Position numbers and translations under genes: made by a program | Shown: piece by piece, positions 1-55,874 of the stretch | Numbering within the stretch: position 1 is the stretch's first letter | How the letters are laid out: each line of letters begins with the position of its first letter | Notes under the pieces: model-generated | Seen by the model: only the letters and a program-made list of their open reading frames with translations | The model's database searches: none | Told to the model about the DNA's origin: nothing | Assembly (NCBI GenBank): GCA_964470025.1 | Contig: CAYXZR010000003.1 | Span: 1-55,874, forward strand | Length of the DNA stretch: 55,874 bases | Reading direction: 5' to 3' | From: an uncultured Gammaproteobacteria bacterium | GTDB lineage: Bacteria > Patescibacteriota > Patescibacteriia > Buchananbacterales > UBA6539

Positions 1-55
1 AAAAAGCCAAAGACAGGATTGCCCGAAACAAAAAATCCAATGACGAACTTAACAA
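1..55. repeat. 55-bp terminal overlap, left copy (contig circularisation overlap)
   Basis: aaaaagccaaagacaggattgcccgaaacaaaaaatccaatgacgaacttaacaa is identical to 55820..55874. Confidence 0.9.
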
Positions 56-479
56 GCGAATAGATAGACTCGCCAAAGAAAACAAGCAATTTCGTGATGA
101 AAATTTTGCACTTAAAAAGCGCGGCATGGAACTGCAGTTTGGTGATTCAATCGTTACCGCAATGGAAAGTATTTGCTGGGAGCATGACGGGGAATATTTA
201 TTACTATTCCATCGTCAAATGGCTCGATGTGAAGGTGCAGAACATTCACCGGCATTGCTTTACATATCGCCAACTGGCAGTGCAAGCATTGTCTTATTAG
301 AAGATGGTGAGCCTGTTTTATCACGCCAACCAAGAGGCGGTCACAAACCAAAAGCGGCAACAACCCACTTTGCCAGAAGCTGGCTAAGCAAAGTTATTGA
401 CCAAAAAGGCATGGTCAAAGCTGATGATTTAGACGCACTCAAATACAACTTAATTCACCAATCACAAAAGGCGGCATAA
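1..479 (+). CDS. 3' part of junction-spanning gene (55498..55819 joined to 1..479): 266-aa coiled-coil protein, unknown function
   Basis: Frame 3 is open from base 3 and in frame with listed ORF 126..479. It continues the frame opened at ATG 55498. 322+479=801 nt, in frame. The protein ends ...SQKAA. Confidence 0.7.
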   Translation, partial: KAKDRIARNKKSNDELNKRIDRLAKENKQFRDENFALKKRGMELQFGDSIVTAMESICWEHDGEYLLLFHRQMARCEGAEHSPALLYISPTGSASIVLLEDGEPVLSRQPRGGHKPKAATTHFARSWLSKVIDQKGMVKADDLDALKYNLIHQSQKAA

Positions 480-480
480 T

Positions 481-1395
481 ATGTTTTTCAAAAACGCAAT
501 CATTTACTCATTTACAGAACCGTTCAACAAGTCAGTTGCCGAAGTTGAAGATGCGCTGACTAAATTTAGCTTTAAGCCATGCCTAAAAACTGAGTTTTCA
601 TCTACTGGATGGACGCCAGCATTGCACCCTGACGCAAATGTGCTTGTTCATTCATCATATGGTTACCTAATGGTTTGCCTAAAAACTCAAGAGAAAGTTA
701 TTCCGTCTGCTTCAATAAAAGAATTGCTAGACGAAAAACTCAAAGAAATTGAGCAAGCAGAAGATCGCAAAGTCAAAGGCAAAGAGAAACAAAACCTAAA
801 AGAAGAATTGATCCACTCGCTATTGCCAACGGCATTGACTAAGTCAAAGCATGTTCGTGCAATTATCGATACAACCAATGGTTATGTAATGGTTGAAAGT
901 TCAAGCTATGGCCAAGCAGAAAATTTGCTGACCTACCTGCGAAAATCACTAGGCTCGTTGCCAGTAGTGCCGCTAGAAACAAATGGCGCGATTTGCCTTA
1001 CCTTTGACGACTGGATGAAAGGCAACAACCCAAGTGACTTTACCATTGGGACAGAGGCAATATTGAAAGATTTTGCTGAGGATGAAGGAACAATCAACTG
1101 TAAAAACTTGGCATTGGATTCAGAAGATATTCAAAGTCATTTAAATAATGGTAAGCATGTGGTTCAGTTAAAAATTGAGTGGGACGAAAAGCTATCTTGT
1201 GTGTTAGACGCTGGCCTTGTTGTGAAGCGCATTAAATTTAGTGATGTAATTAAAGAGCAAAACGAAGATATATGCCAAGACGACAAGCTCGCTCGCCTAG
1301 ATGCTGATTTCACGCTAATGGCGTGCGAGCTATCTAACTTTGCAAACCGATTGGTTGAGTTGTTTGGAAAGAAAGGTGTTAGTGGTGAAAGCTAA
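481..1395 (+). CDS. rdgC: Recombination-associated protein RdgC
   Basis: 304 aa. MFFKN... N-terminus, LRKSLGSLPVVPL block and QNEDI...DADF C-terminal block match my memory of E. coli RdgC along the full length. Confidence 0.9.
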   Translation: MFFKNAIIYSFTEPFNKSVAEVEDALTKFSFKPCLKTEFSSTGWTPALHPDANVLVHSSYGYLMVCLKTQEKVIPSASIKELLDEKLKEIEQAEDRKVKGKEKQNLKEELIHSLLPTALTKSKHVRAIIDTTNGYVMVESSSYGQAENLLTYLRKSLGSLPVVPLETNGAICLTFDDWMKGNNPSDFTIGTEAILKDFAEDEGTINCKNLALDSEDIQSHLNNGKHVVQLKIEWDEKLSCVLDAGLVVKRIKFSDVIKEQNEDICQDDKLARLDADFTLMACELSNFANRLVELFGKKGVSGES

Positions 1396-1552
1396 AAACC
1401 AACGGTGGCTTAAATTCAAAGCTCGAACGAAGGCTATCTTTGTCGGTGCTTTGAATACCTTTTTGTCAATTTGCAACTTAGTCCTTATTGGCTTCTTTCT
1501 AGCCATAGGTTTGTTTATGGGGTTTAAAACCATTGCAAACATACTAGGCTAA
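1385..1552 (+). CDS. Small single-pass membrane protein candidate (about 55 aa)
   Basis: GTG candidates at 1376/1382/1385 follow AAGG. Long hydrophobic run FVGALNTFLSICNLVLIGFFLAIGLFMGF. Too short to prove coding. Confidence 0.35.
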   Translation: MKAKNQRWLKFKARTKAIFVGALNTFLSICNLVLIGFFLAIGLFMGFKTIANILG

Positions 1553-1941
1553 TCCTCGGGGCTTCTGCCCCGCTTCATCCCTGACTTAATAATTCTATCA
1601 ATCAAAACATCATCGTTATAGTCCATGTCGTATATAGCGTCCATAATTATAGACATTCCAATAACCACTTCTAGGTTGTCTAACGCTGAAATATAACGAA
1701 TAAGTTTGGCTAGAGGTTCGCTTATCGGCTCATTGCCAGAAACCATGCCAACACTAATATCTAACAAATTAGCGAATTGCACAGCACTTCTCAAGGAAAC
1801 ATCTGTTCTACCTGCAAAAAGCTTATTAACAGTCGCTCTATTCAGTTTAAGAATTTTAGCAATCTTGGTTTTTGTCAGATTTTTAGACTTTGCGATTTTG
1901 TATAACTCAACCTCCCTATCGAAACTGCTTATCTTCGACAT
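1549..1941 (-). CDS. XRE-family helix-turn-helix regulator (130 aa)
   Basis: N-terminal HTH LTKTKIAKILKLNRATVNKLFAG. Divergent from the 2061.. genes across an AT-rich 119-bp spacer. Confidence 0.75.
   Translation of the reverse strand: MSKISSFDREVELYKIAKSKNLTKTKIAKILKLNRATVNKLFAGRTDVSLRSAVQFANLLDISVGMVSGNEPISEPLAKLIRYISALDNLEVVIGMSIIMDAIYDMDYNDDVLIDRIIKSGMKRGRSPED
1558..1573. terminator. GC hairpin between convergent genes (possible non-canonical terminator)
   Basis: CGGGGC-ttct-GCCCCG. No U-tract on either strand. Lies inside the 3' end of 1549..1941. Confidence 0.25.
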
Positions 1942-2060
1942 TTTTTAGAAGTTATTTTTTAACCGATTTGTTTATAAATATAGACGTTATTTAAATAATA
2001 GCACTATTAAATGTCATATTTACAGCAAGCCGTGCGATATATCTCACAAGGCGTACGTTT

Positions 2061-2339
2061 TTGGCTATTTATCAGACCACTGACCAGCGTTTATTATCCT
2101 TCGTAAATTATTGTGGACAGCAAAAGATGAACGCGGATTTATTGCACTTAGAAGATGTTCTTGGCACCCAGCCAATTGAGTTAAGTAGCGAAAACGAGGG
2201 ATTAATTGCACTCTGGCTCTCAATGAACACTCATAAGCAATTTGTGATTCATTCAGGAGACAAGGCGTTGCAGCAATCCTTTTTCGATTTATTTCAAAAG
2301 TTAGAAGTAGCAGTTAAGGAAAATAGTTGTGACCGATGA
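2061..2339 (+). CDS. Hypothetical protein (92 aa; TTG start, alternative ATG 2127)
   Basis: ORF track only. No motif recognised. Non-ATG start lowers confidence. Confidence 0.4.
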   Translation: MAIYQTTDQRLLSFVNYCGQQKMNADLLHLEDVLGTQPIELSSENEGLIALWLSMNTHKQFVIHSGDKALQQSFFDLFQKLEVAVKENSCDR

Positions 2340-2550
2340 AAATTGTAAAAACCGTCAAAATTTAATGAGCAAGATAGACGAGGTAAATACGTTGATTAGC
2401 GAGGCTAACGCAATTCTGAAATTAATGATCAATGACGATAATCATTCTTGTATGCCGGCAAGTGAAGTATCCACCCTTTTATTTTGCCTAAACAAGAAAA
2501 TTATTAAAATTTCGGATAATATAGATTTATTCAGCGCTGCAAACGAATAG
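2329..2550 (+). CDS. Hypothetical protein (73 aa; GTG start)
   Basis: GTG preceded by AAGGAA about 8 nt upstream. 11-nt overlap with the upstream ORF. Confidence 0.4.
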   Translation: MTDENCKNRQNLMSKIDEVNTLISEANAILKLMINDDNHSCMPASEVSTLLFCLNKKIIKISDNIDLFSAANE

Positions 2551-2558
2551 GTAACCAA

Positions 2559-2789
2559 TTGCCAGCTATATCAATTGCTATTGTATTCATATTGGCTTTA
2601 CTTGTAGGTGACCACAATGCCACGCTTGGCATGTGGGTTGCTATCATTGGCCTTGGTGTTACCGTGCATATATTTAAACATTCTAAACATGAATGGATAG
2701 ATAAATTCTACACAGGTGTATTTGGCTTTATTGTCATTGCTGGCGGGGCTGGCCTAGTCCTTGGCCTTATAGGAAATGCTATTCATTAA
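2559..2789 (+). CDS. Small membrane protein candidate (76 aa, about 3 hydrophobic segments)
   Basis: ISIAIVFILALLV, MWVAIIGLGVTVHIF, GVFGFIVIAGGAGLVLGLIG. TTG start. The 3' end overlaps the 3' end of the giant gene by 11 nt. Confidence 0.45.
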   Translation: MPAISIAIVFILALLVGDHNATLGMWVAIIGLGVTVHIFKHSKHEWIDKFYTGVFGFIVIAGGAGLVLGLIGNAIH

Positions 2790-5700
2790 GTGCGCGATAC
2801 TCAAGAATGATACGCTTGAAAATCGCGTTTTTCTTACGCTCAATATCATCTAGTAATTGATCTTTTTTATCCTGAGAATAATTACTATGCTTGCCAATGA
2901 TATTTCGCTGTCTGTTTAGCTGGTTAATTTTATACATGGCGCGATTAGCAATTTTTCTAAACTGCAGTGGTGCCTTGCTATCTTCCAGCAACTCCTTAAC
3001 CGTATCTTGATCTTGTTCCGCAATCGCGTCTTTGTATGCGTTGTAAGCTCCGCTAATATCACCCATCATGTCGTAAAACTGCTTAGAGTAATAACCGCTA
3101 GAAACTTCATCATGCTTAACAAATTTACGAATTAGAGCTAAATCATCCAGTTCGTTAACCTTGAATTCACCATTACCCGTTACCGCTGCGGCACTGTTAG
3201 ATAGTAAATCGGCCGCACCTAGTAAGTACATACCAAGCGTACCCAAATAACCTTGGGTTAAATGCTCTATTTTCTTTGGACTAAAGCCGAACGCCTCACC
3301 CAATGCTTTGGCCGTTTCACTCGTATAAATACTATAACGATCTTCTGGTCGCTTGAATTGATCACCCATGCCTTCAATTGGACCATCAAAGAAAAAGCTA
3401 TGATTCATGTACGACTCAAGACCCGGCTTAATAACTTGTGGTATCGGGTTCATTGCCAATGTTTCCGTAATGCCGTGCATTAAAGACTTGCGTAAATCAT
3501 CTGCTGTTTGGTTGCCGCTGGCAAAATTAAACATGCGCTCTGGCACTGTGCCAAAAACAACACCCAATTCAAACGGTTTAGGTACTCGAATATGCGTGTC
3601 ACCTAAAAAGAAATGCCAGTTTGCGTCCTTGTCCCAATCCTGCAAATCTTCGTAGCGTTCATCATCACTATTCAGCAAGGCCAAACCTAAGCTAAATGCA
3701 GCAACTTTGGAGCCTTTGATTAGTAGCTCTTTGCTAAAAACTTTAAGTAATTGATCGTTACCTTGCGCTTTACTTGACCGATACAGTTTGTATAAGCCCT
3801 GCATACGTGCGTTAAAAAACGGCAGTACATCAATAAAAAACTGCATCATCTTAAAGTTGCCCTGCAAGCTAAAATCCATAAAATCTTTAGCTTCAAATGC
3901 TGCAACCTTGGCGCTTTTACCTGCTTCTTTGGCTCTGCTATAAGTAGATGCTCTATTCGCATTTTCCATAGCATCTGCAACACTGCGGTATTTCTCGAAC
4001 AACTCCCCTGTGCTTTTGGCAATACTACCAATGTATTTATCTATTTCGCTTTTGCTCAAGCCTTTTTTGCGTAATGCTCGTCTAATTTGCTGAGCGGCTT
4101 TCTCTGGATCATTCGCATGAACATACCCACCTTGAAAACTAGCCCCTGCAAACATTAAATCTAATGTTGCTTCATCATTCGCCCAAGTCTGCTTGGCACC
4201 TATGTATGAATCTTTACCGAATTTAAATCCATCTTTGTTTATCATCCAGCCATGAACCGAATCACGAATAAAGTTTCGTAAAATAAAATCAGGTGACAAG
4301 GTAACGCCAGTTGTTAATAGGCGCTTAGCTGCTCGGCTAATTTTCATTAATGGGTTATCATCACGTTTCATGGTCAATTGCGTTAATGCTCGCATAAGAG
4401 ATGCGTCTTGCACTTTGTACCATTTGTCTTTGCCGTTAACGCGAATTTCCACATATTCAGACTTACCATATTGCCGCGCCTTGCGTTCAGCTTGTTTCTC
4501 AAACATATTTAAACTGGCTTCTTGCATAAAGCTAGAACCACTCAGGTTTTCAGCAACTTCAACCATAGCTTTATTTTTCATTGATGCTTCAATAAGCGTG
4601 GCTTGTCTTTGCATAATGTTAGATAAAATATCTTTGGTTGCTTGCTTACCACCTTTGAGCTTACGAAGGTTGCCAGTTTGGTTGGCAATACCTTTTTTAC
4701 TCATAGGACCCGACAAAACAGAATCGACATCTAATTCACCTTCTTCTTGCTCGCGGAAAAATGGCACATACCATTCTTCATCAAAGTTACTTCGAGCGTC
4801 AGAATCAACAAGACCAGCCTCTTGAGCTAAATCTAACGTTGCTGAATTGATTTTGTTGTATTCTGCCTTAATTTCATCGAATAACGCTTCATTTCCTTTA
4901 TTTAGAGCTTTAAGCGCGTCAATTTCATCTTGGTTAAGGTTGTTTTCTCTGCCTTCTTGCATAAGCTTATCAGCGCGGTTACCACCCATCCAAGCAAGCC
5001 AGTTGTTTAGCTGCGTTTCATCAAGCTTGCCCAACACTTCAAGTAAGCCTTTTGTATTGTCTTTGCGAGCAACAACGCCATCTTTCCACTGAGGCGCACC
5101 AAAAAACATAACGCCATGCAGTACATCACTCACGCCAGTTGATAACCTGGCACTTATATAGCCCGATTTCTCTGGTGATATATTCAAACTATCTTCGGCT
5201 TTTTTAATACCGTAAAGCGAGTCGAAAACGCCCTCTGTGGCACGTTCCTTAAACTTAGTGAAGTTGTCTTTTGTTAGATGAGACTTAATTGATGAAGGTT
5301 TTAATTTATCTAAAATGCTAGATATATCTGTTTCACCAAGACCTAGCTTGTCCATGCCAGAACGCGCAGGCTCAGCAGACTCGGCCAAATTGAATTTAAG
5401 GCTTTTTCCGTTTGGTTTGGAGTTGTTATTCTCGCGTTTGGTTTTAAGTGACTCGCTCATTTTATAAACCATCAAACGCATATCTGCACGGCTCATTTCA
5501 GCGCGAGTTAACCCAAGCTTAACCATTATCTTATGAACAGCTGATAATAGTTTTTGATAGTATCTATCAAGCAAATTCATTTTGTCGTGCGATATTTTGG
5601 CAAGAAATTCTTCGGCCTTATCAACTTCCGATTCATGGCCATACAATCTATCTATTCGCGCCCAAGCTTCTTTAATCGACTTCTTAGGTGATTTGCGAGT

Positions 5701-8700
5701 ATCCATAATCGCCAACAATAGAGCTTGTTGGTGAATGGGAGGCAAGCCTAAAATGCCTTTATGCACTAAGATTTCCTCTTGCAGCGTAGCGCGTAAATCA
5801 TCCATGCTTCTGTGGTTCTGCGGAAAAATATATAAAGTGTCTGTATCTCGGCCATACGCACCTTTAACATATCCAATTTTATCAATTGAATATTCAGCGC
5901 CTAGCACATCAGCTTGATCTTTATCCGCAATCACAACTTTCGTATTACCCGCGCCTTGGTATTCCTTCATAAACTTGTGTAATGCAAGTTTAGCTGCTCG
6001 ATGGCTTATACCTTTTGGTGGGGCATCTTTAGCTTTATTGAAGGCAAGTGATTCAGCATCAGCAGACCGCATGGATAAAGCAGAAATAAACGCATCCCTA
6101 TCATCCTTGCTTTTAAACGTATATGTTGGCGTCCCTTGTTTTTCCCCGCCATCTTTTGGCGTGTAAAAGCGTCTAAGGGCAGCTTTGATATAATAACCAC
6201 CGTTATCTTTCGCAATGGAATTTATATCGCTATATTCATCTCCCATATCGCCTTCAAAATTAACCACAAAAAGATCATCATCAGTTTTGGTGTGTTTTGA
6301 ATCCATAGTGTAGCCAACAAGATCAGGGTTTTCTCGCGAGGCTTTAAATGTGCCATTCGGCACACTCGCCACATCTGGCATCAAGTCTCTATACTTTATG
6401 CCGGAATCATTAATCATGGCCGCTATTTCATTAGCAAAATCTTCTGCGCTATCTTCATTTTTAAAGCTAAAAGTGTATCCATCAGATCGTTCTTCATTAA
6501 AACCATCATACTCTCTAGCAATGTCCATGATACCTTCTCGGTTTTCAGACGCGAAATCATGGAAACTCTTTTTAATTGAAACTTCTGTGCTGAATTTTTT
6601 GTTTCTAACAACGGAATAGCGCTTAAAATCAACCTCTGGCTTTTCTGGTCTATCCCTATCTGGCAAATCCATATTTTCAATACGATTGAAAAATTCGTCT
6701 ATTGAGTAATCATCTCGTAAATTGGTTTCTTCGTGCTGAATTACATCATGGCCTTTTTCTAGTTTATCTAAAACAACCACTTTTGAGCTAACACTTGTCC
6801 CAGCATTCTCAAAAGTTGATCTAGGCATAGTAATGGACTTTGTTAGCTGAATTTGCTTTTCGTGTTCATCTAAGAACTTGTCAAAGTTTTTACTTGCATT
6901 TCCACCATGCGGAATAAGCGCCACAATTCGACCGCCAAAAGCCAAATGCTTAACCGCTTTAGACAAGTGTTCCATAGCAGTCTTACCACCAACGCCATAA
7001 GGTGGATTCATTACAATGCCTTCAAACTTGTTTATCAAAGGCATTTTTAAAAAGTCGCCTTTTTTAGCGTTGCCATTGAATACCAATTGAAGTTTATTGA
7101 TTAAATTAGGTGAATCTTCAATAGCCTTATTAATGGTGTCAGAGGGGAAAAATCTAGCAATAGCACCATGACCGCCGCTAGGCTCTAACAGTCTGTCACC
7201 TGGGGCAGCTTGCAACCACTCAACCATTTTCAGACCTAAAGGCTCAGGCGTGGCAAAATAATCAACCCCCTCGCGCTGATCGCGTCTTTTATTGTTTTTT
7301 AGAACACCATAATAATAGGCTTTAGCCTTATCGAATGGGCTTAACTTTTGCCTTTCCGCCATTGCTTTGGCACCATCAAATTGAATGGCATCAGGGTTGT
7401 CTATTAATTCACTATACCCATCAACAAATGAGTCTTTTATTCCCCTAGCTTCATCACCCAATGCTAGGTTGTCAGCCGTATCTGCTCTAGTCGCTATCTT
7501 GCTAGCAAAAGCGTATTCTTCAAAGCGAGTGCCAGTTGTCATATAAACTATGGCCGTGTCGCTTTTAACACCTACCCGAACTGGCCTACCTTCAATCTGA
7601 ATTGACTGAACAGGCTTGAATGGTAAGCCCATATTAATTAATACCCTTGGCTCGTCACCGTGTACGTCATGTAAGCTTAGCCCTGCACTACCAGCATCTT
7701 GTTGAACAACAATAACCTTAACCTTTCCACCTTTCTCATTGAAAGCGTCTTTATTGGCTATTCGCTGTTTAGCAGGCACCTTGCCGTTGTAAAATACAAC
7801 CGAGTCACCAAATGCGTCTTGAAATACATCAAGCGGCCTTTCTAACCCGCCAAAGTTAATATCTAATATTCCACGGTTAGCTCTCTCTAATATCGACAGC
7901 TCATTTTGAACTTCTGGATTGCTGTTGGAATATAACCTTGATAGTGGATTGCTAGAACCGCCAACGTTGTAAGAATGAAATATAATAACCTTCTTACCCT
8001 GTTCAATCATTTTCTTAGCAACTTTAACCGTTTCTGGCGCTTTAATTGCCTCAGTGAATTTAACCTGCTCGGTAAAATCGAATAGATTCCGTAATGCCGT
8101 ACTTAGGTTGGGGTAAAGACTCTCGTCTTTATCATTTTTAGAATCATTAATAATGCTTATCGCATCATCTAGTTTCTTACCTGCAGCAGATTCAACTATG
8201 TAGAAGTTTCGCCCAAAGTCATTGTCTATTTCTATAAATCGGCCGCTTAACACGCCTTGTTTTTTCATGTTTTCGTAGAAATTTCGTTCCATTAGTCCAC
8301 TATTAACCTTTCCGCTTGGCGTGGTTAGTCTGTGGTTTCTCCATCTATAACCAAAATTTTCTATGTAAAATGCGTTGTGCCCATGACCTGCATTCTCATA
8401 CCCGCCTTCAAACTCTGGACCATAATCAGAATAGTTGAATAACAAACCTTCCGCATAATCTAAATTTTTGACGTAAGCAAATGGTGAAGCAGATAGCATT
8501 AACACATTGGTATTATCGTTTGGTTTAGCCTTTGCTTCCTTTTTAAATTGCTCCGCTTTTTCTCTAATCTTGGTGTTTAGTTTATCCTGTTCTGTTTGAG
8601 TTTCACTTTGAGCTTTAGCGCTGGCATCTTCCACGCTTAATCCAGCGCTTAGATACGTTTTATTTAGACTCTGGTACAGATCATTAATTTTTGCTTGCTC

Positions 8701-11700
8701 GTCTGCAAAAAATAAATAAGCTTTGTGATTAAACTCACTATGCCCAATAACCGATCTTAATGACTTCAATGCCTTACTCGGTATTGCTTGCGCTCCTTGC
8801 ATTAAGGTTTGAGATTCATCAGCTATGATTAAGTCCCAATCTCGCTCTGTTACCAATGGCTTGCTATCACCAAATGTAACGTAAGAGGCTATTGTTATTT
8901 CCTTACCGCGATCACCTCTATTTGTTGGCGATTCATCGCCAATTTTATAAATATCTAAATCAAAATGATCTTTACCTGTTTTAATCCACTGATTACTAAT
9001 CCCATCACTTAGCGATAAAATCAGAATATTCTTTTTACCTTGCTGCTTAGCTCTAGCAATAGCCGCCAAACCATTAAATGTTTTACCCGTCCCCGTACCA
9101 TTGGTCAGTAGAAAGCCACGCCCTTTTTTAACGCCATTTAAGCCATTAAAGCGATTTTCTATTTTAACCATATCATCAGCTTGCTTATCAGTAAGCATTG
9201 GTAGCGACTGTTTTACACTGGATAAATCACCGGCTTTAAACTTGGTTGCTAGATTAGGTTTAGGAATTGGCTTTGCTTGACTGGTGTTTGACGGTTGCTT
9301 GACTGGTGTTGTGTCTGATTGTTGGGTTATTCGCTCAATATCACTAACCATCTTACTGTAAGCGATAGCGGCTTTCTGTGAGTTTGTTTTTCTACCCCAT
9401 GAGCTATCATTAACGAAATCTCGGTACGCTATGGCTAGTGCACCACCACCTTTTAATTCAAGCTTTATTTTATCTAAAATAACATCCTTATCTTCCTTAA
9501 TCTCAACTATAGCGGCTTCAAATTCATCCTTTGTTAGTTTGTTTTCTAGTAATCTTTCGTGTGTACTGTAAGGTGTTTTTTTGTATGTTAATGGCTCTTT
9601 GATGTAGCCACCTTGCCCATTACCAGAAATGAAACCTTCCACATTTTTTTCGGTTCGTTTTTTAGAACGCTCGTATGACAAGGAAGTGATTTTTCTGTCC
9701 GTGGCCTCATTTCCACCTATAACATCACTCCTTTTTGTTTCATCCACCGTCCGACTATCAGATTGTGGTTCTTGCTCTGGCTTTGCGTTTTCTTCAAGAA
9801 TAGCGTCAACATCTGCTGCTCTCACTTCTCTAGGTGAGTCCATAGAATCAGCAACATCATCACTTACACCATATCTATCAGGATCGTTAGCTATGGCACC
9901 ATAAGATGATTTAAGATACGGCTTAATATCATCTTTTGGAATACCGTTTTGCATAGCAAGTTTGACAAGTTTATTTGCCCACTGTGCAAACTTAACCACA
10001 CCTTTAGCCGCCAATACCGCACCAATTTTGGAAACAATGAAGGCTATCTTTGGATCAATACCTGAGTTGAATGTTCCTTTTTGCTCCTTGAAAGCGGCTT
10101 TAAGTTCACCAAATAAGTCGGACAATTCATCATTAAGCTTTTGTTCTGCTGTGTCTAGTTTGCTAGGTTTTGGATCGGGTGCTGCGGCTGAGCCCTTTAT
10201 ATTGTTGGCTTTTAGTGGCTTATCTACAGGCTTATCAACCGTTTCTGTGGATTGTTCTATTTCATCATTGCCAAATAGACCAGACTGGTTTTCGTTTTCA
10301 AAAAACGAGTTGGTCTGCGCGTCTCCTTCGGTGATGCTGCCATCTGTTACTGCGCGCAATTCTTGGGGGTTGGGTTGCTCAATTTCATTTATTTCTGACT
10401 TAATTTGTGAAACCAAATTAGGGTTGGTGTGCCAGCTATCCCACGCCTTAGCTTCGTCAGATAATGCTTGTGTTCGCTTAATTAAAGACTGAGGATCTTT
10501 AACATCAACGCCTTCCTCTTTGGCTAACTTCGGATTTTTAGCCGCTCCGCGAATTGAATTTAATCTAGTTCTTAGCTCTCGTTGCTTTTTAGCTGCAACC
10601 TTGGCCATATCTTCTGCTTCACGCATAGCAGAATCATCAAAGCCAAATAAATCGCCATTATCGGCTTTCTGTGAATTAGTTTTGCTTATCGCTGATACAG
10701 CATGAATTAAGTTTTTAGCAAAAGCGATAGATCGCTGATCATCAGCTATCGCTTTTATTCCAAGTACCTGTAACTTCTCGTTGTTTGGCGCTGCGTCCGC
10801 TATTGCTTCTGCTGCCTGCGAGCTGATTCTTCCTGACCTCTGCGCTTCAATTGTCTCATTAACCGCACTATTTGCGATTTTGTATGCGGTTCGTCCTGTT
10901 GCTCGGTCGAGTAACCCGTATTGCTTGGCTTCTGATTCGGTGATTCCGTCTTGCTTGAATAATTCGACATAATCTTCTACTTGCCCTTTATCTTCTCTAA
11001 TGTTGAGTATTGCATCTAGGCGCTTTCCATCATCAGCTGTAAAGCCCTTGGATTCAAAGTGGTACTGTGCTGGAATATTGCTTATTCCGCTGCGCTTAGC
11101 CAGGTCAAACCTATGACGACCAGTGATAATTTCTTTTCGCCCATCTTTTCTAACCCAAACTTGAATAGGCGACATTCCAACAGGATCAAATTTACCAGTT
11201 AGTGGCTCAACAACACCATCGCTATCACTGCCTGACTTAAATTGTGGAATATCAGAAGATAAAGATAATTCATTTACTGGCGTTTGTATAACATCAACAT
11301 TACTTACAGTGTCATTAACTGCAATCTTTGAATCTTCTATTGCACTGTCATCTGACGGTGATCGGTTTCCGCCAAGTATACCTTCTCTGCTAGATACTTC
11401 ATTTCCTTCGGGAATATCGTTACTTCTGGCTGTTCGTTCTCGCTCGCCATCAACAAATAAAGCGCCATCATTTCCGACTCCGTAATTATCTTGTCCTGCT
11501 CCAATAGACTCAGAAACGGAATCATCTTGTAGTCGGGTATTTTCAATTGCTGACCAGACATAACCACCCTTAGTTTTTTGAATGTCAATTTGTGCGCCTG
11601 ATTTTACAGCCGCTTTGTACGGTGCGCTTAGCTTTAAAGCCCGCTCACTTCTGAATGGATGACCTGACGACATACCACGCCACTTGCGTTCATCAGCTGT

Positions 11701-13230
11701 AAATATAACGTTTTTATCAGTCAACGCTAATGGCGCACGTTTAAGCTTATCTGCGTTTTCCTGTGCTTGCTGCATTGGTCGGTTATCTTGACCATAAATA
11801 ACGCCAGTGTGTTTGTCAGGTAGACCACGTTGCTCGTAATACTCCGCATCATCAATAATCTGGCCTTTGCCTAACAAACCATCTGGCGAACTTGAACGCA
11901 TTGGTTCTTGTTGAATCAATTCACCTTCGTACTGATAAGGCGCTACATCATAGCCTGTTGCTGTTTCGCCAGGTATAGTCTGTAAATTTGTTTGCTTAGG
12001 AATAACAGCAGGCACATTGCTAGGGCGAATATTATTATTGATTAAATCATCACCCATTGCGCCAAATTGATTTTGACTTTCAACGCCATTTTGACGCGCA
12101 TACGCTGGCACATCATAGTTAGGTGCTGTGGTTTGGTTTACACGTTGAATTTGTTCTTCCGATAAAGTAACAGCATTGCTAGAAGGGGCGCGATTAACAC
12201 TTTCATCATCAAGTGTTTGATCTTCATTGCCAACATTAGGGTTGGTTAAATCTATTTGGTCGCCTTCACTGGCTTTTGGTTTATGTAATTCGCCTGTTAA
12301 AGTTCCGTAAGTTCCCTTAATCGCACCACCAGTTAAGCCGCCTATCACACCCTCAGTCAGCATTGTGTTACCAAGGCCATCACTTGGGTTAATACTTGGA
12401 TCTGCGTTATCACGTAAAATAGCATTGCTTCTATAATGCTCAGTACCGCCTTGCAATGACTCCGTTGAACCTTCAACAGCAAAACCTTTTGCAGCATTTG
12501 GCAATACAGAGCGTGCGCCTCTAGTCGTTTTGCCAAGCACGCCAAGCACAGAACTGTCACCAATTGCAGATAGGCCAATATTAGCCGCCCACATTGCTGG
12601 ATCTATCTCAGCTTCATAGCTTGCCTTATCCGCCAATTGCTTACGAGCTAAATCTAACTTAATCGCATCACTTGCGTTTGCAAATTCAGGACTGTTATCA
12701 ATCGATAGAAACAGCTCTTTGTATACTGGTGAATTAGCCAGCGTTTCAAAATCCGTATTTAAAACTTGTTCTTTAACACCGTGCGCTGTTTGTCCTTGAG
12801 CAGAAGCACCACCAGACAAACCCAAGCCGCCCATTTGTGTAGCAGTTGTCCCAGCTTTCAATCGGCCAATAGTTGATATAGCTTTACCAGCCCCAAGACC
12901 AAGCGGCAAAGTAGTTGCCATTTGCCCAACACCAGACGACAAGTGAAGCCCCACACCTCGCGCCCCCATATCAGCTAAACTATCGGCTTGCATAGCCCTT
13001 TGGCTTTCGTCTGTCATTTCTAAAACCTGCTCTCTTGCAGGTTCAAAGAAATTTTTCTCGGCAAAATCTTCGTTAATAAAGTTAGCAACACCGCCAGCCG
13101 CATTCAAAGCGCCCATTTGGAAGGCATCTACTAGATCGCCCCCGTATGAGGTGTTTTGGTTGGCTTTTAGTTCGTTTTCTTTATCAATGCTGGCATACAT
13201 TGCCTGTCTTTGTTCTTGGGTAAGTGGCAT
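2779..13230 (-). CDS. Giant polyvalent protein, 3,483 aa (ParB-like + SF2/SNF2-type helicase + N6-adenine DNA methyltransferase + unassigned N- and C-terminal regions); DarB-like, probably virion-delivered
   Basis: Uninterrupted 10,452-nt ORF. Motifs read directly: IITGRHRFDLAKRSG, GTGTGKT, IIADESQ, QIEGRPVRVG, LLEPSGGHG, IVMNPPYG. It is the last gene of the late operon. Confidence 0.95.
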   Translation of the reverse strand: MPLTQEQRQAMYASIDKENELKANQNTSYGGDLVDAFQMGALNAAGGVANFINEDFAEKNFFEPAREQVLEMTDESQRAMQADSLADMGARGVGLHLSSGVGQMATTLPLGLGAGKAISTIGRLKAGTTATQMGGLGLSGGASAQGQTAHGVKEQVLNTDFETLANSPVYKELFLSIDNSPEFANASDAIKLDLARKQLADKASYEAEIDPAMWAANIGLSAIGDSSVLGVLGKTTRGARSVLPNAAKGFAVEGSTESLQGGTEHYRSNAILRDNADPSINPSDGLGNTMLTEGVIGGLTGGAIKGTYGTLTGELHKPKASEGDQIDLTNPNVGNEDQTLDDESVNRAPSSNAVTLSEEQIQRVNQTTAPNYDVPAYARQNGVESQNQFGAMGDDLINNNIRPSNVPAVIPKQTNLQTIPGETATGYDVAPYQYEGELIQQEPMRSSSPDGLLGKGQIIDDAEYYEQRGLPDKHTGVIYGQDNRPMQQAQENADKLKRAPLALTDKNVIFTADERKWRGMSSGHPFRSERALKLSAPYKAAVKSGAQIDIQKTKGGYVWSAIENTRLQDDSVSESIGAGQDNYGVGNDGALFVDGERERTARSNDIPEGNEVSSREGILGGNRSPSDDSAIEDSKIAVNDTVSNVDVIQTPVNELSLSSDIPQFKSGSDSDGVVEPLTGKFDPVGMSPIQVWVRKDGRKEIITGRHRFDLAKRSGISNIPAQYHFESKGFTADDGKRLDAILNIREDKGQVEDYVELFKQDGITESEAKQYGLLDRATGRTAYKIANSAVNETIEAQRSGRISSQAAEAIADAAPNNEKLQVLGIKAIADDQRSIAFAKNLIHAVSAISKTNSQKADNGDLFGFDDSAMREAEDMAKVAAKKQRELRTRLNSIRGAAKNPKLAKEEGVDVKDPQSLIKRTQALSDEAKAWDSWHTNPNLVSQIKSEINEIEQPNPQELRAVTDGSITEGDAQTNSFFENENQSGLFGNDEIEQSTETVDKPVDKPLKANNIKGSAAAPDPKPSKLDTAEQKLNDELSDLFGELKAAFKEQKGTFNSGIDPKIAFIVSKIGAVLAAKGVVKFAQWANKLVKLAMQNGIPKDDIKPYLKSSYGAIANDPDRYGVSDDVADSMDSPREVRAADVDAILEENAKPEQEPQSDSRTVDETKRSDVIGGNEATDRKITSLSYERSKKRTEKNVEGFISGNGQGGYIKEPLTYKKTPYSTHERLLENKLTKDEFEAAIVEIKEDKDVILDKIKLELKGGGALAIAYRDFVNDSSWGRKTNSQKAAIAYSKMVSDIERITQQSDTTPVKQPSNTSQAKPIPKPNLATKFKAGDLSSVKQSLPMLTDKQADDMVKIENRFNGLNGVKKGRGFLLTNGTGTGKTFNGLAAIARAKQQGKKNILILSLSDGISNQWIKTGKDHFDLDIYKIGDESPTNRGDRGKEITIASYVTFGDSKPLVTERDWDLIIADESQTLMQGAQAIPSKALKSLRSVIGHSEFNHKAYLFFADEQAKINDLYQSLNKTYLSAGLSVEDASAKAQSETQTEQDKLNTKIREKAEQFKKEAKAKPNDNTNVLMLSASPFAYVKNLDYAEGLLFNYSDYGPEFEGGYENAGHGHNAFYIENFGYRWRNHRLTTPSGKVNSGLMERNFYENMKKQGVLSGRFIEIDNDFGRNFYIVESAAGKKLDDAISIINDSKNDKDESLYPNLSTALRNLFDFTEQVKFTEAIKAPETVKVAKKMIEQGKKVIIFHSYNVGGSSNPLSRLYSNSNPEVQNELSILERANRGILDINFGGLERPLDVFQDAFGDSVVFYNGKVPAKQRIANKDAFNEKGGKVKVIVVQQDAGSAGLSLHDVHGDEPRVLINMGLPFKPVQSIQIEGRPVRVGVKSDTAIVYMTTGTRFEEYAFASKIATRADTADNLALGDEARGIKDSFVDGYSELIDNPDAIQFDGAKAMAERQKLSPFDKAKAYYYGVLKNNKRRDQREGVDYFATPEPLGLKMVEWLQAAPGDRLLEPSGGHGAIARFFPSDTINKAIEDSPNLINKLQLVFNGNAKKGDFLKMPLINKFEGIVMNPPYGVGGKTAMEHLSKAVKHLAFGGRIVALIPHGGNASKNFDKFLDEHEKQIQLTKSITMPRSTFENAGTSVSSKVVVLDKLEKGHDVIQHEETNLRDDYSIDEFFNRIENMDLPDRDRPEKPEVDFKRYSVVRNKKFSTEVSIKKSFHDFASENREGIMDIAREYDGFNEERSDGYTFSFKNEDSAEDFANEIAAMINDSGIKYRDLMPDVASVPNGTFKASRENPDLVGYTMDSKHTKTDDDLFVVNFEGDMGDEYSDINSIAKDNGGYYIKAALRRFYTPKDGGEKQGTPTYTFKSKDDRDAFISALSMRSADAESLAFNKAKDAPPKGISHRAAKLALHKFMKEYQGAGNTKVVIADKDQADVLGAEYSIDKIGYVKGAYGRDTDTLYIFPQNHRSMDDLRATLQEEILVHKGILGLPPIHQQALLLAIMDTRKSPKKSIKEAWARIDRLYGHESEVDKAEEFLAKISHDKMNLLDRYYQKLLSAVHKIMVKLGLTRAEMSRADMRLMVYKMSESLKTKRENNNSKPNGKSLKFNLAESAEPARSGMDKLGLGETDISSILDKLKPSSIKSHLTKDNFTKFKERATEGVFDSLYGIKKAEDSLNISPEKSGYISARLSTGVSDVLHGVMFFGAPQWKDGVVARKDNTKGLLEVLGKLDETQLNNWLAWMGGNRADKLMQEGRENNLNQDEIDALKALNKGNEALFDEIKAEYNKINSATLDLAQEAGLVDSDARSNFDEEWYVPFFREQEEGELDVDSVLSGPMSKKGIANQTGNLRKLKGGKQATKDILSNIMQRQATLIEASMKNKAMVEVAENLSGSSFMQEASLNMFEKQAERKARQYGKSEYVEIRVNGKDKWYKVQDASLMRALTQLTMKRDDNPLMKISRAAKRLLTTGVTLSPDFILRNFIRDSVHGWMINKDGFKFGKDSYIGAKQTWANDEATLDLMFAGASFQGGYVHANDPEKAAQQIRRALRKKGLSKSEIDKYIGSIAKSTGELFEKYRSVADAMENANRASTYSRAKEAGKSAKVAAFEAKDFMDFSLQGNFKMMQFFIDVLPFFNARMQGLYKLYRSSKAQGNDQLLKVFSKELLIKGSKVAAFSLGLALLNSDDERYEDLQDWDKDANWHFFLGDTHIRVPKPFELGVVFGTVPERMFNFASGNQTADDLRKSLMHGITETLAMNPIPQVIKPGLESYMNHSFFFDGPIEGMGDQFKRPEDRYSIYTSETAKALGEAFGFSPKKIEHLTQGYLGTLGMYLLGAADLLSNSAAAVTGNGEFKVNELDDLALIRKFVKHDEVSSGYYSKQFYDMMGDISGAYNAYKDAIAEQDQDTVKELLEDSKAPLQFRKIANRAMYKINQLNRQRNIIGKHSNYSQDKKDQLLDDIERKKNAIFKRIILEYRALNE
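6780..7290 (-). other. Domain: SAM-dependent N6-adenine DNA methyltransferase (motif I then motif IV, gamma-like order)
   Basis: EPSGGHGA encoded at 7162..7185. NPPY encoded at 6997..7008 (aa 2075-2078). Confidence 0.8.
7530..9180 (-). other. Domain: SF2 (SNF2/DEAD-like) helicase/translocase
   Basis: Walker A GTGTGKT at 9079..9099. Motif II DESQ at 8809..8820. C-terminal lobe VIIFHSYN..., VVQQDAGSAGLSLHD, QIEGRPVRVG near 7570..7990. Confidence 0.8.
10950..11260 (-). other. Domain: ParB/Srx-like (ParB N-terminal nuclease-like fold)
   Basis: PIQVWVRKDGRKEIITGRHRFDLAKRSGISNIPAQ. GRHR is encoded at 11110..11121 (aa about 704). Confidence 0.6.
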
Positions 13231-13241
13231 TTTATAAGCTC

Positions 13242-14600
13242 TTAAAGTCTGTTGTTGGCTAAAAATGGATTATTGGCATTTGGATCAGGTAAATTTAATC
13301 CTCGCAAATTTTGGGCAATTTGCGTGGTTTGTTGTGGTGTAAATCCAGATGCGGACTGGCTTTGTTGCGTTTTGCTTAATTGAGCAATAATGTCTTGTAA
13401 GCTGTCGTTTCTTCCATTGGCGCGGGATGCGTTAAGCTCGCTTATAGCCTCCAACGCTAACTGCTCATCACCGTTCGCAAGCGCTAAAGCATCTTGTTTT
13501 AGCTTTTGGCTATTTGCTTGATCACCGCTGGGCAAACCCGCCTGTTGAACCAATTGATCATATTGTGCTTGCAAGCCTTGAACTTGCTGTAACACTCGCG
13601 TTTTTTGTTCTTCTGTAACACCAAACTCAGAATTTAAAGACTCGTACAAGTCACCAATATTCTTCTGAATGTCATTAGCAGCAGCTAGTGCATCTTTAGG
13701 GTTTAAGGCGCTTGGTTTTCTGTTAGCTAGTTGTTGTTGAGAAATAACGCCCTGCAAGTGTTTAGCTAAAGTAGCTGTTTTCGCTTTGGCTTGAATATCA
13801 TCAAACGCTTTATCCCAAGGTATAACCATTACACCTGTGCCAGGCTTTGAGTTTCGACCATTGTTCACAAATGATTCGTATGAACTGCCATCATCACGAT
13901 ATGTAACCATTTTAATTTTTACACCATCATCGGTCGGAATTAAACCAGTAATAACGTTTTTGGCAATGGTGCCACCGCCTCTTGCTGGTTGGCCTACAGA
14001 TTTATTTGCCAATCCCTGATAAGTCGCTTGAATATGCTCTAACTTTGGCATAGAGCCATTGGCAAAGCCGTTGCCTATCTCAATTGCCGAATCGGGATAA
14101 TTCAAATGGTTGTACTTGGGTAAGCTTCCATACTTACTTAAAAAACCTTGGAAATTTTCAGCAACGTTTAACGGTATATTGCTATGTAACTGCCCTGTTT
14201 GTGGATCGATTGAGCTTGTTACAATGCCCTGCCACATAGCATCAGCATCTTTTTCCATCATAGCTTTACTGGTTATTTCGTTGTTTAGCCCGATACCCTT
14301 CATTTTTGCATCATGCTCGGCATCTTGCTGGTCAAATGTTGTTTGCTGGCGATCAACCTGACCTTGGAGTAATTGGGTATTTAAGCCGTAGTTAGTCATT
14401 TGCACACCGTGGCGCTCTGCGTTCTGTGCATCTAAAGCACTCTGGCGATTGCGATTGTAATCACGTTCTTCCAAATAACGTTGATCTAAAGCGCTTTGCC
14501 TAGCCTGTTGATCATCGTATTGCTGCTTTTGAAAGTCGCGTTGCTGCATATCACGAACCAAGCCGTAACCAGTTTGTAAACCTTGAATAACACCTGCCAT
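13242..14600 (-). CDS. Q/N/A-rich protein, 452 aa (internal-virion/ejection protein candidate)
   Basis: ATG 14600 shares TAATG with the upstream stop. The track start 14654 is a non-ATG extension. No enzymatic motif seen. Function is inferred from position only. Confidence 0.65.
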   Translation of the reverse strand: MAGVIQGLQTGYGLVRDMQQRDFQKQQYDDQQARQSALDQRYLEERDYNRNRQSALDAQNAERHGVQMTNYGLNTQLLQGQVDRQQTTFDQQDAEHDAKMKGIGLNNEITSKAMMEKDADAMWQGIVTSSIDPQTGQLHSNIPLNVAENFQGFLSKYGSLPKYNHLNYPDSAIEIGNGFANGSMPKLEHIQATYQGLANKSVGQPARGGGTIAKNVITGLIPTDDGVKIKMVTYRDDGSSYESFVNNGRNSKPGTGVMVIPWDKAFDDIQAKAKTATLAKHLQGVISQQQLANRKPSALNPKDALAAANDIQKNIGDLYESLNSEFGVTEEQKTRVLQQVQGLQAQYDQLVQQAGLPSGDQANSQKLKQDALALANGDEQLALEAISELNASRANGRNDSLQDIIAQLSKTQQSQSASGFTPQQTTQIAQNLRGLNLPDPNANNPFLANNRL

Positions 14601-14839
14601 TAGAATAGCTCCGTTAATGCGTAACCTGCGACAGCACCAATGGCCGCGCCCCAAGGACCACCCACCTGTGCACCAATCATGGCGCCGCTTGTTGTGCCAC
14701 TCACTTTCTCTGTTTTCTCAGCTCGCTTTAGCTGTTCATTCTGCATATTGCGCTGCGTTTCTTGTTGGGCGCTTTGCCCCATCATTTGCATGGCTTGCTG
14801 CCGTGTTTGTGTACCACGACCTAAAATACCGTATCCCAT
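14600..14839 (-). CDS. Small glycine-zipper membrane protein (79 aa)
   Basis: C-terminal GAMIGAQVGGPWGAAIGAVAGYAL. Tightly packed between neighbouring genes. Confidence 0.7.
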   Translation of the reverse strand: MGYGILGRGTQTRQQAMQMMGQSAQQETQRNMQNEQLKRAEKTEKVSGTTSGAMIGAQVGGPWGAAIGAVAGYALTELF

Positions 14840-14840
14840 G

Positions 14841-15437
14841 TTAGCCCCCGTTTTTTAATTGTTCAGACAGCACAGAGCGGCCGCTAGAACCTGTTAAAAT
14901 TGAGTCCTGCAAGTCACTTGTTGCCACGCGCATATTGTTTTTAGCTTGAGCAATGCCCAAACCTGCACTTAACTGACTTTGTCTATTTTGTGATGCTTGT
15001 TGAAGTGCGCTAGGTGCAATACCAAAGCGTGAATTTCTAACGGCTTCTGATTGCATTCGCGACTTTTGAGCTGAATTAGCATTAGCACTAATTCGAGATA
15101 ACTGCTTATTTAGCATTTCGGGATTATCAATTAAACCTACTAGCTGCTCGTCATATGGCTTAAATCGCCCCAAATAATCTGAATATTCGGAGCGAATCAA
15201 TCCAGCCATTACTTTTGAAGCGTATTTCTTATCGTTTGGATCTACGTTTGGGGGCGCTTGATAGTGCAAATCACCATATTCAAACGATACATCATGGTTG
15301 GGAACTAAGGTATTACCTGGTACATTGCCAGAGTTGGTTGGCGCGCTAGGTATGCCATAGTCAGAGTCGGGCCCCGTATAGTTAGGAATATTTAAATCTA
15401 CGCTGTAATAGGCTTCGGGATTCCAGTTAGAACTCAT
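14841..15437 (-). CDS. Hypothetical virion protein candidate (198 aa)
   Basis: ATG 15437 lies 2 nt after the upstream stop, preceded by GGGGG. S/N/Q-rich C-terminal half. Confidence 0.7.
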   Translation of the reverse strand: MSSNWNPEAYYSVDLNIPNYTGPDSDYGIPSAPTNSGNVPGNTLVPNHDVSFEYGDLHYQAPPNVDPNDKKYASKVMAGLIRSEYSDYLGRFKPYDEQLVGLIDNPEMLNKQLSRISANANSAQKSRMQSEAVRNSRFGIAPSALQQASQNRQSQLSAGLGIAQAKNNMRVATSDLQDSILTGSSGRSVLSEQLKNGG

Positions 15438-15439
15438 AG

Positions 15440-16081
15440 TTAACCCCCATTCCACGTATTCATAATGTCATCACTATAATCACTTGCATTGCTGCCGATA
15501 ACACCGCTCTGCGTAGTCGTTTTATTAGGGTTTGTATAGTGCGCTAATCCAGCACCTACAGCACTTCCAGCAACCTCACCCATAAGTTGACTATTTTGCG
15601 CTTTGTTTAACGCTGAATTTCTAGCGTAAGCTGCCGAATTAGATGCAATGTCACTCATGCCTGCAATGGCATCAGCTTCTTTACCAGCACCAATTGCCGA
15701 TATAGCTTTAAGCCCACCCACAAAACGCTCATTTTGCGTGGACAGTGTTCTTGACGTTGTATCAACCTTCGCATTTTCCATTGCGTTGTGTAGCGCACTT
15801 TGACGCGCTTGAAACTTGCCGCTGTTGGGATTTATACCGCCACGAAAAGTGTTGGCGTTATCCGCATTAATAGCAGACTGAAACGCCATGTTGGTTGATG
15901 TTGCGCCTTGATTTGACGCTTGCTGAAACTGCTTATCGCTTCCCATGCGATTAACTTTTTGCATAAAATTATTTTCAGCTGGCTTAAAAACTTGCTGATA
16001 ATCGTTCCATTTTTTAAGTGCTACTTCGGCATACGCCTTCTGTTCTGGCGTTTCTTTTACTTCTGAGTCACCACCACCCAT
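15440..16081 (-). CDS. Hypothetical virion protein candidate (213 aa), N/S/A/G-rich
   Basis: ORF tightly coupled to its neighbours. Compositionally similar to the next two genes. Confidence 0.7.
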   Translation of the reverse strand: MGGGDSEVKETPEQKAYAEVALKKWNDYQQVFKPAENNFMQKVNRMGSDKQFQQASNQGATSTNMAFQSAINADNANTFRGGINPNSGKFQARQSALHNAMENAKVDTTSRTLSTQNERFVGGLKAISAIGAGKEADAIAGMSDIASNSAAYARNSALNKAQNSQLMGEVAGSAVGAGLAHYTNPNKTTTQSGVIGSNASDYSDDIMNTWNGG

Positions 16082-16083
16082 AA

Positions 16084-16452
16084 TTAGACCTCTTTGTTAA
16101 TGGTAAAGGTGTCTTTGTGTCGGCTAATTACATCAAACCCAAGTTGACGCGATAGCTTCACAACACCTTTACGCTTTGTTTTAAATTGAATGAATTTGGC
16201 ATCAGCAGACCTAGCTAAACTAACCAGATAATCAATGCCCTCTTTGAATGGAATTTTTGTCGATGTTGCAAACTCAACAAACAAACCTAACTCACCGTCA
16301 TAGTTAAACTTCGGATGGTAAATGCAGTAGTAAAATTCGCCCTGAATAACATTGGCTTTGTTTTGCTTGGGTAGGTTTAGAGCTCTTTTTATTTCGATTC
16401 GGTTACCAAAATAAGCTTTAAGTAAGGTTTTTCTTAGTAAATGCTTTTGCAT
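16084..16452 (-). CDS. Hypothetical protein (122 aa from ATG 16452; alternative TTG 16467)
   Basis: First gene after the 16466..16498 hairpin. No confident motif (only a weak GNAT-like ...LSRQLGFDVI tail). Confidence 0.6.
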   Translation of the reverse strand: MQKHLLRKTLLKAYFGNRIEIKRALNLPKQNKANVIQGEFYYCIYHPKFNYDGELGLFVEFATSTKIPFKEGIDYLVSLARSADAKFIQFKTKRKGVVKLSRQLGFDVISRHKDTFTINKEV

Positions 16453-16465
16453 ATCCCATGAACGC

Positions 16466-16498
16466 AAAAAGCCCCTGCATTGCTGCGAGGGGCTTTTA
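16466..16498 (-). terminator. Intrinsic terminator (minus strand)
   Basis: Minus strand reads AGCCCCTcgcagcaatgcAGGGGCTTTTTG: 7-bp GC-rich stem followed by a T-run. Confidence 0.7.
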
Positions 16499-16513
16499 TC
16501 TCAAGTTAGAAAA

Positions 16514-16542
16514 ATAGTACCCTAATTTCGGGGGTAAAGCTA
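16514..16542 (-). promoter_or_regulatory. Late-promoter-like site carrying the TTACCCCCGAAA element
   Basis: Minus strand: TAGCTT-tacccccgaaattaggg-TACTAT (17-nt spacer). The 12-mer is identical to the one at 38675..38686. The -35 is poor. Confidence 0.35.
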
Positions 16543-16574
16543 GACAACAAACACATTGCTAAAACAATCACAAC

Positions 16575-19500
16575 CTAATCACCTACTGAATTGATAAATG
16601 ATGTTGTGCCAAATTTTTCAGAGTACATTTTCAAGTGATCTAATTTAACCGTTCTGTAGTTGGTAACGTCACGATAGTCAGGCTCCATAATTGTTCCTGT
16701 ATTTGCTTCGTACGTCCTAGTCAAATTACCTGATAGCACAAACCTAATAACGCCTGTTTGGTTTGCGTGAATAAGAAAGTGAGCATGTTCGTATTGATTA
16801 CTGTCATAGCCAGAAATACCTGAGAGGTTGGTTGTACCACCTGAAACCTCAACAGTCGAATTGTATATAGGATCAGGGTAAATTGTACCAAATGAAGTAC
16901 CCTCACCAGTAACGTCCGTGTGAAAGCCTTTAGTGACAACAAAAATCCTGTCAAACGGTTTGGGAGTCAGGGTTATTTTTCCTATCAACCTGCTTTCTGG
17001 AATAAACTCACAACTGCCAGTGAAATAGGGAGCTACAGAGTAGTATTCTCGAATGTCCCCCTCAATGTTATCCGCGTAAACCTTGGCTGCAATAATCTGA
17101 TCGACCAATAGATTTTTAATGTAGGTTAAATCAATTGTGGATTGAGCTATGCCAGCTATATCAGGCTTTCCGCTTACGTCTGTGTTGTAATTGACAGAGC
17201 TTTTCGTGGCCAGCCCACCCAAACCAGATACCGCAGACGAAGGAATGCCAGAGCCAGAACTTAGAATAACATCGCCACTTGCATTGCGAATAGTGATTGC
17301 CTTGGCATCGACCTGTCCTTGATTATCAACCGTAAACTTATCGTTAATATTGATTGAACCGCCAGTGATAGCAACATTCGTAGAAGTGGCCGACTTAAAA
17401 TCATCAGCCTGAATGGTTCTTGCAATAACATCGGCAACCGCTAAGTCATCAATGTACACATCACGCATATACACACCATCTTCATAGCCATTAACATTTT
17501 GGCGAATGGTGAATAATGGTGTAACTGTGTTGCCGGGTCCTATAAACGAAAACAAGTTAGCGTTAATTAAAAAGCTCGTAGTTGTGCCATCGTTATAAAA
17601 TCCAACACCACCCTGCAGGTCGTTAACATCAGTTTTAATAGACCATTGTGCTGTGTAAGCATCTTTGGCTTCTTGTGCTGAGTCACTAGCTGCAACACCT
17701 TTGTTATAGGCTACACTAAATAATTGCTCTAACGTTGCGCTTTCTTCTGTTTCGGGGTTTGTTGCCGTGTACTGGCTTATCGCTTTGGCAATTGAGCCTT
17801 CGGTATCTTTATCACCTGACAAAGTTTGCGTGAGCGTGGAAACTCTTGAGCTGGCATCTGTAGACGCTGCGCTAATTGCTTCTTGTTTCTTTGTTTCTGC
17901 ATAACTCTCTGTTGCATAACTGCCAAGCGTTTCGGTTAATCCAGTAGAAGTAACAACAAGCAAATCACCGTTTTCGTCTGTTAGTCCATAAGTGGCGTTT
18001 AATTCATTCTCAATAATCGCACTTACACCTTCAGGCGTTGCATACACTTCTGATAATGCACTAATAGAGCCAGCCAATTCGGCTTTAGCGGTTGCTAGTG
18101 CCGCAGACAAAGTTTTATTTTCAGTTACCCGGGCTTCTTCTTCCTTGGTTATTGCCTTAAAAGCCTGAACAACACCTGCATATGCAACCTGTAATTTTGT
18201 TTCAGCATCCGTTAATTTGGCCTCAAGCTCTAAATTCTTTTGGGCTTGCGCTTCATTTGCCTGTGAAAGCGTTTGTTGTGATTCGAGTATATTTGCTTCA
18301 CTGATTAGCTTGCGTTTTATTTCTTGCTCAAGCGCTAAAGCACCCTGAATGGAGCTTGCCGCACTTGCATCAAATTTAGTATTGATATTGCTAAACGTCT
18401 GAGCGAGTGCCTTTTCAGGTGTTAAGTTTAAGTTGTTTATATCTTCTATTTGGCCGTAAATGGCACTCTCACCATCAGCATTAAACACTTCGGCTTTCAA
18501 TGAATTCATATCATTTAGAAGTTGCGTACCAGCCAAACCATCCTGATCAAGTGTTACCACTTTTAAAATTTCAGCATCTAGCTTGGTGCCAGATTCAGGC
18601 AGGTAAACATCACCCTCAAGTGCGCTTATTCTCGAAAGCATCTGCGTTACACTTGCACCATCTTGCTCAAGCTGCAATAAATCACTTACAAGTGCCGATA
18701 AGTCTGCACCCGTATCAGGGTCGGTTAATACAGCTTTTAGCTGGTTTATGTCAGATAGCAACTGAGTTCCAGCTAGTGCGTCTTGATCCAGTGTTTTAAT
18801 GGCGGTAATAACCGCGCTTAATTTTGTTTGACCGTCACTGTCTTTTACATCCGCTTGAAGTTGCTCAAGTGTTTGCAAAAACTGCGTGCCATTTAGCGCA
18901 TCAACATCAAGTGTTTTAAGTGAATTAATACTGCTAGATAATGCGCTTTGCTCGGTTCCCGCTAATTTAGCTTTCAATGAACTCATATCATTAAGCAAAA
19001 CGGTTCCCGCGAGCGCATCCGTATCTAGGCTTTTAAGTGCGTTAATGTTAGCAAATATCGTGCTGTTACCCTCAGCGTCAAACACCTCATTTTTAAGTGT
19101 TGTTAAGTCACTTAAAAGTTGCGTACCCGCCAAGAAATCACTATCTAAAGAGAGTGTTTTGGCAATGTTGCTATTGGCGGTTGCTGCATTAGTTACACCT
19201 AAATTCGCTGTTGTTGATAGGTTTTTAAGGTCGGTCATTAAGCTTGAATCTTCACTAAGATTCAAATCTATAATGTTTTGGTATTTTGTTTCGTTAGCCC
19301 CAACTCTACCTTCAATGCTGTTTATTTTAGTTGCTAAAACAGTGTCAGGAGATAAGGAAAAATCCTCTAGTGATTTAATTGCACCCTGCGTTACCTTGAT
19401 ATCACCTAAAATACCGCTTTCTTCACCTTCAACATTAGAGCCTATTTTGCCAGATAGCTCATTATATCGACCTAGCTCAATTTCATTGTCGGTTGTTCTG

Positions 19501-21869
19501 TTTGTTTCTAGTGTTGCTATTTTGCTTTTGCTATCACCCACATCTGCATACATTAACGCTAATTTAGAACCTTCAACTGATTCATCGGTAATATCTAGCG
19601 TTAAAATGCTCTCAATTGTGCCTTTTGAATCCGCTATTTGACCGGCTAATGTTTTGGTATCAGAGATTAAAACCTCATTCTGACGCGCAGTAACAGCCTG
19701 CCTTTCATAAATGCTTGCTAAAGAGTTATTAAATTGCGCTTGCAATAATAGAGTTTGCTGCGCATTGGCTTCAATATCATTCGCTAACGCCTGCTGCGTC
19801 TGTTCTATTCCACTAATACTAAATGTAATACCATCAAGCTTACCTAGCTGTGTTTCTTGCGCGAGCAATGCGGCAATACTTGCCAGTTCAGAGTTGTAAA
19901 ATTCCGCTTGAATGCTTTGGTTGAAATTGGCCTGTGCTTCCTGTTCGTCTGCAAACGTTTCTATCGTCTGGCTAGCGGTTGCCAGTGTTGTTAAAGCTTC
20001 ATCTAAATTAAGTGATTCAATTTCCGTGGTAAGTGATGCCAGGTTATCTTCGGTTACCGTTAGTCTTTGCTCTGCTTGAGCAAAACGAGTGGCTATCTGC
20101 CCTTTGTTGGTCCAGTAAGCTGTTGATTGCCAGTTACCCGCAGCGGGTATGTCTGTGTGACACTCCCACAATTTCGATTGGTAAATAACTTGGTCACCCT
20201 GATTATACTTAACCGATGGGTCAAACTCAGCCGCAACCACATTTTCAAAAGCCGTCTTACTCACTTTTAATGTGATTTCACTTTCAAGGCCATCAATTTC
20301 TAATTCAGCTGTCGATAACCTTGTATCAATCGCATTTACAGCGGTTGAACTTGCTTTAAGTGCTATGCTCGCTTCTGCAGCATCCAGCCTAGTTAATGCG
20401 CTATTTACAGTTGTAGTAAGTCCATCCGTAATGGTTGAATCTGCTTTTAATTCAATTGCTGCCTCTGCTGCGTCTAAATCAACGCTCAACTGATTTAAGG
20501 CTGTGCCTAACCCATCTGTTACGGTTAAATCTGCTTTTAGCTCTATGGACGATTCAGCTGCGTCTAAATCAATAGATAACTGGCTTAATGTACTCCCCTG
20601 TGCGCTTACAGTAGCTTGATCTGCTTTTAATTCCAAAGATGCGTTCACAGCATCAATGGTTAAACCAACTTCATTGATTTGTGTTTCTAACGCATCTTGC
20701 CTTGCTTTTGTGCCAAGCAATGAAATAGTGCCATCAACAGCGTCAAGTCGCTGCGTAAGCGTTGTAATACTTGAGAATGTTTCAGTTCTAAGCGCATCAA
20801 CAGCAACCATTTCGATAGAGCCATTGTCGGGATCTACATTAAAGGCCGCATCACGAAAGGTCTGAAAATCAAAATTATATCGATCTAATTTCTCAGAAAT
20901 CTGTTCTTGTTTTAATGCGATCTGAATTGAAGCTAGTGCTGCTTGGTCGCTACTGTAACTAATTTGCTCTGCAACTTGGTTTAAGTTGCTTGTTAGCACT
21001 GGAACAGTAACGCCATTATTAACATAGTCATCAACTGCACTACCAAGTACAGCAAGTGCCTTATCCGCATTATCCTTGGTAGCTTGTGCGTCTGCATTTA
21101 TGCTGGATATTTGAGCGTCAACCGCTGCAACTCGATTGTTGGCATCATCAATAATTTGATCAATGCGCCCTGATTCAGACAGAACGCTGTCAGCCAGCGT
21201 ATTCAACTCTAATGATAAATCCGAATAATCATCAGATAGGGAATCAATTTGAGCAACAAGGCCGGTTACAGGTGCATCAATTAAATCAATTCTATCTCTT
21301 AACGTTTGAGCTAAGTGGCTAGAGTTAATTTGTTCGCCTAGCTCGGCCAGTATATCTTCAATATCAATGCTTGTTTGTGCATACGTGCCATCCGTTGCAT
21401 TAATTGCACTTAACTTGCCTTGGTTATTAACATGACGTATCCAGTAGTAATACGCCCTATCTGTACCAACACCGTCAGAGTATAAAGAGCCAGACGTTTG
21501 ATCAATCTTAACCGCTTCACCGAAATTATCCGTTTCACTTCGCCAAATTTCCGTATACGCATACGAGGCTTGCCCGACCGAATCCCACGCTAGAATAATG
21601 TTAGACCATGTACCCGTTGCGCTAAAGCCTGTCGGCTTAACTGGTGGTGCACTAATACTAGATACAGTGTTATTTTGCACCTGAACAACCTTGCCCTTGT
21701 TGAGCCTTGTCGATACAAGTTGCAATTCAACTAACTGCCGTAGCGTAACCGCCTTATCTAAGCCGCTGCCACGGCTACCCATGAAAGTTTCAACGTTTTG
21801 AATAAGCGCAGACAAAGCCTGTTTGTCATTACCGCGAGGAATGCCAGCGAAAGCAGTTTTACTTGTCAT
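16575..21869 (-). CDS. Large tail fibre / host-specificity protein (1,764 aa) with FN3-like, CBM5/12-like and J-like segments
   Basis: FN3-like PPVKPTGFSATGTWSNIILAWD...YYYWIRHVN. Chitin-binding-like YNQGDQVIYQSKLWECHTD...W near 20110..20230. C-terminal ...NANLFSFIGPGNT...VYIDDLAVADVIARTIQADD resembles the tip-attachment J family. Confidence 0.8.
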   Translation of the reverse strand: MTSKTAFAGIPRGNDKQALSALIQNVETFMGSRGSGLDKAVTLRQLVELQLVSTRLNKGKVVQVQNNTVSSISAPPVKPTGFSATGTWSNIILAWDSVGQASYAYTEIWRSETDNFGEAVKIDQTSGSLYSDGVGTDRAYYYWIRHVNNQGKLSAINATDGTYAQTSIDIEDILAELGEQINSSHLAQTLRDRIDLIDAPVTGLVAQIDSLSDDYSDLSLELNTLADSVLSESGRIDQIIDDANNRVAAVDAQISSINADAQATKDNADKALAVLGSAVDDYVNNGVTVPVLTSNLNQVAEQISYSSDQAALASIQIALKQEQISEKLDRYNFDFQTFRDAAFNVDPDNGSIEMVAVDALRTETFSSITTLTQRLDAVDGTISLLGTKARQDALETQINEVGLTIDAVNASLELKADQATVSAQGSTLSQLSIDLDAAESSIELKADLTVTDGLGTALNQLSVDLDAAEAAIELKADSTITDGLTTTVNSALTRLDAAEASIALKASSTAVNAIDTRLSTAELEIDGLESEITLKVSKTAFENVVAAEFDPSVKYNQGDQVIYQSKLWECHTDIPAAGNWQSTAYWTNKGQIATRFAQAEQRLTVTEDNLASLTTEIESLNLDEALTTLATASQTIETFADEQEAQANFNQSIQAEFYNSELASIAALLAQETQLGKLDGITFSISGIEQTQQALANDIEANAQQTLLLQAQFNNSLASIYERQAVTARQNEVLISDTKTLAGQIADSKGTIESILTLDITDESVEGSKLALMYADVGDSKSKIATLETNRTTDNEIELGRYNELSGKIGSNVEGEESGILGDIKVTQGAIKSLEDFSLSPDTVLATKINSIEGRVGANETKYQNIIDLNLSEDSSLMTDLKNLSTTANLGVTNAATANSNIAKTLSLDSDFLAGTQLLSDLTTLKNEVFDAEGNSTIFANINALKSLDTDALAGTVLLNDMSSLKAKLAGTEQSALSSSINSLKTLDVDALNGTQFLQTLEQLQADVKDSDGQTKLSAVITAIKTLDQDALAGTQLLSDINQLKAVLTDPDTGADLSALVSDLLQLEQDGASVTQMLSRISALEGDVYLPESGTKLDAEILKVVTLDQDGLAGTQLLNDMNSLKAEVFNADGESAIYGQIEDINNLNLTPEKALAQTFSNINTKFDASAASSIQGALALEQEIKRKLISEANILESQQTLSQANEAQAQKNLELEAKLTDAETKLQVAYAGVVQAFKAITKEEEARVTENKTLSAALATAKAELAGSISALSEVYATPEGVSAIIENELNATYGLTDENGDLLVVTSTGLTETLGSYATESYAETKKQEAISAASTDASSRVSTLTQTLSGDKDTEGSIAKAISQYTATNPETEESATLEQLFSVAYNKGVAASDSAQEAKDAYTAQWSIKTDVNDLQGGVGFYNDGTTTSFLINANLFSFIGPGNTVTPLFTIRQNVNGYEDGVYMRDVYIDDLAVADVIARTIQADDFKSATSTNVAITGGSININDKFTVDNQGQVDAKAITIRNASGDVILSSGSGIPSSAVSGLGGLATKSSVNYNTDVSGKPDIAGIAQSTIDLTYIKNLLVDQIIAAKVYADNIEGDIREYYSVAPYFTGSCEFIPESRLIGKITLTPKPFDRIFVVTKGFHTDVTGEGTSFGTIYPDPIYNSTVEVSGGTTNLSGISGYDSNQYEHAHFLIHANQTGVIRFVLSGNLTRTYEANTGTIMEPDYRDVTNYRTVKLDHLKMYSEKFGTTSFINSVGD
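18480..19170 (-). repeat. About six tandem coding repeats of about 39 aa (..LD.DALAGTQLL.D...LKA.V..)
   Basis: Repeated LAGTQLLSD/LAGTVLLND/LNGTQFLQT units at about 117-nt period, read from the translation and the DNA. Confidence 0.8.
20275..20640 (-). repeat. About four tandem coding repeats of about 30 aa (L..DLDAAE..IELKAD.T.TDGL)
   Basis: gctgcgtctaaatcaa recurs near 20470 and 20558. Repeated LDAAE(S/A)(S/A)IELKA in the translation. Confidence 0.75.
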
Positions 21870-21871
21870 TA

Positions 21872-23464
21872 TTATAATTCTCTAGGCGAACTAGCTAAAA
21901 CGATACGTCTAATTGAACAGGTGCCAGATACCTCTATCTCGAAATGGTCACCGCGCTTTGGGGGTAATCTAAATGTTTCTTGCGTTGGATTAACCAATTG
22001 GAATGATTGTGCACCATCAACAAATAGCGTGAATGTTAAATCACCTTCTGCAGCCTTTTCGACTCGGCAAGCCTTGGGTGATACTTTGTTGTTAAGCTCA
22101 AATCGCTTTCGCCAGCGAAACGTTTGTTTGCTTGCGTCAGCATCCCACAACACTAAGTTGTCATTGATAGATAAATACAACTTATCTTCTTTGAGTATGT
22201 TAAAACCTGCATCGGCATACATATCAATTTCAATAAACGACTTATCCGCTGGATCAAAGATAAATGCCGCATTACCACCAAAGAATGCCAGGTACTTACC
22301 TTCAACTTGGTATGCGTGAATAGTGTCGGGTTGGTATTGTTGCCACTGGTCTTTTCTGAGTAGGTCCTGTGTTATAACTCGAATATCACCACTTGATGCC
22401 GCCACCAAACCTTCAGCACTGGCATAGATAACATACTCACCCATATCAACAATTGAGCGCTTAGATACACAAGCTTGATTGGTTTCAAGCTTTTGCCCGG
22501 TCATTGAATCAGGTGAAATGCCGGTAAATACATACGGCTTACCTTCTGTAGCAACAAATAGCGAATTGCCGAAAACAGATAACCCAACTATGTTATGTTC
22601 GGTTGTTTGCCTGTAATCAAACGGCCACGCTTGCGGCTGAAATGCCACGCTAAAGCAAACTGAGTTACCGCTAAAACCCGCCAATATACCATTGGGCAGT
22701 GATACCAAGCCTTTCATGTCATCAGGCGGCATATCATAGTTAACCGAAACTAAATCAGCACCTAGCGCTGATTCATCAATGGTGTGCTCAAATGGTGTAT
22801 CTTTCGATGCAATCGGAATGTCAGCCACATGATAATAGCCACCTCCGTCTGTTGTAGTTGCACTGGCATATAATCGAATGTGCGTGATGTTATGGCCAGT
22901 TGGTACAATATCAGGAAAGCGAATAAGCACGGTATTGCTGGTTGGGTCGTAAATTGTAACCTCTGCACTTAACGCGCTTGGCTGCCCTTCCTCGCCCAAT
23001 TCAGTTACATACGTATACACATAGAACACAGTTAAGTCATTTGCAAAGCCTTCATTGTCTTGTTCAAACACTGCAGACACAATAAGGGGTGAGCCTGCTG
23101 GCGCGGGAACGCCAAGTTTAAAACTAGCGCTTGGCTTGATGCTCCCTGCTGTCGCTATTGTATTGTACGTGACCTTTGGCTCACCATCACCAGTGTAATA
23201 AACCCTTGCGTAATCGTCTTGGTCGATGGGGCTGTTTACCGCATCAACATCTTCGCTCCACGAAAACCAAAAGTTATCCGCATAACGAAACAGTGATTTT
23301 ACATTACTTATCGGCAGGGCCCCGTATGACGGGCTATTGTGGTAAGGCTCTATTTGTCCTCTATCAAAGCGACAGTTCCGCGCTAAAGTTGCAACTTCAA
23401 CGGGCAGTAAGCGCGAATCAGGCTTTGGCACCATACCGCGAAAGGTTTCAATAGCTATTCGCAT
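21872..23464 (-). CDS. Virion structural (tail-associated) protein, 530 aa
   Basis: Large ORF whose start overlaps the upstream stop by 1 nt (23464). Function is inferred from position. Confidence 0.65.
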   Translation of the reverse strand: MRIAIETFRGMVPKPDSRLLPVEVATLARNCRFDRGQIEPYHNSPSYGALPISNVKSLFRYADNFWFSWSEDVDAVNSPIDQDDYARVYYTGDGEPKVTYNTIATAGSIKPSASFKLGVPAPAGSPLIVSAVFEQDNEGFANDLTVFYVYTYVTELGEEGQPSALSAEVTIYDPTSNTVLIRFPDIVPTGHNITHIRLYASATTTDGGGYYHVADIPIASKDTPFEHTIDESALGADLVSVNYDMPPDDMKGLVSLPNGILAGFSGNSVCFSVAFQPQAWPFDYRQTTEHNIVGLSVFGNSLFVATEGKPYVFTGISPDSMTGQKLETNQACVSKRSIVDMGEYVIYASAEGLVAASSGDIRVITQDLLRKDQWQQYQPDTIHAYQVEGKYLAFFGGNAAFIFDPADKSFIEIDMYADAGFNILKEDKLYLSINDNLVLWDADASKQTFRWRKRFELNNKVSPKACRVEKAAEGDLTFTLFVDGAQSFQLVNPTQETFRLPPKRGDHFEIEVSGTCSIRRIVLASSPREL

Positions 23465-23946
23465 TACTCACCTGTATCAAAGTTGATTTGCGGTGTGAAT
23501 TGATATGAGTTTTTAGCAGTTGTGCCAGCGGGAACGACAAGTTTAATCCAAATGGCTTTTCGAGCACCTGCCGCCAAAGTTCCGATATTCAAGCCAGCAC
23601 CTTCGGTTGTAGCCTCAACAAACGTAACCGAACTAGGCGCAGTTGTTTTGTTGGCAATTGCTGTTTCAGTGCCATTTACCGCACTATTGCCTAATCCAAT
23701 TGTTGCATTCACACTGCCGTGGCTGGTTTCGCTATCAATGTGAACAGTCACATTTTCAGCGGGTTCAGCACCTTTATTCTTAACGTACAGACACGCATAT
23801 TCAGTAATGCCATCTCTCGTTTCAATGCCTGTGAATTTATCAAACACATCACCAAGCAATCCGCTTGTAAGTTCAGTTGCAGATATAGCACCGCCTAAGT
23901 TTGACGCTGCTTTAAACAGTGCCAAATCTGTTGCATTTAAAGCCAT
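23464..23946 (-). CDS. Virion structural protein, 160 aa
   Basis: ORF in the fibre/tail block. No enzymatic motif. Confidence 0.65.
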   Translation of the reverse strand: MALNATDLALFKAASNLGGAISATELTSGLLGDVFDKFTGIETRDGITEYACLYVKNKGAEPAENVTVHIDSETSHGSVNATIGLGNSAVNGTETAIANKTTAPSSVTFVEATTEGAGLNIGTLAAGARKAIWIKLVVPAGTTAKNSYQFTPQINFDTGE

Positions 23947-23954
23947 GTAGACCT

Positions 23955-25097
23955 CTATTGTAATTGTATTTTAGTGGGGGTAATTGGGGTTATTTGAATA
24001 ACTTGTGTTTCATCAGCAAGGTACGCTAGCTGTACAGTCGGTATTGCTTTTGGGGTCAATTGAACTCTTGGAACCTTGTCACCTTCAATTGAGAATTGAA
24101 TGGCTACTGAATTTTGTTGTCTTTCAAGTAGTGCAAAAGATATTGTGTAATCTCGGCTTTTGGCACCAAGCATTCCAGTTACAATAGCAATATCATTTGA
24201 TAGTCGGTTTAGAATGCCTGTAACTATGTTTGTGTTTTTTATTTTTCGTTCAAGTAGTGAGAATGCAACATCATAATCACGCGATTTTCGCTCAAATAAT
24301 GCAGTGTGAATTTGAGTGGTTCGAGAAAGCCTAGACAGTAATGAAAACTCAATTTCTGTATTTTGCGTTAAGCGAGTTAACAAGCCCGTATGAATTTGCG
24401 TGTCATTTGATTTACGTTCTAGCAGTGCTGTACTTATGGTTGTATCAGATGGTTTTCGATCTAACATGGCTGTGTTAATAGTTGTATCGTGGGCTAATCT
24501 TTGGCTAAAACCTGTAACCAATGAAATGTCGCGTGATAGGCGCGTTACACCACCGCCAGTACTTTCCCACGCGCTGCCATCAGTCGGGAAGTTATAACCG
24601 TTGGCATGGTTACTGCTAATGGTGTCTACCCATACAGGCTGCTGACCAGTGTTGGAAGTATTAGACGAGTCAGAGTTCCAGTTATGCAGCCCATTTACCG
24701 TGAAATACTCAAGATAACCGCCAAATCTAAGCCCACCAGTGTCAGAAAACCTTGTGATTATTAAATTGTTGAAATTAGTAAATGGTGTGTAAGTAGTGCC
24801 GTTTATCGTAAATTGACAGGTTGAACCAACGCGCCATAACCTTACTGTATATTCTGTATCTGGTGAGAATGCGGGTCTTTCTGAGTGAATCACGCCACCC
24901 CAATAAAAAAGAAAGTCTCCATTCCACCTACCAAGCCAACCGTTTGAACCTGAGTTTGTTCTAGCAATCGCCATGGTATTGGGTATAGATGCAGCCGACT
25001 TAAACTTGTAATTAATATCAAAATCACCAGTGAGCGTTACTACACTTGTAAGTTCTGCATAATCATCAACACCGTCAAATTGAAGCGCTTTAGCCAT
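23955..25097 (-). CDS. LamG/concanavalin-like lectin-fold protein with C-terminal 14-residue repeat array (380 aa); fibre/receptor-binding candidate
   Basis: N-terminus ALQFDGVDDYAELTS...FDINYKF is typical of Laminin_G_3-type domains. aa 187-340 form 11 x 14-aa repeats. Confidence 0.65.
   Translation of the reverse strand: MAKALQFDGVDDYAELTSVVTLTGDFDINYKFKSAASIPNTMAIARTNSGSNGWLGRWNGDFLFYWGGVIHSERPAFSPDTEYTVRLWRVGSTCQFTINGTTYTPFTNFNNLIITRFSDTGGLRFGGYLEYFTVNGLHNWNSDSSNTSNTGQQPVWVDTISSNHANGYNFPTDGSAWESTGGGVTRLSRDISLVTGFSQRLAHDTTINTAMLDRKPSDTTISTALLERKSNDTQIHTGLLTRLTQNTEIEFSLLSRLSRTTQIHTALFERKSRDYDVAFSLLERKIKNTNIVTGILNRLSNDIAIVTGMLGAKSRDYTISFALLERQQNSVAIQFSIEGDKVPRVQLTPKAIPTVQLAYLADETQVIQITPITPTKIQLQ
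24078..24539 (-). repeat. 11 tandem 42-nt (14-aa) coding repeats, consensus (K/L)S.DT.I.T.LLER
   Basis: LSRDISLVTGFSQR / LAHDTTINTAMLDR / KPSDTTISTALLER / KSNDTQIHTGLLTR ... KSRDYTISFALLER. Confidence 0.85.
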
Positions 25098-25102
25098 AAA
25101 AA

Positions 25103-25426
25103 TTACACCTCAACTGGCTCAATGTACCAAATGGAATCAGGGTTATCCCTCATTACCATATATTCGCTTGGCTTTATGATGTAAGAGTTATCTTGTATTA
25201 ACTTAACAGCCAAGGCAGGGTCTGGTTCGTTTCGGCACCAATATTCCAAAGTCCCTTGCGGGTGAACCAAATCACCAATTGGCTCTTCAGTCACAGGATC
25301 AATTTTATAACCGTCCAGTTGGCGGTATTTCCCGTCACTCGAAAAAATGCCAGCGTTATAAGCTGGCATTTGTTTAACTGAGTCAGGGATAAACTCAACG
25401 GGAATTATTAAGCGGTTATGCGGCAT
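25103..25426 (-). CDS. Hypothetical protein (107 aa from ATG 25426)
   Basis: ATG 25426 overlaps the upstream gene end by 11 nt. The track start 25504 would overlap by 89 nt. Confidence 0.55.
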   Translation of the reverse strand: MPHNRLIIPVEFIPDSVKQMPAYNAGIFSSDGKYRQLDGYKIDPVTEEPIGDLVHPQGTLEYWCRNEPDPALAVKLIQDNSYIIKPSEYMVMRDNPDSIWYIEPVEV

Positions 25427-25871
25427 TCCAAAAACCCATTTCAGTTTCCCACATATAGGTGCTTTCGCAGTGTTTTTCATCAAAGAAAAAGATTGCATTA
25501 ACAACGCCAGCGGCTATATACCAGCGTAAACTTGCTAGGTTGGTTAGTTTTTTATAGCCAAGGTAACCACTAATACTTCTAAACCTGCCGCCATGCACTA
25601 TTGACGCTATCATTACATCAAACTGGTACAGCACGCATTGAGCGTAGGAACTGCCAAGGGCGGCCAGTGCGAACATTAAACCAAAGAAAATTTGAATTAT
25701 TGTTATTGAACTTGGTACAAAGGTTTTGTACACAAGCTCTTGTTTGAAGATTAAATCTAACAAGACATCAAAGTGCAGCATTGGTATGTCTACGCCCAAG
25801 AGGGTTAGGCCCACTAACACATAATTCAGTAGCGTTAATACAGCCAGTAAAGCATTTTTAATTTTTTGCAT
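25416..25871 (-). CDS. Polytopic membrane protein (151 aa, about 4 hydrophobic segments) embedded in the fibre module; moron candidate
   Basis: ALLAVLTLLNYVLVGLTLLGV, ITIIQIFFGLMFALAALG, WYIAAGVVNAIFFF. GGAG SD 8 nt upstream. Preceded by a terminator. Confidence 0.65.
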   Translation of the reverse strand: MQKIKNALLAVLTLLNYVLVGLTLLGVDIPMLHFDVLLDLIFKQELVYKTFVPSSITIIQIFFGLMFALAALGSSYAQCVLYQFDVMIASIVHGGRFRSISGYLGYKKLTNLASLRWYIAAGVVNAIFFFDEKHCESTYMWETEMGFWNAA

Positions 25872-25885
25872 TTTGTTTGCTCCAA

Positions 25886-25913
25886 TAAAAAAGCCCCGCG
25901 AATGCGAGGCTTT
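25886..25913 (-). terminator. Intrinsic terminator (minus strand)
   Basis: Minus strand reads GCCTCGCattcGCGGGGCTTTTTTATT. Confidence 0.7.
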
Positions 25914-25947
25914 GGGTTGAACTATCTGGTAATTCCAGTGAGTTGGG

Positions 25948-26571
25948 TTAGCCGTACTTTTGCATTATTTCAGCCAGTTTTGCACCTGCGGCAACTAATA
26001 CGGCTTTCATTTGCGTAACTGTCACTTCTGCCCAGGTGTTATCGGCCAGTTTCCATTGAGTAGAGGCTTGTCCTGTTTCTGCTGCAACTTGTAGTGCAAA
26101 CATAAAGCGTTGTTGTGATACTTCATCAGCATCAAACGCCATCCCGTCCACTTCTACAGTAGCGTTATCTAACTCGTTTTGACGTTGTTGTTTTTGTTTA
26201 TTCCGAATTGCGGTTTTAACATCAGGCAAATTCAACACATATTCAGTTGTGATATACGAAATATCATCATCTGACCACGTTGGCTTTACCGGTAAAGCTT
26301 CGGGTGTATATTCTGGGTTATCACTGTTGGCTGCATTGTTATCCTCAATAGCGGTTTTTACATCCTCGTAAATATCTAGTTTACGTTTGTAAGAATCCCA
26401 CATATTTAACTGCATGGTTTTAGCTACAGCTTCGGCAGTTGTTAACCCATCTTTACCTTTATTTATTACATCAACCAAGTTGCTAATGGTTTTAATATTG
26501 GCAAAGCGTGGGTATTCCACAACTTCGCCTTCATCGTTTATATATTGAAAAATACTAGATACTTGTCCCAT
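25948..26571 (-). CDS. Tail-fibre assembly/chaperone-like protein (DUF4376-like C-terminus), 207 aa
   Basis: C-terminal VEVDGMAFDADEVSQQR...QWKLADNTWAEVTVTQMKAVLVAAG pattern. Immediately downstream of the 1,044-aa fibre gene. Confidence 0.5.
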   Translation of the reverse strand: MGQVSSIFQYINDEGEVVEYPRFANIKTISNLVDVINKGKDGLTTAEAVAKTMQLNMWDSYKRKLDIYEDVKTAIEDNNAANSDNPEYTPEALPVKPTWSDDDISYITTEYVLNLPDVKTAIRNKQKQQRQNELDNATVEVDGMAFDADEVSQQRFMFALQVAAETGQASTQWKLADNTWAEVTVTQMKAVLVAAGAKLAEIMQKYG

Positions 26572-26572
26572 A

Positions 26573-29500
26573 TTACATACCCTCCGTATATAAATACTGT
26601 GTCATTTGTAAGTGAGTAGCACGTACAATTGAGTTTTCATTGTCGTCTGTGATAACCGCCACATTATCACCTACAGTAAACGTGCCGTTATCTCCGTAGC
26701 CGTTACCGTCCCAATCAGTAAAGTAAACAGTGCCGCCATCAGATAAGTAATTTCCTTTACCATCTGGTGTAAATGAATTGAATACATGAGTAGTGCCTGT
26801 GTTGTGGCATGTAACTATGTAGTCTAGCTCCATTCCAGTTATTCTGTAGGTAGTGCCAGCAACATATGATTGTGCTGTTGTACCGTCTTTAGTGGGGAAA
26901 TCACTCGCATGATCTTTAGCGCTATCATGCTTAACCTCCTGAGCAATCCACAAAACACCTAATCGACCGTTTACATTGACAGACAACGGCATTGCTTTAA
27001 ATGCAAAACTACTAGACGACATTAAATCTATTGGTGTGTGTTTGGGTGCAACGGCAATATCTGTATGTAGTTTGTTGCCGTCTTGCGTGAACGCTTCTAC
27101 ATTGTAATAGCGCTTAGTGTTCGCTGCCTGTGCAGTTGGAATTTTTCCGAAAATGCTTTGAGCCAATAAGCAGCCGTAGTTTGTTCTTGTGTCGTTCGCT
27201 GCAAAAACAATTTTCGGCGAGTTTAGGTTTTCTAGCAAAACACTCGGTGCTGTAAAATTAGCCCTAGATCGATACGTAACAATATGCAGTGAGCTAGATG
27301 CAAAACTCCCAATGCCGTAATTCTTTTCGTTATTAAATGCTGTAGACGGTGTTGTCACCCAAGTATCCCCATCATCAACAGTGTATATTAAACCCACCAT
27401 GCTAGTTTTCTTTCTTGTTAAGTCTGCCCTTTTGCTGGTGCTGTTTGGCACAATCGGTATCCACGAACCGCAAGCCCCATCTGGGAATACCGCTTCAAAC
27501 ACAGCAGGTTTTGCAATAATATCAGTCCAAGTTGGCTCTGCTTGGTAGTATGGTATATTCCACTGAGCACCTATTTTCAACACAGTACCAATTGGGAATT
27601 TGCTATTAAATTCTGCTCTAACATCTCCTGAGTTGTAAAGATAGACGTGGTTACCAACATTCCCATAAGGCCAGTAAACCCAGTTTGTACCGCTACCGTT
27701 CCGCTTAATCTTCATTGAGTTACCATTATCCCCAACGAGAATCCAGTGTGTTGCATTCTTATATTCAAAAACCTTGTTGTTTTGTCCTTGCGGTAAATCA
27801 CTTGCTGACGTGGGGAATGTAATTGTCCCACCTGAGTTAGTTGAGTCATAACTAGCAATAGAATTGGTTGTCACTGTCTCTGTAATAAACTGCGTAAAAG
27901 GCTGCGCTTCCCAACCACGCTTAGTTCCCCCTATTGCTTTTTTAGCGTCATTATTAGCGGTTACTTCTGCGTTAACTTTGCGTGCTGATAAACGTAAATC
28001 TAAAACATCACTCGCGTATATTGCATCGTAACATTTTTCGTCATCTCTACCTTTTTGCCATGAGTTTACGTCCTGTATTCTTCCTGAATATAAATACACA
28101 AAAGACGTAGAGTAATCTGAACCAGCATCAAAACAATCCGAAACACTTAAAGGTTTCTTGGATTGAGTTTTATACCACTTATTAGCGCCAGTACCATCTG
28201 AAAAATGAAAAGATTTGCTTCCAGCAATATTATAAGGATGATAAGCTCCTTTATTTCTACGCTGTACAAGTGCAATAGGGATAGCCCAGCAATTGCCGTT
28301 GTGTGCGATCTCTGAACTCGTGTGTCCAGCACCACCAAATTGAACTACATAATGGCTGTCACTCGCTCTATCCCTAGTTGGTGAATTGGCCAATGCTGTT
28401 GTTTTGTTGTAGTAGACGGCATCTGTGTATTCTAGTCCCCAAGAAGGTGGAGTGGTTTTAATTCCTTGCGGTTGAACAAACTTGTTAGCGGAAGTTTTAA
28501 AACGCAGGCCATAACCCGCCGAGTTAAAGGTCTCTACTTCATCAAGACGCCAAGCACCTTCTAAGCCCGCAATTGTACGAATACGGTACTGACGTTGGAT
28601 GATTTCGCCCAAGTGATTTCTATAACAGTTATTGATTTTGTCTTGGATAAACTTAACATGATTGTCATTGGTTAAATCGGGTAAAAATCCTTTACCTTTA
28701 GTTGTAGTATCACCTACATGGAAAGCGCTGTAACCCTGAGCAACTAGGTTATCGGCAAGTGTAATACCAGACCATGAACCCCCGTATTGACAGCTTCCAT
28801 AAGGATATAAAGGCAAACCAGACGTGGTAATATTCACATCAAAAACTTCTAATATACATAAATCCTGTCTATGAATAACGCTAGCGCTTAATGAATCACC
28901 GCCTGCTGTTATAGCCTCCGCTAACGAGGCAAATCGCCCTGTTCCGTCAGCTTTGTCTAACCCGTCCGGTGCAGAAGGGTATTTAATAAAAGATCTTCCG
29001 TGCTGTAAAAGCCCGTCTGCTCTAGCTACCGTGTGTAATCTGATTTTGGAACCTGATAAGTACACTTCAGAGTAGTTATCATCTGTACCATTAGTTCCTA
29101 TGCTGAGCTGATTATTATTAGCTGATGTTTCAGATAACTCAACTATACCACCAAATGAAATACCATCTTCCGTACCCCACTCAACAAAACCAGCGCCAGC
29201 ATATTTACCTTCGTAACGTGATTCAAAATCTGCTTTGGTAGGCAATACAACACTACCAACAAGGCTTTCTGCTTGGGCTTGTACAGCTGCATAATCATCA
29301 CGCGCTTTTTTAAGTGTTGGAATTTGCTTAGATTGATTGAATCGATTTACATGAGTAACTTCATCTGCATCACCCGAAACAACGTCATCTAAGCTATCAA
29401 CAAAGCTTTCACGGTTATTAATTAGGTTAGATATAGCTAAATTTAACGACTGAATATCACCCGCTGAGCTATGGCGAACAATCGAGTAATTAACACCAGA

Positions 29501-29707
29501 TTGCGTGGTGCCTGCAAAATTCCTATCAAGCGTAATCTGCGTGTTCGTTATTGCTGTAATCTCGTACAGCTTATCCAAGTCTAACGAAAATAAATCACCG
29601 GCTTGCGGCTTGTCTGAGGCATTCGCCCAATTTGTACCAGAGCCAGTTACAATGTTAGAACCATTGGTTACGCTTACCGTACCAACTTTATAGAGTCTTG
29701 TTGCCAT
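26573..29707 (-). CDS. Large tail fibre/tailspike-like protein (1,044 aa)
   Basis: N-terminus VSVTNGSNIVTGSGTNW...GDLF...YEI is typical of fibre N-terminal domains (from memory). Supported also by size and position. Confidence 0.65.
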   Translation of the reverse strand: MATRLYKVGTVSVTNGSNIVTGSGTNWANASDKPQAGDLFSLDLDKLYEITAITNTQITLDRNFAGTTQSGVNYSIVRHSSAGDIQSLNLAISNLINNRESFVDSLDDVVSGDADEVTHVNRFNQSKQIPTLKKARDDYAAVQAQAESLVGSVVLPTKADFESRYEGKYAGAGFVEWGTEDGISFGGIVELSETSANNNQLSIGTNGTDDNYSEVYLSGSKIRLHTVARADGLLQHGRSFIKYPSAPDGLDKADGTGRFASLAEAITAGGDSLSASVIHRQDLCILEVFDVNITTSGLPLYPYGSCQYGGSWSGITLADNLVAQGYSAFHVGDTTTKGKGFLPDLTNDNHVKFIQDKINNCYRNHLGEIIQRQYRIRTIAGLEGAWRLDEVETFNSAGYGLRFKTSANKFVQPQGIKTTPPSWGLEYTDAVYYNKTTALANSPTRDRASDSHYVVQFGGAGHTSSEIAHNGNCWAIPIALVQRRNKGAYHPYNIAGSKSFHFSDGTGANKWYKTQSKKPLSVSDCFDAGSDYSTSFVYLYSGRIQDVNSWQKGRDDEKCYDAIYASDVLDLRLSARKVNAEVTANNDAKKAIGGTKRGWEAQPFTQFITETVTTNSIASYDSTNSGGTITFPTSASDLPQGQNNKVFEYKNATHWILVGDNGNSMKIKRNGSGTNWVYWPYGNVGNHVYLYNSGDVRAEFNSKFPIGTVLKIGAQWNIPYYQAEPTWTDIIAKPAVFEAVFPDGACGSWIPIVPNSTSKRADLTRKKTSMVGLIYTVDDGDTWVTTPSTAFNNEKNYGIGSFASSSLHIVTYRSRANFTAPSVLLENLNSPKIVFAANDTRTNYGCLLAQSIFGKIPTAQAANTKRYYNVEAFTQDGNKLHTDIAVAPKHTPIDLMSSSSFAFKAMPLSVNVNGRLGVLWIAQEVKHDSAKDHASDFPTKDGTTAQSYVAGTTYRITGMELDYIVTCHNTGTTHVFNSFTPDGKGNYLSDGGTVYFTDWDGNGYGDNGTFTVGDNVAVITDDNENSIVRATHLQMTQYLYTEGM

Positions 29708-29730
29708 TTGTGTGCCTTAATTCTTGTTAT

Positions 29731-30339
29731 TTATTGGTAAGGAGTTGCGATTTCCAAAGCATTTGGATTGAAATTGGTTTGCATTTCCAACTTCTTATCA
29801 CCAATACCCAATTCATACTGTCGCTGAAAATAATTAGCTGCTTCGGGGTCGTACCAATCCGTACCAACTTGCCGCTTTAAGATTGCAACCGTGCCATTTT
29901 TAATAGCTTCTGCGTTATCTTCAAAAATTTGGTCGTCAATTTCAGTTGCAGCAAACGTTGGTTTAACCGCAATATTTATTGTTAAGTTGGTGCTGCTTTT
30001 TGGAGTTGGGTAAAGCTTAATGGTGTCGCGTCTTAATAGCGCATAGCATGTTGGCGTGCTTTGTACGGGAAAATTATTAACTTGAGGCACTGGCTCTAGT
30101 TGCTGGCCAGAATCAACCAACTCAACACTATCAATGGACACAACAACCATGTTGGATTCAGGCGCATCTATCGTAAATAGATTCGTCCCAGCGGGAGCGG
30201 TAAGCGAGCCTTGAACTATCCAGGACTTAGTTTTGTCAAAGTAATCTCTAGCGCACTCTAATATCGCACCCTCAAAAACAAAATCAGGTACGTTTGGGCA
30301 ATAAGGCGTTACCAAGCCAATTAAGCTACTTAGATTCAT
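29731..30339 (-). CDS. Virion structural protein (head-tail adaptor candidate), 202 aa
   Basis: N-terminal ...PYCPNVPDFVFEGAILECARDYFDKTKSW motif recalled from post-capsid genes of podophages. 14-nt overlap upstream. Confidence 0.6.
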   Translation of the reverse strand: MNLSSLIGLVTPYCPNVPDFVFEGAILECARDYFDKTKSWIVQGSLTAPAGTNLFTIDAPESNMVVVSIDSVELVDSGQQLEPVPQVNNFPVQSTPTCYALLRRDTIKLYPTPKSSTNLTINIAVKPTFAATEIDDQIFEDNAEAIKNGTVAILKRQVGTDWYDPEAANYFQRQYELGIGDKKLEMQTNFNPNALEIATPYQ

Positions 30340-30970
30340 TTATCACCCCTGAGTCAGCCTTGCTCTTTATACCAAGCTCGTTAAAGCCCCTGCTTTCATA
30401 CTGAGCTGATAAATTTAGATTGCCTGTTGATTCATCATCCTTCATATATCCACGCGCTAAGGTGAAATAAAGCAGCGCGTTAAAATAAATGTCATCCATA
30501 GGCAAAACTTGCGAATCTGTATTAAAGTCCGCTATTTCAATAAAGCTTGGTGATTTTTGGTAAACCAGCTCTACTTGATGCCCTGCAGACGGTTGCGGGT
30601 AAATATAAAAAGTCTTTGGCTCTAGTGGGTCGTGTATAAAATGATTAACCTTGTCGCCACTCTTGTTGTGCCAAGGTATATTTCTATCATCTAGCTGCCT
30701 GCGTTCAACTCGTCTAACTGGCATTCCTGTTGCGATATTTCTAGTTAACGTAATAAAACGAATTCCATCGGCAGGTATCTGCTGCTTACTGCCAGCTATA
30801 GTGCTGTAAGGGACAGTTGCCGCAGTGGTATCAATTCTTGCGTTGGCAACAGCTATAACGGCCTCATTAAAGCAATCAAGCCATTCATCTAAATCCCAGC
30901 CGATTTCAGTCTCGTCAACCGCGATTTTTTGAGCGCGTTTTAGTAGCTTAACTACTTTAATGGTGGCCAT
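30326..30970 (-). CDS. Virion structural protein (head completion/adaptor candidate), 214 aa
   Basis: ORF downstream of the capsid gene. Function is inferred from position. Confidence 0.6.
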   Translation of the reverse strand: MATIKVVKLLKRAQKIAVDETEIGWDLDEWLDCFNEAVIAVANARIDTTAATVPYSTIAGSKQQIPADGIRFITLTRNIATGMPVRRVERRQLDDRNIPWHNKSGDKVNHFIHDPLEPKTFYIYPQPSAGHQVELVYQKSPSFIEIADFNTDSQVLPMDDIYFNALLYFTLARGYMKDDESTGNLNLSAQYESRGFNELGIKSKADSGVINESK

Positions 30971-30978
30971 AAATCCCC

Positions 30979-31302
30979 CTACTGCGCCTTAGCTCGCGAA
31001 TTCGCACCAGTGGTGGTTTTCTTTGTATTGGCCGCTTCTTTGGCTTCAAGCTCTGCGATTCGAGCCTTCAACTGCTCGTTTTCAGCCGAAAGCTCGTCAG
31101 TTTTAGATGCATTAGCCGCTTCTTTAGCAAGCACTTCTTTTGCACGTTCTTCACTGCATCGGGATAAACCGAGTTTCACGCGATTTTTAAACAAAGTTTC
31201 TGTCGCTGGGAATACACGACCTTCTTTGTTTTCTAAAAATTTTGGCATGTCTTTAACAGACTCGCGGTTTACATCTTCTTGTATGATTGTTTTGCGTTCC
31301 AT
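30979..31302 (-). CDS. Hypothetical head-associated protein (107 aa from ATG 31302)
   Basis: GAGG SD 8 nt upstream of ATG 31302. K/A/E-rich coiled C-terminus. The track start 31341 would lie inside the terminator hairpin. Confidence 0.6.
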   Translation of the reverse strand: MERKTIIQEDVNRESVKDMPKFLENKEGRVFPATETLFKNRVKLGLSRCSEERAKEVLAKEAANASKTDELSAENEQLKARIAELEAKEAANTKKTTTGANSRAKAQ

Positions 31303-31323
31303 GATAGGACCTCTTTCAAGTAA

Positions 31324-31352
31324 ACAAAAAAAGCCGCACAAAGGCGGCTTCT
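31324..31352 (-). terminator. Intrinsic terminator/attenuator just after the major capsid gene
   Basis: Minus strand reads AAGCCGCctttgtGCGGCTTTTTTTG. Confidence 0.8.
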
Positions 31353-31377
31353 GGTTGCTATTGGTTTTACCTGGCGA

Positions 31378-32301
31378 TTAACCCAATTGGGCTACTGCGT
31401 GACCAAGTTGCTCTGGCTTGATAACTTCAAAACCGTAAACAAACAATGAACGTGCTAAATCACCAAAATCATTTGGATTTTTCAGCGTTTCGTTTTTAGT
31501 AATTTGGTGGGCAAACGTGGTCGCGCACTTATGACCAAACAACAAGTCATACTTGCCAGTGGTTTTGTTTAGATGACGTGAGCTGTAGATATGCAAACGA
31601 TCAATCATACCAACCTTGCCAGTACGCAAAGTTGAGTTACCGTCACCAGTTAATGATGCGTCTTTAAGCTCAGATGTCTTAATTCGCGCACACATTGCAG
31701 GCGGCAAAATGATAAATCGGTCTGTGTCTGGCGTGTCCGTTTCGTCCAAACAAACACCAACGGATTCAACTAAGAAATCCACAATGTTTGATTTAGTTAG
31801 TGATAGTGGAGCGCCAGACGTACCCAAGTTGATTGCACCTGTATCTTTACCTGCGGCTGCACCAGCATTTACAGCGGCCGCATTTGCGTAGATAGAGCCC
31901 AAAACGTTTTTGTCGACACGAATTTTCATCTTTTGAGCTGCATCATTTGCCCAAGAATCCATTGCGTTTACGTCCATTTGAACGCGATCAACGTCTTTTA
32001 ATTCATACGCAAAGTAATGGCCCTGATCAATCTTTAACGACTGAGATGAACTTTCAGGCTGTTCGTAAATAAGGTTTTGACCTTTACTGTAATCACGAAT
32101 GGTAATATCTGCATGTTCGCGGATGATAACTTCATCACCATGATCTTTGATTTCACCTTCGTAATCCGTATTACAAATTTCGTCATAAAACGTATTCGCG
32201 TAAAACTTAGTTACAAGTTTTGATGACCAAATTTGTGGAATGTACTTGCTATTGCCAGCCACGCCATAATCAGGCTGACCAGCTTCTTTTGGATATGCCA
32301 T
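31378..32301 (-). CDS. Major capsid protein (307 aa)
   Basis: Follows the scaffold. ...IPQIWSSKLVTKFYANTFYDEICNTDYEGEIKDHGDEVIIR pattern of capsid families. Strong AAGAAGG SD. Terminator downstream. Confidence 0.8.
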   Translation of the reverse strand: MAYPKEAGQPDYGVAGNSKYIPQIWSSKLVTKFYANTFYDEICNTDYEGEIKDHGDEVIIREHADITIRDYSKGQNLIYEQPESSSQSLKIDQGHYFAYELKDVDRVQMDVNAMDSWANDAAQKMKIRVDKNVLGSIYANAAAVNAGAAAGKDTGAINLGTSGAPLSLTKSNIVDFLVESVGVCLDETDTPDTDRFIILPPAMCARIKTSELKDASLTGDGNSTLRTGKVGMIDRLHIYSSRHLNKTTGKYDLLFGHKCATTFAHQITKNETLKNPNDFGDLARSLFVYGFEVIKPEQLGHAVAQLG

Positions 32302-32319
32302 TGTTTTTTACCTTCTTAG

Positions 32320-33300
32320 TTAGTTTTGCAGCAATCCAAATAACTCACGGTTTCGTTTGTCGTATTGTTCGTGAGATATTTGTTTTCGCTGAAACTGACG
32401 CTCGTTTTCTTCAATCATTCGCCCTACTTGGCTTGGGTCCATGTTTGCCTGTGAGTACACATCAGACGTATCTAGTGATTGATGGTGACTAACGCTTTGT
32501 TCAAGCGGATTGGATTGCTTACGGGGTTTTGTTTGGTTTGAGTAATCAATGTAGAACTGAGCTGCGGTTCTAATATCACCATTGTTATACGCATCAATAA
32601 GTATTTGGTGTTTCGTTGCTGAACTGTATGGGGCTAACTCTTGCAACCAATCGGTAAACAAAGGATCGCTGTCCACATTCTCAAAGCTAACACCAGCACT
32701 TGCTAAATGCGCTTGCAATCGAGAGTGATTGCTTTCTTGTTGATATTGTCCAAATTTCTGATTAACACTTTCTACCTGTGTTCCAAATTCCGACTTTAAT
32801 TTTGCTACTTCCGCTGCTGCTATTTTTTGGGCTCGCGCTTCAACCGCTGCGGCAAAATCATCACCAAACTCTGAATTCAATAAATCCGTAGAGTTGTGGT
32901 TATCACCTTGACCGTTGTTGCTCCCTGAGCTCATTTGTTGTCGTAAGTTTTGGTTCTCGTCTTTGAGTGATTGAATTTCACGCTTTAAGGAGTCTAATTG
33001 CGAACTGTCCGCGCCCTGTGACTGCAAGCGCTTTATTTCAGAGTTAAGCCGATTCATTTCTGAATTGTACTTACCCTGCAATATTCGATATTTCTGCTCC
33101 CAAGTGTCATTCTGTGAAGTCTGTTCTAAAACAGGTGTTTCACTGCGATTATGGTTTTCAATTTCAGTAGTTGGCTTTTTATCAGTGTTACCTTGATCTT
33201 GCTTGGTAGTTGATTGCTCGCCAGTGTTACCTTGATTTAAACCGCTAATCATTGCGTTAGCTTCCGCTTCCATTCGTTCTACTCGTGATTTACTCGACAT
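32320..33300 (-). CDS. Scaffolding protein candidate (326 aa)
   Basis: Lies between the portal and capsid genes. Q/E/N-rich with long coiled-coil-like stretches. Confidence 0.6.
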   Translation of the reverse strand: MSSKSRVERMEAEANAMISGLNQGNTGEQSTTKQDQGNTDKKPTTEIENHNRSETPVLEQTSQNDTWEQKYRILQGKYNSEMNRLNSEIKRLQSQGADSSQLDSLKREIQSLKDENQNLRQQMSSGSNNGQGDNHNSTDLLNSEFGDDFAAAVEARAQKIAAAEVAKLKSEFGTQVESVNQKFGQYQQESNHSRLQAHLASAGVSFENVDSDPLFTDWLQELAPYSSATKHQILIDAYNNGDIRTAAQFYIDYSNQTKPRKQSNPLEQSVSHHQSLDTSDVYSQANMDPSQVGRMIEENERQFQRKQISHEQYDKRNRELFGLLQN

Positions 33301-33364
33301 TGTTTTACCTCGATTGTGAGTTGCAAAGTCCTAAGAAGGGTGTTTTGCAGTGTTCACTAGATAT

Positions 33365-33386
33365 AAAAAAGGCCGCTTTCGCGACC
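33365..33386 (-). terminator. Intrinsic terminator (minus strand)
   Basis: Minus strand reads GGTCGCgaaaGCGGCCTTTTTT (6-bp stem with one G-U pair, GAAA loop, T6). Confidence 0.6.
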
Positions 33387-33425
33387 TCGTTAAGTTGAAA
33401 AATGAATAACCGCTAAAATAAGTGG

Positions 33426-33653
33426 CTATTCGTTTTCCAAAATTGATTTTGAGCTACTAATGAGCTCAATTAATTCTTTGTGTGCTAACGCCTCACCTTG
33501 AAGCTTTGCTACGTCGCACATATCAGACGCATGTAAAATTTGTTCTTTTGCTGCTTCTAGCTTCTCGGCAAGGTGTGCTGTTATTGCCTCTTTGTGCTGA
33601 AATGAAAGGCTTAAAATGGCTCTTGCGAACATTAATTCACTATTGTTGCTCAT
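33426..33653 (-). CDS. Hypothetical protein (75 aa from ATG 33653)
   Basis: ORF overlapping the portal stop by 14 nt. No motif. Confidence 0.5.
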   Translation of the reverse strand: MSNNSELMFARAILSLSFQHKEAITAHLAEKLEAAKEQILHASDMCDVAKLQGEALAHKELIELISSSKSILENE

Positions 33654-35601
33654 TACCTGCGCCTTGCTGTTGTTGTGCAATTAATCGCTGTTCCAGTTCA
33701 TCTTCTGTTGGAATAATTCGATCTGAAGGAATTGAGCCAGTTTTATAAACTTCCTTGAGCTGTTCGCGTCTGCCTTCCATGCCAATAATTTGCATATCAA
33801 CAGGATTGTTTGTTAATGCTAATAACTCTTGTTGACGCATCATTAAGCTTTCTTTATGAACTAAGCTATCTGAGCCACGCGCCTTACATCTAACATCACC
33901 TTTCGCGTCCTCTGGTATTTCTGGATCAAGCATTAACGTGATATAGAAAGATTCAACCAATGGCTCAATAACGCCAATATCCACATTGCGAACAACTGCT
34001 TTAATGGTTTTGCTCGATGCGTTCATTAGCATTGATAGGCCGCTAGCTGTTTTAGCTGCGCCAGCTCCTTGGTCGCTTCCAAACGCATAACTTGGCAAAC
34101 CTGTAATTTCATCGGCATAACGAACAAACCGCTCATAAACAGATAGCAACTCATTCGCCTTCATTTCAGGCTGAAAAAATGAAATACCTGGACTATTGTT
34201 TTTACTGCCGTTGTAGCGCCAAACTTTCCACGGCACGATACCGGTGGTTCTTTCTCCCGCTGGTCTAGCTGAACTATCAACCGCAACTTGAGGGCCCGAT
34301 GCCATAGCCATATTGTTCATTAGCGCTCTAGCTGAGTTATTCGCTGCATCTTGAGTGTCCGCCATAATTTCTGGCAATGACTTACCCCAAAAAGAACCGG
34401 GCACAACTTCCCAAGAAGCTTTGTAATAAGGCGATCGGCCTGTTGGGTTTGGGTTAATCACAGCGCGAATCACATGATTGCCAATCAAAACAACAGATAC
34501 AGGGTATTCTTCCAGTTCATCGTCAATTACCTCTCTTGATAAACCGTGTTCAATCAGCATTTTTCCCTGTATGCGACCAGTAAACTCTATGCCATCAATT
34601 GTTTCATTAGAGCTTTGCAAACCTTGTCTGCGGCCTTCTAATCGCTCGCGCTCACCATCATTGAATGCCCATTCACGCAAACCGCTAACTCGATGTTGAA
34701 TCAAGGCATTAGCAATACCAACCGTGCTATACCCCTTAACACCACGTAAATTAGCTAATTCAGAAGGTGAAAAACGAATAAGCTCTATAGACCAACCATT
34801 ATTAATACCGGTACTATTGGGTGATGGGTAAAAGTCGTAAGGCGAAACTCGCTTAACTTCACGAACAATTTGTTTAACCATTTGTGGCTTGTAGCCTTCT
34901 GGTGTTTCAATCCACTTTAATTTTTTCTTGTAGCGTAAAATCGGCGCCTTAATTATCGCACTTGGAAATGTAACTAAATCATCCAAAAACATATCAAACT
35001 GACTTCGCCACTCACCTTCAACCAGCATATCTTCAATATATTCAGCTGCTTTTTCGGCTCTTTTTTCAGCTTCGCTATCCAACTCTTGAATTAATCTATC
35101 TTCATGTTGATCAAGTAATTGACTAACCATGTCGGACTGCAAAAAGCTTTGCATGGCTTCTGGTGGCACTTGGTAGTCTTGCATTGCAGATTGAATTGCT
35201 GTTCTTATTAAGGACTCTCGCAAATGCGGTGGCAATTCGGGTATTGGCGTGGGTGATAGCGTAAACGGCCTTTCACCAACAGGACTAAATAAGTCGCTCA
35301 ACCAAGACTTTGCCGCTCTACATTTTGTGCCGGTAATCTGCATGTAAATGTCAGAAACACCCGCTTTTTTAATCTTCTCTAAGTGAGTTGGACTGTACTC
35401 ACCTTTTTTACGATACAAACAATCAGTCAATCGGTGGGTAACATCCATCTTTGCAGACTTAGCCACTTCCCAGCACTGGCGAACATGCGTGGCCAAGCTA
35501 GTTGCATAAGCAGGCGGGTTGGCATTTTCAAGTCGTTGCTGCTCTCGCGCTCTGTCTTGTTGTTCTAATTGTGTCGCGTTTGCTTTAAGTAAAATACTCA
35601 T
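33640..35601 (-). CDS. Portal protein (653 aa)
   Basis: Immediately downstream of TerL (1-nt overlap). Size and position are typical. Confidence 0.75.
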   Translation of the reverse strand: MSILLKANATQLEQQDRAREQQRLENANPPAYATSLATHVRQCWEVAKSAKMDVTHRLTDCLYRKKGEYSPTHLEKIKKAGVSDIYMQITGTKCRAAKSWLSDLFSPVGERPFTLSPTPIPELPPHLRESLIRTAIQSAMQDYQVPPEAMQSFLQSDMVSQLLDQHEDRLIQELDSEAEKRAEKAAEYIEDMLVEGEWRSQFDMFLDDLVTFPSAIIKAPILRYKKKLKWIETPEGYKPQMVKQIVREVKRVSPYDFYPSPNSTGINNGWSIELIRFSPSELANLRGVKGYSTVGIANALIQHRVSGLREWAFNDGERERLEGRRQGLQSSNETIDGIEFTGRIQGKMLIEHGLSREVIDDELEEYPVSVVLIGNHVIRAVINPNPTGRSPYYKASWEVVPGSFWGKSLPEIMADTQDAANNSARALMNNMAMASGPQVAVDSSARPAGERTTGIVPWKVWRYNGSKNNSPGISFFQPEMKANELLSVYERFVRYADEITGLPSYAFGSDQGAGAAKTASGLSMLMNASSKTIKAVVRNVDIGVIEPLVESFYITLMLDPEIPEDAKGDVRCKARGSDSLVHKESLMMRQQELLALTNNPVDMQIIGMEGRREQLKEVYKTGSIPSDRIIPTEDELEQRLIAQQQQGAGNEQQ

Positions 35602-37007
35602 TATGCCCAGCCTTCAGCCGTGTTTAGATCGTCATCTGGATAATCACCTTCGCCAAATGATTCAGAAGAAATAGCAAAACTCATAACTAAGCTGTCAGCT
35701 CGGTTTGGTGATGGAATGTCATTTCGTTTCATTTCTTCCTTACTTACTATTTGAATCATTTGTGAGCCAGGTATTCTTTTTCGTTGAACTTTGATCAACT
35801 CGCTTTTTAATTCATCCAACTCTTTCATTTCAGAATTGATAAAAATTAACTCGCTTGGATCAAAGTATTCTTTGAATGTTACTGCTCGATAGGTTTTTCT
35901 AAAACGTTCCCGCAGTAGCCACCAATATTGAGCTCGTTTGTTTCTGAATGTATCTTTGTTTTTGCGTTCATCTTGATACAATTCAGCTTCTTCATCTGGA
36001 CGTTCAGCCGCGTTAAATGCGTGAATGTGCGTTAATCTGTTTCTTAACCGACTACGCAAACCAACCTTAACGCCTGCACCATTACCTATGCAGTCATACA
36101 CTAAATCAGTAGCGTTATATTCATAGGCTTCTGAGAATGCCCAAGTGATAGCATCATCAATATCGCCATCATCCTTGGTTTTTACATCTTCAATTAGTGT
36201 TCCATGCCTTAGTGTTATTGCCTTAGCGTCTTTACCAGTGTCGGCAGGGTCAAAGCCCACACAGCGCTCACCGTAAATGTTAACGCCAAGTGTTAGGTGG
36301 GCATCAATTGCAGCATCGAACCATTCAGGTTCAATAACTGAGTCCTCGTAAGCTTCAAATAGCTCACCTTCCCAAACATGCAGATACTTCTTGTAATCTC
36401 GCGCTTTAAGCTCAAGCATTTCGCGCATTAACTCGTCAGGGAACCACGGATTGTCTCGCCAGCTTACTTTTGCGACATATATATAGTCATTCTCGTAGAA
36501 GCCATGTTTTTTGATTTCATCCAAGTATGGCTTTACAAACATCTGATAAAGCGGGTCAGTTGGTGCAAATGGATTGAAGGAAAACCACAGTTCTGAGCCA
36601 ACCTTACGAACAGTTGGTATCAGCAAATCAAGCGACTTCTGACTAAATGTGTTTGCTTCTTCACCCCAAAAAATATCAATTCCCTCGAATGATTTAATGG
36701 AATGTGGATTTCTAGCTAAACCTTTAAACCTAAACTCCGAGCCATTTGCGCCATTAATTTCAGTGTTTAAAACATTAAAACAACCACTAAGACCGAGCTT
36801 TTCGATTTCCTGCGAAAGAATTTCGATTACCGATTCATCAATCGAGTTTTGAAACTCCCGCCCACACAAAACCCGCTTTTTTTCCTGAGCGGATATTGCC
36901 GCCAATGCTTTAGCAAACGCAGTAGATTTACCACTGCCGCGACCACCAAAAAAAACCTTTATTCGTTTAGGTCTAAATAGTGGTTCAAATACACTAGACA
37001 TCTTCAT
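35601..37007 (-). CDS. terL: Terminase large subunit (PBSX/Terminase_3-like)
   Basis: Walker A FFGGRGSGKST, LCGREFQNS, WGEEA, FSFNP motifs. Confidence 0.9.
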   Translation of the reverse strand: MKMSSVFEPLFRPKRIKVFFGGRGSGKSTAFAKALAAISAQEKKRVLCGREFQNSIDESVIEILSQEIEKLGLSGCFNVLNTEINGANGSEFRFKGLARNPHSIKSFEGIDIFWGEEANTFSQKSLDLLIPTVRKVGSELWFSFNPFAPTDPLYQMFVKPYLDEIKKHGFYENDYIYVAKVSWRDNPWFPDELMREMLELKARDYKKYLHVWEGELFEAYEDSVIEPEWFDAAIDAHLTLGVNIYGERCVGFDPADTGKDAKAITLRHGTLIEDVKTKDDGDIDDAITWAFSEAYEYNATDLVYDCIGNGAGVKVGLRSRLRNRLTHIHAFNAAERPDEEAELYQDERKNKDTFRNKRAQYWWLLRERFRKTYRAVTFKEYFDPSELIFINSEMKELDELKSELIKVQRKRIPGSQMIQIVSKEEMKRNDIPSPNRADSLVMSFAISSESFGEGDYPDDDLNTAEGWA

Positions 37008-37563
37008 TGTTAGATGGATTTACAAACTCTATTTTTATATTGCTAGGTCCAACTAATGTATTTTTACTTTCAACTTGTTCTTTAAATGCCTGAACCTTAG
37101 TGTGCTTACCAAGCAACTCTAAGTTTTTAACCTTGTCAGGCCATTTGATTTTTTTAAGTACCGCTTCAGTATTGTCGTCAGATAAACTATTTAGCTCCAT
37201 GACATCAATACCACTAATAGTTGTACGCCAGCACTTAGGCCATTGAGACAATGGTTTTAACGTCATGTCATCATTCATAATGTCCACAACGTCCATTTCA
37301 TCAATGTCAATTAAACGCTTTAATACGTAATCAGCATCAAAATTCATGCGCTCCATGCGCTTAGCCTTAGCCTCTTGAAATAATTCCCAAATGCTCCAAT
37401 AATTTTTTGTGCATTTACTCTTGTCATCTTGCACCCACATATACGAGTGCTTTTGCGCTGTAGACTCAGCATAACCCGCTTTAATTGCAGCGTTGTACGC
37501 ATCAAGCTTTTCATCACCCAATACGTACTCAACAAACATTTGAGCTTTGGTAGTTGCAGCCAT
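36994..37563 (-). CDS. terS: Terminase small subunit (Terminase_2-like)
   Basis: N-terminus KAQMFVEYVLGDEKLDAYNAAIKAGYAESTAQ. Overlaps terL by 14 nt. Confidence 0.8.
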   Translation of the reverse strand: MAATTKAQMFVEYVLGDEKLDAYNAAIKAGYAESTAQKHSYMWVQDDKSKCTKNYWSIWELFQEAKAKRMERMNFDADYVLKRLIDIDEMDVVDIMNDDMTLKPLSQWPKCWRTTISGIDVMELNSLSDDNTEAVLKKIKWPDKVKNLELLGKHTKVQAFKEQVESKNTLVGPSNIKIEFVNPSNNEDV

Positions 37564-37566
37564 TAT

Positions 37567-37656
37567 TTAAAAATCTTCGAGATATGCAGTTGCGGAGAGA
37601 AGTAGAAGAACAACATCAGCCAGTATCAGTACGACTAATGCGAGTTCTTGGAGCAT
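37567..37656 (-). CDS. Tiny hydrophobic ORF (29 aa), lysis-accessory candidate
   Basis: MLQELALVVLILADVVLLLLSATAYLEDF. Packed between the 37659 stop and the terS ATG. Below the ORF-track cutoff. Confidence 0.3.
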   Translation of the reverse strand: MLQELALVVLILADVVLLLLSATAYLEDF

Positions 37657-37658
37657 TG

Positions 37659-37799
37659 CTACCAGCCAAGAGCCGTTAAAAGTGTAACCGCAGCTTCAAT
37701 TGCTTCGGTTGACACAGTTAAACCCGTAAGGCCAACAACTAAAGATACAACAATGGTTTTGCCCTTTCGTGTTTTTAAAAACTTCTTTATAGCTTCCAT
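37659..37799 (-). CDS. Small membrane protein (46 aa), lysis-accessory candidate
   Basis: MEAIKKFLKTRKGKTIVVSLVVGLTGLTV... from ATG 37799. The longer track ORF to 38006 crosses an AT-rich spacer. Confidence 0.4.
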   Translation of the reverse strand: MEAIKKFLKTRKGKTIVVSLVVGLTGLTVSTEAIEAAVTLLTALGW

Positions 37800-37965
37800 A
37801 ATTAAATACCTTGTTAGTTTTGTTAAACCGAACTTAATGACTCTAGCTAGTAGCCAGTGCACTAAATAACTCGACCAAATAAAACAAGCTGACTCCAACT
37901 TGCTTCGTTGTTTGTGATTAAAAAGCGATTTAATTGAGCAGTGGCGATTGCTTGATTGATATATA

Positions 37966-38370
37966 TCATTTGTATACAAACTCAGCTTTAAGCCATTCTT
38001 GCACATTGAAGTTGGGGCAAGTCTTGCTACTGTCTAATTCGTTGTGACCAACAATACTTGCGTTAGGGAATTCACATTGCAGGTACTTTAAGTACGACTT
38101 TAATGCAGACAATTGAAACGGCTCGAACTTATTTCGACCAATCAAACAAACGCCAATTGAATTTGTGTTATGTCCGTTAACGTGTGCGCCAGTCCAGTAC
38201 CAAGGGCGACCATACTCAATCTTACCGCTGCGCTGAATAACTGCGTGATAACCGATACCATCCCAATTGCGCTCTTTATGCCAACGGTGAATATCTTCCG
38301 CTGTATGCTCTCGCTCGTCTGGTGTATCAGAACAATGAATAACGATGTGTTTAATATCAGTTGCTTTCAT
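37966..38370 (-). CDS. Endolysin, N-acetylmuramoyl-L-alanine amidase (Amidase_2/PGRP, T7-lysozyme-like)
   Basis: IVIHCSDT, GIGYHAVI, AHVNGHN, GHNELD..KTCPNF motifs. Confidence 0.9.
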   Translation of the reverse strand: MKATDIKHIVIHCSDTPDEREHTAEDIHRWHKERNWDGIGYHAVIQRSGKIEYGRPWYWTGAHVNGHNTNSIGVCLIGRNKFEPFQLSALKSYLKYLQCEFPNASIVGHNELDSSKTCPNFNVQEWLKAEFVYK

Positions 38371-38557
38371 TCTTCTCAGCTTGTTCTTTATTGAGTTGAA
38401 AGTTTTTGTTCTGAAAGTAAAGGTTCACCGCAAATGTCAAAAGACCTACCACAAAACCGCCTATCGCCAGCCATTCCGTTAGTGATAGACCACTGACAAC
38501 AGTAATTGCGCTTGCTGTGTAAGTTGCAGCACTCGCATTGGTAATGTGGTCAGACAT
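38357..38557 (-). CDS. Holin candidate (66 aa)
   Basis: Hydrophobic core ITVVSGLSLTEWLAIGGFVVGLLTFAVNLYF and charged C-terminus. Overlaps the endolysin start by 14 nt. Confidence 0.65.
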   Translation of the reverse strand: MSDHITNASAATYTASAITVVSGLSLTEWLAIGGFVVGLLTFAVNLYFQNKNFQLNKEQAEKNESN

Positions 38558-38584
38558 GAGTTATTTAATTTTCCTTGGTGCAGA

Positions 38585-38614
38585 AACGAAAAAACCCCGC
38601 ATAAGCGAGGTTTT
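38585..38614 (-). terminator. Intrinsic terminator in the late leader (tR'-like)
   Basis: Minus strand reads CCTCGCttatGCGGGGTTTTTCGTTT, between the promoter-like site and the holin ATG. Confidence 0.7.
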
Positions 38615-38663
38615 GAATTTGATTGGTTAGGGCGTTAATGGGAAAAACGCCCAAGATAGAAAT

Positions 38664-38691
38664 ATCGTATCTTTTTTCGGGGGTAAGTCAA
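38664..38691 (-). promoter_or_regulatory. Late promoter candidate (PR'-like) with TTACCCCCGAAA element in the spacer
   Basis: Minus strand: TTGACT-tacccccgaaaaaaga-TACGAT (16-nt spacer). The 12-mer at 38675..38686 is repeated at 16526..16537. Confidence 0.45.
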
Positions 38692-38749
38692 TAGGGTGTA
38701 TGAATAAACAGTTATCCTTTAAGAAGATTGGTTACTTAAAGGACGACTT

Positions 38750-40024
38750 CTAAGCCCTCGCTCGCCAATCATCAATGTGAATAATCTTCTCTGGATCTGC
38801 CTTGATTGATTCCAGTCGCAAGAACCAAGCTTTGTACGCCTCGGCCTGTTCTTTTAAATAGCTGTGTTTGTCATAAGTTTCAAACACGCCACCTAATTTA
38901 TGCCCTAGCATTTTTTCAGAAACGTGGGGTTGTGTTAACTCTGACCAATTAGTACGCGCAGTTCTACGCAAGTCATGACAAGTAAAATCTTCTATTTCAT
39001 ATGCCAGGTGTTTTTTAGAATAGTTACAAATGTGTCTTGGTAGAGGCAAAGTACAAGTTCGCCCCATCACTTTGTCGCTATTTTCATTTGTGAACATATA
39101 CTTGTTGCTACCAGATAAATTGAAAGCAGCTTCAATATACGGCTTAATCTCGTCAATAATTGGACGTTGAATAGCAGCCGGCTTTTCTTTACGTGAAACC
39201 TTGTTTAATTCTGGCGGCACAGTCCAAATCATCTTGTCAAAATCAAAATGGGAGCGTTCAGCACAACGCAGTTCTTGAGTACGACAGCCAAAGAACAACA
39301 ACAAATAAACGAGCAATGCGTTTTTACGTGACATGCGACATTCATCGAGCGCACGAATAACATAATGTAGTTCCATATTAGATAGCGTTCGTTCCCGCGG
39401 TACTTTAATTATACCCAAATCTTTGGCACCAATATTCTGTAATGGATTTTCAGTAATAAAGTTTCGTTTAATAGCCCATTTACCAATCTGCTTAATAGAG
39501 GTGAGCAATTGATTAGAGCGAATCGGGTATTTAGCTTTGACCTGCTCAAGCATTTTTAACCAACCTTGGAGCGTCACATCATCCCACGGCAAATCACCAA
39601 ACTGACTCACCACATATTTATCGAGTGGTCCTTTATATAATTTCTGAGCGTTTTTCTTTTCGACAGCACAAACCTTTGTGAACCACTCTTCAACTAAATA
39701 ACCAACTGTCACTTTATTAATGTTGTCACTAATAGATGTTTTACGAACAATCCTTGGATCTTTACCCTCTTTAACTAGCCGCTTCCATTTAATCGCATCT
39801 TCACGCGCTTGCTTGAGTGACATTTGCGGATAATTCCCCAAGTCAAACCAAACCTGTTCGTATCCGCTATTTTTAGTTGCATTTGGCCAGCGATAACGCA
39901 GCTGAAAAGTAATAGTGCCAGTTGTGGAAATTCTCGCGCCCATTGAATCACGGTCGGAAACGAAAAAGCGCTTTTCCTGCGGTTTGTTCAAAGTTGTTTT
40001 TAAGAATTTGTCTGTAAGCGCCAT
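38750..40024 (-). CDS. int: Tyrosine integrase (P4-type, DUF4102 N-terminal arm-binding domain)
   Basis: N-terminus LTDKFLK...FQLRYRW. Catalytic region ...CHDLRRTARTNW...LGHK...Y. Confidence 0.9.
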   Translation of the reverse strand: MALTDKFLKTTLNKPQEKRFFVSDRDSMGARISTTGTITFQLRYRWPNATKNSGYEQVWFDLGNYPQMSLKQAREDAIKWKRLVKEGKDPRIVRKTSISDNINKVTVGYLVEEWFTKVCAVEKKNAQKLYKGPLDKYVVSQFGDLPWDDVTLQGWLKMLEQVKAKYPIRSNQLLTSIKQIGKWAIKRNFITENPLQNIGAKDLGIIKVPRERTLSNMELHYVIRALDECRMSRKNALLVYLLLFFGCRTQELRCAERSHFDFDKMIWTVPPELNKVSRKEKPAAIQRPIIDEIKPYIEAAFNLSGSNKYMFTNENSDKVMGRTCTLPLPRHICNYSKKHLAYEIEDFTCHDLRRTARTNWSELTQPHVSEKMLGHKLGGVFETYDKHSYLKEQAEAYKAWFLRLESIKADPEKIIHIDDWRARA

Positions 40025-40050
40025 TGTTACTAGATCCTCGGCTGTTTTGT

Positions 40051-40377
40051 GTAGCCAGCATGTTCACATTGGCTAAAATTGTGTTTTGGCTACACACATG
40101 GCTACACATTTAAATTTGCTGATACTTTCCGTTTGTTGCTGAAACTTTCTTGAAATAAGATTGGTTCAGCCCTCAAATAATAGCGCTTTACAAGATTTCT
40201 TGAAATGCTTTTGCTGAAACTTTCTTGAACTTTCCGGTAACTCTTCATATATGACTGACATGAAAGCAATTGTTGATAAAAACGAGATTTAACAACAAGT
40301 TAGGTCTTTATTAGTAGCCAGCAAATTCACGCTGGCTACACATTTGGCTACACAAAATACTTTTCTTAAACTTTCCG
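40051..40377. repeat. attP-like array of integrase/accessory binding-site repeats
   Basis: TGGCTACACA x4 (40087, 40099, 40333, 40345). GTAGCCAGCA-N2-TTCAC-N2-TGGCTA x2 (40051, 40314). TTGCTGAAACTTTCTTGAA x2 (40136, 40211). ACTTTCCG x3 (40124, 40229, 40370). Confidence 0.6.
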
Positions 40378-40453
40378 AAACTTGCTTAAACTTATTTAAA
40401 GCGCACAAAATGTTACATTGTAACAATTCCTAGCATTTCCTAGTTTCAGTTAT

Positions 40454-40480
40454 AAAAAAACCAGCACTAGGCTGGCTTTC
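40454..40480 (-). terminator. Intrinsic terminator ending the early-left operon
   Basis: Minus strand reads CCAGCctagtGCTGGTTTTTTTA (5-bp stem, T7). Confidence 0.55.
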
Positions 40481-40503
40481 GTTTATTGATGTTTGAATGA
40501 CAA

Positions 40504-40710
40504 CTAATCATCTTGTGATAATTCCCAATCTTCATAACCAATGCTTTTTTCGTCATCATCGGTTGCAAGGTCATTGAGAAATCGAATGTTGTGCCCACAA
40601 TGTTCTTTCATGAATCTCATTAGCTTATCGGGGCTGTAAAAGTAATCTGACTGACCGCACCAGTAAGTCACTTTGCAGTCATCGCAGACTATTGAGTAAG
40701 TTGTGCTCAT
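40504..40710 (-). CDS. Hypothetical Cys/His-containing acidic-tailed protein (68 aa)
   Basis: GGTGG SD upstream. CDDC...C...H.H pattern. Confidence 0.6.
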   Translation of the reverse strand: MSTTYSIVCDDCKVTYWCGQSDYFYSPDKLMRFMKEHCGHNIRFLNDLATDDDEKSIGYEDWELSQDD

Positions 40711-40767
40711 AACACCACCTTCTAAGTATTTTCTAATTCATCCGTCATTAAATCCCACTCTACCACT

Positions 40768-40929
40768 TTAAAATCTCCTGCGAAATCTTGGGTTGCGCTT
40801 TCTGTCGGCTTTTGTGCGTCTAACTTGAACTTGAGTATCTTTTGTTATGAATAACTCAGGGTTACAACCTTTTGATACCAAAGCTGCGGTTAGTGCTAAT
40901 AGGCGGCTTTTCGGTATTTTGTTATTCAC
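40768..40929 (-). CDS. Possible small basic ORF (53 aa, GTG start)
   Basis: The GTG overlaps the last codons of 40922..41284. Fills an otherwise empty 210-nt gap. Below the track cutoff. Confidence 0.3.
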   Translation of the reverse strand: MNNKIPKSRLLALTAALVSKGCNPELFITKDTQVQVRRTKADRKRNPRFRRRF

Positions 40930-41284
40930 TGCTAGTCACCTTTTTAATCAACTCTCTAACCTTAACCAAATCTATCGAGCAACCATCTTCACGAATGGAT
41001 AATTTATCGAGTCCAGTGCATTCAGTTAAAATACATTCGATAATATCGACTAACTCAGCTTTTTCGGCTTGTAGCCTCTCTATGTCATTTGTTAGCTGCT
41101 GGTTTACAAAGTCTGCTTTTAAATACCGTACAGCTTCACTTGCGTCATGCTGGCTAGTTGGTGCTGGTTCATCACTCCAAACATGGCCATGCTCTGTATC
41201 TGGTATTAGGTAGATTTCGTTAGGTGTTTTCACTGGGGTTTTCCTTAGAAATTTAATGAATGCGCGAGGGCTAGTGAATGTCAT
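40922..41284 (-). CDS. Hypothetical protein (120 aa)
   Basis: ATG shares ATGA with the upstream small ORF. C-terminal coiled segment. Confidence 0.7.
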   Translation of the reverse strand: MTFTSPRAFIKFLRKTPVKTPNEIYLIPDTEHGHVWSDEPAPTSQHDASEAVRYLKADFVNQQLTNDIERLQAEKAELVDIIECILTECTGLDKLSIREDGCSIDLVKVRELIKKVTSSE

Positions 41285-41439
41285 ATATCCTCACTTGCTT
41301 TTTTCACTAAATCCTCATTGCGCTTTTCGTAGTAGGCTTCACTAACATACCTAGCCAACTCTGGATTAAATAAAGCTGAAAAGGCTAAAAACAAATAAGC
41401 AAAAAAGTATTCCATCCTGAGTGATATTTCTTTGATCAT
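41281..41439 (-). CDS. Small membrane protein candidate (52 aa), not in ORF track
   Basis: MIKEISLRMEYFFAYLFLAFSALF... ATGA start/stop overlaps at both ends (41436..41439 and 41281..41284). Confidence 0.5.
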   Translation of the reverse strand: MIKEISLRMEYFFAYLFLAFSALFNPELARYVSEAYYEKRNEDLVKKASEDI

Positions 41440-41726
41440 GCTGCCCCCAAATCCAAACTAACCTGGTGTGGATTCATTGGTGCTGGTCTATTTGTCACAT
41501 CAACCACGTTTATGTATGGCTCTTGCTTATAGTTTGGGCATAACTCAGTCATAAACACTTCTGTTTTAGTTTTTGAGCATCTGCCGTACCTTGTGCGTGT
41601 TTTTCTTCCTGTTTCTTTACCAATGCCATTTTTGTATGTATGCGGGCAGTGTTCGTCATCTTTAAACCCAATTGGCGTGTAGTGTTGGCAACTGCAGCAA
41701 GATTTGGGTAGTGTTAGTTTATTCAT
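41436..41726 (-). CDS. Cys-rich hypothetical protein (96 aa)
   Basis: CCSC...C.H...C...C pattern. Ends ...LGAA. Confidence 0.7.
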   Translation of the reverse strand: MNKLTLPKSCCSCQHYTPIGFKDDEHCPHTYKNGIGKETGRKTRTRYGRCSKTKTEVFMTELCPNYKQEPYINVVDVTNRPAPMNPHQVSLDLGAA

Positions 41727-42364
41727 GCTGCTTTCTCCTTGACCTCAAGCGCTCGCCTCAATCTACTAGATTCATGTTGACTATCTCTAAGCGCCTTTTT
41801 TTGCTCATTACAAAGTTTTACTAATCTACTGTTCTCACGCCTTGCCGCTTTTAAGTCCTCGTTGTACTTCTCAACATCACCGAGGCGAGCAAGCAATCTA
41901 ACCAGTAAAAAAGTTTCTCTTTCGTAGTCAGACTTAAAAAACATCGTCTTTAGCGCTTCAGTTCTATAATTCCAACTGTTGTTTAAAAATGGGGATACAA
42001 TAGACTTCACATGACCACGAGTATTTACATACAACAAGCCCCATTTGGGCGGCAGTTCTTCGGGCTTGATTAGGTCAACTGGACACATGTAATAGCGCCA
42101 ATTGCCCATGCCGACTGTTTCACCGCTTCTGTGTGGCTTTTTAGCATCACTGAGAAAATCAGAGCGAGATACTTTAACTTCAACCAAATGCGAACCATCA
42201 TCACCGCCACCACTCATGCGAAAGCCGATTGCATCAGGTATTTCACCCGACCAACCGCTTGCCACCTCTGCTACTGCAAAATTACAAGCGGGGCCTTTCT
42301 GTGAATATGGACGCTGCAACCACTTAACAGCAATGTCACACAAGTTTTTATGGTTTAGTTCCAT
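41723..42364 (-). CDS. PD-(D/E)XK-fold protein (MmcB-like) with C-terminal coiled coil (213 aa from ATG 42364)
   Basis: ...EIPDAIGF...HLVEVKVSRSDFLSD.KK motif order D...E.K. Ends ...KEKAA. Confidence 0.5.
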   Translation of the reverse strand: MELNHKNLCDIAVKWLQRPYSQKGPACNFAVAEVASGWSGEIPDAIGFRMSGGGDDGSHLVEVKVSRSDFLSDAKKPHRSGETVGMGNWRYYMCPVDLIKPEELPPKWGLLYVNTRGHVKSIVSPFLNNSWNYRTEALKTMFFKSDYERETFLLVRLLARLGDVEKYNEDLKAARRENSRLVKLCNEQKKALRDSQHESSRLRRALEVKEKAA

Positions 42365-42614
42365 TATGCAGCCGCCCAAAAATAGCCAATCGTCTCATTT
42401 GGTTTAACGTCATAGTTCTACCCGAAATACTAAGTAATTTAATGGTGCGAGGATTGGTGGTTTCTATAACTTTGTACTTTGACGTGGTTCTTATATTGTA
42501 TAAGTAACCTGTCGCAACCTTTGCTGAAACTCCCATCTCCTTTCCCAGTGTCTCAGCTGTGTATGCTCGCCCTGTTTGAAGCATGTGTTCTGCGGCTTTT
42601 AATGTTGAGTTCAT
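42348..42614 (-). CDS. Hypothetical winged-helix-like protein (88 aa)
   Basis: ORF track. The 3' end may be mis-framed (see finding at 42364..42382). Confidence 0.6.
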   Translation of the reverse strand: MNSTLKAAEHMLQTGRAYTAETLGKEMGVSAKVATGYLYNIRTTSKYKVIETTNPRTIKLLSISGRTMTLNQMRRLAIFGRLHNGTKP

Positions 42615-43318
42615 ACAGCCACCTCAGCCAACACTTGATCCACGTTTTTATGTATGACCTCAAATTCGATTACCCATACCCAAGGGTTTTCATCCCAATT
42701 TGAGTAAATTGAATTCCAAATGTGATAAAAGCCATTTTTGTAATAAGGTTGATGAAACACTTTGCCGATATCATCGACAAACATAGGTGAAACACCTTCT
42801 TGCTTGGCTTCTTCTTCCCCAATATCTTGAACTCGCTCAACCCTTAAATCAGTTACGCGCAGAGTTAAACGGCTTGCCCAGCGGGGCATGTGAATTGATG
42901 GTTTCCAAGTTTCCTCCCCTGTATCACAGCCCATAGCTCTATATATTGGTGAGCCACTGGAAGGGCAGTTGCATGGTGACTCACTGCAACTACACTCAGT
43001 TGAAGAATCGAACAATCTAAATGTCTCACGAACCCAAATTAAATCACCTACTTTTGCAATACCTTGACCTATAGCTAAAACACCCTCACTTTCATATTCT
43101 GGGCTGCAAACCAAAAACTCTGGCTTGCGTGTAATTCCTTTATCATCCAACCAAGAATCGTAAGACAGTGATACTATTTCTTCATTGCCCAAACGCCCGC
43201 AAATATACCCTATGTCGCTTTGGTACTTTTCTTTAACTGGCCTTCTTGTAACAGTCTTATTACCCGTTACTAGCGCTTTAACCATTTCTTGGTTGAATAT
43301 CATTGGTGTTGTTTTCAT
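42611..43318 (-). CDS. Hypothetical protein, ASCH/PUA-like N-terminus (235 aa)
   Basis: MIFNQEMVKALVTGNKTVTRRPV start is typical of ASCH-like phage proteins (from memory). Confidence 0.45.
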   Translation of the reverse strand: MKTTPMIFNQEMVKALVTGNKTVTRRPVKEKYQSDIGYICGRLGNEEIVSLSYDSWLDDKGITRKPEFLVCSPEYESEGVLAIGQGIAKVGDLIWVRETFRLFDSSTECSCSESPCNCPSSGSPIYRAMGCDTGEETWKPSIHMPRWASRLTLRVTDLRVERVQDIGEEEAKQEGVSPMFVDDIGKVFHQPYYKNGFYHIWNSIYSNWDENPWVWVIEFEVIHKNVDQVLAEVAV

Positions 43319-43497
43319 GCTGGCCCCTTGATGCCAAGATAAAAAGCAAAGCTATCGCCCGCTTCGTAATAAACACTGTCTAAATAGTCTTGGTAACGCT
43401 GCTGGCTTCTGGTTAGCTTTCTCGGCTCGCCCATCTCTAAATACCCTTTGTCGCAAGATGGGCACTTACTTGCCCCATCCCAATTAATCTCAAACAT
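43315..43497 (-). CDS. Hypothetical protein (60 aa)
   Basis: CGAGGATCT SD motif upstream. CPSC motif. Confidence 0.6.
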   Translation of the reverse strand: MFEINWDGASKCPSCDKGYLEMGEPRKLTRSQQRYQDYLDSVYYEAGDSFAFYLGIKGPA

Positions 43498-43543
43498 TTC
43501 TAGATCCTCGCTCTCAATCGGCTAATTGAGTGTTATTGTTGGG

Positions 43544-43747
43544 CTAAGCAGCCTCTTGATTGTTGTTAATCCAGCTTTCAACCTCGCTTGCTTTCCAGCG
43601 TCTTGTGCGGGTATTTGGGCGAATTGGCTTAGGAAAATTACCGCCTTTAACGTAATTGAATAAAGTGCGGTCTGATATTCCGCACATAACAGCCACTTGC
43701 TTAGCGTTAAGTAGTGGCTCTTTTGCTAGTTCGTGAATATTGTTCAT
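43544..43747 (-). CDS. AlpA/excisionase-family DNA-binding protein (67 aa)
   Basis: LLNAKQVAVMCGISDRTLFNYVKGGNFPKPIR...RRWKASEVESWI. Confidence 0.7.
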   Translation of the reverse strand: MNNIHELAKEPLLNAKQVAVMCGISDRTLFNYVKGGNFPKPIRPNTRTRRWKASEVESWINNNQEAA

Positions 43748-44274
43748 GCTGCTTCTCCCAGTGACTTTTGCTTAATAACAGAGTTACCAGCGGCTTTTAT
43801 AATGTCGCGCTCAACAAAAGTAATATTTGTGCGAGAGCTAAGGCTTTTTGCATCGAATACACAGATACAAGAGCCGGCGGGAACACCTGTCACTTCTTTT
43901 TGGGTTAATGGATTAATGAAATTAACGCGACCTTCTGAAATAAACATGATGTGATTAGCTGCGTTATTTGGAAACCAGCCTTCACTAGGTAAAGCAGGGA
44001 TTAGCATTACAGTTGTAACGCCTTTTTTGCGCTGCTCGATTGCTTTATTAACAAAGGCTTCTTTCATGCCGCGGCTGTATGGCGGGTTACAAAAAGCAAC
44101 CGTACCTTCACCGCCCCAGTCTTGAGTTAATGCGCTATTTGCTTTAGTGAAGTATTGAGCGCACCAATGGAATTTGTCGCTAGCTGCTGCGTCTAGGTTG
44201 AATCCATAAATCGAATCCAACCAGAAGTACAACCAATTTGGCGTTTGCCATGTGTCTCTGTCGAAATCAGACAT
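43744..44274 (-). CDS. Phage Dam-family DNA N6-adenine methyltransferase (176 aa)
   Basis: DTWQTPNWLYFWL...FNLDAAAS...FCNPPYSRG matches the PF05869-type pattern from memory. Confidence 0.85.
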   Translation of the reverse strand: MSDFDRDTWQTPNWLYFWLDSIYGFNLDAAASDKFHWCAQYFTKANSALTQDWGGEGTVAFCNPPYSRGMKEAFVNKAIEQRKKGVTTVMLIPALPSEGWFPNNAANHIMFISEGRVNFINPLTQKEVTGVPAGSCICVFDAKSLSSRTNITFVERDIIKAAGNSVIKQKSLGEAA

Positions 44275-45335
44275 TAGTATTTAATCCCCATGTTTGGAAC
44301 TTGACCTTTAACCACAGCTATAACAGTGTTTCGAGCATTAAGAAGAGATAAGCCAGCATGTTCCATTAATGCGTTAAGAATTGCTTGATTAACTTGCTTT
44401 TGGTGTTCAACGTTTTCGCGTCTAGCCTGTTCGTCTGCTTCTTCTTTTGCTCTGGCTGCGGCTTCCGCCTCAGCCTTTTCTCTTGCCTCACGCTCAATTC
44501 GTGCACAAGTTTCAGCTTCGGCTTGCTGGGCTCTTTTCTGAGCTTCTTCGGCTTCACGCTGTTGCTTGGCCAGTTTTTCTTCAGCATCACGTTTAGCTTT
44601 TTCTTCTGCCTCAATAGCGCGTTGCTCTGCGGCTTCTTTATCGCGTTTAGCTTGAGCAATCGCCTCTTGGTTTTCGCGCTCAGCCTGTTCTCTAGCTTCG
44701 CGCTTCAACTGTTCTTCACGTTCAATACGAGCCCTTTCTTCAGCTTCTTTTTGCAGTTGGGCTTGCTTGGCTGCTTCGGCTTCTTTCTCTACCAGTAGAT
44801 CAACTTGATCATTCAAGGTCGATACAGCTTCTTCTTTGGCTAGGGCTGCGTCAGCCTTGAATTCTTCAAATGATTCATCAATTTTAATAGCCATCAAATG
44901 ATTAAGGGCTTCAGAAGCTTTAATTGACACTTCATACTTAACAAGAGCAACTTGCTTAATCTCAGTTATCTTCTGTTGAATATTTTTAACCCGCTCAATT
45001 TCCGCATTTTCCCAGTCAGTAAGAGGCTTGCGAATTTGGTCACGTAACGTGTCGCAAGCGTTAACAAACTCGCGTAATTCAGCTTCAATTTCCTTTGGTT
45101 TGGCCTTGATAAGTTTTAGGTAGTCTCGACCTGGCTTTTCAACTGCGGTTTTACTACGTGAAACTTGAGCAGCAAGGGACGCAATTCGCTTGCGCCCTGC
45201 TAATGTTTCAAGGTCTGGCACTTCACCAGATACTTGCTCACGAATATGGTCAAGGAAAGGCTGTAAGCCGTTTTTGACGTAGATAACTGGCGCATCTTTA
45301 GCGCCAATGTTTTCGATTTCAACTGGCAATGACAT
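44274..45335 (-). CDS. Hypothetical protein with long E/A/K/R-rich coiled-coil (353 aa)
   Basis: aa about 180-310 are low complexity (AEEKAKRDAEEKLAKQQREAEEAQKRA...). Confidence 0.75.
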   Translation of the reverse strand: MSLPVEIENIGAKDAPVIYVKNGLQPFLDHIREQVSGEVPDLETLAGRKRIASLAAQVSRSKTAVEKPGRDYLKLIKAKPKEIEAELREFVNACDTLRDQIRKPLTDWENAEIERVKNIQQKITEIKQVALVKYEVSIKASEALNHLMAIKIDESFEEFKADAALAKEEAVSTLNDQVDLLVEKEAEAAKQAQLQKEAEERARIEREEQLKREAREQAERENQEAIAQAKRDKEAAEQRAIEAEEKAKRDAEEKLAKQQREAEEAQKRAQQAEAETCARIEREAREKAEAEAAARAKEEADEQARRENVEHQKQVNQAILNALMEHAGLSLLNARNTVIAVVKGQVPNMGIKY

Positions 45336-46183
45336 TAGGCTGCGTCCTCAAACTGTTTACAATGCTCTTTACATAAGTCTTGCAAGGTTTTTTGATATGC
45401 AGGAAAGCCGTTTAGTGCACCAAGATACTTGCGGTATACATCATTAACTTCTGCTCGATTTTTTGATTTAAGGATTAGCTGCTCAGCTTCTTGCAATATT
45501 TGGCTTGCAGTTTCTTGATCCATTTCTAAACCAAGATCATTATCTTGAGAAACCTGTTTTACTGGCTCTTGTTGTTGATTGCTTGAAAGCAACTGACTTA
45601 AACCCTTGGCGGTAGAAGCTGTGTTTTGCGAGCCCGTTGGAGCAGGGTTTATTTCTCGCTCAACTGGCATATCTTCAGCTTCTTCACGGGTGATAAGCCC
45701 AGCCAAAGCATCCGCAAATTGATTACGCAATGCAAAACCACGTGCCCGCATAGTCAGCATTCGTTTAGGGTATTGTGACCACGGTCCTTGCTTCCCCCAC
45801 AACCCAGCTTTTTGCGCATCAACTTGACTAAATGTTTGCGTGTGCTTCTCACCACCTTTGCGCCAAACAACGCATGTCGCAGTCATGGTGGATTCATCAA
45901 AACTTTCTGATATACCACCGAAAGCAGGGTGATTTTGCACAAGCGCCATTAAAGCATCACCGTAAATTGAGGGGCGTCCGTTAATTACGGCGATATTTTG
46001 GATAGACTGCAAGGGGTTTAGGCCAAGCTCATTACCCATCATCATGGCGACCAGTGTATCTTCTGGTTTACGTTGGTAATTTTTAGGTGCAAGCTGCGAA
46101 TTACATATCATTGTTGCCAACTGCATCGCCTCGCCCATGTCTTTAGGCTGCAAATCAAAGCCCGACTTAGTTAAATTGCCCAT
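45335..46183 (-). CDS. recT: RecT-family single-strand annealing recombinase
   Basis: MQLATMICNSQLAPKNYQRKPEDTLVAMMMGNELGLNPLQSIQNIAVINGRPSIYGDAL. Confidence 0.85.
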   Translation of the reverse strand: MGNLTKSGFDLQPKDMGEAMQLATMICNSQLAPKNYQRKPEDTLVAMMMGNELGLNPLQSIQNIAVINGRPSIYGDALMALVQNHPAFGGISESFDESTMTATCVVWRKGGEKHTQTFSQVDAQKAGLWGKQGPWSQYPKRMLTMRARGFALRNQFADALAGLITREEAEDMPVEREINPAPTGSQNTASTAKGLSQLLSSNQQQEPVKQVSQDNDLGLEMDQETASQILQEAEQLILKSKNRAEVNDVYRKYLGALNGFPAYQKTLQDLCKEHCKQFEDAA

Positions 46184-46184
46184 A

Positions 46185-47051
46185 TTAAGCCACCTCTGCT
46201 AATTTAAGTTCTGAACGCTTGCGCGCATAAGGAGGGCGCGAGATAGTTTCAATTTCATGCCAGTCATTTTGCTGCAAACGCTCAGCGTATTTATTCAAGC
46301 TAATTCGGAATTCGGCCGCACCGTCTTGCTTGTCAATTTCATCGAGCATAAAAACGCGAACTGGATAGCGACCGCATTCAAGAGAAGTGCTAACAACCAA
46401 AAACACAAACATAGGTTTAACACCGTAGTGTTGCTCATAACCATGCGTGTAATACGCATCTTGTTTGTGATAGTTGTATTCATCAATGCTGCCAGCGAAT
46501 GACTTGAAGCTACCTTCAATATCTCCGCAAGTTTTAACATCTAAAATGATGTGATTATCAGAGTTGTGCCAATCAGGGCGAATTTTGCACATTTCACCTG
46601 TTTCGGCATCTTTCCAAAATATAGAAGCCTCAGCCACACCACCTAAACCAAGAATTGCAGATGCGTCAGGATGCGCCATAACGCTACCAACCATTAATTT
46701 GATTTTTCGCGCTTCATCATGCGTCACAATCACTTTGCCTTTAGCTTGTTCTGCGAACTCAGCAGCTTTAGCTTTGCCTTCTTTGGTGCGGCGATCTAGC
46801 TTAGGCTCAGTAATATACTCTTGCTCGTAACGCTCAGGCTCAAGTAATGCACAGTGAAAAGCTTTGCCAAAATCCAAAGCATCGGCATTTTCTTCATCGA
46901 CTGGCGCGTTTTTCTGCCAAATCGCCAAAGCCGCTGATTTATCAACCAAGTCTAAGGTTGATTTACTGATAGCTTTAGATGCGTGATAGTCATCATCACT
47001 CACACCAAAATAAATGCCCGGTTGCGGGTTAGAAATGTTAAATTCACTCAT
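46185..47051 (-). CDS. RecE-type PD-(D/E)XK exonuclease (DUF3799-like), partner of RecT
   Basis: ...GKAFHCALLEPERY..., ...ILDVKTCGD... Adjacent to recT. Confidence 0.65.
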   Translation of the reverse strand: MSEFNISNPQPGIYFGVSDDDYHASKAISKSTLDLVDKSAALAIWQKNAPVDEENADALDFGKAFHCALLEPERYEQEYITEPKLDRRTKEGKAKAAEFAEQAKGKVIVTHDEARKIKLMVGSVMAHPDASAILGLGGVAEASIFWKDAETGEMCKIRPDWHNSDNHIILDVKTCGDIEGSFKSFAGSIDEYNYHKQDAYYTHGYEQHYGVKPMFVFLVVSTSLECGRYPVRVFMLDEIDKQDGAAEFRISLNKYAERLQQNDWHEIETISRPPYARKRSELKLAEVA

Positions 47052-47055
47052 ACTG

Positions 47056-47328
47056 CTAGATCCTCGTTTTTTTGTTTAATTCGTTGTACTTCTCAACAAC
47101 GGGTAAAATTTGTTTCAACTCTTCAAGAGAATGTTCGATGTCGAATGGACAGATATAAACCGACATACCAACCACTTTGTTGTGTTTGTTATGCGTATCA
47201 AATACTGATAAATCGACTGTGCCACGTGATAACTGGCAGCTGATTGAATATCGGCTTGTTGAACGATAAGGCTGTGAAGCCAAAGTGATAGCAACAATTT
47301 TCTGTGCCACTTGCTCTAATGAACTCAT
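47056..47328 (-). CDS. Hypothetical protein (90 aa)
   Basis: ORF track. 4-nt overlap with the upstream gene. Confidence 0.65.
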   Translation of the reverse strand: MSSLEQVAQKIVAITLASQPYRSTSRYSISCQLSRGTVDLSVFDTHNKHNKVVGMSVYICPFDIEHSLEELKQILPVVEKYNELNKKTRI

Positions 47329-47618
47329 GCCGCTGCCCTCGCGTCTTGAATTTCTAAATCAAGCAACTCACCGATAACACTCAGGCGGTACAATGCTTCT
47401 GTCGCTTTCAAATCAACTTGAGATTCAATGATTGTTCTGTGGGTCGTTAAGCTTGTATTGCAAACAAACTTAAACTTGAATGTGTCACCTTTGATGCGCG
47501 TAACAATTCGATAAGGCGCCTCAATTAATCGCTTCTTCGCAACAATTGCATCAATCGCTTTATTAATTAAAGCTTGCTCGCTTTCATAACCTTCGTTAAC
47601 ATTTATGCAGGTATTCAT
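47325..47618 (-). CDS. Hypothetical protein (97 aa)
   Basis: CGAGGATCT SD motif upstream. Ends ...ARAAA. Confidence 0.7.
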   Translation of the reverse strand: MNTCINVNEGYESEQALINKAIDAIVAKKRLIEAPYRIVTRIKGDTFKFKFVCNTSLTTHRTIIESQVDLKATEALYRLSVIGELLDLEIQDARAAA

Positions 47619-47661
47619 GAATTAGATCCTCGTGCTTGCCTAAACTTGTATGGGTGAGCGG

Positions 47662-47955
47662 CTACTCGCCCATACTCCCTACTTTCCTTTCCAACGCTTC
47701 GTGAACTTTTTTTAATACCTGTTCACCGAGGTATTGTGTAAATCTTGAATCAACTGAGCCATCAGCGTCATAGCAAAAACCAATATCTGAATTAATGCTC
47801 TCAACATCGTCAGCACTCAAAACACCAACAAAATCAAACGCATCATCACCAATTAATTCTTCGATTAACTCGCTTGTTTCTTTTGGTTCTTCACCGTTAT
47901 ATATTGGACAACGAGGGTCGTGTGCATAACTGCGTATGTCGTCTGGGTAGTTCAT
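47662..47955 (-). CDS. Acidic first gene of the early-left operon (97 aa from ATG 47955)
   Basis: 23 D/E versus 8 K/R counted by hand. First ORF downstream of the PL-like promoter. Confidence 0.65.
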   Translation of the reverse strand: MNYPDDIRSYAHDPRCPIYNGEEPKETSELIEELIGDDAFDFVGVLSADDVESINSDIGFCYDADGSVDSRFTQYLGEQVLKKVHEALERKVGSMGE

Positions 47956-47988
47956 GTGCTTAACCAATTTAAATATTCAATATAGGTA

Positions 47989-48030
47989 TTTATAAGTTAA
48001 CTTATAATCAATGTCAACAAGTTTACTTAT
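47989..48030 (-). promoter_or_regulatory. PL-like promoter with two operators
   Basis: Minus strand: TTGACA (48012..48017)-17 nt-TATAAA (47989..47994). Perfect 16-bp palindrome TATAAGTTAACTTATA at 47991..48006. Second site ACAAGTTTACTTAT at 48017..48030. Confidence 0.65.
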
Positions 48031-48046
48031 ATTTATAAATTTATTT

Positions 48047-48589
48047 ATGAAAAACTTATTTTTGCTTTGCCTTATTTTTTCTTTAAAAGCTTTTTCCGCA
48101 GAGGAATACGAACGAGGTCTATATGGTGGTTGGATAGATTCAGATAGAGATTGCCAAGACACGCGGCAGGAAGTATTGATTGAGGAAAGCTTGGAACTAG
48201 TGGTACTTGATGAGTCAGGTTGCAAAGTGCTATCTGGCCGTTGGTACTGTCCTTATACAAATCGATATTTCACCAATCCAAGGCAATTAGATATTGATCA
48301 TTTAGTACCACTAGCGGAAGCACACAGGAGTGGCGCAGGTACTTGGGATAGAGAAAAGCGAAAATCTTACGCGAATGATTTGGATAATAAAAACGCCTTA
48401 ATTGCGGTGCATCTAGGCGCAAATCGTAGCAAAGGTGATAAAGATCCAACTGATTGGATGCCAGAAAATAAAGAGTATTGGTGCGAATATATTAAGAATT
48501 GGTTGGAGGTTAAAAATAAATGGGAGCTTACTTATTCAGTTGAAGAACAATCAAAAATTAAAAGCATCAATCTCGAATGCTACCAATAG
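48047..48589 (+). CDS. Exported DUF1524/HNH (His-Me finger) nuclease (180 aa)
   Basis: Signal peptide MKNLFLLCLIFSLKAFS|AEE. Y.RGLYGGWIDSDRDCQDTRQEVL...LDIDHLVPLAEAHRSGA...NDLDN..ALIAVHLGANRSKGDKDPTDW. Confidence 0.8.
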   Translation: MKNLFLLCLIFSLKAFSAEEYERGLYGGWIDSDRDCQDTRQEVLIEESLELVVLDESGCKVLSGRWYCPYTNRYFTNPRQLDIDHLVPLAEAHRSGAGTWDREKRKSYANDLDNKNALIAVHLGANRSKGDKDPTDWMPENKEYWCEYIKNWLEVKNKWELTYSVEEQSKIKSINLECYQ

Positions 48590-48616
48590 GAAAACTTAGA
48601 TAAAATTTCCTATTGG
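48583..48616. terminator. 11-bp perfect hairpin between convergent genes
   Basis: CCAATAGGAAA-12 nt-TTTCCTATTGG, spanning the nuclease stop codon. No clear U-tract. Confidence 0.35.
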
Positions 48617-48647
48617 TTAACGCCAATTAAAATCGCAATATTTAAAT

Positions 48648-49193
48648 TCAAGTTGTTTCTTTAAGTTTTAATTTTAAAGTTTTTACGAACAGTCCAATAG
48701 CTCGCTTGGTGGTTAGTTGCAGAATTTCAACGTTCTTAACTGGTGTAGCTAATATAGGGCCAATACACCAATAAATCTTTATAAATAGGCGTCCAATTTT
48801 TGATTTCGTCAAATAACGATCCCTATAATATCGAAGAAACATCACGTCAGGGTGATTAGGGTCGCCATAAGCAGCAGAGGCGACAAAGCAAGTTGCACCA
48901 GTTTTGCTTTCTATTTTCAACTCTCCTGCCCCTGTTTTTATAGTATTTTTCATGGAGTGGCGGGTTGTTCTACTCTCTCGATTCAGCTGATTAAATGAAT
49001 CAATGTGATCTTCAACAACCTTTCGCCCAGTAATGTAATCTTGGTTCTGTTGAGCGGCTTTATTTTCTATTTCAACCTTGCCTTCCAAAGATTTTACCAA
49101 AATGGCTTCTAACTTCTCTTTAGGCAAATTAGAAACAGCTTGTTCCAATGAGTTAACTTGATTATTAACCTTGCTTATTTCACCTTTACTCAT
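48648..49193 (-). CDS. cI-operon gene 3: coiled-coil protein with CFVASAAYG...LRYYRDRYL C-terminal domain (181 aa)
   Basis: ATG 49193 overlaps the upstream stop as ATGA. GGGAGGGAG SD. The C-terminus resembles the CFI-box-type motif (CFIATAAYG) from memory. Confidence 0.75.
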   Translation of the reverse strand: MSKGEISKVNNQVNSLEQAVSNLPKEKLEAILVKSLEGKVEIENKAAQQNQDYITGRKVVEDHIDSFNQLNRESRTTRHSMKNTIKTGAGELKIESKTGATCFVASAAYGDPNHPDVMFLRYYRDRYLTKSKIGRLFIKIYWCIGPILATPVKNVEILQLTTKRAIGLFVKTLKLKLKETT

Positions 49194-49879
49194 ACTCCCT
49201 CCCACAGTCTACGCCAAAAAGATTTTCTCGTAGAAATGAATTTAAAATTGAAATTTACATCCGCTACATTAATCGTGAAAGAAGTTGCCTCAAAATCACT
49301 TTTCAACCCTCCATTAATGGCCAAACCAAGCTCTTGAGTAGCAATTCTATAAGTGCGTAGATTGCTTTCTTTGATTAAATTTATAATGCTATTTTGTATT
49401 ACAGTTGAGTCATCATGGAACAGCCAGTTAGCTGCCTTCAATATATCTTCAGGAATACCTATTGAGTGTTCGGATACCAAGCGCATTTCTTCACAAGCTT
49501 TATAATAGTCACTTTGAGCTTCATCCCTAGCAATTTCAATTTCTCTAAAATCTTTTGAGTCAATCCCTTTTAAAACCAATTGCTTAATAAGATCATATTT
49601 AACATCTAGCTCCATATGCACAGGAACGAAGGAAATTAGCCTCTCCAATGTTTGGCCGGCCAATCTTACCTTTCCACTTTTCCACTTCGGGTATGTTTTT
49701 TGAGCATACTTTTGTGCGCTCTCTCCAAATTCCGCACCATAACTATCAAAAACAAAAGACAACCTGTCTTCTGGTAAATTTAAAAAATATTCCTTTATGG
49801 TGTCCATCCCATTACCAAAAATTCTGTATATTGAAGTTATTTTAGAATGGTTGTATTTCCAATAATAAGACACATGCAA
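49190..49879 (-). CDS. cI-operon gene 2: hypothetical protein (229 aa)
   Basis: Starts 17 nt after the cI stop behind a GGGGG SD. No motif recognised. Confidence 0.75.
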   Translation of the reverse strand: MHVSYYWKYNHSKITSIYRIFGNGMDTIKEYFLNLPEDRLSFVFDSYGAEFGESAQKYAQKTYPKWKSGKVRLAGQTLERLISFVPVHMELDVKYDLIKQLVLKGIDSKDFREIEIARDEAQSDYYKACEEMRLVSEHSIGIPEDILKAANWLFHDDSTVIQNSIINLIKESNLRTYRIATQELGLAINGGLKSDFEATSFTINVADVNFNFKFISTRKSFWRRLWEGV

Positions 49880-49896
49880 CCCCCTGCCCGTATAGC

Positions 49897-50598
49897 TTAA
49901 AAGTGAAAAGCGGCAGACCAGAACACCTTGCCGATCACCTTAATATCGTTTAAATCTTCCCCTTTGTATGTCTCATCGGGGTATTCATCACTATTAAAAC
50001 TTCTAACTCGTAACCCGCCAGGTATACGATGTAATATTTTTACACGCAACATGCCACCATGATCAATGGCATACATTTTCCCATCTACAATATTGGTTTG
50101 GCTTGTATCAATCCCCACTGTAGCCCCATCATAAAGAACAGGCTGCATGCTATCGCCTTTAATTTGAACGCATGCGGCATTGTTAGGATCCACATTTGCC
50201 TTGCGTAATGATGATTTAGAAAATCTAAGCTTAAATCCATTATCCTCTCGTACCACTTCGCTACCAATTCCTGCGCTTAATTCAACTTCTGTAAAAAACG
50301 GTAACTCAACATCTTCAGCATGTAATGGCGTCTTACTATCCCAAGTCTCAAAAGTACCTACACTATATTCGCTGCTCTGGTCTGCAACTTTGTTAGATGC
50401 AGTTCCAGTTAATAAATAATCAACAGAAACACCAAGTATTTTCGCGGCAGTATTCAGGTTGCTGCCTCTTGGTTCCGTTGAGCCCTTTTCCCAAAGTGCG
50501 ACAGATGCTTGGGATATACCCAATTTCTTCGCAAACGCGACCTGTGTTAGCCCCGCTTTTTTTCGGGCAATTATTAGTCTTTCGGCAAGTGTTTTCAT
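49897..50598 (-). CDS. cI: cI-type repressor (HTH_XRE + S24/LexA-like autopeptidase), 233 aa from ATG 50598
   Basis: HTH LTQVAFAKKLGISQASVALWEKG. Ala-Gly cleavage-type site ELSAGIG. Catalytic GDSMQP and downstream Lys (LRVK). Confidence 0.9.
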   Translation of the reverse strand: MKTLAERLIIARKKAGLTQVAFAKKLGISQASVALWEKGSTEPRGSNLNTAAKILGVSVDYLLTGTASNKVADQSSEYSVGTFETWDSKTPLHAEDVELPFFTEVELSAGIGSEVVREDNGFKLRFSKSSLRKANVDPNNAACVQIKGDSMQPVLYDGATVGIDTSQTNIVDGKMYAIDHGGMLRVKILHRIPGGLRVRSFNSDEYPDETYKGEDLNDIKVIGKVFWSAAFHF

Positions 50599-50690
50599 GT
50601 TTTGCAATTTACCACTAAGTAAAATAAGTTTACTTATCAAATAAACTTATATATGCTTATATTTATCTATATTAAAACAGGTTTACCTAT
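50599..50690. promoter_or_regulatory. cI/cro divergent control region (OR-like)
   Basis: ATAAGTTTACTTAT at 50624..50637 (both half-sites perfect). Partial sites at 50637..50650 and 50677..50690. AT-rich with several -10-like hexamers. Confidence 0.65.
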
Positions 50691-50882
50691 ATGAAAAAGC
50701 GAGACGCTATTTCCCACTTCGGTACTCAAAAAAAATTAGCCGATGCCCTTGGTATATCTCAGCCAGCGGTTGCTCTATGGGGCGATGACGTTCCGCAACT
50801 TCAAGCTTATCGACTAGAAAAGTTAACCCAAGGCAAATTAAAAGCAGATGAAGACCTAGCCAGTCCGAATCAAGCTGCCTAA
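50691..50882 (+). CDS. cro: Cro/YdaS-like HTH regulator (63 aa)
   Basis: GTQKKLADALGISQPAVALWG. Divergent from cI. Confidence 0.8.
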   Translation: MKKRDAISHFGTQKKLADALGISQPAVALWGDDVPQLQAYRLEKLTQGKLKADEDLASPNQAA

Positions 50883-50910
50883 CCAATTTCCAACAACACG
50901 AGGATCTAAT

Positions 50911-51141
50911 ATGTACAGAGACCCCAAGCTAAGACGAAATATCGACATCAAGGTTAGATTCGACTCATACGAGTACGAACTAATCGAGGCGCTAACAGAC
51001 TTTAGTGGTCGCCAACAAGCCGAATTCCTGCACGAGATTGTCGCTAATGGTATTCAGCAGTACAAAGCAAAGGTTGAAGCACAACTCCCATCAGTGCAAC
51101 TACCAGAACCAAAGAAACTTGCCGCCAAGATAGCGGTATAA
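50911..51141 (+). CDS. Hypothetical protein (76 aa), possible ribbon-helix-helix
   Basis: CGAGGATCT SD upstream. IKVRFDSYEYELIEAL pattern. Sits in the cII position. Confidence 0.65.
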   Translation: MYRDPKLRRNIDIKVRFDSYEYELIEALTDFSGRQQAEFLHEIVANGIQQYKAKVEAQLPSVQLPEPKKLAAKIAV

Positions 51142-51161
51142 CCAATTTAAAGGGGCGCAAA

Positions 51162-51347
51162 ATGGTCACAGTCAATGAAGATCAATACAGAACACTGAGC
51201 GAAATAGCTCACGTTACAGGCAATAGCGTAGAAACGGTTGTTAAGTTAATGGTTACAGACCACCTTAACAACGCCAGCGGTAAACGTCCAAACAACGTAT
51301 GCCGACTAGATGACTACCGACAACCAGAGCCGGAGCCAGCAGCATAA
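51162..51347 (+). CDS. Hypothetical protein (61 aa)
   Basis: AGGGG SD. Ends ...EPAA with TAATG coupling. Confidence 0.65.
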   Translation: MVTVNEDQYRTLSEIAHVTGNSVETVVKLMVTDHLNNASGKRPNNVCRLDDYRQPEPEPAA

Positions 51348-51742
51348 TGGAATTGGAAGTTTCGGATAAGCAGCAGTGCGTCATTGACGCACTTCTCTAC
51401 AAAGGTAAGGGCGCAACGTTCAAGCGAACGCTGGAAGAAATAACTAAAGCTTGCAACTTTATGTCTGCAACTCAAGCGGCTTCTGTGTTGGGCTCGTTAA
51501 AGCGCGAAGGCGTAACTGTAAAGCTAGGTCAGAAGTGGCAACTAACATCGCAATACTTAGCTTCACTTAAAGAAGAACAACCGCAAGTCGAAGAATGCGC
51601 CCCTCAAAAAGTGACAGAAGATCACGTCATAGACACAACACTCAAAATACAGGTGTTGCAAAAGCTATCTGACATTGTTTCTGACGACATTGCTGAAGTT
51701 CTTGATTCCATCATAGTGCAAGACTTAAAAGGCGCAGCTTAA
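51347..51742 (+). CDS. Hypothetical protein (131 aa)
   Basis: ORF track. Ends ...KGAA. Confidence 0.7.
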   Translation: MELEVSDKQQCVIDALLYKGKGATFKRTLEEITKACNFMSATQAASVLGSLKREGVTVKLGQKWQLTSQYLASLKEEQPQVEECAPQKVTEDHVIDTTLKIQVLQKLSDIVSDDIAEVLDSIIVQDLKGAA

Positions 51743-51744
51743 CC

Positions 51745-52533
51745 GTGTATCACGCTGAATACGACATGCTATTCGATGTAGATGATTTATCAATAACACC
51801 ATCTGAAAGGATGGTGTATTTGCTATTGCGTAGATGGATGGATAACAACACTTGCATTACAGGCATTAAGCGAGGCGTGAACTATCGTTATTTAATCGAA
51901 CACACCGAGTATAAGCCCAAGATTGGCAGTAAAAACCCACCAGTAAGGTTGAGCGTGGGGCAAATTAAACGAATTATCAAATCTCTTGTAGATCGCGGCT
52001 GGATATTACCACTACACGACACCAGCAACATCAAATCTCAAATGATTTTTAAGATGGTTGTGGCCGAACTAGAAAAAAACCGTATCCGTGAGGAGCGACA
52101 CAACAGCGACACGAGAGCTTCGACACTAGAAAACACACCTACACACACTGAAAATACTAGCGTTAACATTATAGCAACAGCACAACAGCGACACGAGAGC
52201 AGCGACACACCTCTAACTAATCTAAATAACTACTCTCTCTATAGCGCGGATGAAATTTTTCTAAACCAAGAATTGATCAACATCAGCAAAAGCGTTGGCT
52301 ATGAATCAAACGCTGATTTATTGGCAACAGAATTGGTTATTTTCCAAAACCACTCAAACAACAGAAACAAATCACAAACCTTAAATGACTGGAAAGCGGA
52401 CTGGACTAGATGGTGCGCCCAAGGCAAAAAGTTTAAGCGAGGATCTACAAATGCAACCAATCAACAATCTGATGAACGCGAAAAGATTTCAAGACAGCTC
52501 AGCGATCCAGAATACGCAATGCAAAACTTCTGA
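51745..52533 (+). CDS. Replication initiator/organiser (lambda O-like architecture), 262 aa
   Basis: N-terminal winged-helix-like region, central iteron-containing linker, C-terminal domain. Directly upstream of the P-like gene. Start uncertain (GTG 51745 or ATG 51766). Confidence 0.55.
   Translation: MYHAEYDMLFDVDDLSITPSERMVYLLLRRWMDNNTCITGIKRGVNYRYLIEHTEYKPKIGSKNPPVRLSVGQIKRIIKSLVDRGWILPLHDTSNIKSQMIFKMVVAELEKNRIREERHNSDTRASTLENTPTHTENTSVNIIATAQQRHESSDTPLTNLNNYSLYSADEIFLNQELINISKSVGYESNADLLATELVIFQNHSNNRNKSQTLNDWKADWTRWCAQGKKFKRGSTNATNQQSDEREKISRQLSDPEYAMQNF
52095..52208. repeat. Iteron-like repeats inside the O-like gene (origin candidate)
   Basis: CACAACAGCGACACGAGAGC at 52099..52118 and 52181..52200. 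(G/T)CGACAC x5. AT-rich stretch follows. Confidence 0.6.
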
Positions 52534-53197
52534 CAAATTTGAAGAACATGGCAAAGCGCTAACCGTGTTGTTTTTCAGTCGCTTAAAAACCGTCTACGGT
52601 CGCAAGTATGACATGCAATTCAAAAACGAAAGCGAAGTTAGGTTTGCCAGACGCGAGTGGTACAGCGAGATAGCCAAGCTTACAGTTGAATCAATTAACA
52701 ATGGTTTTGAAAAACTAAAACAAAAGCTATTGGATGAAAGCCCTGATTACAACTGGCCTGACGTATCCAAGATCATTGCCTTGTGCAAACCAACAGCTGA
52801 AGAACTTGGCTTACCAAGCCTTGATCAAACCATTGCTGAGATTGTTAAGCGCTATGGCCGTTATCGCACAGAAGAATTTGAGTACAGTCACCGTCTTGTT
52901 GAGCTGGTTGCAAGCGACTGTGGTTATTTTGTCACACGCGAATCGTCAGAGAAATTTGAAAGACGCGCAAGAGTTTCGCATACCAAGTGGGTTAAAAAAG
53001 CTCAGGAAAGCGGCCTACCAGCCAAAATTCCAGCTTTAGAGCTAAAAGTCGAACAAACACCCGTCTTTGAAAATAAAACCGCTGTAAATCCGTTTCAGGC
53101 GCGAATTGACGCATTAAGACAGAAAGCGAAAGACGAACACACGGCAAGTATTAAATTGACTGACGAAAAGATTGTTTCTAGCCGAGGTGCTGCGTAA
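52451..53197 (+). CDS. Replication protein P-like helicase loader (248 aa from ATG 52451)
   Basis: Colinear resemblance to lambda P from memory (FSRL...EVRFARREW...PDVSKIIALC...GLPSLDQTIAEIVKRYG). GAGGA SD before 52451. Confidence 0.55.
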   Translation: MQPINNLMNAKRFQDSSAIQNTQCKTSDKFEEHGKALTVLFFSRLKTVYGRKYDMQFKNESEVRFARREWYSEIAKLTVESINNGFEKLKQKLLDESPDYNWPDVSKIIALCKPTAEELGLPSLDQTIAEIVKRYGRYRTEEFEYSHRLVELVASDCGYFVTRESSEKFERRARVSHTKWVKKAQESGLPAKIPALELKVEQTPVFENKTAVNPFQARIDALRQKAKDEHTASIKLTDEKIVSSRGAA

Positions 53198-53640
53198 TGC
53201 CAGAAGCACTTACCAATCAATTCACAGTAACCAAAGATAACTGCAAGGTCGTCATGCCGCAGTTTAATGCTCAAGTATGGTCGCTACTCAAGCAGGGTTT
53301 AACGCTTAAAGTTGCCGCGAATGAAGCTGAAAACGACAGAAGCTTAGCGCAAAACAGATTGCTTTGGCTTTGGCACAACGAGTCTTGCAAGCACATAAAA
53401 GACCATTGGGGCGTTGTGTGTTCACCAGAAGCATTGCACGAAGAACTAATTGAGCGCCTTGGTTATTTCAAGCTTGAGCGTGGAGTAAAACGCATGGTCA
53501 AGGTTCGAGAAAAAACAAGCAAGATGGGCGTTAAAAGGTTCACCCAATTACTTAATGACTACGAACACTACGCGCTTGATGTTTGGAAGCTGCAATTGCC
53601 GCATCCAGCAGATATGTATCACATGGCAATGGGGCGGTAA
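53197..53640 (+). CDS. ninB: NinB/Orf-family recombination mediator
   Basis: ENDRSLAQNRLLWLW and TSKMGVKRFTQLLNDYEHYA parallel lambda NinB ERNRSLDQNRKLWA / TSRMRVGEFAELLE. Confidence 0.75.
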   Translation: MPEALTNQFTVTKDNCKVVMPQFNAQVWSLLKQGLTLKVAANEAENDRSLAQNRLLWLWHNESCKHIKDHWGVVCSPEALHEELIERLGYFKLERGVKRMVKVREKTSKMGVKRFTQLLNDYEHYALDVWKLQLPHPADMYHMAMGR

Positions 53641-53644
53641 CCAA

Positions 53645-53866
53645 ATGAGAAATTGCAAGCCAAAAAAAGAGGCCCTAAGAAAACCAACAGCCCCGAAAGG
53701 CACATTCATACCATCAGCTCGCACACCATTAGGCGCTCAGTATGAGTTTGAGGGCATCTACTACAAGCAAGGTCTGCACGGGTATATCTACCGCTGGAAT
53801 GGTGAAAATTGGATGAAAACGCAACTTAAAAAATATGACGTTAAAAACTTCAAGGTGGCTGTGTAG
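53645..53866 (+). CDS. Hypothetical protein (73 aa from ATG 53645)
   Basis: The ATG follows the ninB stop by 4 nt. The track start 53555 overlaps ninB. Confidence 0.6.
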   Translation: MRNCKPKKEALRKPTAPKGTFIPSARTPLGAQYEFEGIYYKQGLHGYIYRWNGENWMKTQLKKYDVKNFKVAV

Positions 53867-53868
53867 GT

Positions 53869-54162
53869 ATGACCGTAATTGACTTCAAATCTCAAGCAAG
53901 GCTGACCCCCAAACGAGATTACTTCGCTTGTAAGCATGGTTCAGTTTACGTTGTTGAACATTCGAGAAGCATTGAATGCAAGACCTGTGGAAAGGTGTTT
54001 GACCCATTTGATTTTTTGCTCAAGCACGCGATGAAACAGCAAAATGCCATGTTTGATGTAAGTAGTTTGGTTTCGGAAAAAGAAAAGCTCTCTTTGGAAG
54101 TTGAGCGCTTAAAAAAAGAAAAGCGGAATATTCAGGCTCAAATTAGGCGGTTAAAAAAATGA
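53869..54162 (+). CDS. Zinc-ribbon plus coiled-coil protein (97 aa)
   Basis: C.H...C..C then LSLEVERLKKEKRNIQAQIRRLKK. Confidence 0.65.
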   Translation: MTVIDFKSQARLTPKRDYFACKHGSVYVVEHSRSIECKTCGKVFDPFDFLLKHAMKQQNAMFDVSSLVSEKEKLSLEVERLKKEKRNIQAQIRRLKK

Positions 54163-54467
54163 CTTTAAAAAGCAAAAAGCTAAGAAATTCAGCCAAGGGG
54201 CAAGAATGCCAAGTGAGATTGCCCGGCTTGTGTAATTACAACCCCGAAACAGTAGTGTTGGCGCATGTAGGCAAAGGCTCTGGTATGGGGCAAAAAGCAG
54301 ATGATATTCATGCAGCGTTTTGCTGCTCAGCTTGTCACGATATTTTAGATAAACGTCAGTATACGCCACTGTTGAGCTACGAAGAAATTGAAAACTACGC
54401 ATGGCATGGCGTACAGCGAACGCAAAAAATTTGGTTAGAAATGGGATTAATTGAGGTTGCAGCCTAA
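54159..54467 (+). CDS. YbcO/DUF1364-family protein (putative nuclease)
   Basis: GQECQVRLPGLCNYNPETVVLAH...CCSACHD parallels E. coli YbcO from memory. Confidence 0.8.
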   Translation: MTLKSKKLRNSAKGQECQVRLPGLCNYNPETVVLAHVGKGSGMGQKADDIHAAFCCSACHDILDKRQYTPLLSYEEIENYAWHGVQRTQKIWLEMGLIEVAA

Positions 54468-54856
54468 TGAAAATCTACCCAATTACACCCGTACCTAAAC
54501 CACGTTTAACGCAGCGCGACAAATGGAAAAAGCGCCCTGTCGTGCTGCGCTATTTTGCGTTTAAAGACGAATGCAAAACACACAAAGTGGAACTGCCAAA
54601 GGCTGGGGCGCATGTAATTTTTGTCATCCCAATGCCTAGCTCATGGTCAAAGAAAAAACGCGAACAAATGAATGGCCAGCCACATACCCAACGTCCTGAC
54701 GCGGATAACCTAATTAAAGCGCTAGGGGATTCTGTATATGACGAAGATTGCGAAATCTGGAATTTCCAAGTCAGTAAGTTTTGGGGCGAGCAAGGCCGAA
54801 TCATAATCAAAGAAAGCGTACCACAAACACTCAACGAATTATTAGACGTGGCTTAG
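54467..54856 (+). CDS. rusA: RusA-like Holliday junction resolvase
   Basis: ...PKPRLTQRDKW..., PMPSSWSKKKR, RPDADNLIKALGDS (D.DN..K motif). Confidence 0.6.
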   Translation: MKIYPITPVPKPRLTQRDKWKKRPVVLRYFAFKDECKTHKVELPKAGAHVIFVIPMPSSWSKKKREQMNGQPHTQRPDADNLIKALGDSVYDEDCEIWNFQVSKFWGEQGRIIIKESVPQTLNELLDVA

Positions 54857-54864
54857 GAGTATTT

Positions 54865-55479
54865 ATGTCTGCAGCGCAAATGCTATCAAGAGTAGGACTA
54901 AAAACAGTTAGATTCGACACTGGCAATGGTGGTGTTCCTGCGCTTTTGCCCGAAGAAATGCTCATGCACCTTGGCATGTATCAAGCTGCAGGCTGCATTG
55001 ACGAAATAGCCGTTATTTTTGCCATCGCGTTTTACACCAATACAACGTGCCGCAAAGACCAAGAGTTAATAAAACAATATCTAGGCTCTCGCGTGTTTAT
55101 TAAGTGTCACAAAGAAAAAATTCGCGTCACTCAGCAAACAATACAACACATTGTTGACCTGGCTATCTCTGAATCAATTAATTCAACCGTATGCCCTGCC
55201 TGTAACGGCACTAAAAAAGTATTGCTGGCCAAAGGTGAATTCAACATGCAAGCGGCAATACATAGCATCAATATAAACGACTCAAAATACAAAACCTGCA
55301 AAGCCTGTAAAGGCACAGGATACAAGCTTTTATCAAACTACAAAAAAGCCGTTACATGCGGTATGTCTGGCGGCAAAAGCTGGACAGATAATCACGAATT
55401 ATTGCTGGGATTTACTCAGCAAATAATAACCAACTGGTTAAGCGAAATTAAAAACGCACTAGCCACAATCCATTCATAA
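54865..55479 (+). CDS. Q-like late antiterminator candidate (204 aa, two CxxCxGT zinc knuckles)
   Basis: GGAG SD. C110/C113 and C145/C148 (CPACNGT, CKACKGT). Length and Cys spacing are close to lambda Q as I recall it. Sits in the nin-region position after rusA. Confidence 0.5.
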   Translation: MSAAQMLSRVGLKTVRFDTGNGGVPALLPEEMLMHLGMYQAAGCIDEIAVIFAIAFYTNTTCRKDQELIKQYLGSRVFIKCHKEKIRVTQQTIQHIVDLAISESINSTVCPACNGTKKVLLAKGEFNMQAAIHSININDSKYKTCKACKGTGYKLLSNYKKAVTCGMSGGKSWTDNHELLLGFTQQIITNWLSEIKNALATIHS

Positions 55480-55497
55480 GTCAAACGAGGATCAATT

Positions 55498-55874
55498 ATG
55501 GAATTAAACCAATTAGCACAAGAGTTAGATTTAGCCGATGTAACTCAGTTGTTGATCATGTCAGTTAATCGTGATGCAGAAGAATATGATGCACTGACAA
55601 TTAAACTCAACGATTCAGAGTTAAAAAACCGTGAACTTGAAGAAGAAAACAAAAGGCTTCGAGAAATCGTAGAGCGAACTGATGCAGCCATTAGCAATCT
55701 TGAAACCCAAAAGGAACAAGCGCTAACGGCCGCTAAAAAAACAATCGCGCAATTAGAGTTTGCGCTAAACAGCGCAAACCAAGAGCTTAAATCGTTTAAA
55801 GAGCACTTCGGCACAGTTAAAAAAGCCAAAGACAGGATTGCCCGAAACAAAAAATCCAATGACGAACTTAACAA
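55498..55874 (+). CDS. 5' part of the junction-spanning coiled-coil gene (continues at 1..479)
   Basis: ATG 55498 with CGAGGATC SD. The frame stays open to the window end and continues in frame 3 at the window start. Confidence 0.7.
   Translation, partial: MELNQLAQELDLADVTQLLIMSVNRDAEEYDALTIKLNDSELKNRELEEENKRLREIVERTDAAISNLETQKEQALTAAKKTIAQLEFALNSANQELKSFKEHFGTVKKAKDRIARNKKSNDELN
55820..55874. repeat. 55-bp terminal overlap, right copy
   Basis: Identical to 1..55. Confidence 0.9.

Follow-up and report, generated by a model that had tools for sequence, protein, structure and literature searches.

The window analysed here is a whole contig of 55,874 nt, and on its minus strand lies a giant gene preceded by a set of small genes. 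The features that we refer to below are the following.

2779..13230, minus strand: giant gene, a single uninterrupted ORF of 3,483 aa with an ATG start and no internal stops
11326..13230, minus strand: N-module (aa 1-635), from conservation and matches to phrog_616, phrog_26030 and phrog_20690
12286..12828, minus strand: core of the N-module (aa ~135-315), homologous to residues 291-445 (N-terminal domain) of the N4 virion RNA polymerase (vRNAP)
10381..11313, minus strand: ParB-like module (aa ~640-950), from an AF2 model and Foldseek
9781..10188, minus strand: small, conserved linker domain L (aa ~1015-1150)
7501..9243, minus strand: SWI2/SNF2-type (Strawberry-notch-like) SF2 ATPase/translocase (aa ~1330-1910), from Pfam ResIII, SNF2-rel and Helicase_C
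6751..7308, minus strand: catalytic domain of a gamma-class (EcoKI/TaqI-like) N6-adenine DNA methyltransferase (aa ~1975-2160), from profile matches
6049..6750, minus strand: region X (aa 2161-2394), the 'Y.F.FK' modules of the initial annotation
5356..6048, minus strand: zincin-like HExxxH domain (aa ~2395-2625), from alignments
2782..5313, minus strand: C-module (aa 2640-3483), ~850 aa and mostly alpha-helical, from Pfam LPD38 and AF2
3193..3663, minus strand: Pfam LPD38 (5e-44), within the C-module and covering aa 3190-3346 only
13242..16467, minus strand: cassette upstream of the giant gene and travelling with it (phrog_610, phrog_611 and phrog_596), made up of the next five genes
16084..16467, minus strand: protein of 127 aa
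15440..16081, minus strand: protein of 213 aa
14841..15455, minus strand: protein of 204 aa
14600..14839, minus strand: glycine-zipper protein of 79 aa
13242..14603, minus strand: protein of ~453 aa
38750..40024: integrase
43744..44274: stand-alone DNA methyltransferase (phrog_111, 3.7e-61)
49897..50640: CI-like repressor

The giant reading frame is real, and its coordinates, length and share of the window (10,452 of 55,874 nt, or 18.7%) were reproduced. Its product has a computed mass of 385 kDa and a computed pI of 5.75. The gene is the final one of a late/structural operon ordered terS-terL-portal-capsid-tail-internal virion protein, whose portal is kin to HMO-2011-type podophage portals and distantly to N4-like ones. 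The integrase and the CI-like repressor bear out the lambdoid-like temperate setting proposed in the initial annotation, and the second, stand-alone methyltransferase that it reported exists. The giant protein contains no cysteine in 3,483 residues, compared with 0.81% across 30 other ORFs; most of its relatives are cysteine-free too, as is N4 vRNAP (0 of 3,500). A classical transmembrane segment is not present, as the 19-residue hydropathy peaks at 1.62, and the most hydrophobic helix (aa 1056-1083) lies inside domain L. The motifs listed in the initial annotation are all there, with three small slips in coordinates or wording.

The ParB-like assignment holds at the fold level. The module combines a ParB N-terminal domain of the nucleotide-binding type with a helix-turn-helix-like domain and a helical extension, and its AF2 model (pLDDT 82) matched Noc 7nfu, ParB 6t1f/7bnr, KorB 8qa9 and Spo0J 1vz0 in Foldseek with E values from 1e-6 to 8e-4. 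Noc, Spo0J and the Caulobacter ParB gave the highest target-normalised TM scores, up to ~0.6, and numerous further chains of ParB, Noc and KorB gave 0.33-0.40. The module, which was found in 1,507 clusters, carries a GRHR motif (aa 704-707, 11110..11121) that is invariant among relatives (G69 R70 H71 R72 of the segment), whereas canonical CTP-binding ParBs have GERR at that place. Between it and the helicase lie about 350 aa, made up of linker and of domain L, for which a search for a family match found none.

The helicase call was likewise upheld and refined to the SNF2 type, since its profile matched SsoRad54 (1z63, 7e-12) and XPB (1e-5) among PDB sequences; the relatives carry Helicase_C_4. 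Motifs I (GTGTGKT, aa 1378-1384, 9079..9099), II (DESQ, aa 1471-1474, 8809..8820), III (SASP) and VI (QIEGRPVR, within QIEGRPVRVG at aa 1878-1887) are intact and invariant in relatives. The fused methyltransferase, correctly recognised as such, matched HsdM (3ufb, 6.6e-7; 5ybb, 1.6e-5), M.TaqI (3e-5), EcoKI M and BsaXI in profile searches against the PDB, as well as phrog_6263 (1.4e-19). It contains a FATP helix cap, motif I EPSGGHG (which spans 7165..7185 and not 7162..7185) and motif IV NPPY (aa 2075-2078, 6997..7008), and T20 P21, E42 P43 S44 G46 and N101 P102 P103 are invariant. No target-recognition domain was recognisable in it, and its weak Pfam matches are to the rRNA methylase families MTS and UPF0020; NPPY methyltransferases also include enzymes acting on RNA or protein.

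The residues that follow had been counted among about 1,700 unassigned ones, which instead turn out to be conserved modules of the LPD38-type large polyvalent protein family. Region X comprises a poorly conserved part, X1 (aa 2161-2300), and a small conserved domain, X2 (aa ~2305-2385), with the consensus (S/T)KH(T/S)K..DLFVV...GGYY...F.F...F. It gave no Pfam or PDB match and was negative against LPD1 by hhalign; one of its two reported Y.F.FK modules matches exactly (aa 2252), and the other reads TYTFKSK. In the zincin-like domain, QEEILVH (aa 2484-2490) was noted initially as a degenerate version of a motif in related proteins; that motif is HExxxH and not HExxH. Such an HEXXXH metallopeptidase clade has been described (PMC5512222). 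The alignments place Glu at the first His in the clade of the giant protein, while no variation is seen at the catalytic Glu 2486, at His 2490 or at the distal Glu 2541; with the first metal-binding histidine lost, processing by this domain is doubtful. Searches of Pfam and the PDB gave no match for it, and hhalign aligned its motif weakly with the one HELVH that the C-terminal domain of N4 vRNAP contains (P 0.002). The C-module sits at the extreme C terminus in nearly all of 50 relatives scored. Its AF2 model (pLDDT 76, pTM 0.74) reached TM 0.8+ with the C-terminal segments of other polyvalent proteins from phages, that of PTXU04 among them; a PDB fold search matched no solved structure, and similarity to the N4 C-terminal domain was not detectable (hhalign probability 0.1%).

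The other end of the protein links it to N4. The Gly/Ala-rich extreme N terminus noted earlier is confirmed, and two stretches of the N-module, aa ~82-135 and aa ~294-306, are Gly/Ala-rich glycine zippers. The profile of the N-module core matched N4 vRNAP aa 291-445 with an E value of 4e-4 and 31.9 bits, compared with at most 9.3 bits in a control of about 2,000 shuffles. A reverse phmmer search from N4 matched the N termini of related giants at 27-39 bits, and hhalign of the core against the N4 vRNAP N-terminal domain gave a probability of 94% (P 1e-7). The same region is 30% identical to Stx-phage gp35/gp47-type giants (E 1e-16 to 4e-17). Studies of N4 implicate the N-terminal domain of vRNAP in injection and in association with the membrane, and its helical C-terminal domain in packaging into the capsid (PMC13492108; PMC13434306). 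By analogy, the N-module may be part of a trans-envelope ejection complex and serve as an inner-membrane tether, and the zincin-like and LPD38 C-terminal part may be needed for capsid packing and infectivity.

The order and sizes of the cassette genes are repeated in a Catenovulum prophage, a Gayadomonas prophage and Stx2 phage 86 (gp30-gp35), and homology was found for the 79-aa and 453-aa proteins. The 213-, 204-, 79- and ~453-aa proteins are cysteine-free, the last as counted from a corrected gene start. Stx2 phage 86 gp35 has the same domain set and cassette position as the giant protein. Two relatives have been found in virions: JC1 gp69, with 51 unique peptides (PMC9144972), and phi24B gp47, which is abundant by mass spectrometry, not visible in cryo-EM and a proposed ejection protein. 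The similarity of PTXU04 gp25 is confined to the C-terminal ~1,100 aa (aligning to aa 2369-3481, E 6e-103), and gp25 has no recognisable enzyme domain; its knock-down strongly reduced plating efficiency on a laboratory host (PMC11879866), so that a purely accessory counter-defence role, as first suggested, is not supported. In principle, effects of that knock-down beyond gp25 are possible.

Comparison of the relatives also indicates how the protein is built. The N-module is 44-59% identical to those of clusters P0002, P0003 and P0004, some of which carry different cargo. In P0003 and P0004, which are prophage or metagenomic, the sequence in common with the giant protein is limited to two parts, aa ~17-635 (50-59% identity) and aa 2395-3483 (identity 69-82%), and their centre holds PBECR3 or InPase plus LPD5 and LPD1. 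Since both retain the end modules around other cargo, the enzymes occupy a swappable centre. At least six other protein clusters (P0002, P0059, P0074, P0077, P0140 and P0187) show the same ParB-helicase-methylase-LPD38 order, and the ParB-containing fusion is thus not new. As the initial annotation proposed, and as the LPD38 match and the position at the end of the late operon support, this is a phage-type polyvalent protein; it is a member of the already described class of LPD38-type large polyvalent proteins, and a good example of it and not a new kind of thing.

Overall, the giant gene probably encodes a large ejection protein of a temperate podophage, with a delivery frame and a bay of DNA-protecting cargo, and we take it as the counterpart of T7 gp16 and N4 gp50. 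This reading draws on the domain identities, module exchange, catalytic-motif conservation, synteny, cysteine-free composition and N4 homology established here, with virion presence and the requirement for infection taken over from relatives. Delivery with the DNA, already proposed in the initial annotation, is the best reading of the virion-found relatives, the conserved synteny, the lack of cysteine and the homology to the N terminus of N4 vRNAP. From the sequence comparisons, the putative cargo is aa ~636-2394, comprising the ParB-like module, taken to bind nucleotides and DNA, the SNF2-type translocase and the N6-adenine methyltransferase, and is exchangeable between related phages; given the conserved catalytic motifs and the fold and profile matches, its enzymes look active. 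We infer the roles of the end modules and of the ParB-like module, the methylation substrate and the anti-restriction outcome as follows. A few copies would be packed in the head and thread the tail loosely folded, entering ahead of or with the DNA; having no cysteine, they would not become trapped by disulfide bonds in the periplasm. The delivered cargo would then act on the entering genome: the translocase might carry the methylase along the DNA, as has been proposed for DarB-type dyads, so that modification precedes the action of host restriction enzymes, while the ParB-like module might load on, clamp or nick DNA.

Alternatively, the protein could be an offensive machine, whose ParB-like nuclease and SNF2 translocase degrade or nick unmethylated host or rival DNA while the methylase marks self, i.e., restriction-modification logic in a single injected chain. 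Single-chain Type ISP enzymes have the order nuclease, ATPase and gamma methylase, which the giant protein resembles, and conserved motifs are kept in all three of its modules. Moreover, several ParB/Srx-superfamily members have been reported as non-specific DNases or NTPases, and degradation of host DNA has been proposed as one possible function of the ParB domains that polyvalent proteins carry (Iyer 2017). Nevertheless, we consider this unlikely, since the best fold matches are the DNA-clamping ParB, Noc and KorB and include no nucleases, the profile searches returned SsoRad54/XPB and HsdM/TaqI with Type ISP enzymes absent from the matches, and the long linker with domain L intervenes between ParB and helicase. 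In addition, most giants have ParB without helicase or methylase (alone in 48 of 100, with the C-module in 31 of 100), so the trio is not obligate.

Two other readings are each quite improbable. A late cytoplasmic enzyme, never injected, might methylate and remodel progeny DNA before packaging, its flanks being regulatory or scaffolding; a late-operon position is by itself no proof of packaging, and the separate methylase of the phage indicates that methylation matters. However, relatives sharing the C-module were detected in purified virions, the cassette has syntenic counterparts in Stx phages, homology links the N-module to the N-terminal domain of N4 vRNAP, and the protein is cysteine-free like the injected N4 vRNAP and unlike the rest of the proteome. 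The protein might otherwise be essentially structural, a trans-envelope conduit or plug with decayed, inactive enzyme-like passengers, consistent with the frame-only PTXU04 gp25 and with the metal ligand lost from the zincin-like domain. Against this, relatives with an overall identity of only 38-52% all keep the helicase K of GKT, DE, SA.P and Q.EGR..R, the methylase TP, EPS.G and NPP, and the ParB GRHR unchanged, a pattern of purifying selection on activity.

A true orthologue of P1 DarB, giving the same protection against type I restriction, is hardly plausible: BLASTP similarity to DarB is remote (methylase, E 3e-4; second helicase lobe, E 2e-3), and the reversed domain order, with methylase at aa 88-274 and helicase at 848-1537 in DarB, already contradicts it at the level of architecture, so the 'signature of P1 DarB' seen in the initial annotation does not stand. 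DarB also has 9 cysteines where the giant protein has none, and the LPD36-methylase-helicase dyad (Iyer 2017) differs from the arrangement found here. Homologous regions of Serratia phage Parlo and Pseudomonas phage Skulduggery are nonetheless labelled 'DarB-like antirestriction' in databases.

The giant gene (2779..13230, minus strand) was found by ORF listing and translation to be a single unbroken frame of 3,483 codons with an ATG start, occupying 18.7% of the 55,874-bp window; an identical protein, from an NCBI contig of 55,874 bp, is present in the database. On the same strand it is preceded, in order, by genes for the small and large terminase, the portal, the major capsid protein, two tail fibers and a phrog_511 "internal virion protein" and by small genes, and it is the final gene of the late operon, a position also held in prophage relatives. 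A terminator scan downstream of the gene found none. The portal is kin to those of HMO-2011-type phages and, distantly, to those of N4-like podophages. Megablast of the giant gene against 50,697 phage records gave no match, blastn of the terminase-portal region gave trivial hits only, and the phage appears from these comparisons to be without a close sequenced relative. The proteins most closely related to the giant one are encoded by prophages of Gayadomonas joobiniege and Catenovulum sediminis, an indication of a marine host of Alteromonadales type.

Recomputing the positions of the motifs quoted in the initial annotation placed GRHR at aa 704-707, GTGTGKT at aa 1378-1384, DESQ at aa 1471-1474, QIEGRPVRVG at aa 1878-1887, NPPY at aa 2075-2078 and QEEILVH at aa 2484-2490. 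Where two Y.F.FK modules had been claimed, the exact match was a single one; reading such modules as LPD1 or as internal repeats was rejected, with hhalign probabilities of 0.3-5%. Three central domains could be delimited as follows.

Predicted domains in the center of the giant protein
10381..11313, minus strand, aa ~640-950: ParB-like module, from the fold match of an AF2 model
minus strand, aa ~1330-1910: SNF2-type helicase, from Pfam ResIII, SNF2-rel and Helicase_C
minus strand, aa ~1975-2160: N6-adenine methyltransferase, from a profile and motif order

Pairwise comparison with relatives resolved the ~1,700 residues that had been left unassigned into conserved family modules. The Gayadomonas relative P0002 (3,638 aa) was colinear across its full length, with 42-61% identity. 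Two others, from Catenovulum (P0003) and a metagenome (P0004), matched only aa ~17-635 (50-59%) and aa 2395-3483 (69-82%) and carried in their center PBECR3 or an inorganic pyrophosphatase, plus LPD5 and LPD1. Since these proteins share both ends around other centers, the architecture can be described as an N-module, an exchangeable cargo and a C-terminal part. The C-terminal part opens with a domain of ~230 aa in which QEEILVH aligned to the HExxxH of distant relatives (HEIIVH in PTXU04 gp25 and HELVVH in Vibrio phage 1.232.O), not to the HExxH proposed previously. In the giant protein the first His of this motif is Glu (EEILVH), and Glu 2486, His 2490 and the distal Glu 2541 are retained, the latter being invariant. 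The full motif was present in 9 of the 13 aligned relatives, the His-to-Glu change being common only to the Catenovulum/Gayadomonas clade. The domain is a putative form, short of one ligand of the motif, of the HEXXXH metallopeptidase variant that Iyer et al. (PMC5512222) described in polyvalent proteins; a profile of our zincin-like domain found nothing among PDB sequences.

The remainder of the C-terminal part, the C-module, comprises ~850 mostly helical residues and, with few exceptions among 50 scored relatives, forms the extreme C terminus. Its model (pLDDT, 76; pTM, 0.74) matched the C-terminal parts of other phage polyvalent proteins at a TM of 0.8+, and no relative was found among solved structures (Foldseek, library to 8 April 2026; best E, 0.6; TM, 0.1). 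Pfam LPD38 (PF18857) scored 151 bits against a cut-off of 27 at aa 3190-3346, covering only ~160 residues of the C-module. The giant protein belongs to the LPD38 family, and it has the defining traits of a phage-type polyvalent protein (Iyer et al. 2017): a ParB-like fold, an SNF2-type helicase, an N6A methylase, a zincin-like domain and LPD38 are found in one polypeptide, and its gene lies among late/virion genes.

Two further small, conserved domains recur in other giants: domain L (9781..10188, minus strand; aa ~1015-1150), with an amphipathic hydrophobic helix AFIVSKIGAVLAAKGVVKF, and X2 (6049..6315, minus strand; aa ~2305-2385), with the consensus KH(T/S)K..DLFVV...GGYY...GFQF. Neither matched a family or a structure, Pfam searches of short carriers also gave nothing, and an X2 profile found nothing among PDB sequences. 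Pfam searches of excised segments at E values up to 5 returned only noise, plus ParB_N at an E value of 0.1. An LPD3 domain in region X (aa 2161-2394), as in relative P0009, was rejected; LPD3 sits elsewhere in that protein. In P0222, a metagenomic protein 96-97% identical and 172 aa longer, aa ~934-1004, just past the ParB-like module, align twice, a stretch that may have been duplicated there; linker regions seem to tolerate changes of length.

The N-module core (aa 130-370) was used as a 10-sequence profile against 177,635 PDB sequences, and matched residues 291-445 of the N4 virion RNA polymerase (vRNAP) with an E value of 4e-4. Because the core is Gly/Ala rich, three tests against a composition artifact were carried out. 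Approximately 2,000 shuffles of the N4 region reached at most 9.3 bits versus 31.9 for the real sequence; the reverse search, with the N4 segment alone, scored 27-39 bits against several related giants, at their N termini (aa ~140-390); and hhalign aligned the N-module to N4 over 156 columns (probability, 94%; P, 1e-7). Among the three regions compared with the N4 vRNAP, namely, the N-module, the zincin-like domain and the C-module, significant similarity was confined to this N-module segment, in which N4 aa 291-445 are homologous to aa 135-315 of the giant protein. The zincin-like domain gave a weak motif-on-motif alignment with the single HELVH of the N4 C-terminal domain (P, 0.002), which is suggestive only, and hhalign detected no similarity between that domain and the C-module. 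The N-terminal domain of the N4 vRNAP has been linked to membrane association and genome injection and its helical C-terminal domain to encapsidation, the protein (gp50) being the last of three co-encoded ejection proteins, gp52, gp51 and gp50 (PMC13492108; PMC13434306). With 3,500 aa, gp50 is also giant and cysteine-free and ends a small-medium-giant set of ejection-protein genes, and both proteins appear to combine an N-terminal ejection/membrane domain, a central enzyme, a metallopeptidase motif and a large helical C-terminal domain. However, the cargo of N4 is an RNA polymerase, and no RNA polymerase family appeared among the Pfam or PHROGs matches of the giant protein; moreover, N4 is virulent, whereas the phage described here is temperate. 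Through this link, recent work on the N4 ejectosome bears on phages that are far more numerous and more varied, Stx-converting ones among them.

The gene order gives a second point of comparison, since N4 gp50 is last in its ejection gene set and the giant gene likewise stands behind a fixed cassette, with products of 127, 213, 204, 79 and ~453 aa. Stx2 phage 86 (gp30-gp35) and the prophages of Catenovulum and Gayadomonas carry the same cassette. The 79-aa ORF (14600..14839, minus strand; MGYGILGRG...GGPWGAAIGAVAGYALTELF) has a glycine-zipper tail and is clearly homologous to gp33 of Stx2 phage 86, named a "bacteriocin," and to small genes at the equivalent place in the prophages of Catenovulum and Gayadomonas. 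Among virion proteins, the phi24B study found "a homolog of a bacteriocin" and dismissed it as a contaminant; the conserved synteny suggests that the 79-aa product may instead be genuine, acting as a small ejection or membrane protein. For the 470-aa ORF (13242..14654, minus strand), the listed TTG start is doubtful; a further start codon, the ATG at 14603, shares bases with the 79-aa ORF's stop codon (ATGA coupling), and the true product is probably the ~453-aa protein beginning there. This start agrees with the 444- and 439-aa prophage homologues and removes the only two cysteines. The 470-aa ORF gave no match by tblastn against phages, was weakly similar to gp34 of Stx2 phage 86 (E, 2e-5 in a database of six sequences) and showed no similarity to N4 gp51.

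The amino acid composition of the giant protein was also unusual, with no cysteine in 3,483 residues, against ~28 expected from the 0.81% of the 30 other ORFs of the window. Relatives mostly have 0-1 cysteine in 2,100-5,800 residues, and 83 of the 115 giants recovered via the ParB module are cysteine-free, as are PTXU04 gp25, Vibrio 1.232.O gp28 and the N4 vRNAP (0 of 3,500); P1 DarB has nine. Once the start of the ~453-aa protein is corrected, the cassette products of 213, 204, 79 and ~453 aa are cysteine-free too, and the region 2779..16081 (minus strand) therefore encodes the giant and four upstream products, ~4,400 residues, with zero cysteines, versus 0.81% in the rest of the phage proteome. 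This fits proteins that cross the periplasm loosely folded, and the absence of cysteine may be a usable marker of tail-ejected proteins, one that is simple to test. The word "cysteine" does not occur in the texts of PMC13492108 and PMC13434306.

Within the cargo, the ParB-like module was modeled from 16 sequences (pLDDT, 82; pTM, 0.71). Foldseek matched the model to Noc, CTP-bound ParB, KorB and Spo0J with a probability of 1.0 and E values down to 1e-6, and more weakly to sulfiredoxin. The match spans ~210 residues, including the nucleotide-binding N-terminal domain and the adjacent helix-turn-helix domain, with a target-normalized TM that peaks at ~0.6, for chains of Noc, Caulobacter ParB and Spo0J, and is 0.33-0.40 for many others. 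The module is thus predicted, from its modeled ParB N-terminal fold and conserved arginine motif, to belong to the ParB/Srx superfamily. With chromosomal and plasmid ParB, Noc and KorB, which are CTP-dependent DNA clamps, it shares the predicted fold and an arginine-rich motif at the box II position. The canonical ParB motif is GERR; the giant protein differs in having GRHR, which is invariant among ParB-module relatives, and in carrying the module inside a giant polypeptide. Sequence models fared poorly here: ParB_N reached an E value of 0.1, the family profile found nothing among PDB sequences, and PF18763 (ddrB-ParB) matched neither the module nor the giant protein at E values up to 5, nor the short relatives, being present in relatives P0007 and P0012 at other positions. 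BLASTP against P1 DdrB gave nothing significant. An exhaustive HMMER search found the ~310-aa module in 1,507 cluster representatives, 567 of them at E < 1e-30; among the best 150, identity was 38-77%, and the host proteins were mostly of 2,000-6,000 aa. As no Pfam model matched the module, short carriers included, it is a large uncatalogued domain family, very widespread yet without a Pfam model.

For the helicase, the family profile retrieved the SNF2 enzyme SsoRad54 from the PDB at 7e-12, and relatives show no variation in motifs I, II, III and VI. The SNF2-rel_dom match (2.1e-5) was slightly below its curated cut-off, and Helicase_C_4 in relatives was likewise below or near it. By motifs and SNF2 similarity, the domain is predicted to be a SWI2/SNF2 (Strawberry-notch-like) SF2 ATPase. 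In relative P0007 it is split at the Walker A motif by an intein-like insertion: LAGLIDADG_3 and Hom_end match at aa 2105-2170, and the alignment skips from residue 1889 to 2241 (insertion aa ~1890-2240). For the methyltransferase, a 14-sequence profile retrieved type I HsdM (6.6e-7), M.TaqI (3e-5), EcoKI M and BsaXI from the PDB; single-sequence PDB searches with aa 1300-2200 and aa 610-1300 found nothing. Its motifs run from FATP at aa 1993-1996 (TP cap) through EPSGGHG at aa 2016-2022 (motif I), whose nucleotides are 7165..7185 and not 7162..7185, a three-base slip in the initial annotation, to NPPY at aa 2075-2078 (motif IV). The sequence TP cap, motif I, NPPY is the gamma-class order reported for polyvalent proteins (Iyer et al. 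2017, PMC5512222), and together with the profile it identifies the domain as a putative EcoKI/TaqI-like gamma-class N6-adenine DNA methyltransferase. No target-recognition domain was recognizable after the catalytic domain, region X being without a family or structure match in Pfam and the PDB. The giant protein could also represent an injected nuclease-methylase weapon (Type ISP-like), a reading that we rank low: the best fold matches of the ParB-like module are clamping proteins (ParB, Noc and KorB) and not nucleases, and the profile searches brought up no Type ISP enzyme.

The closest known systems are the LPD38-type podophage giants (Iyer et al. 2017, PMC5512222), namely, Bcep22 gp75 and JC1 gp69 ("DarB-like," 4,515 aa), phi24B gp47 and Stx2 phage 86 gp35, PTXU04 gp25, and Vibrio 1.232.O gp28 (3,292 aa). 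They share with the giant protein their size, a last or near-last position in the structural operon, and the C-terminal HExxxH domain and LPD38 module. Vibrio 1.232.O gp28 is colinear with aa 1333-3481 at 30% identity, and PTXU04 gp25 (2,197 aa; sole Pfam domain, LPD38) aligns to aa 2369-3481 with an E value of 6e-103. The Stx-phage giants share the N-module, their records match the C-terminal query, and Stx2 phage 86, besides having the same upstream cassette, encodes in gp35 the domain set of phi24B gp47 and an HExxxH region in common with the giant protein. The cargo is not constant among them: JC1 has LPD3, a lytic transglycosylase and a methylase that precedes the helicase; the Stx phages have LPD5, LPD1 and MuF_C; and PTXU04 has none that is recognizable. 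The giant protein is set apart by its ParB-like module without a Pfam model and by the His-to-Glu change in HExxxH. The ParB-helicase-methylase-LPD38 order, which the initial annotation had regarded as possibly new, also occurs in P0002, P0059, P0074, P0077, P0140 and P0187, and the 96-97% identical metagenomic protein exists as well.

These relatives also bear on where the protein acts. In mass spectrometry of virions, JC1 gp69 (Bcep22-like, LPD38) ranked with the best-detected proteins (PMC9144972), and phi24B gp47 (LPD5, LPD1, MuF-C and LPD38) is abundant in virions and not visible in cryo-EM, its authors proposing an ejection protein. Knock-down of PTXU04 gp25 strongly lowered plating efficiency on a laboratory host (PMC11879866). 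Taken together, the presence of relatives in virions and the requirement for PTXU04 gp25 suggest that the frame serves infection itself and not counter-defense alone. A late enzyme that is not injected would suit a gene in the late operon; set beside the virion relatives, this reading ranks low. We rank equally low a purely structural protein with dead enzymes: the altered HExxxH might speak for it, and the invariance of the helicase, methylase and ParB motifs among relatives speaks against it.

The pairing of methylase and helicase had been taken as the signature of P1 DarB (2,255 aa), a capsid-packaged anti-restriction protein that likewise joins an N6-adenine-type methylase and an SF2/SNF2-like helicase in one virion-associated chain. 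A true DarB orthologue is nevertheless an unlikely identity, as the domain order is reversed (helicase, aa 1330-1910, before methylase, aa 1975-2160, versus DarB methylase, aa 88-274, before helicase, aa 848-1537) and the similarity is remote (BLASTP E values of 3e-4 for the methylase, 2e-3 for the second helicase lobe and 0.29 for the first). The DarB-type dyad is ordered LPD36, methylase, SF2 helicase (Iyer et al. 2017, PMC5512222). DarB also lacks LPD38, an N4-like N-module and a ParB module, and P1 is a myovirus whose different packaging route depends on DarA and Hdf. As a model for how the cargo might act, DarB is plausible by analogy. T7 gp16, with its lytic transglycosylase domain, would offer a functional analogy as the third and largest podophage ejection protein, bringing an enzyme into the cell (PMC13434306), although its cargo differs.

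We consider it fairly probable that the giant protein is the large ejection protein of a podophage, in which a delivery frame encloses a cargo bay. This analysis itself yielded the domain identities, the exchange of modules, the conservation of catalytic motifs, the synteny, the cysteine-free composition and the N4 homology; virion presence and the requirement for infection come from relatives. Transfer into the host with the DNA is predicted, on indirect grounds only: relatives in virions, the cysteine-free composition and the homology to the N4 N-terminal domain. In such a protein, the N-module would act at the membrane or ejectosome and the C-module would be required for packaging, while the SNF2 motor would move the methylase along the entering DNA, forestalling restriction, and the ParB-like module might load on, clamp or nick DNA. 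A catalogue of giant, virion-associated polyvalent proteins dates from 2017, and such proteins were later found in Burkholderia and Stx phage virions, which makes the finding ordinary for the field; what is added is that the ends are kept and the middle swapped, so that "delivery" is separable from "payload" and experimenters are given cut sites. If the cargo protects incoming DNA, the chassis could carry chosen enzymes in with the phage genome.

More tentatively, and with distinctly lower confidence, LPD38-type giants and the N4 vRNAP may represent one ancient podophage ejection chassis around a center whose cargo is freely exchanged. At its N terminus such a chassis would have a homologous membrane/ejectosome domain, followed by a metallopeptidase-type domain and, for packaging, a large helical C-terminal module; the near-total lack of cysteine would characterize the family and serve as a predictor of tail-traveling proteins. 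Here the cargo, made up of a ParB-like clamp, an SNF2 translocase and a methylase that lacks a target-recognition domain, would remain anchored at the entry pore, methylating the genome processively while it is reeled in; the ParB-like module, present in ~1,500 clusters and matched by no Pfam model, would act in genome entry as a new DNA loader with a nucleotide switch.

Elsewhere in the window, an integrase and a CI-like repressor bear out the assignment to a temperate phage, RecT and exonuclease genes are present, and the stand-alone methyltransferase at 43744..44274 was confirmed. The phage seems to have two recombination sets: one, close to the left end, is a phrog_724 exonuclease (481..1395, plus strand), and the other pairs a RecT-like annealing protein with an exonuclease VIII-like gene (45335..47051, minus strand).
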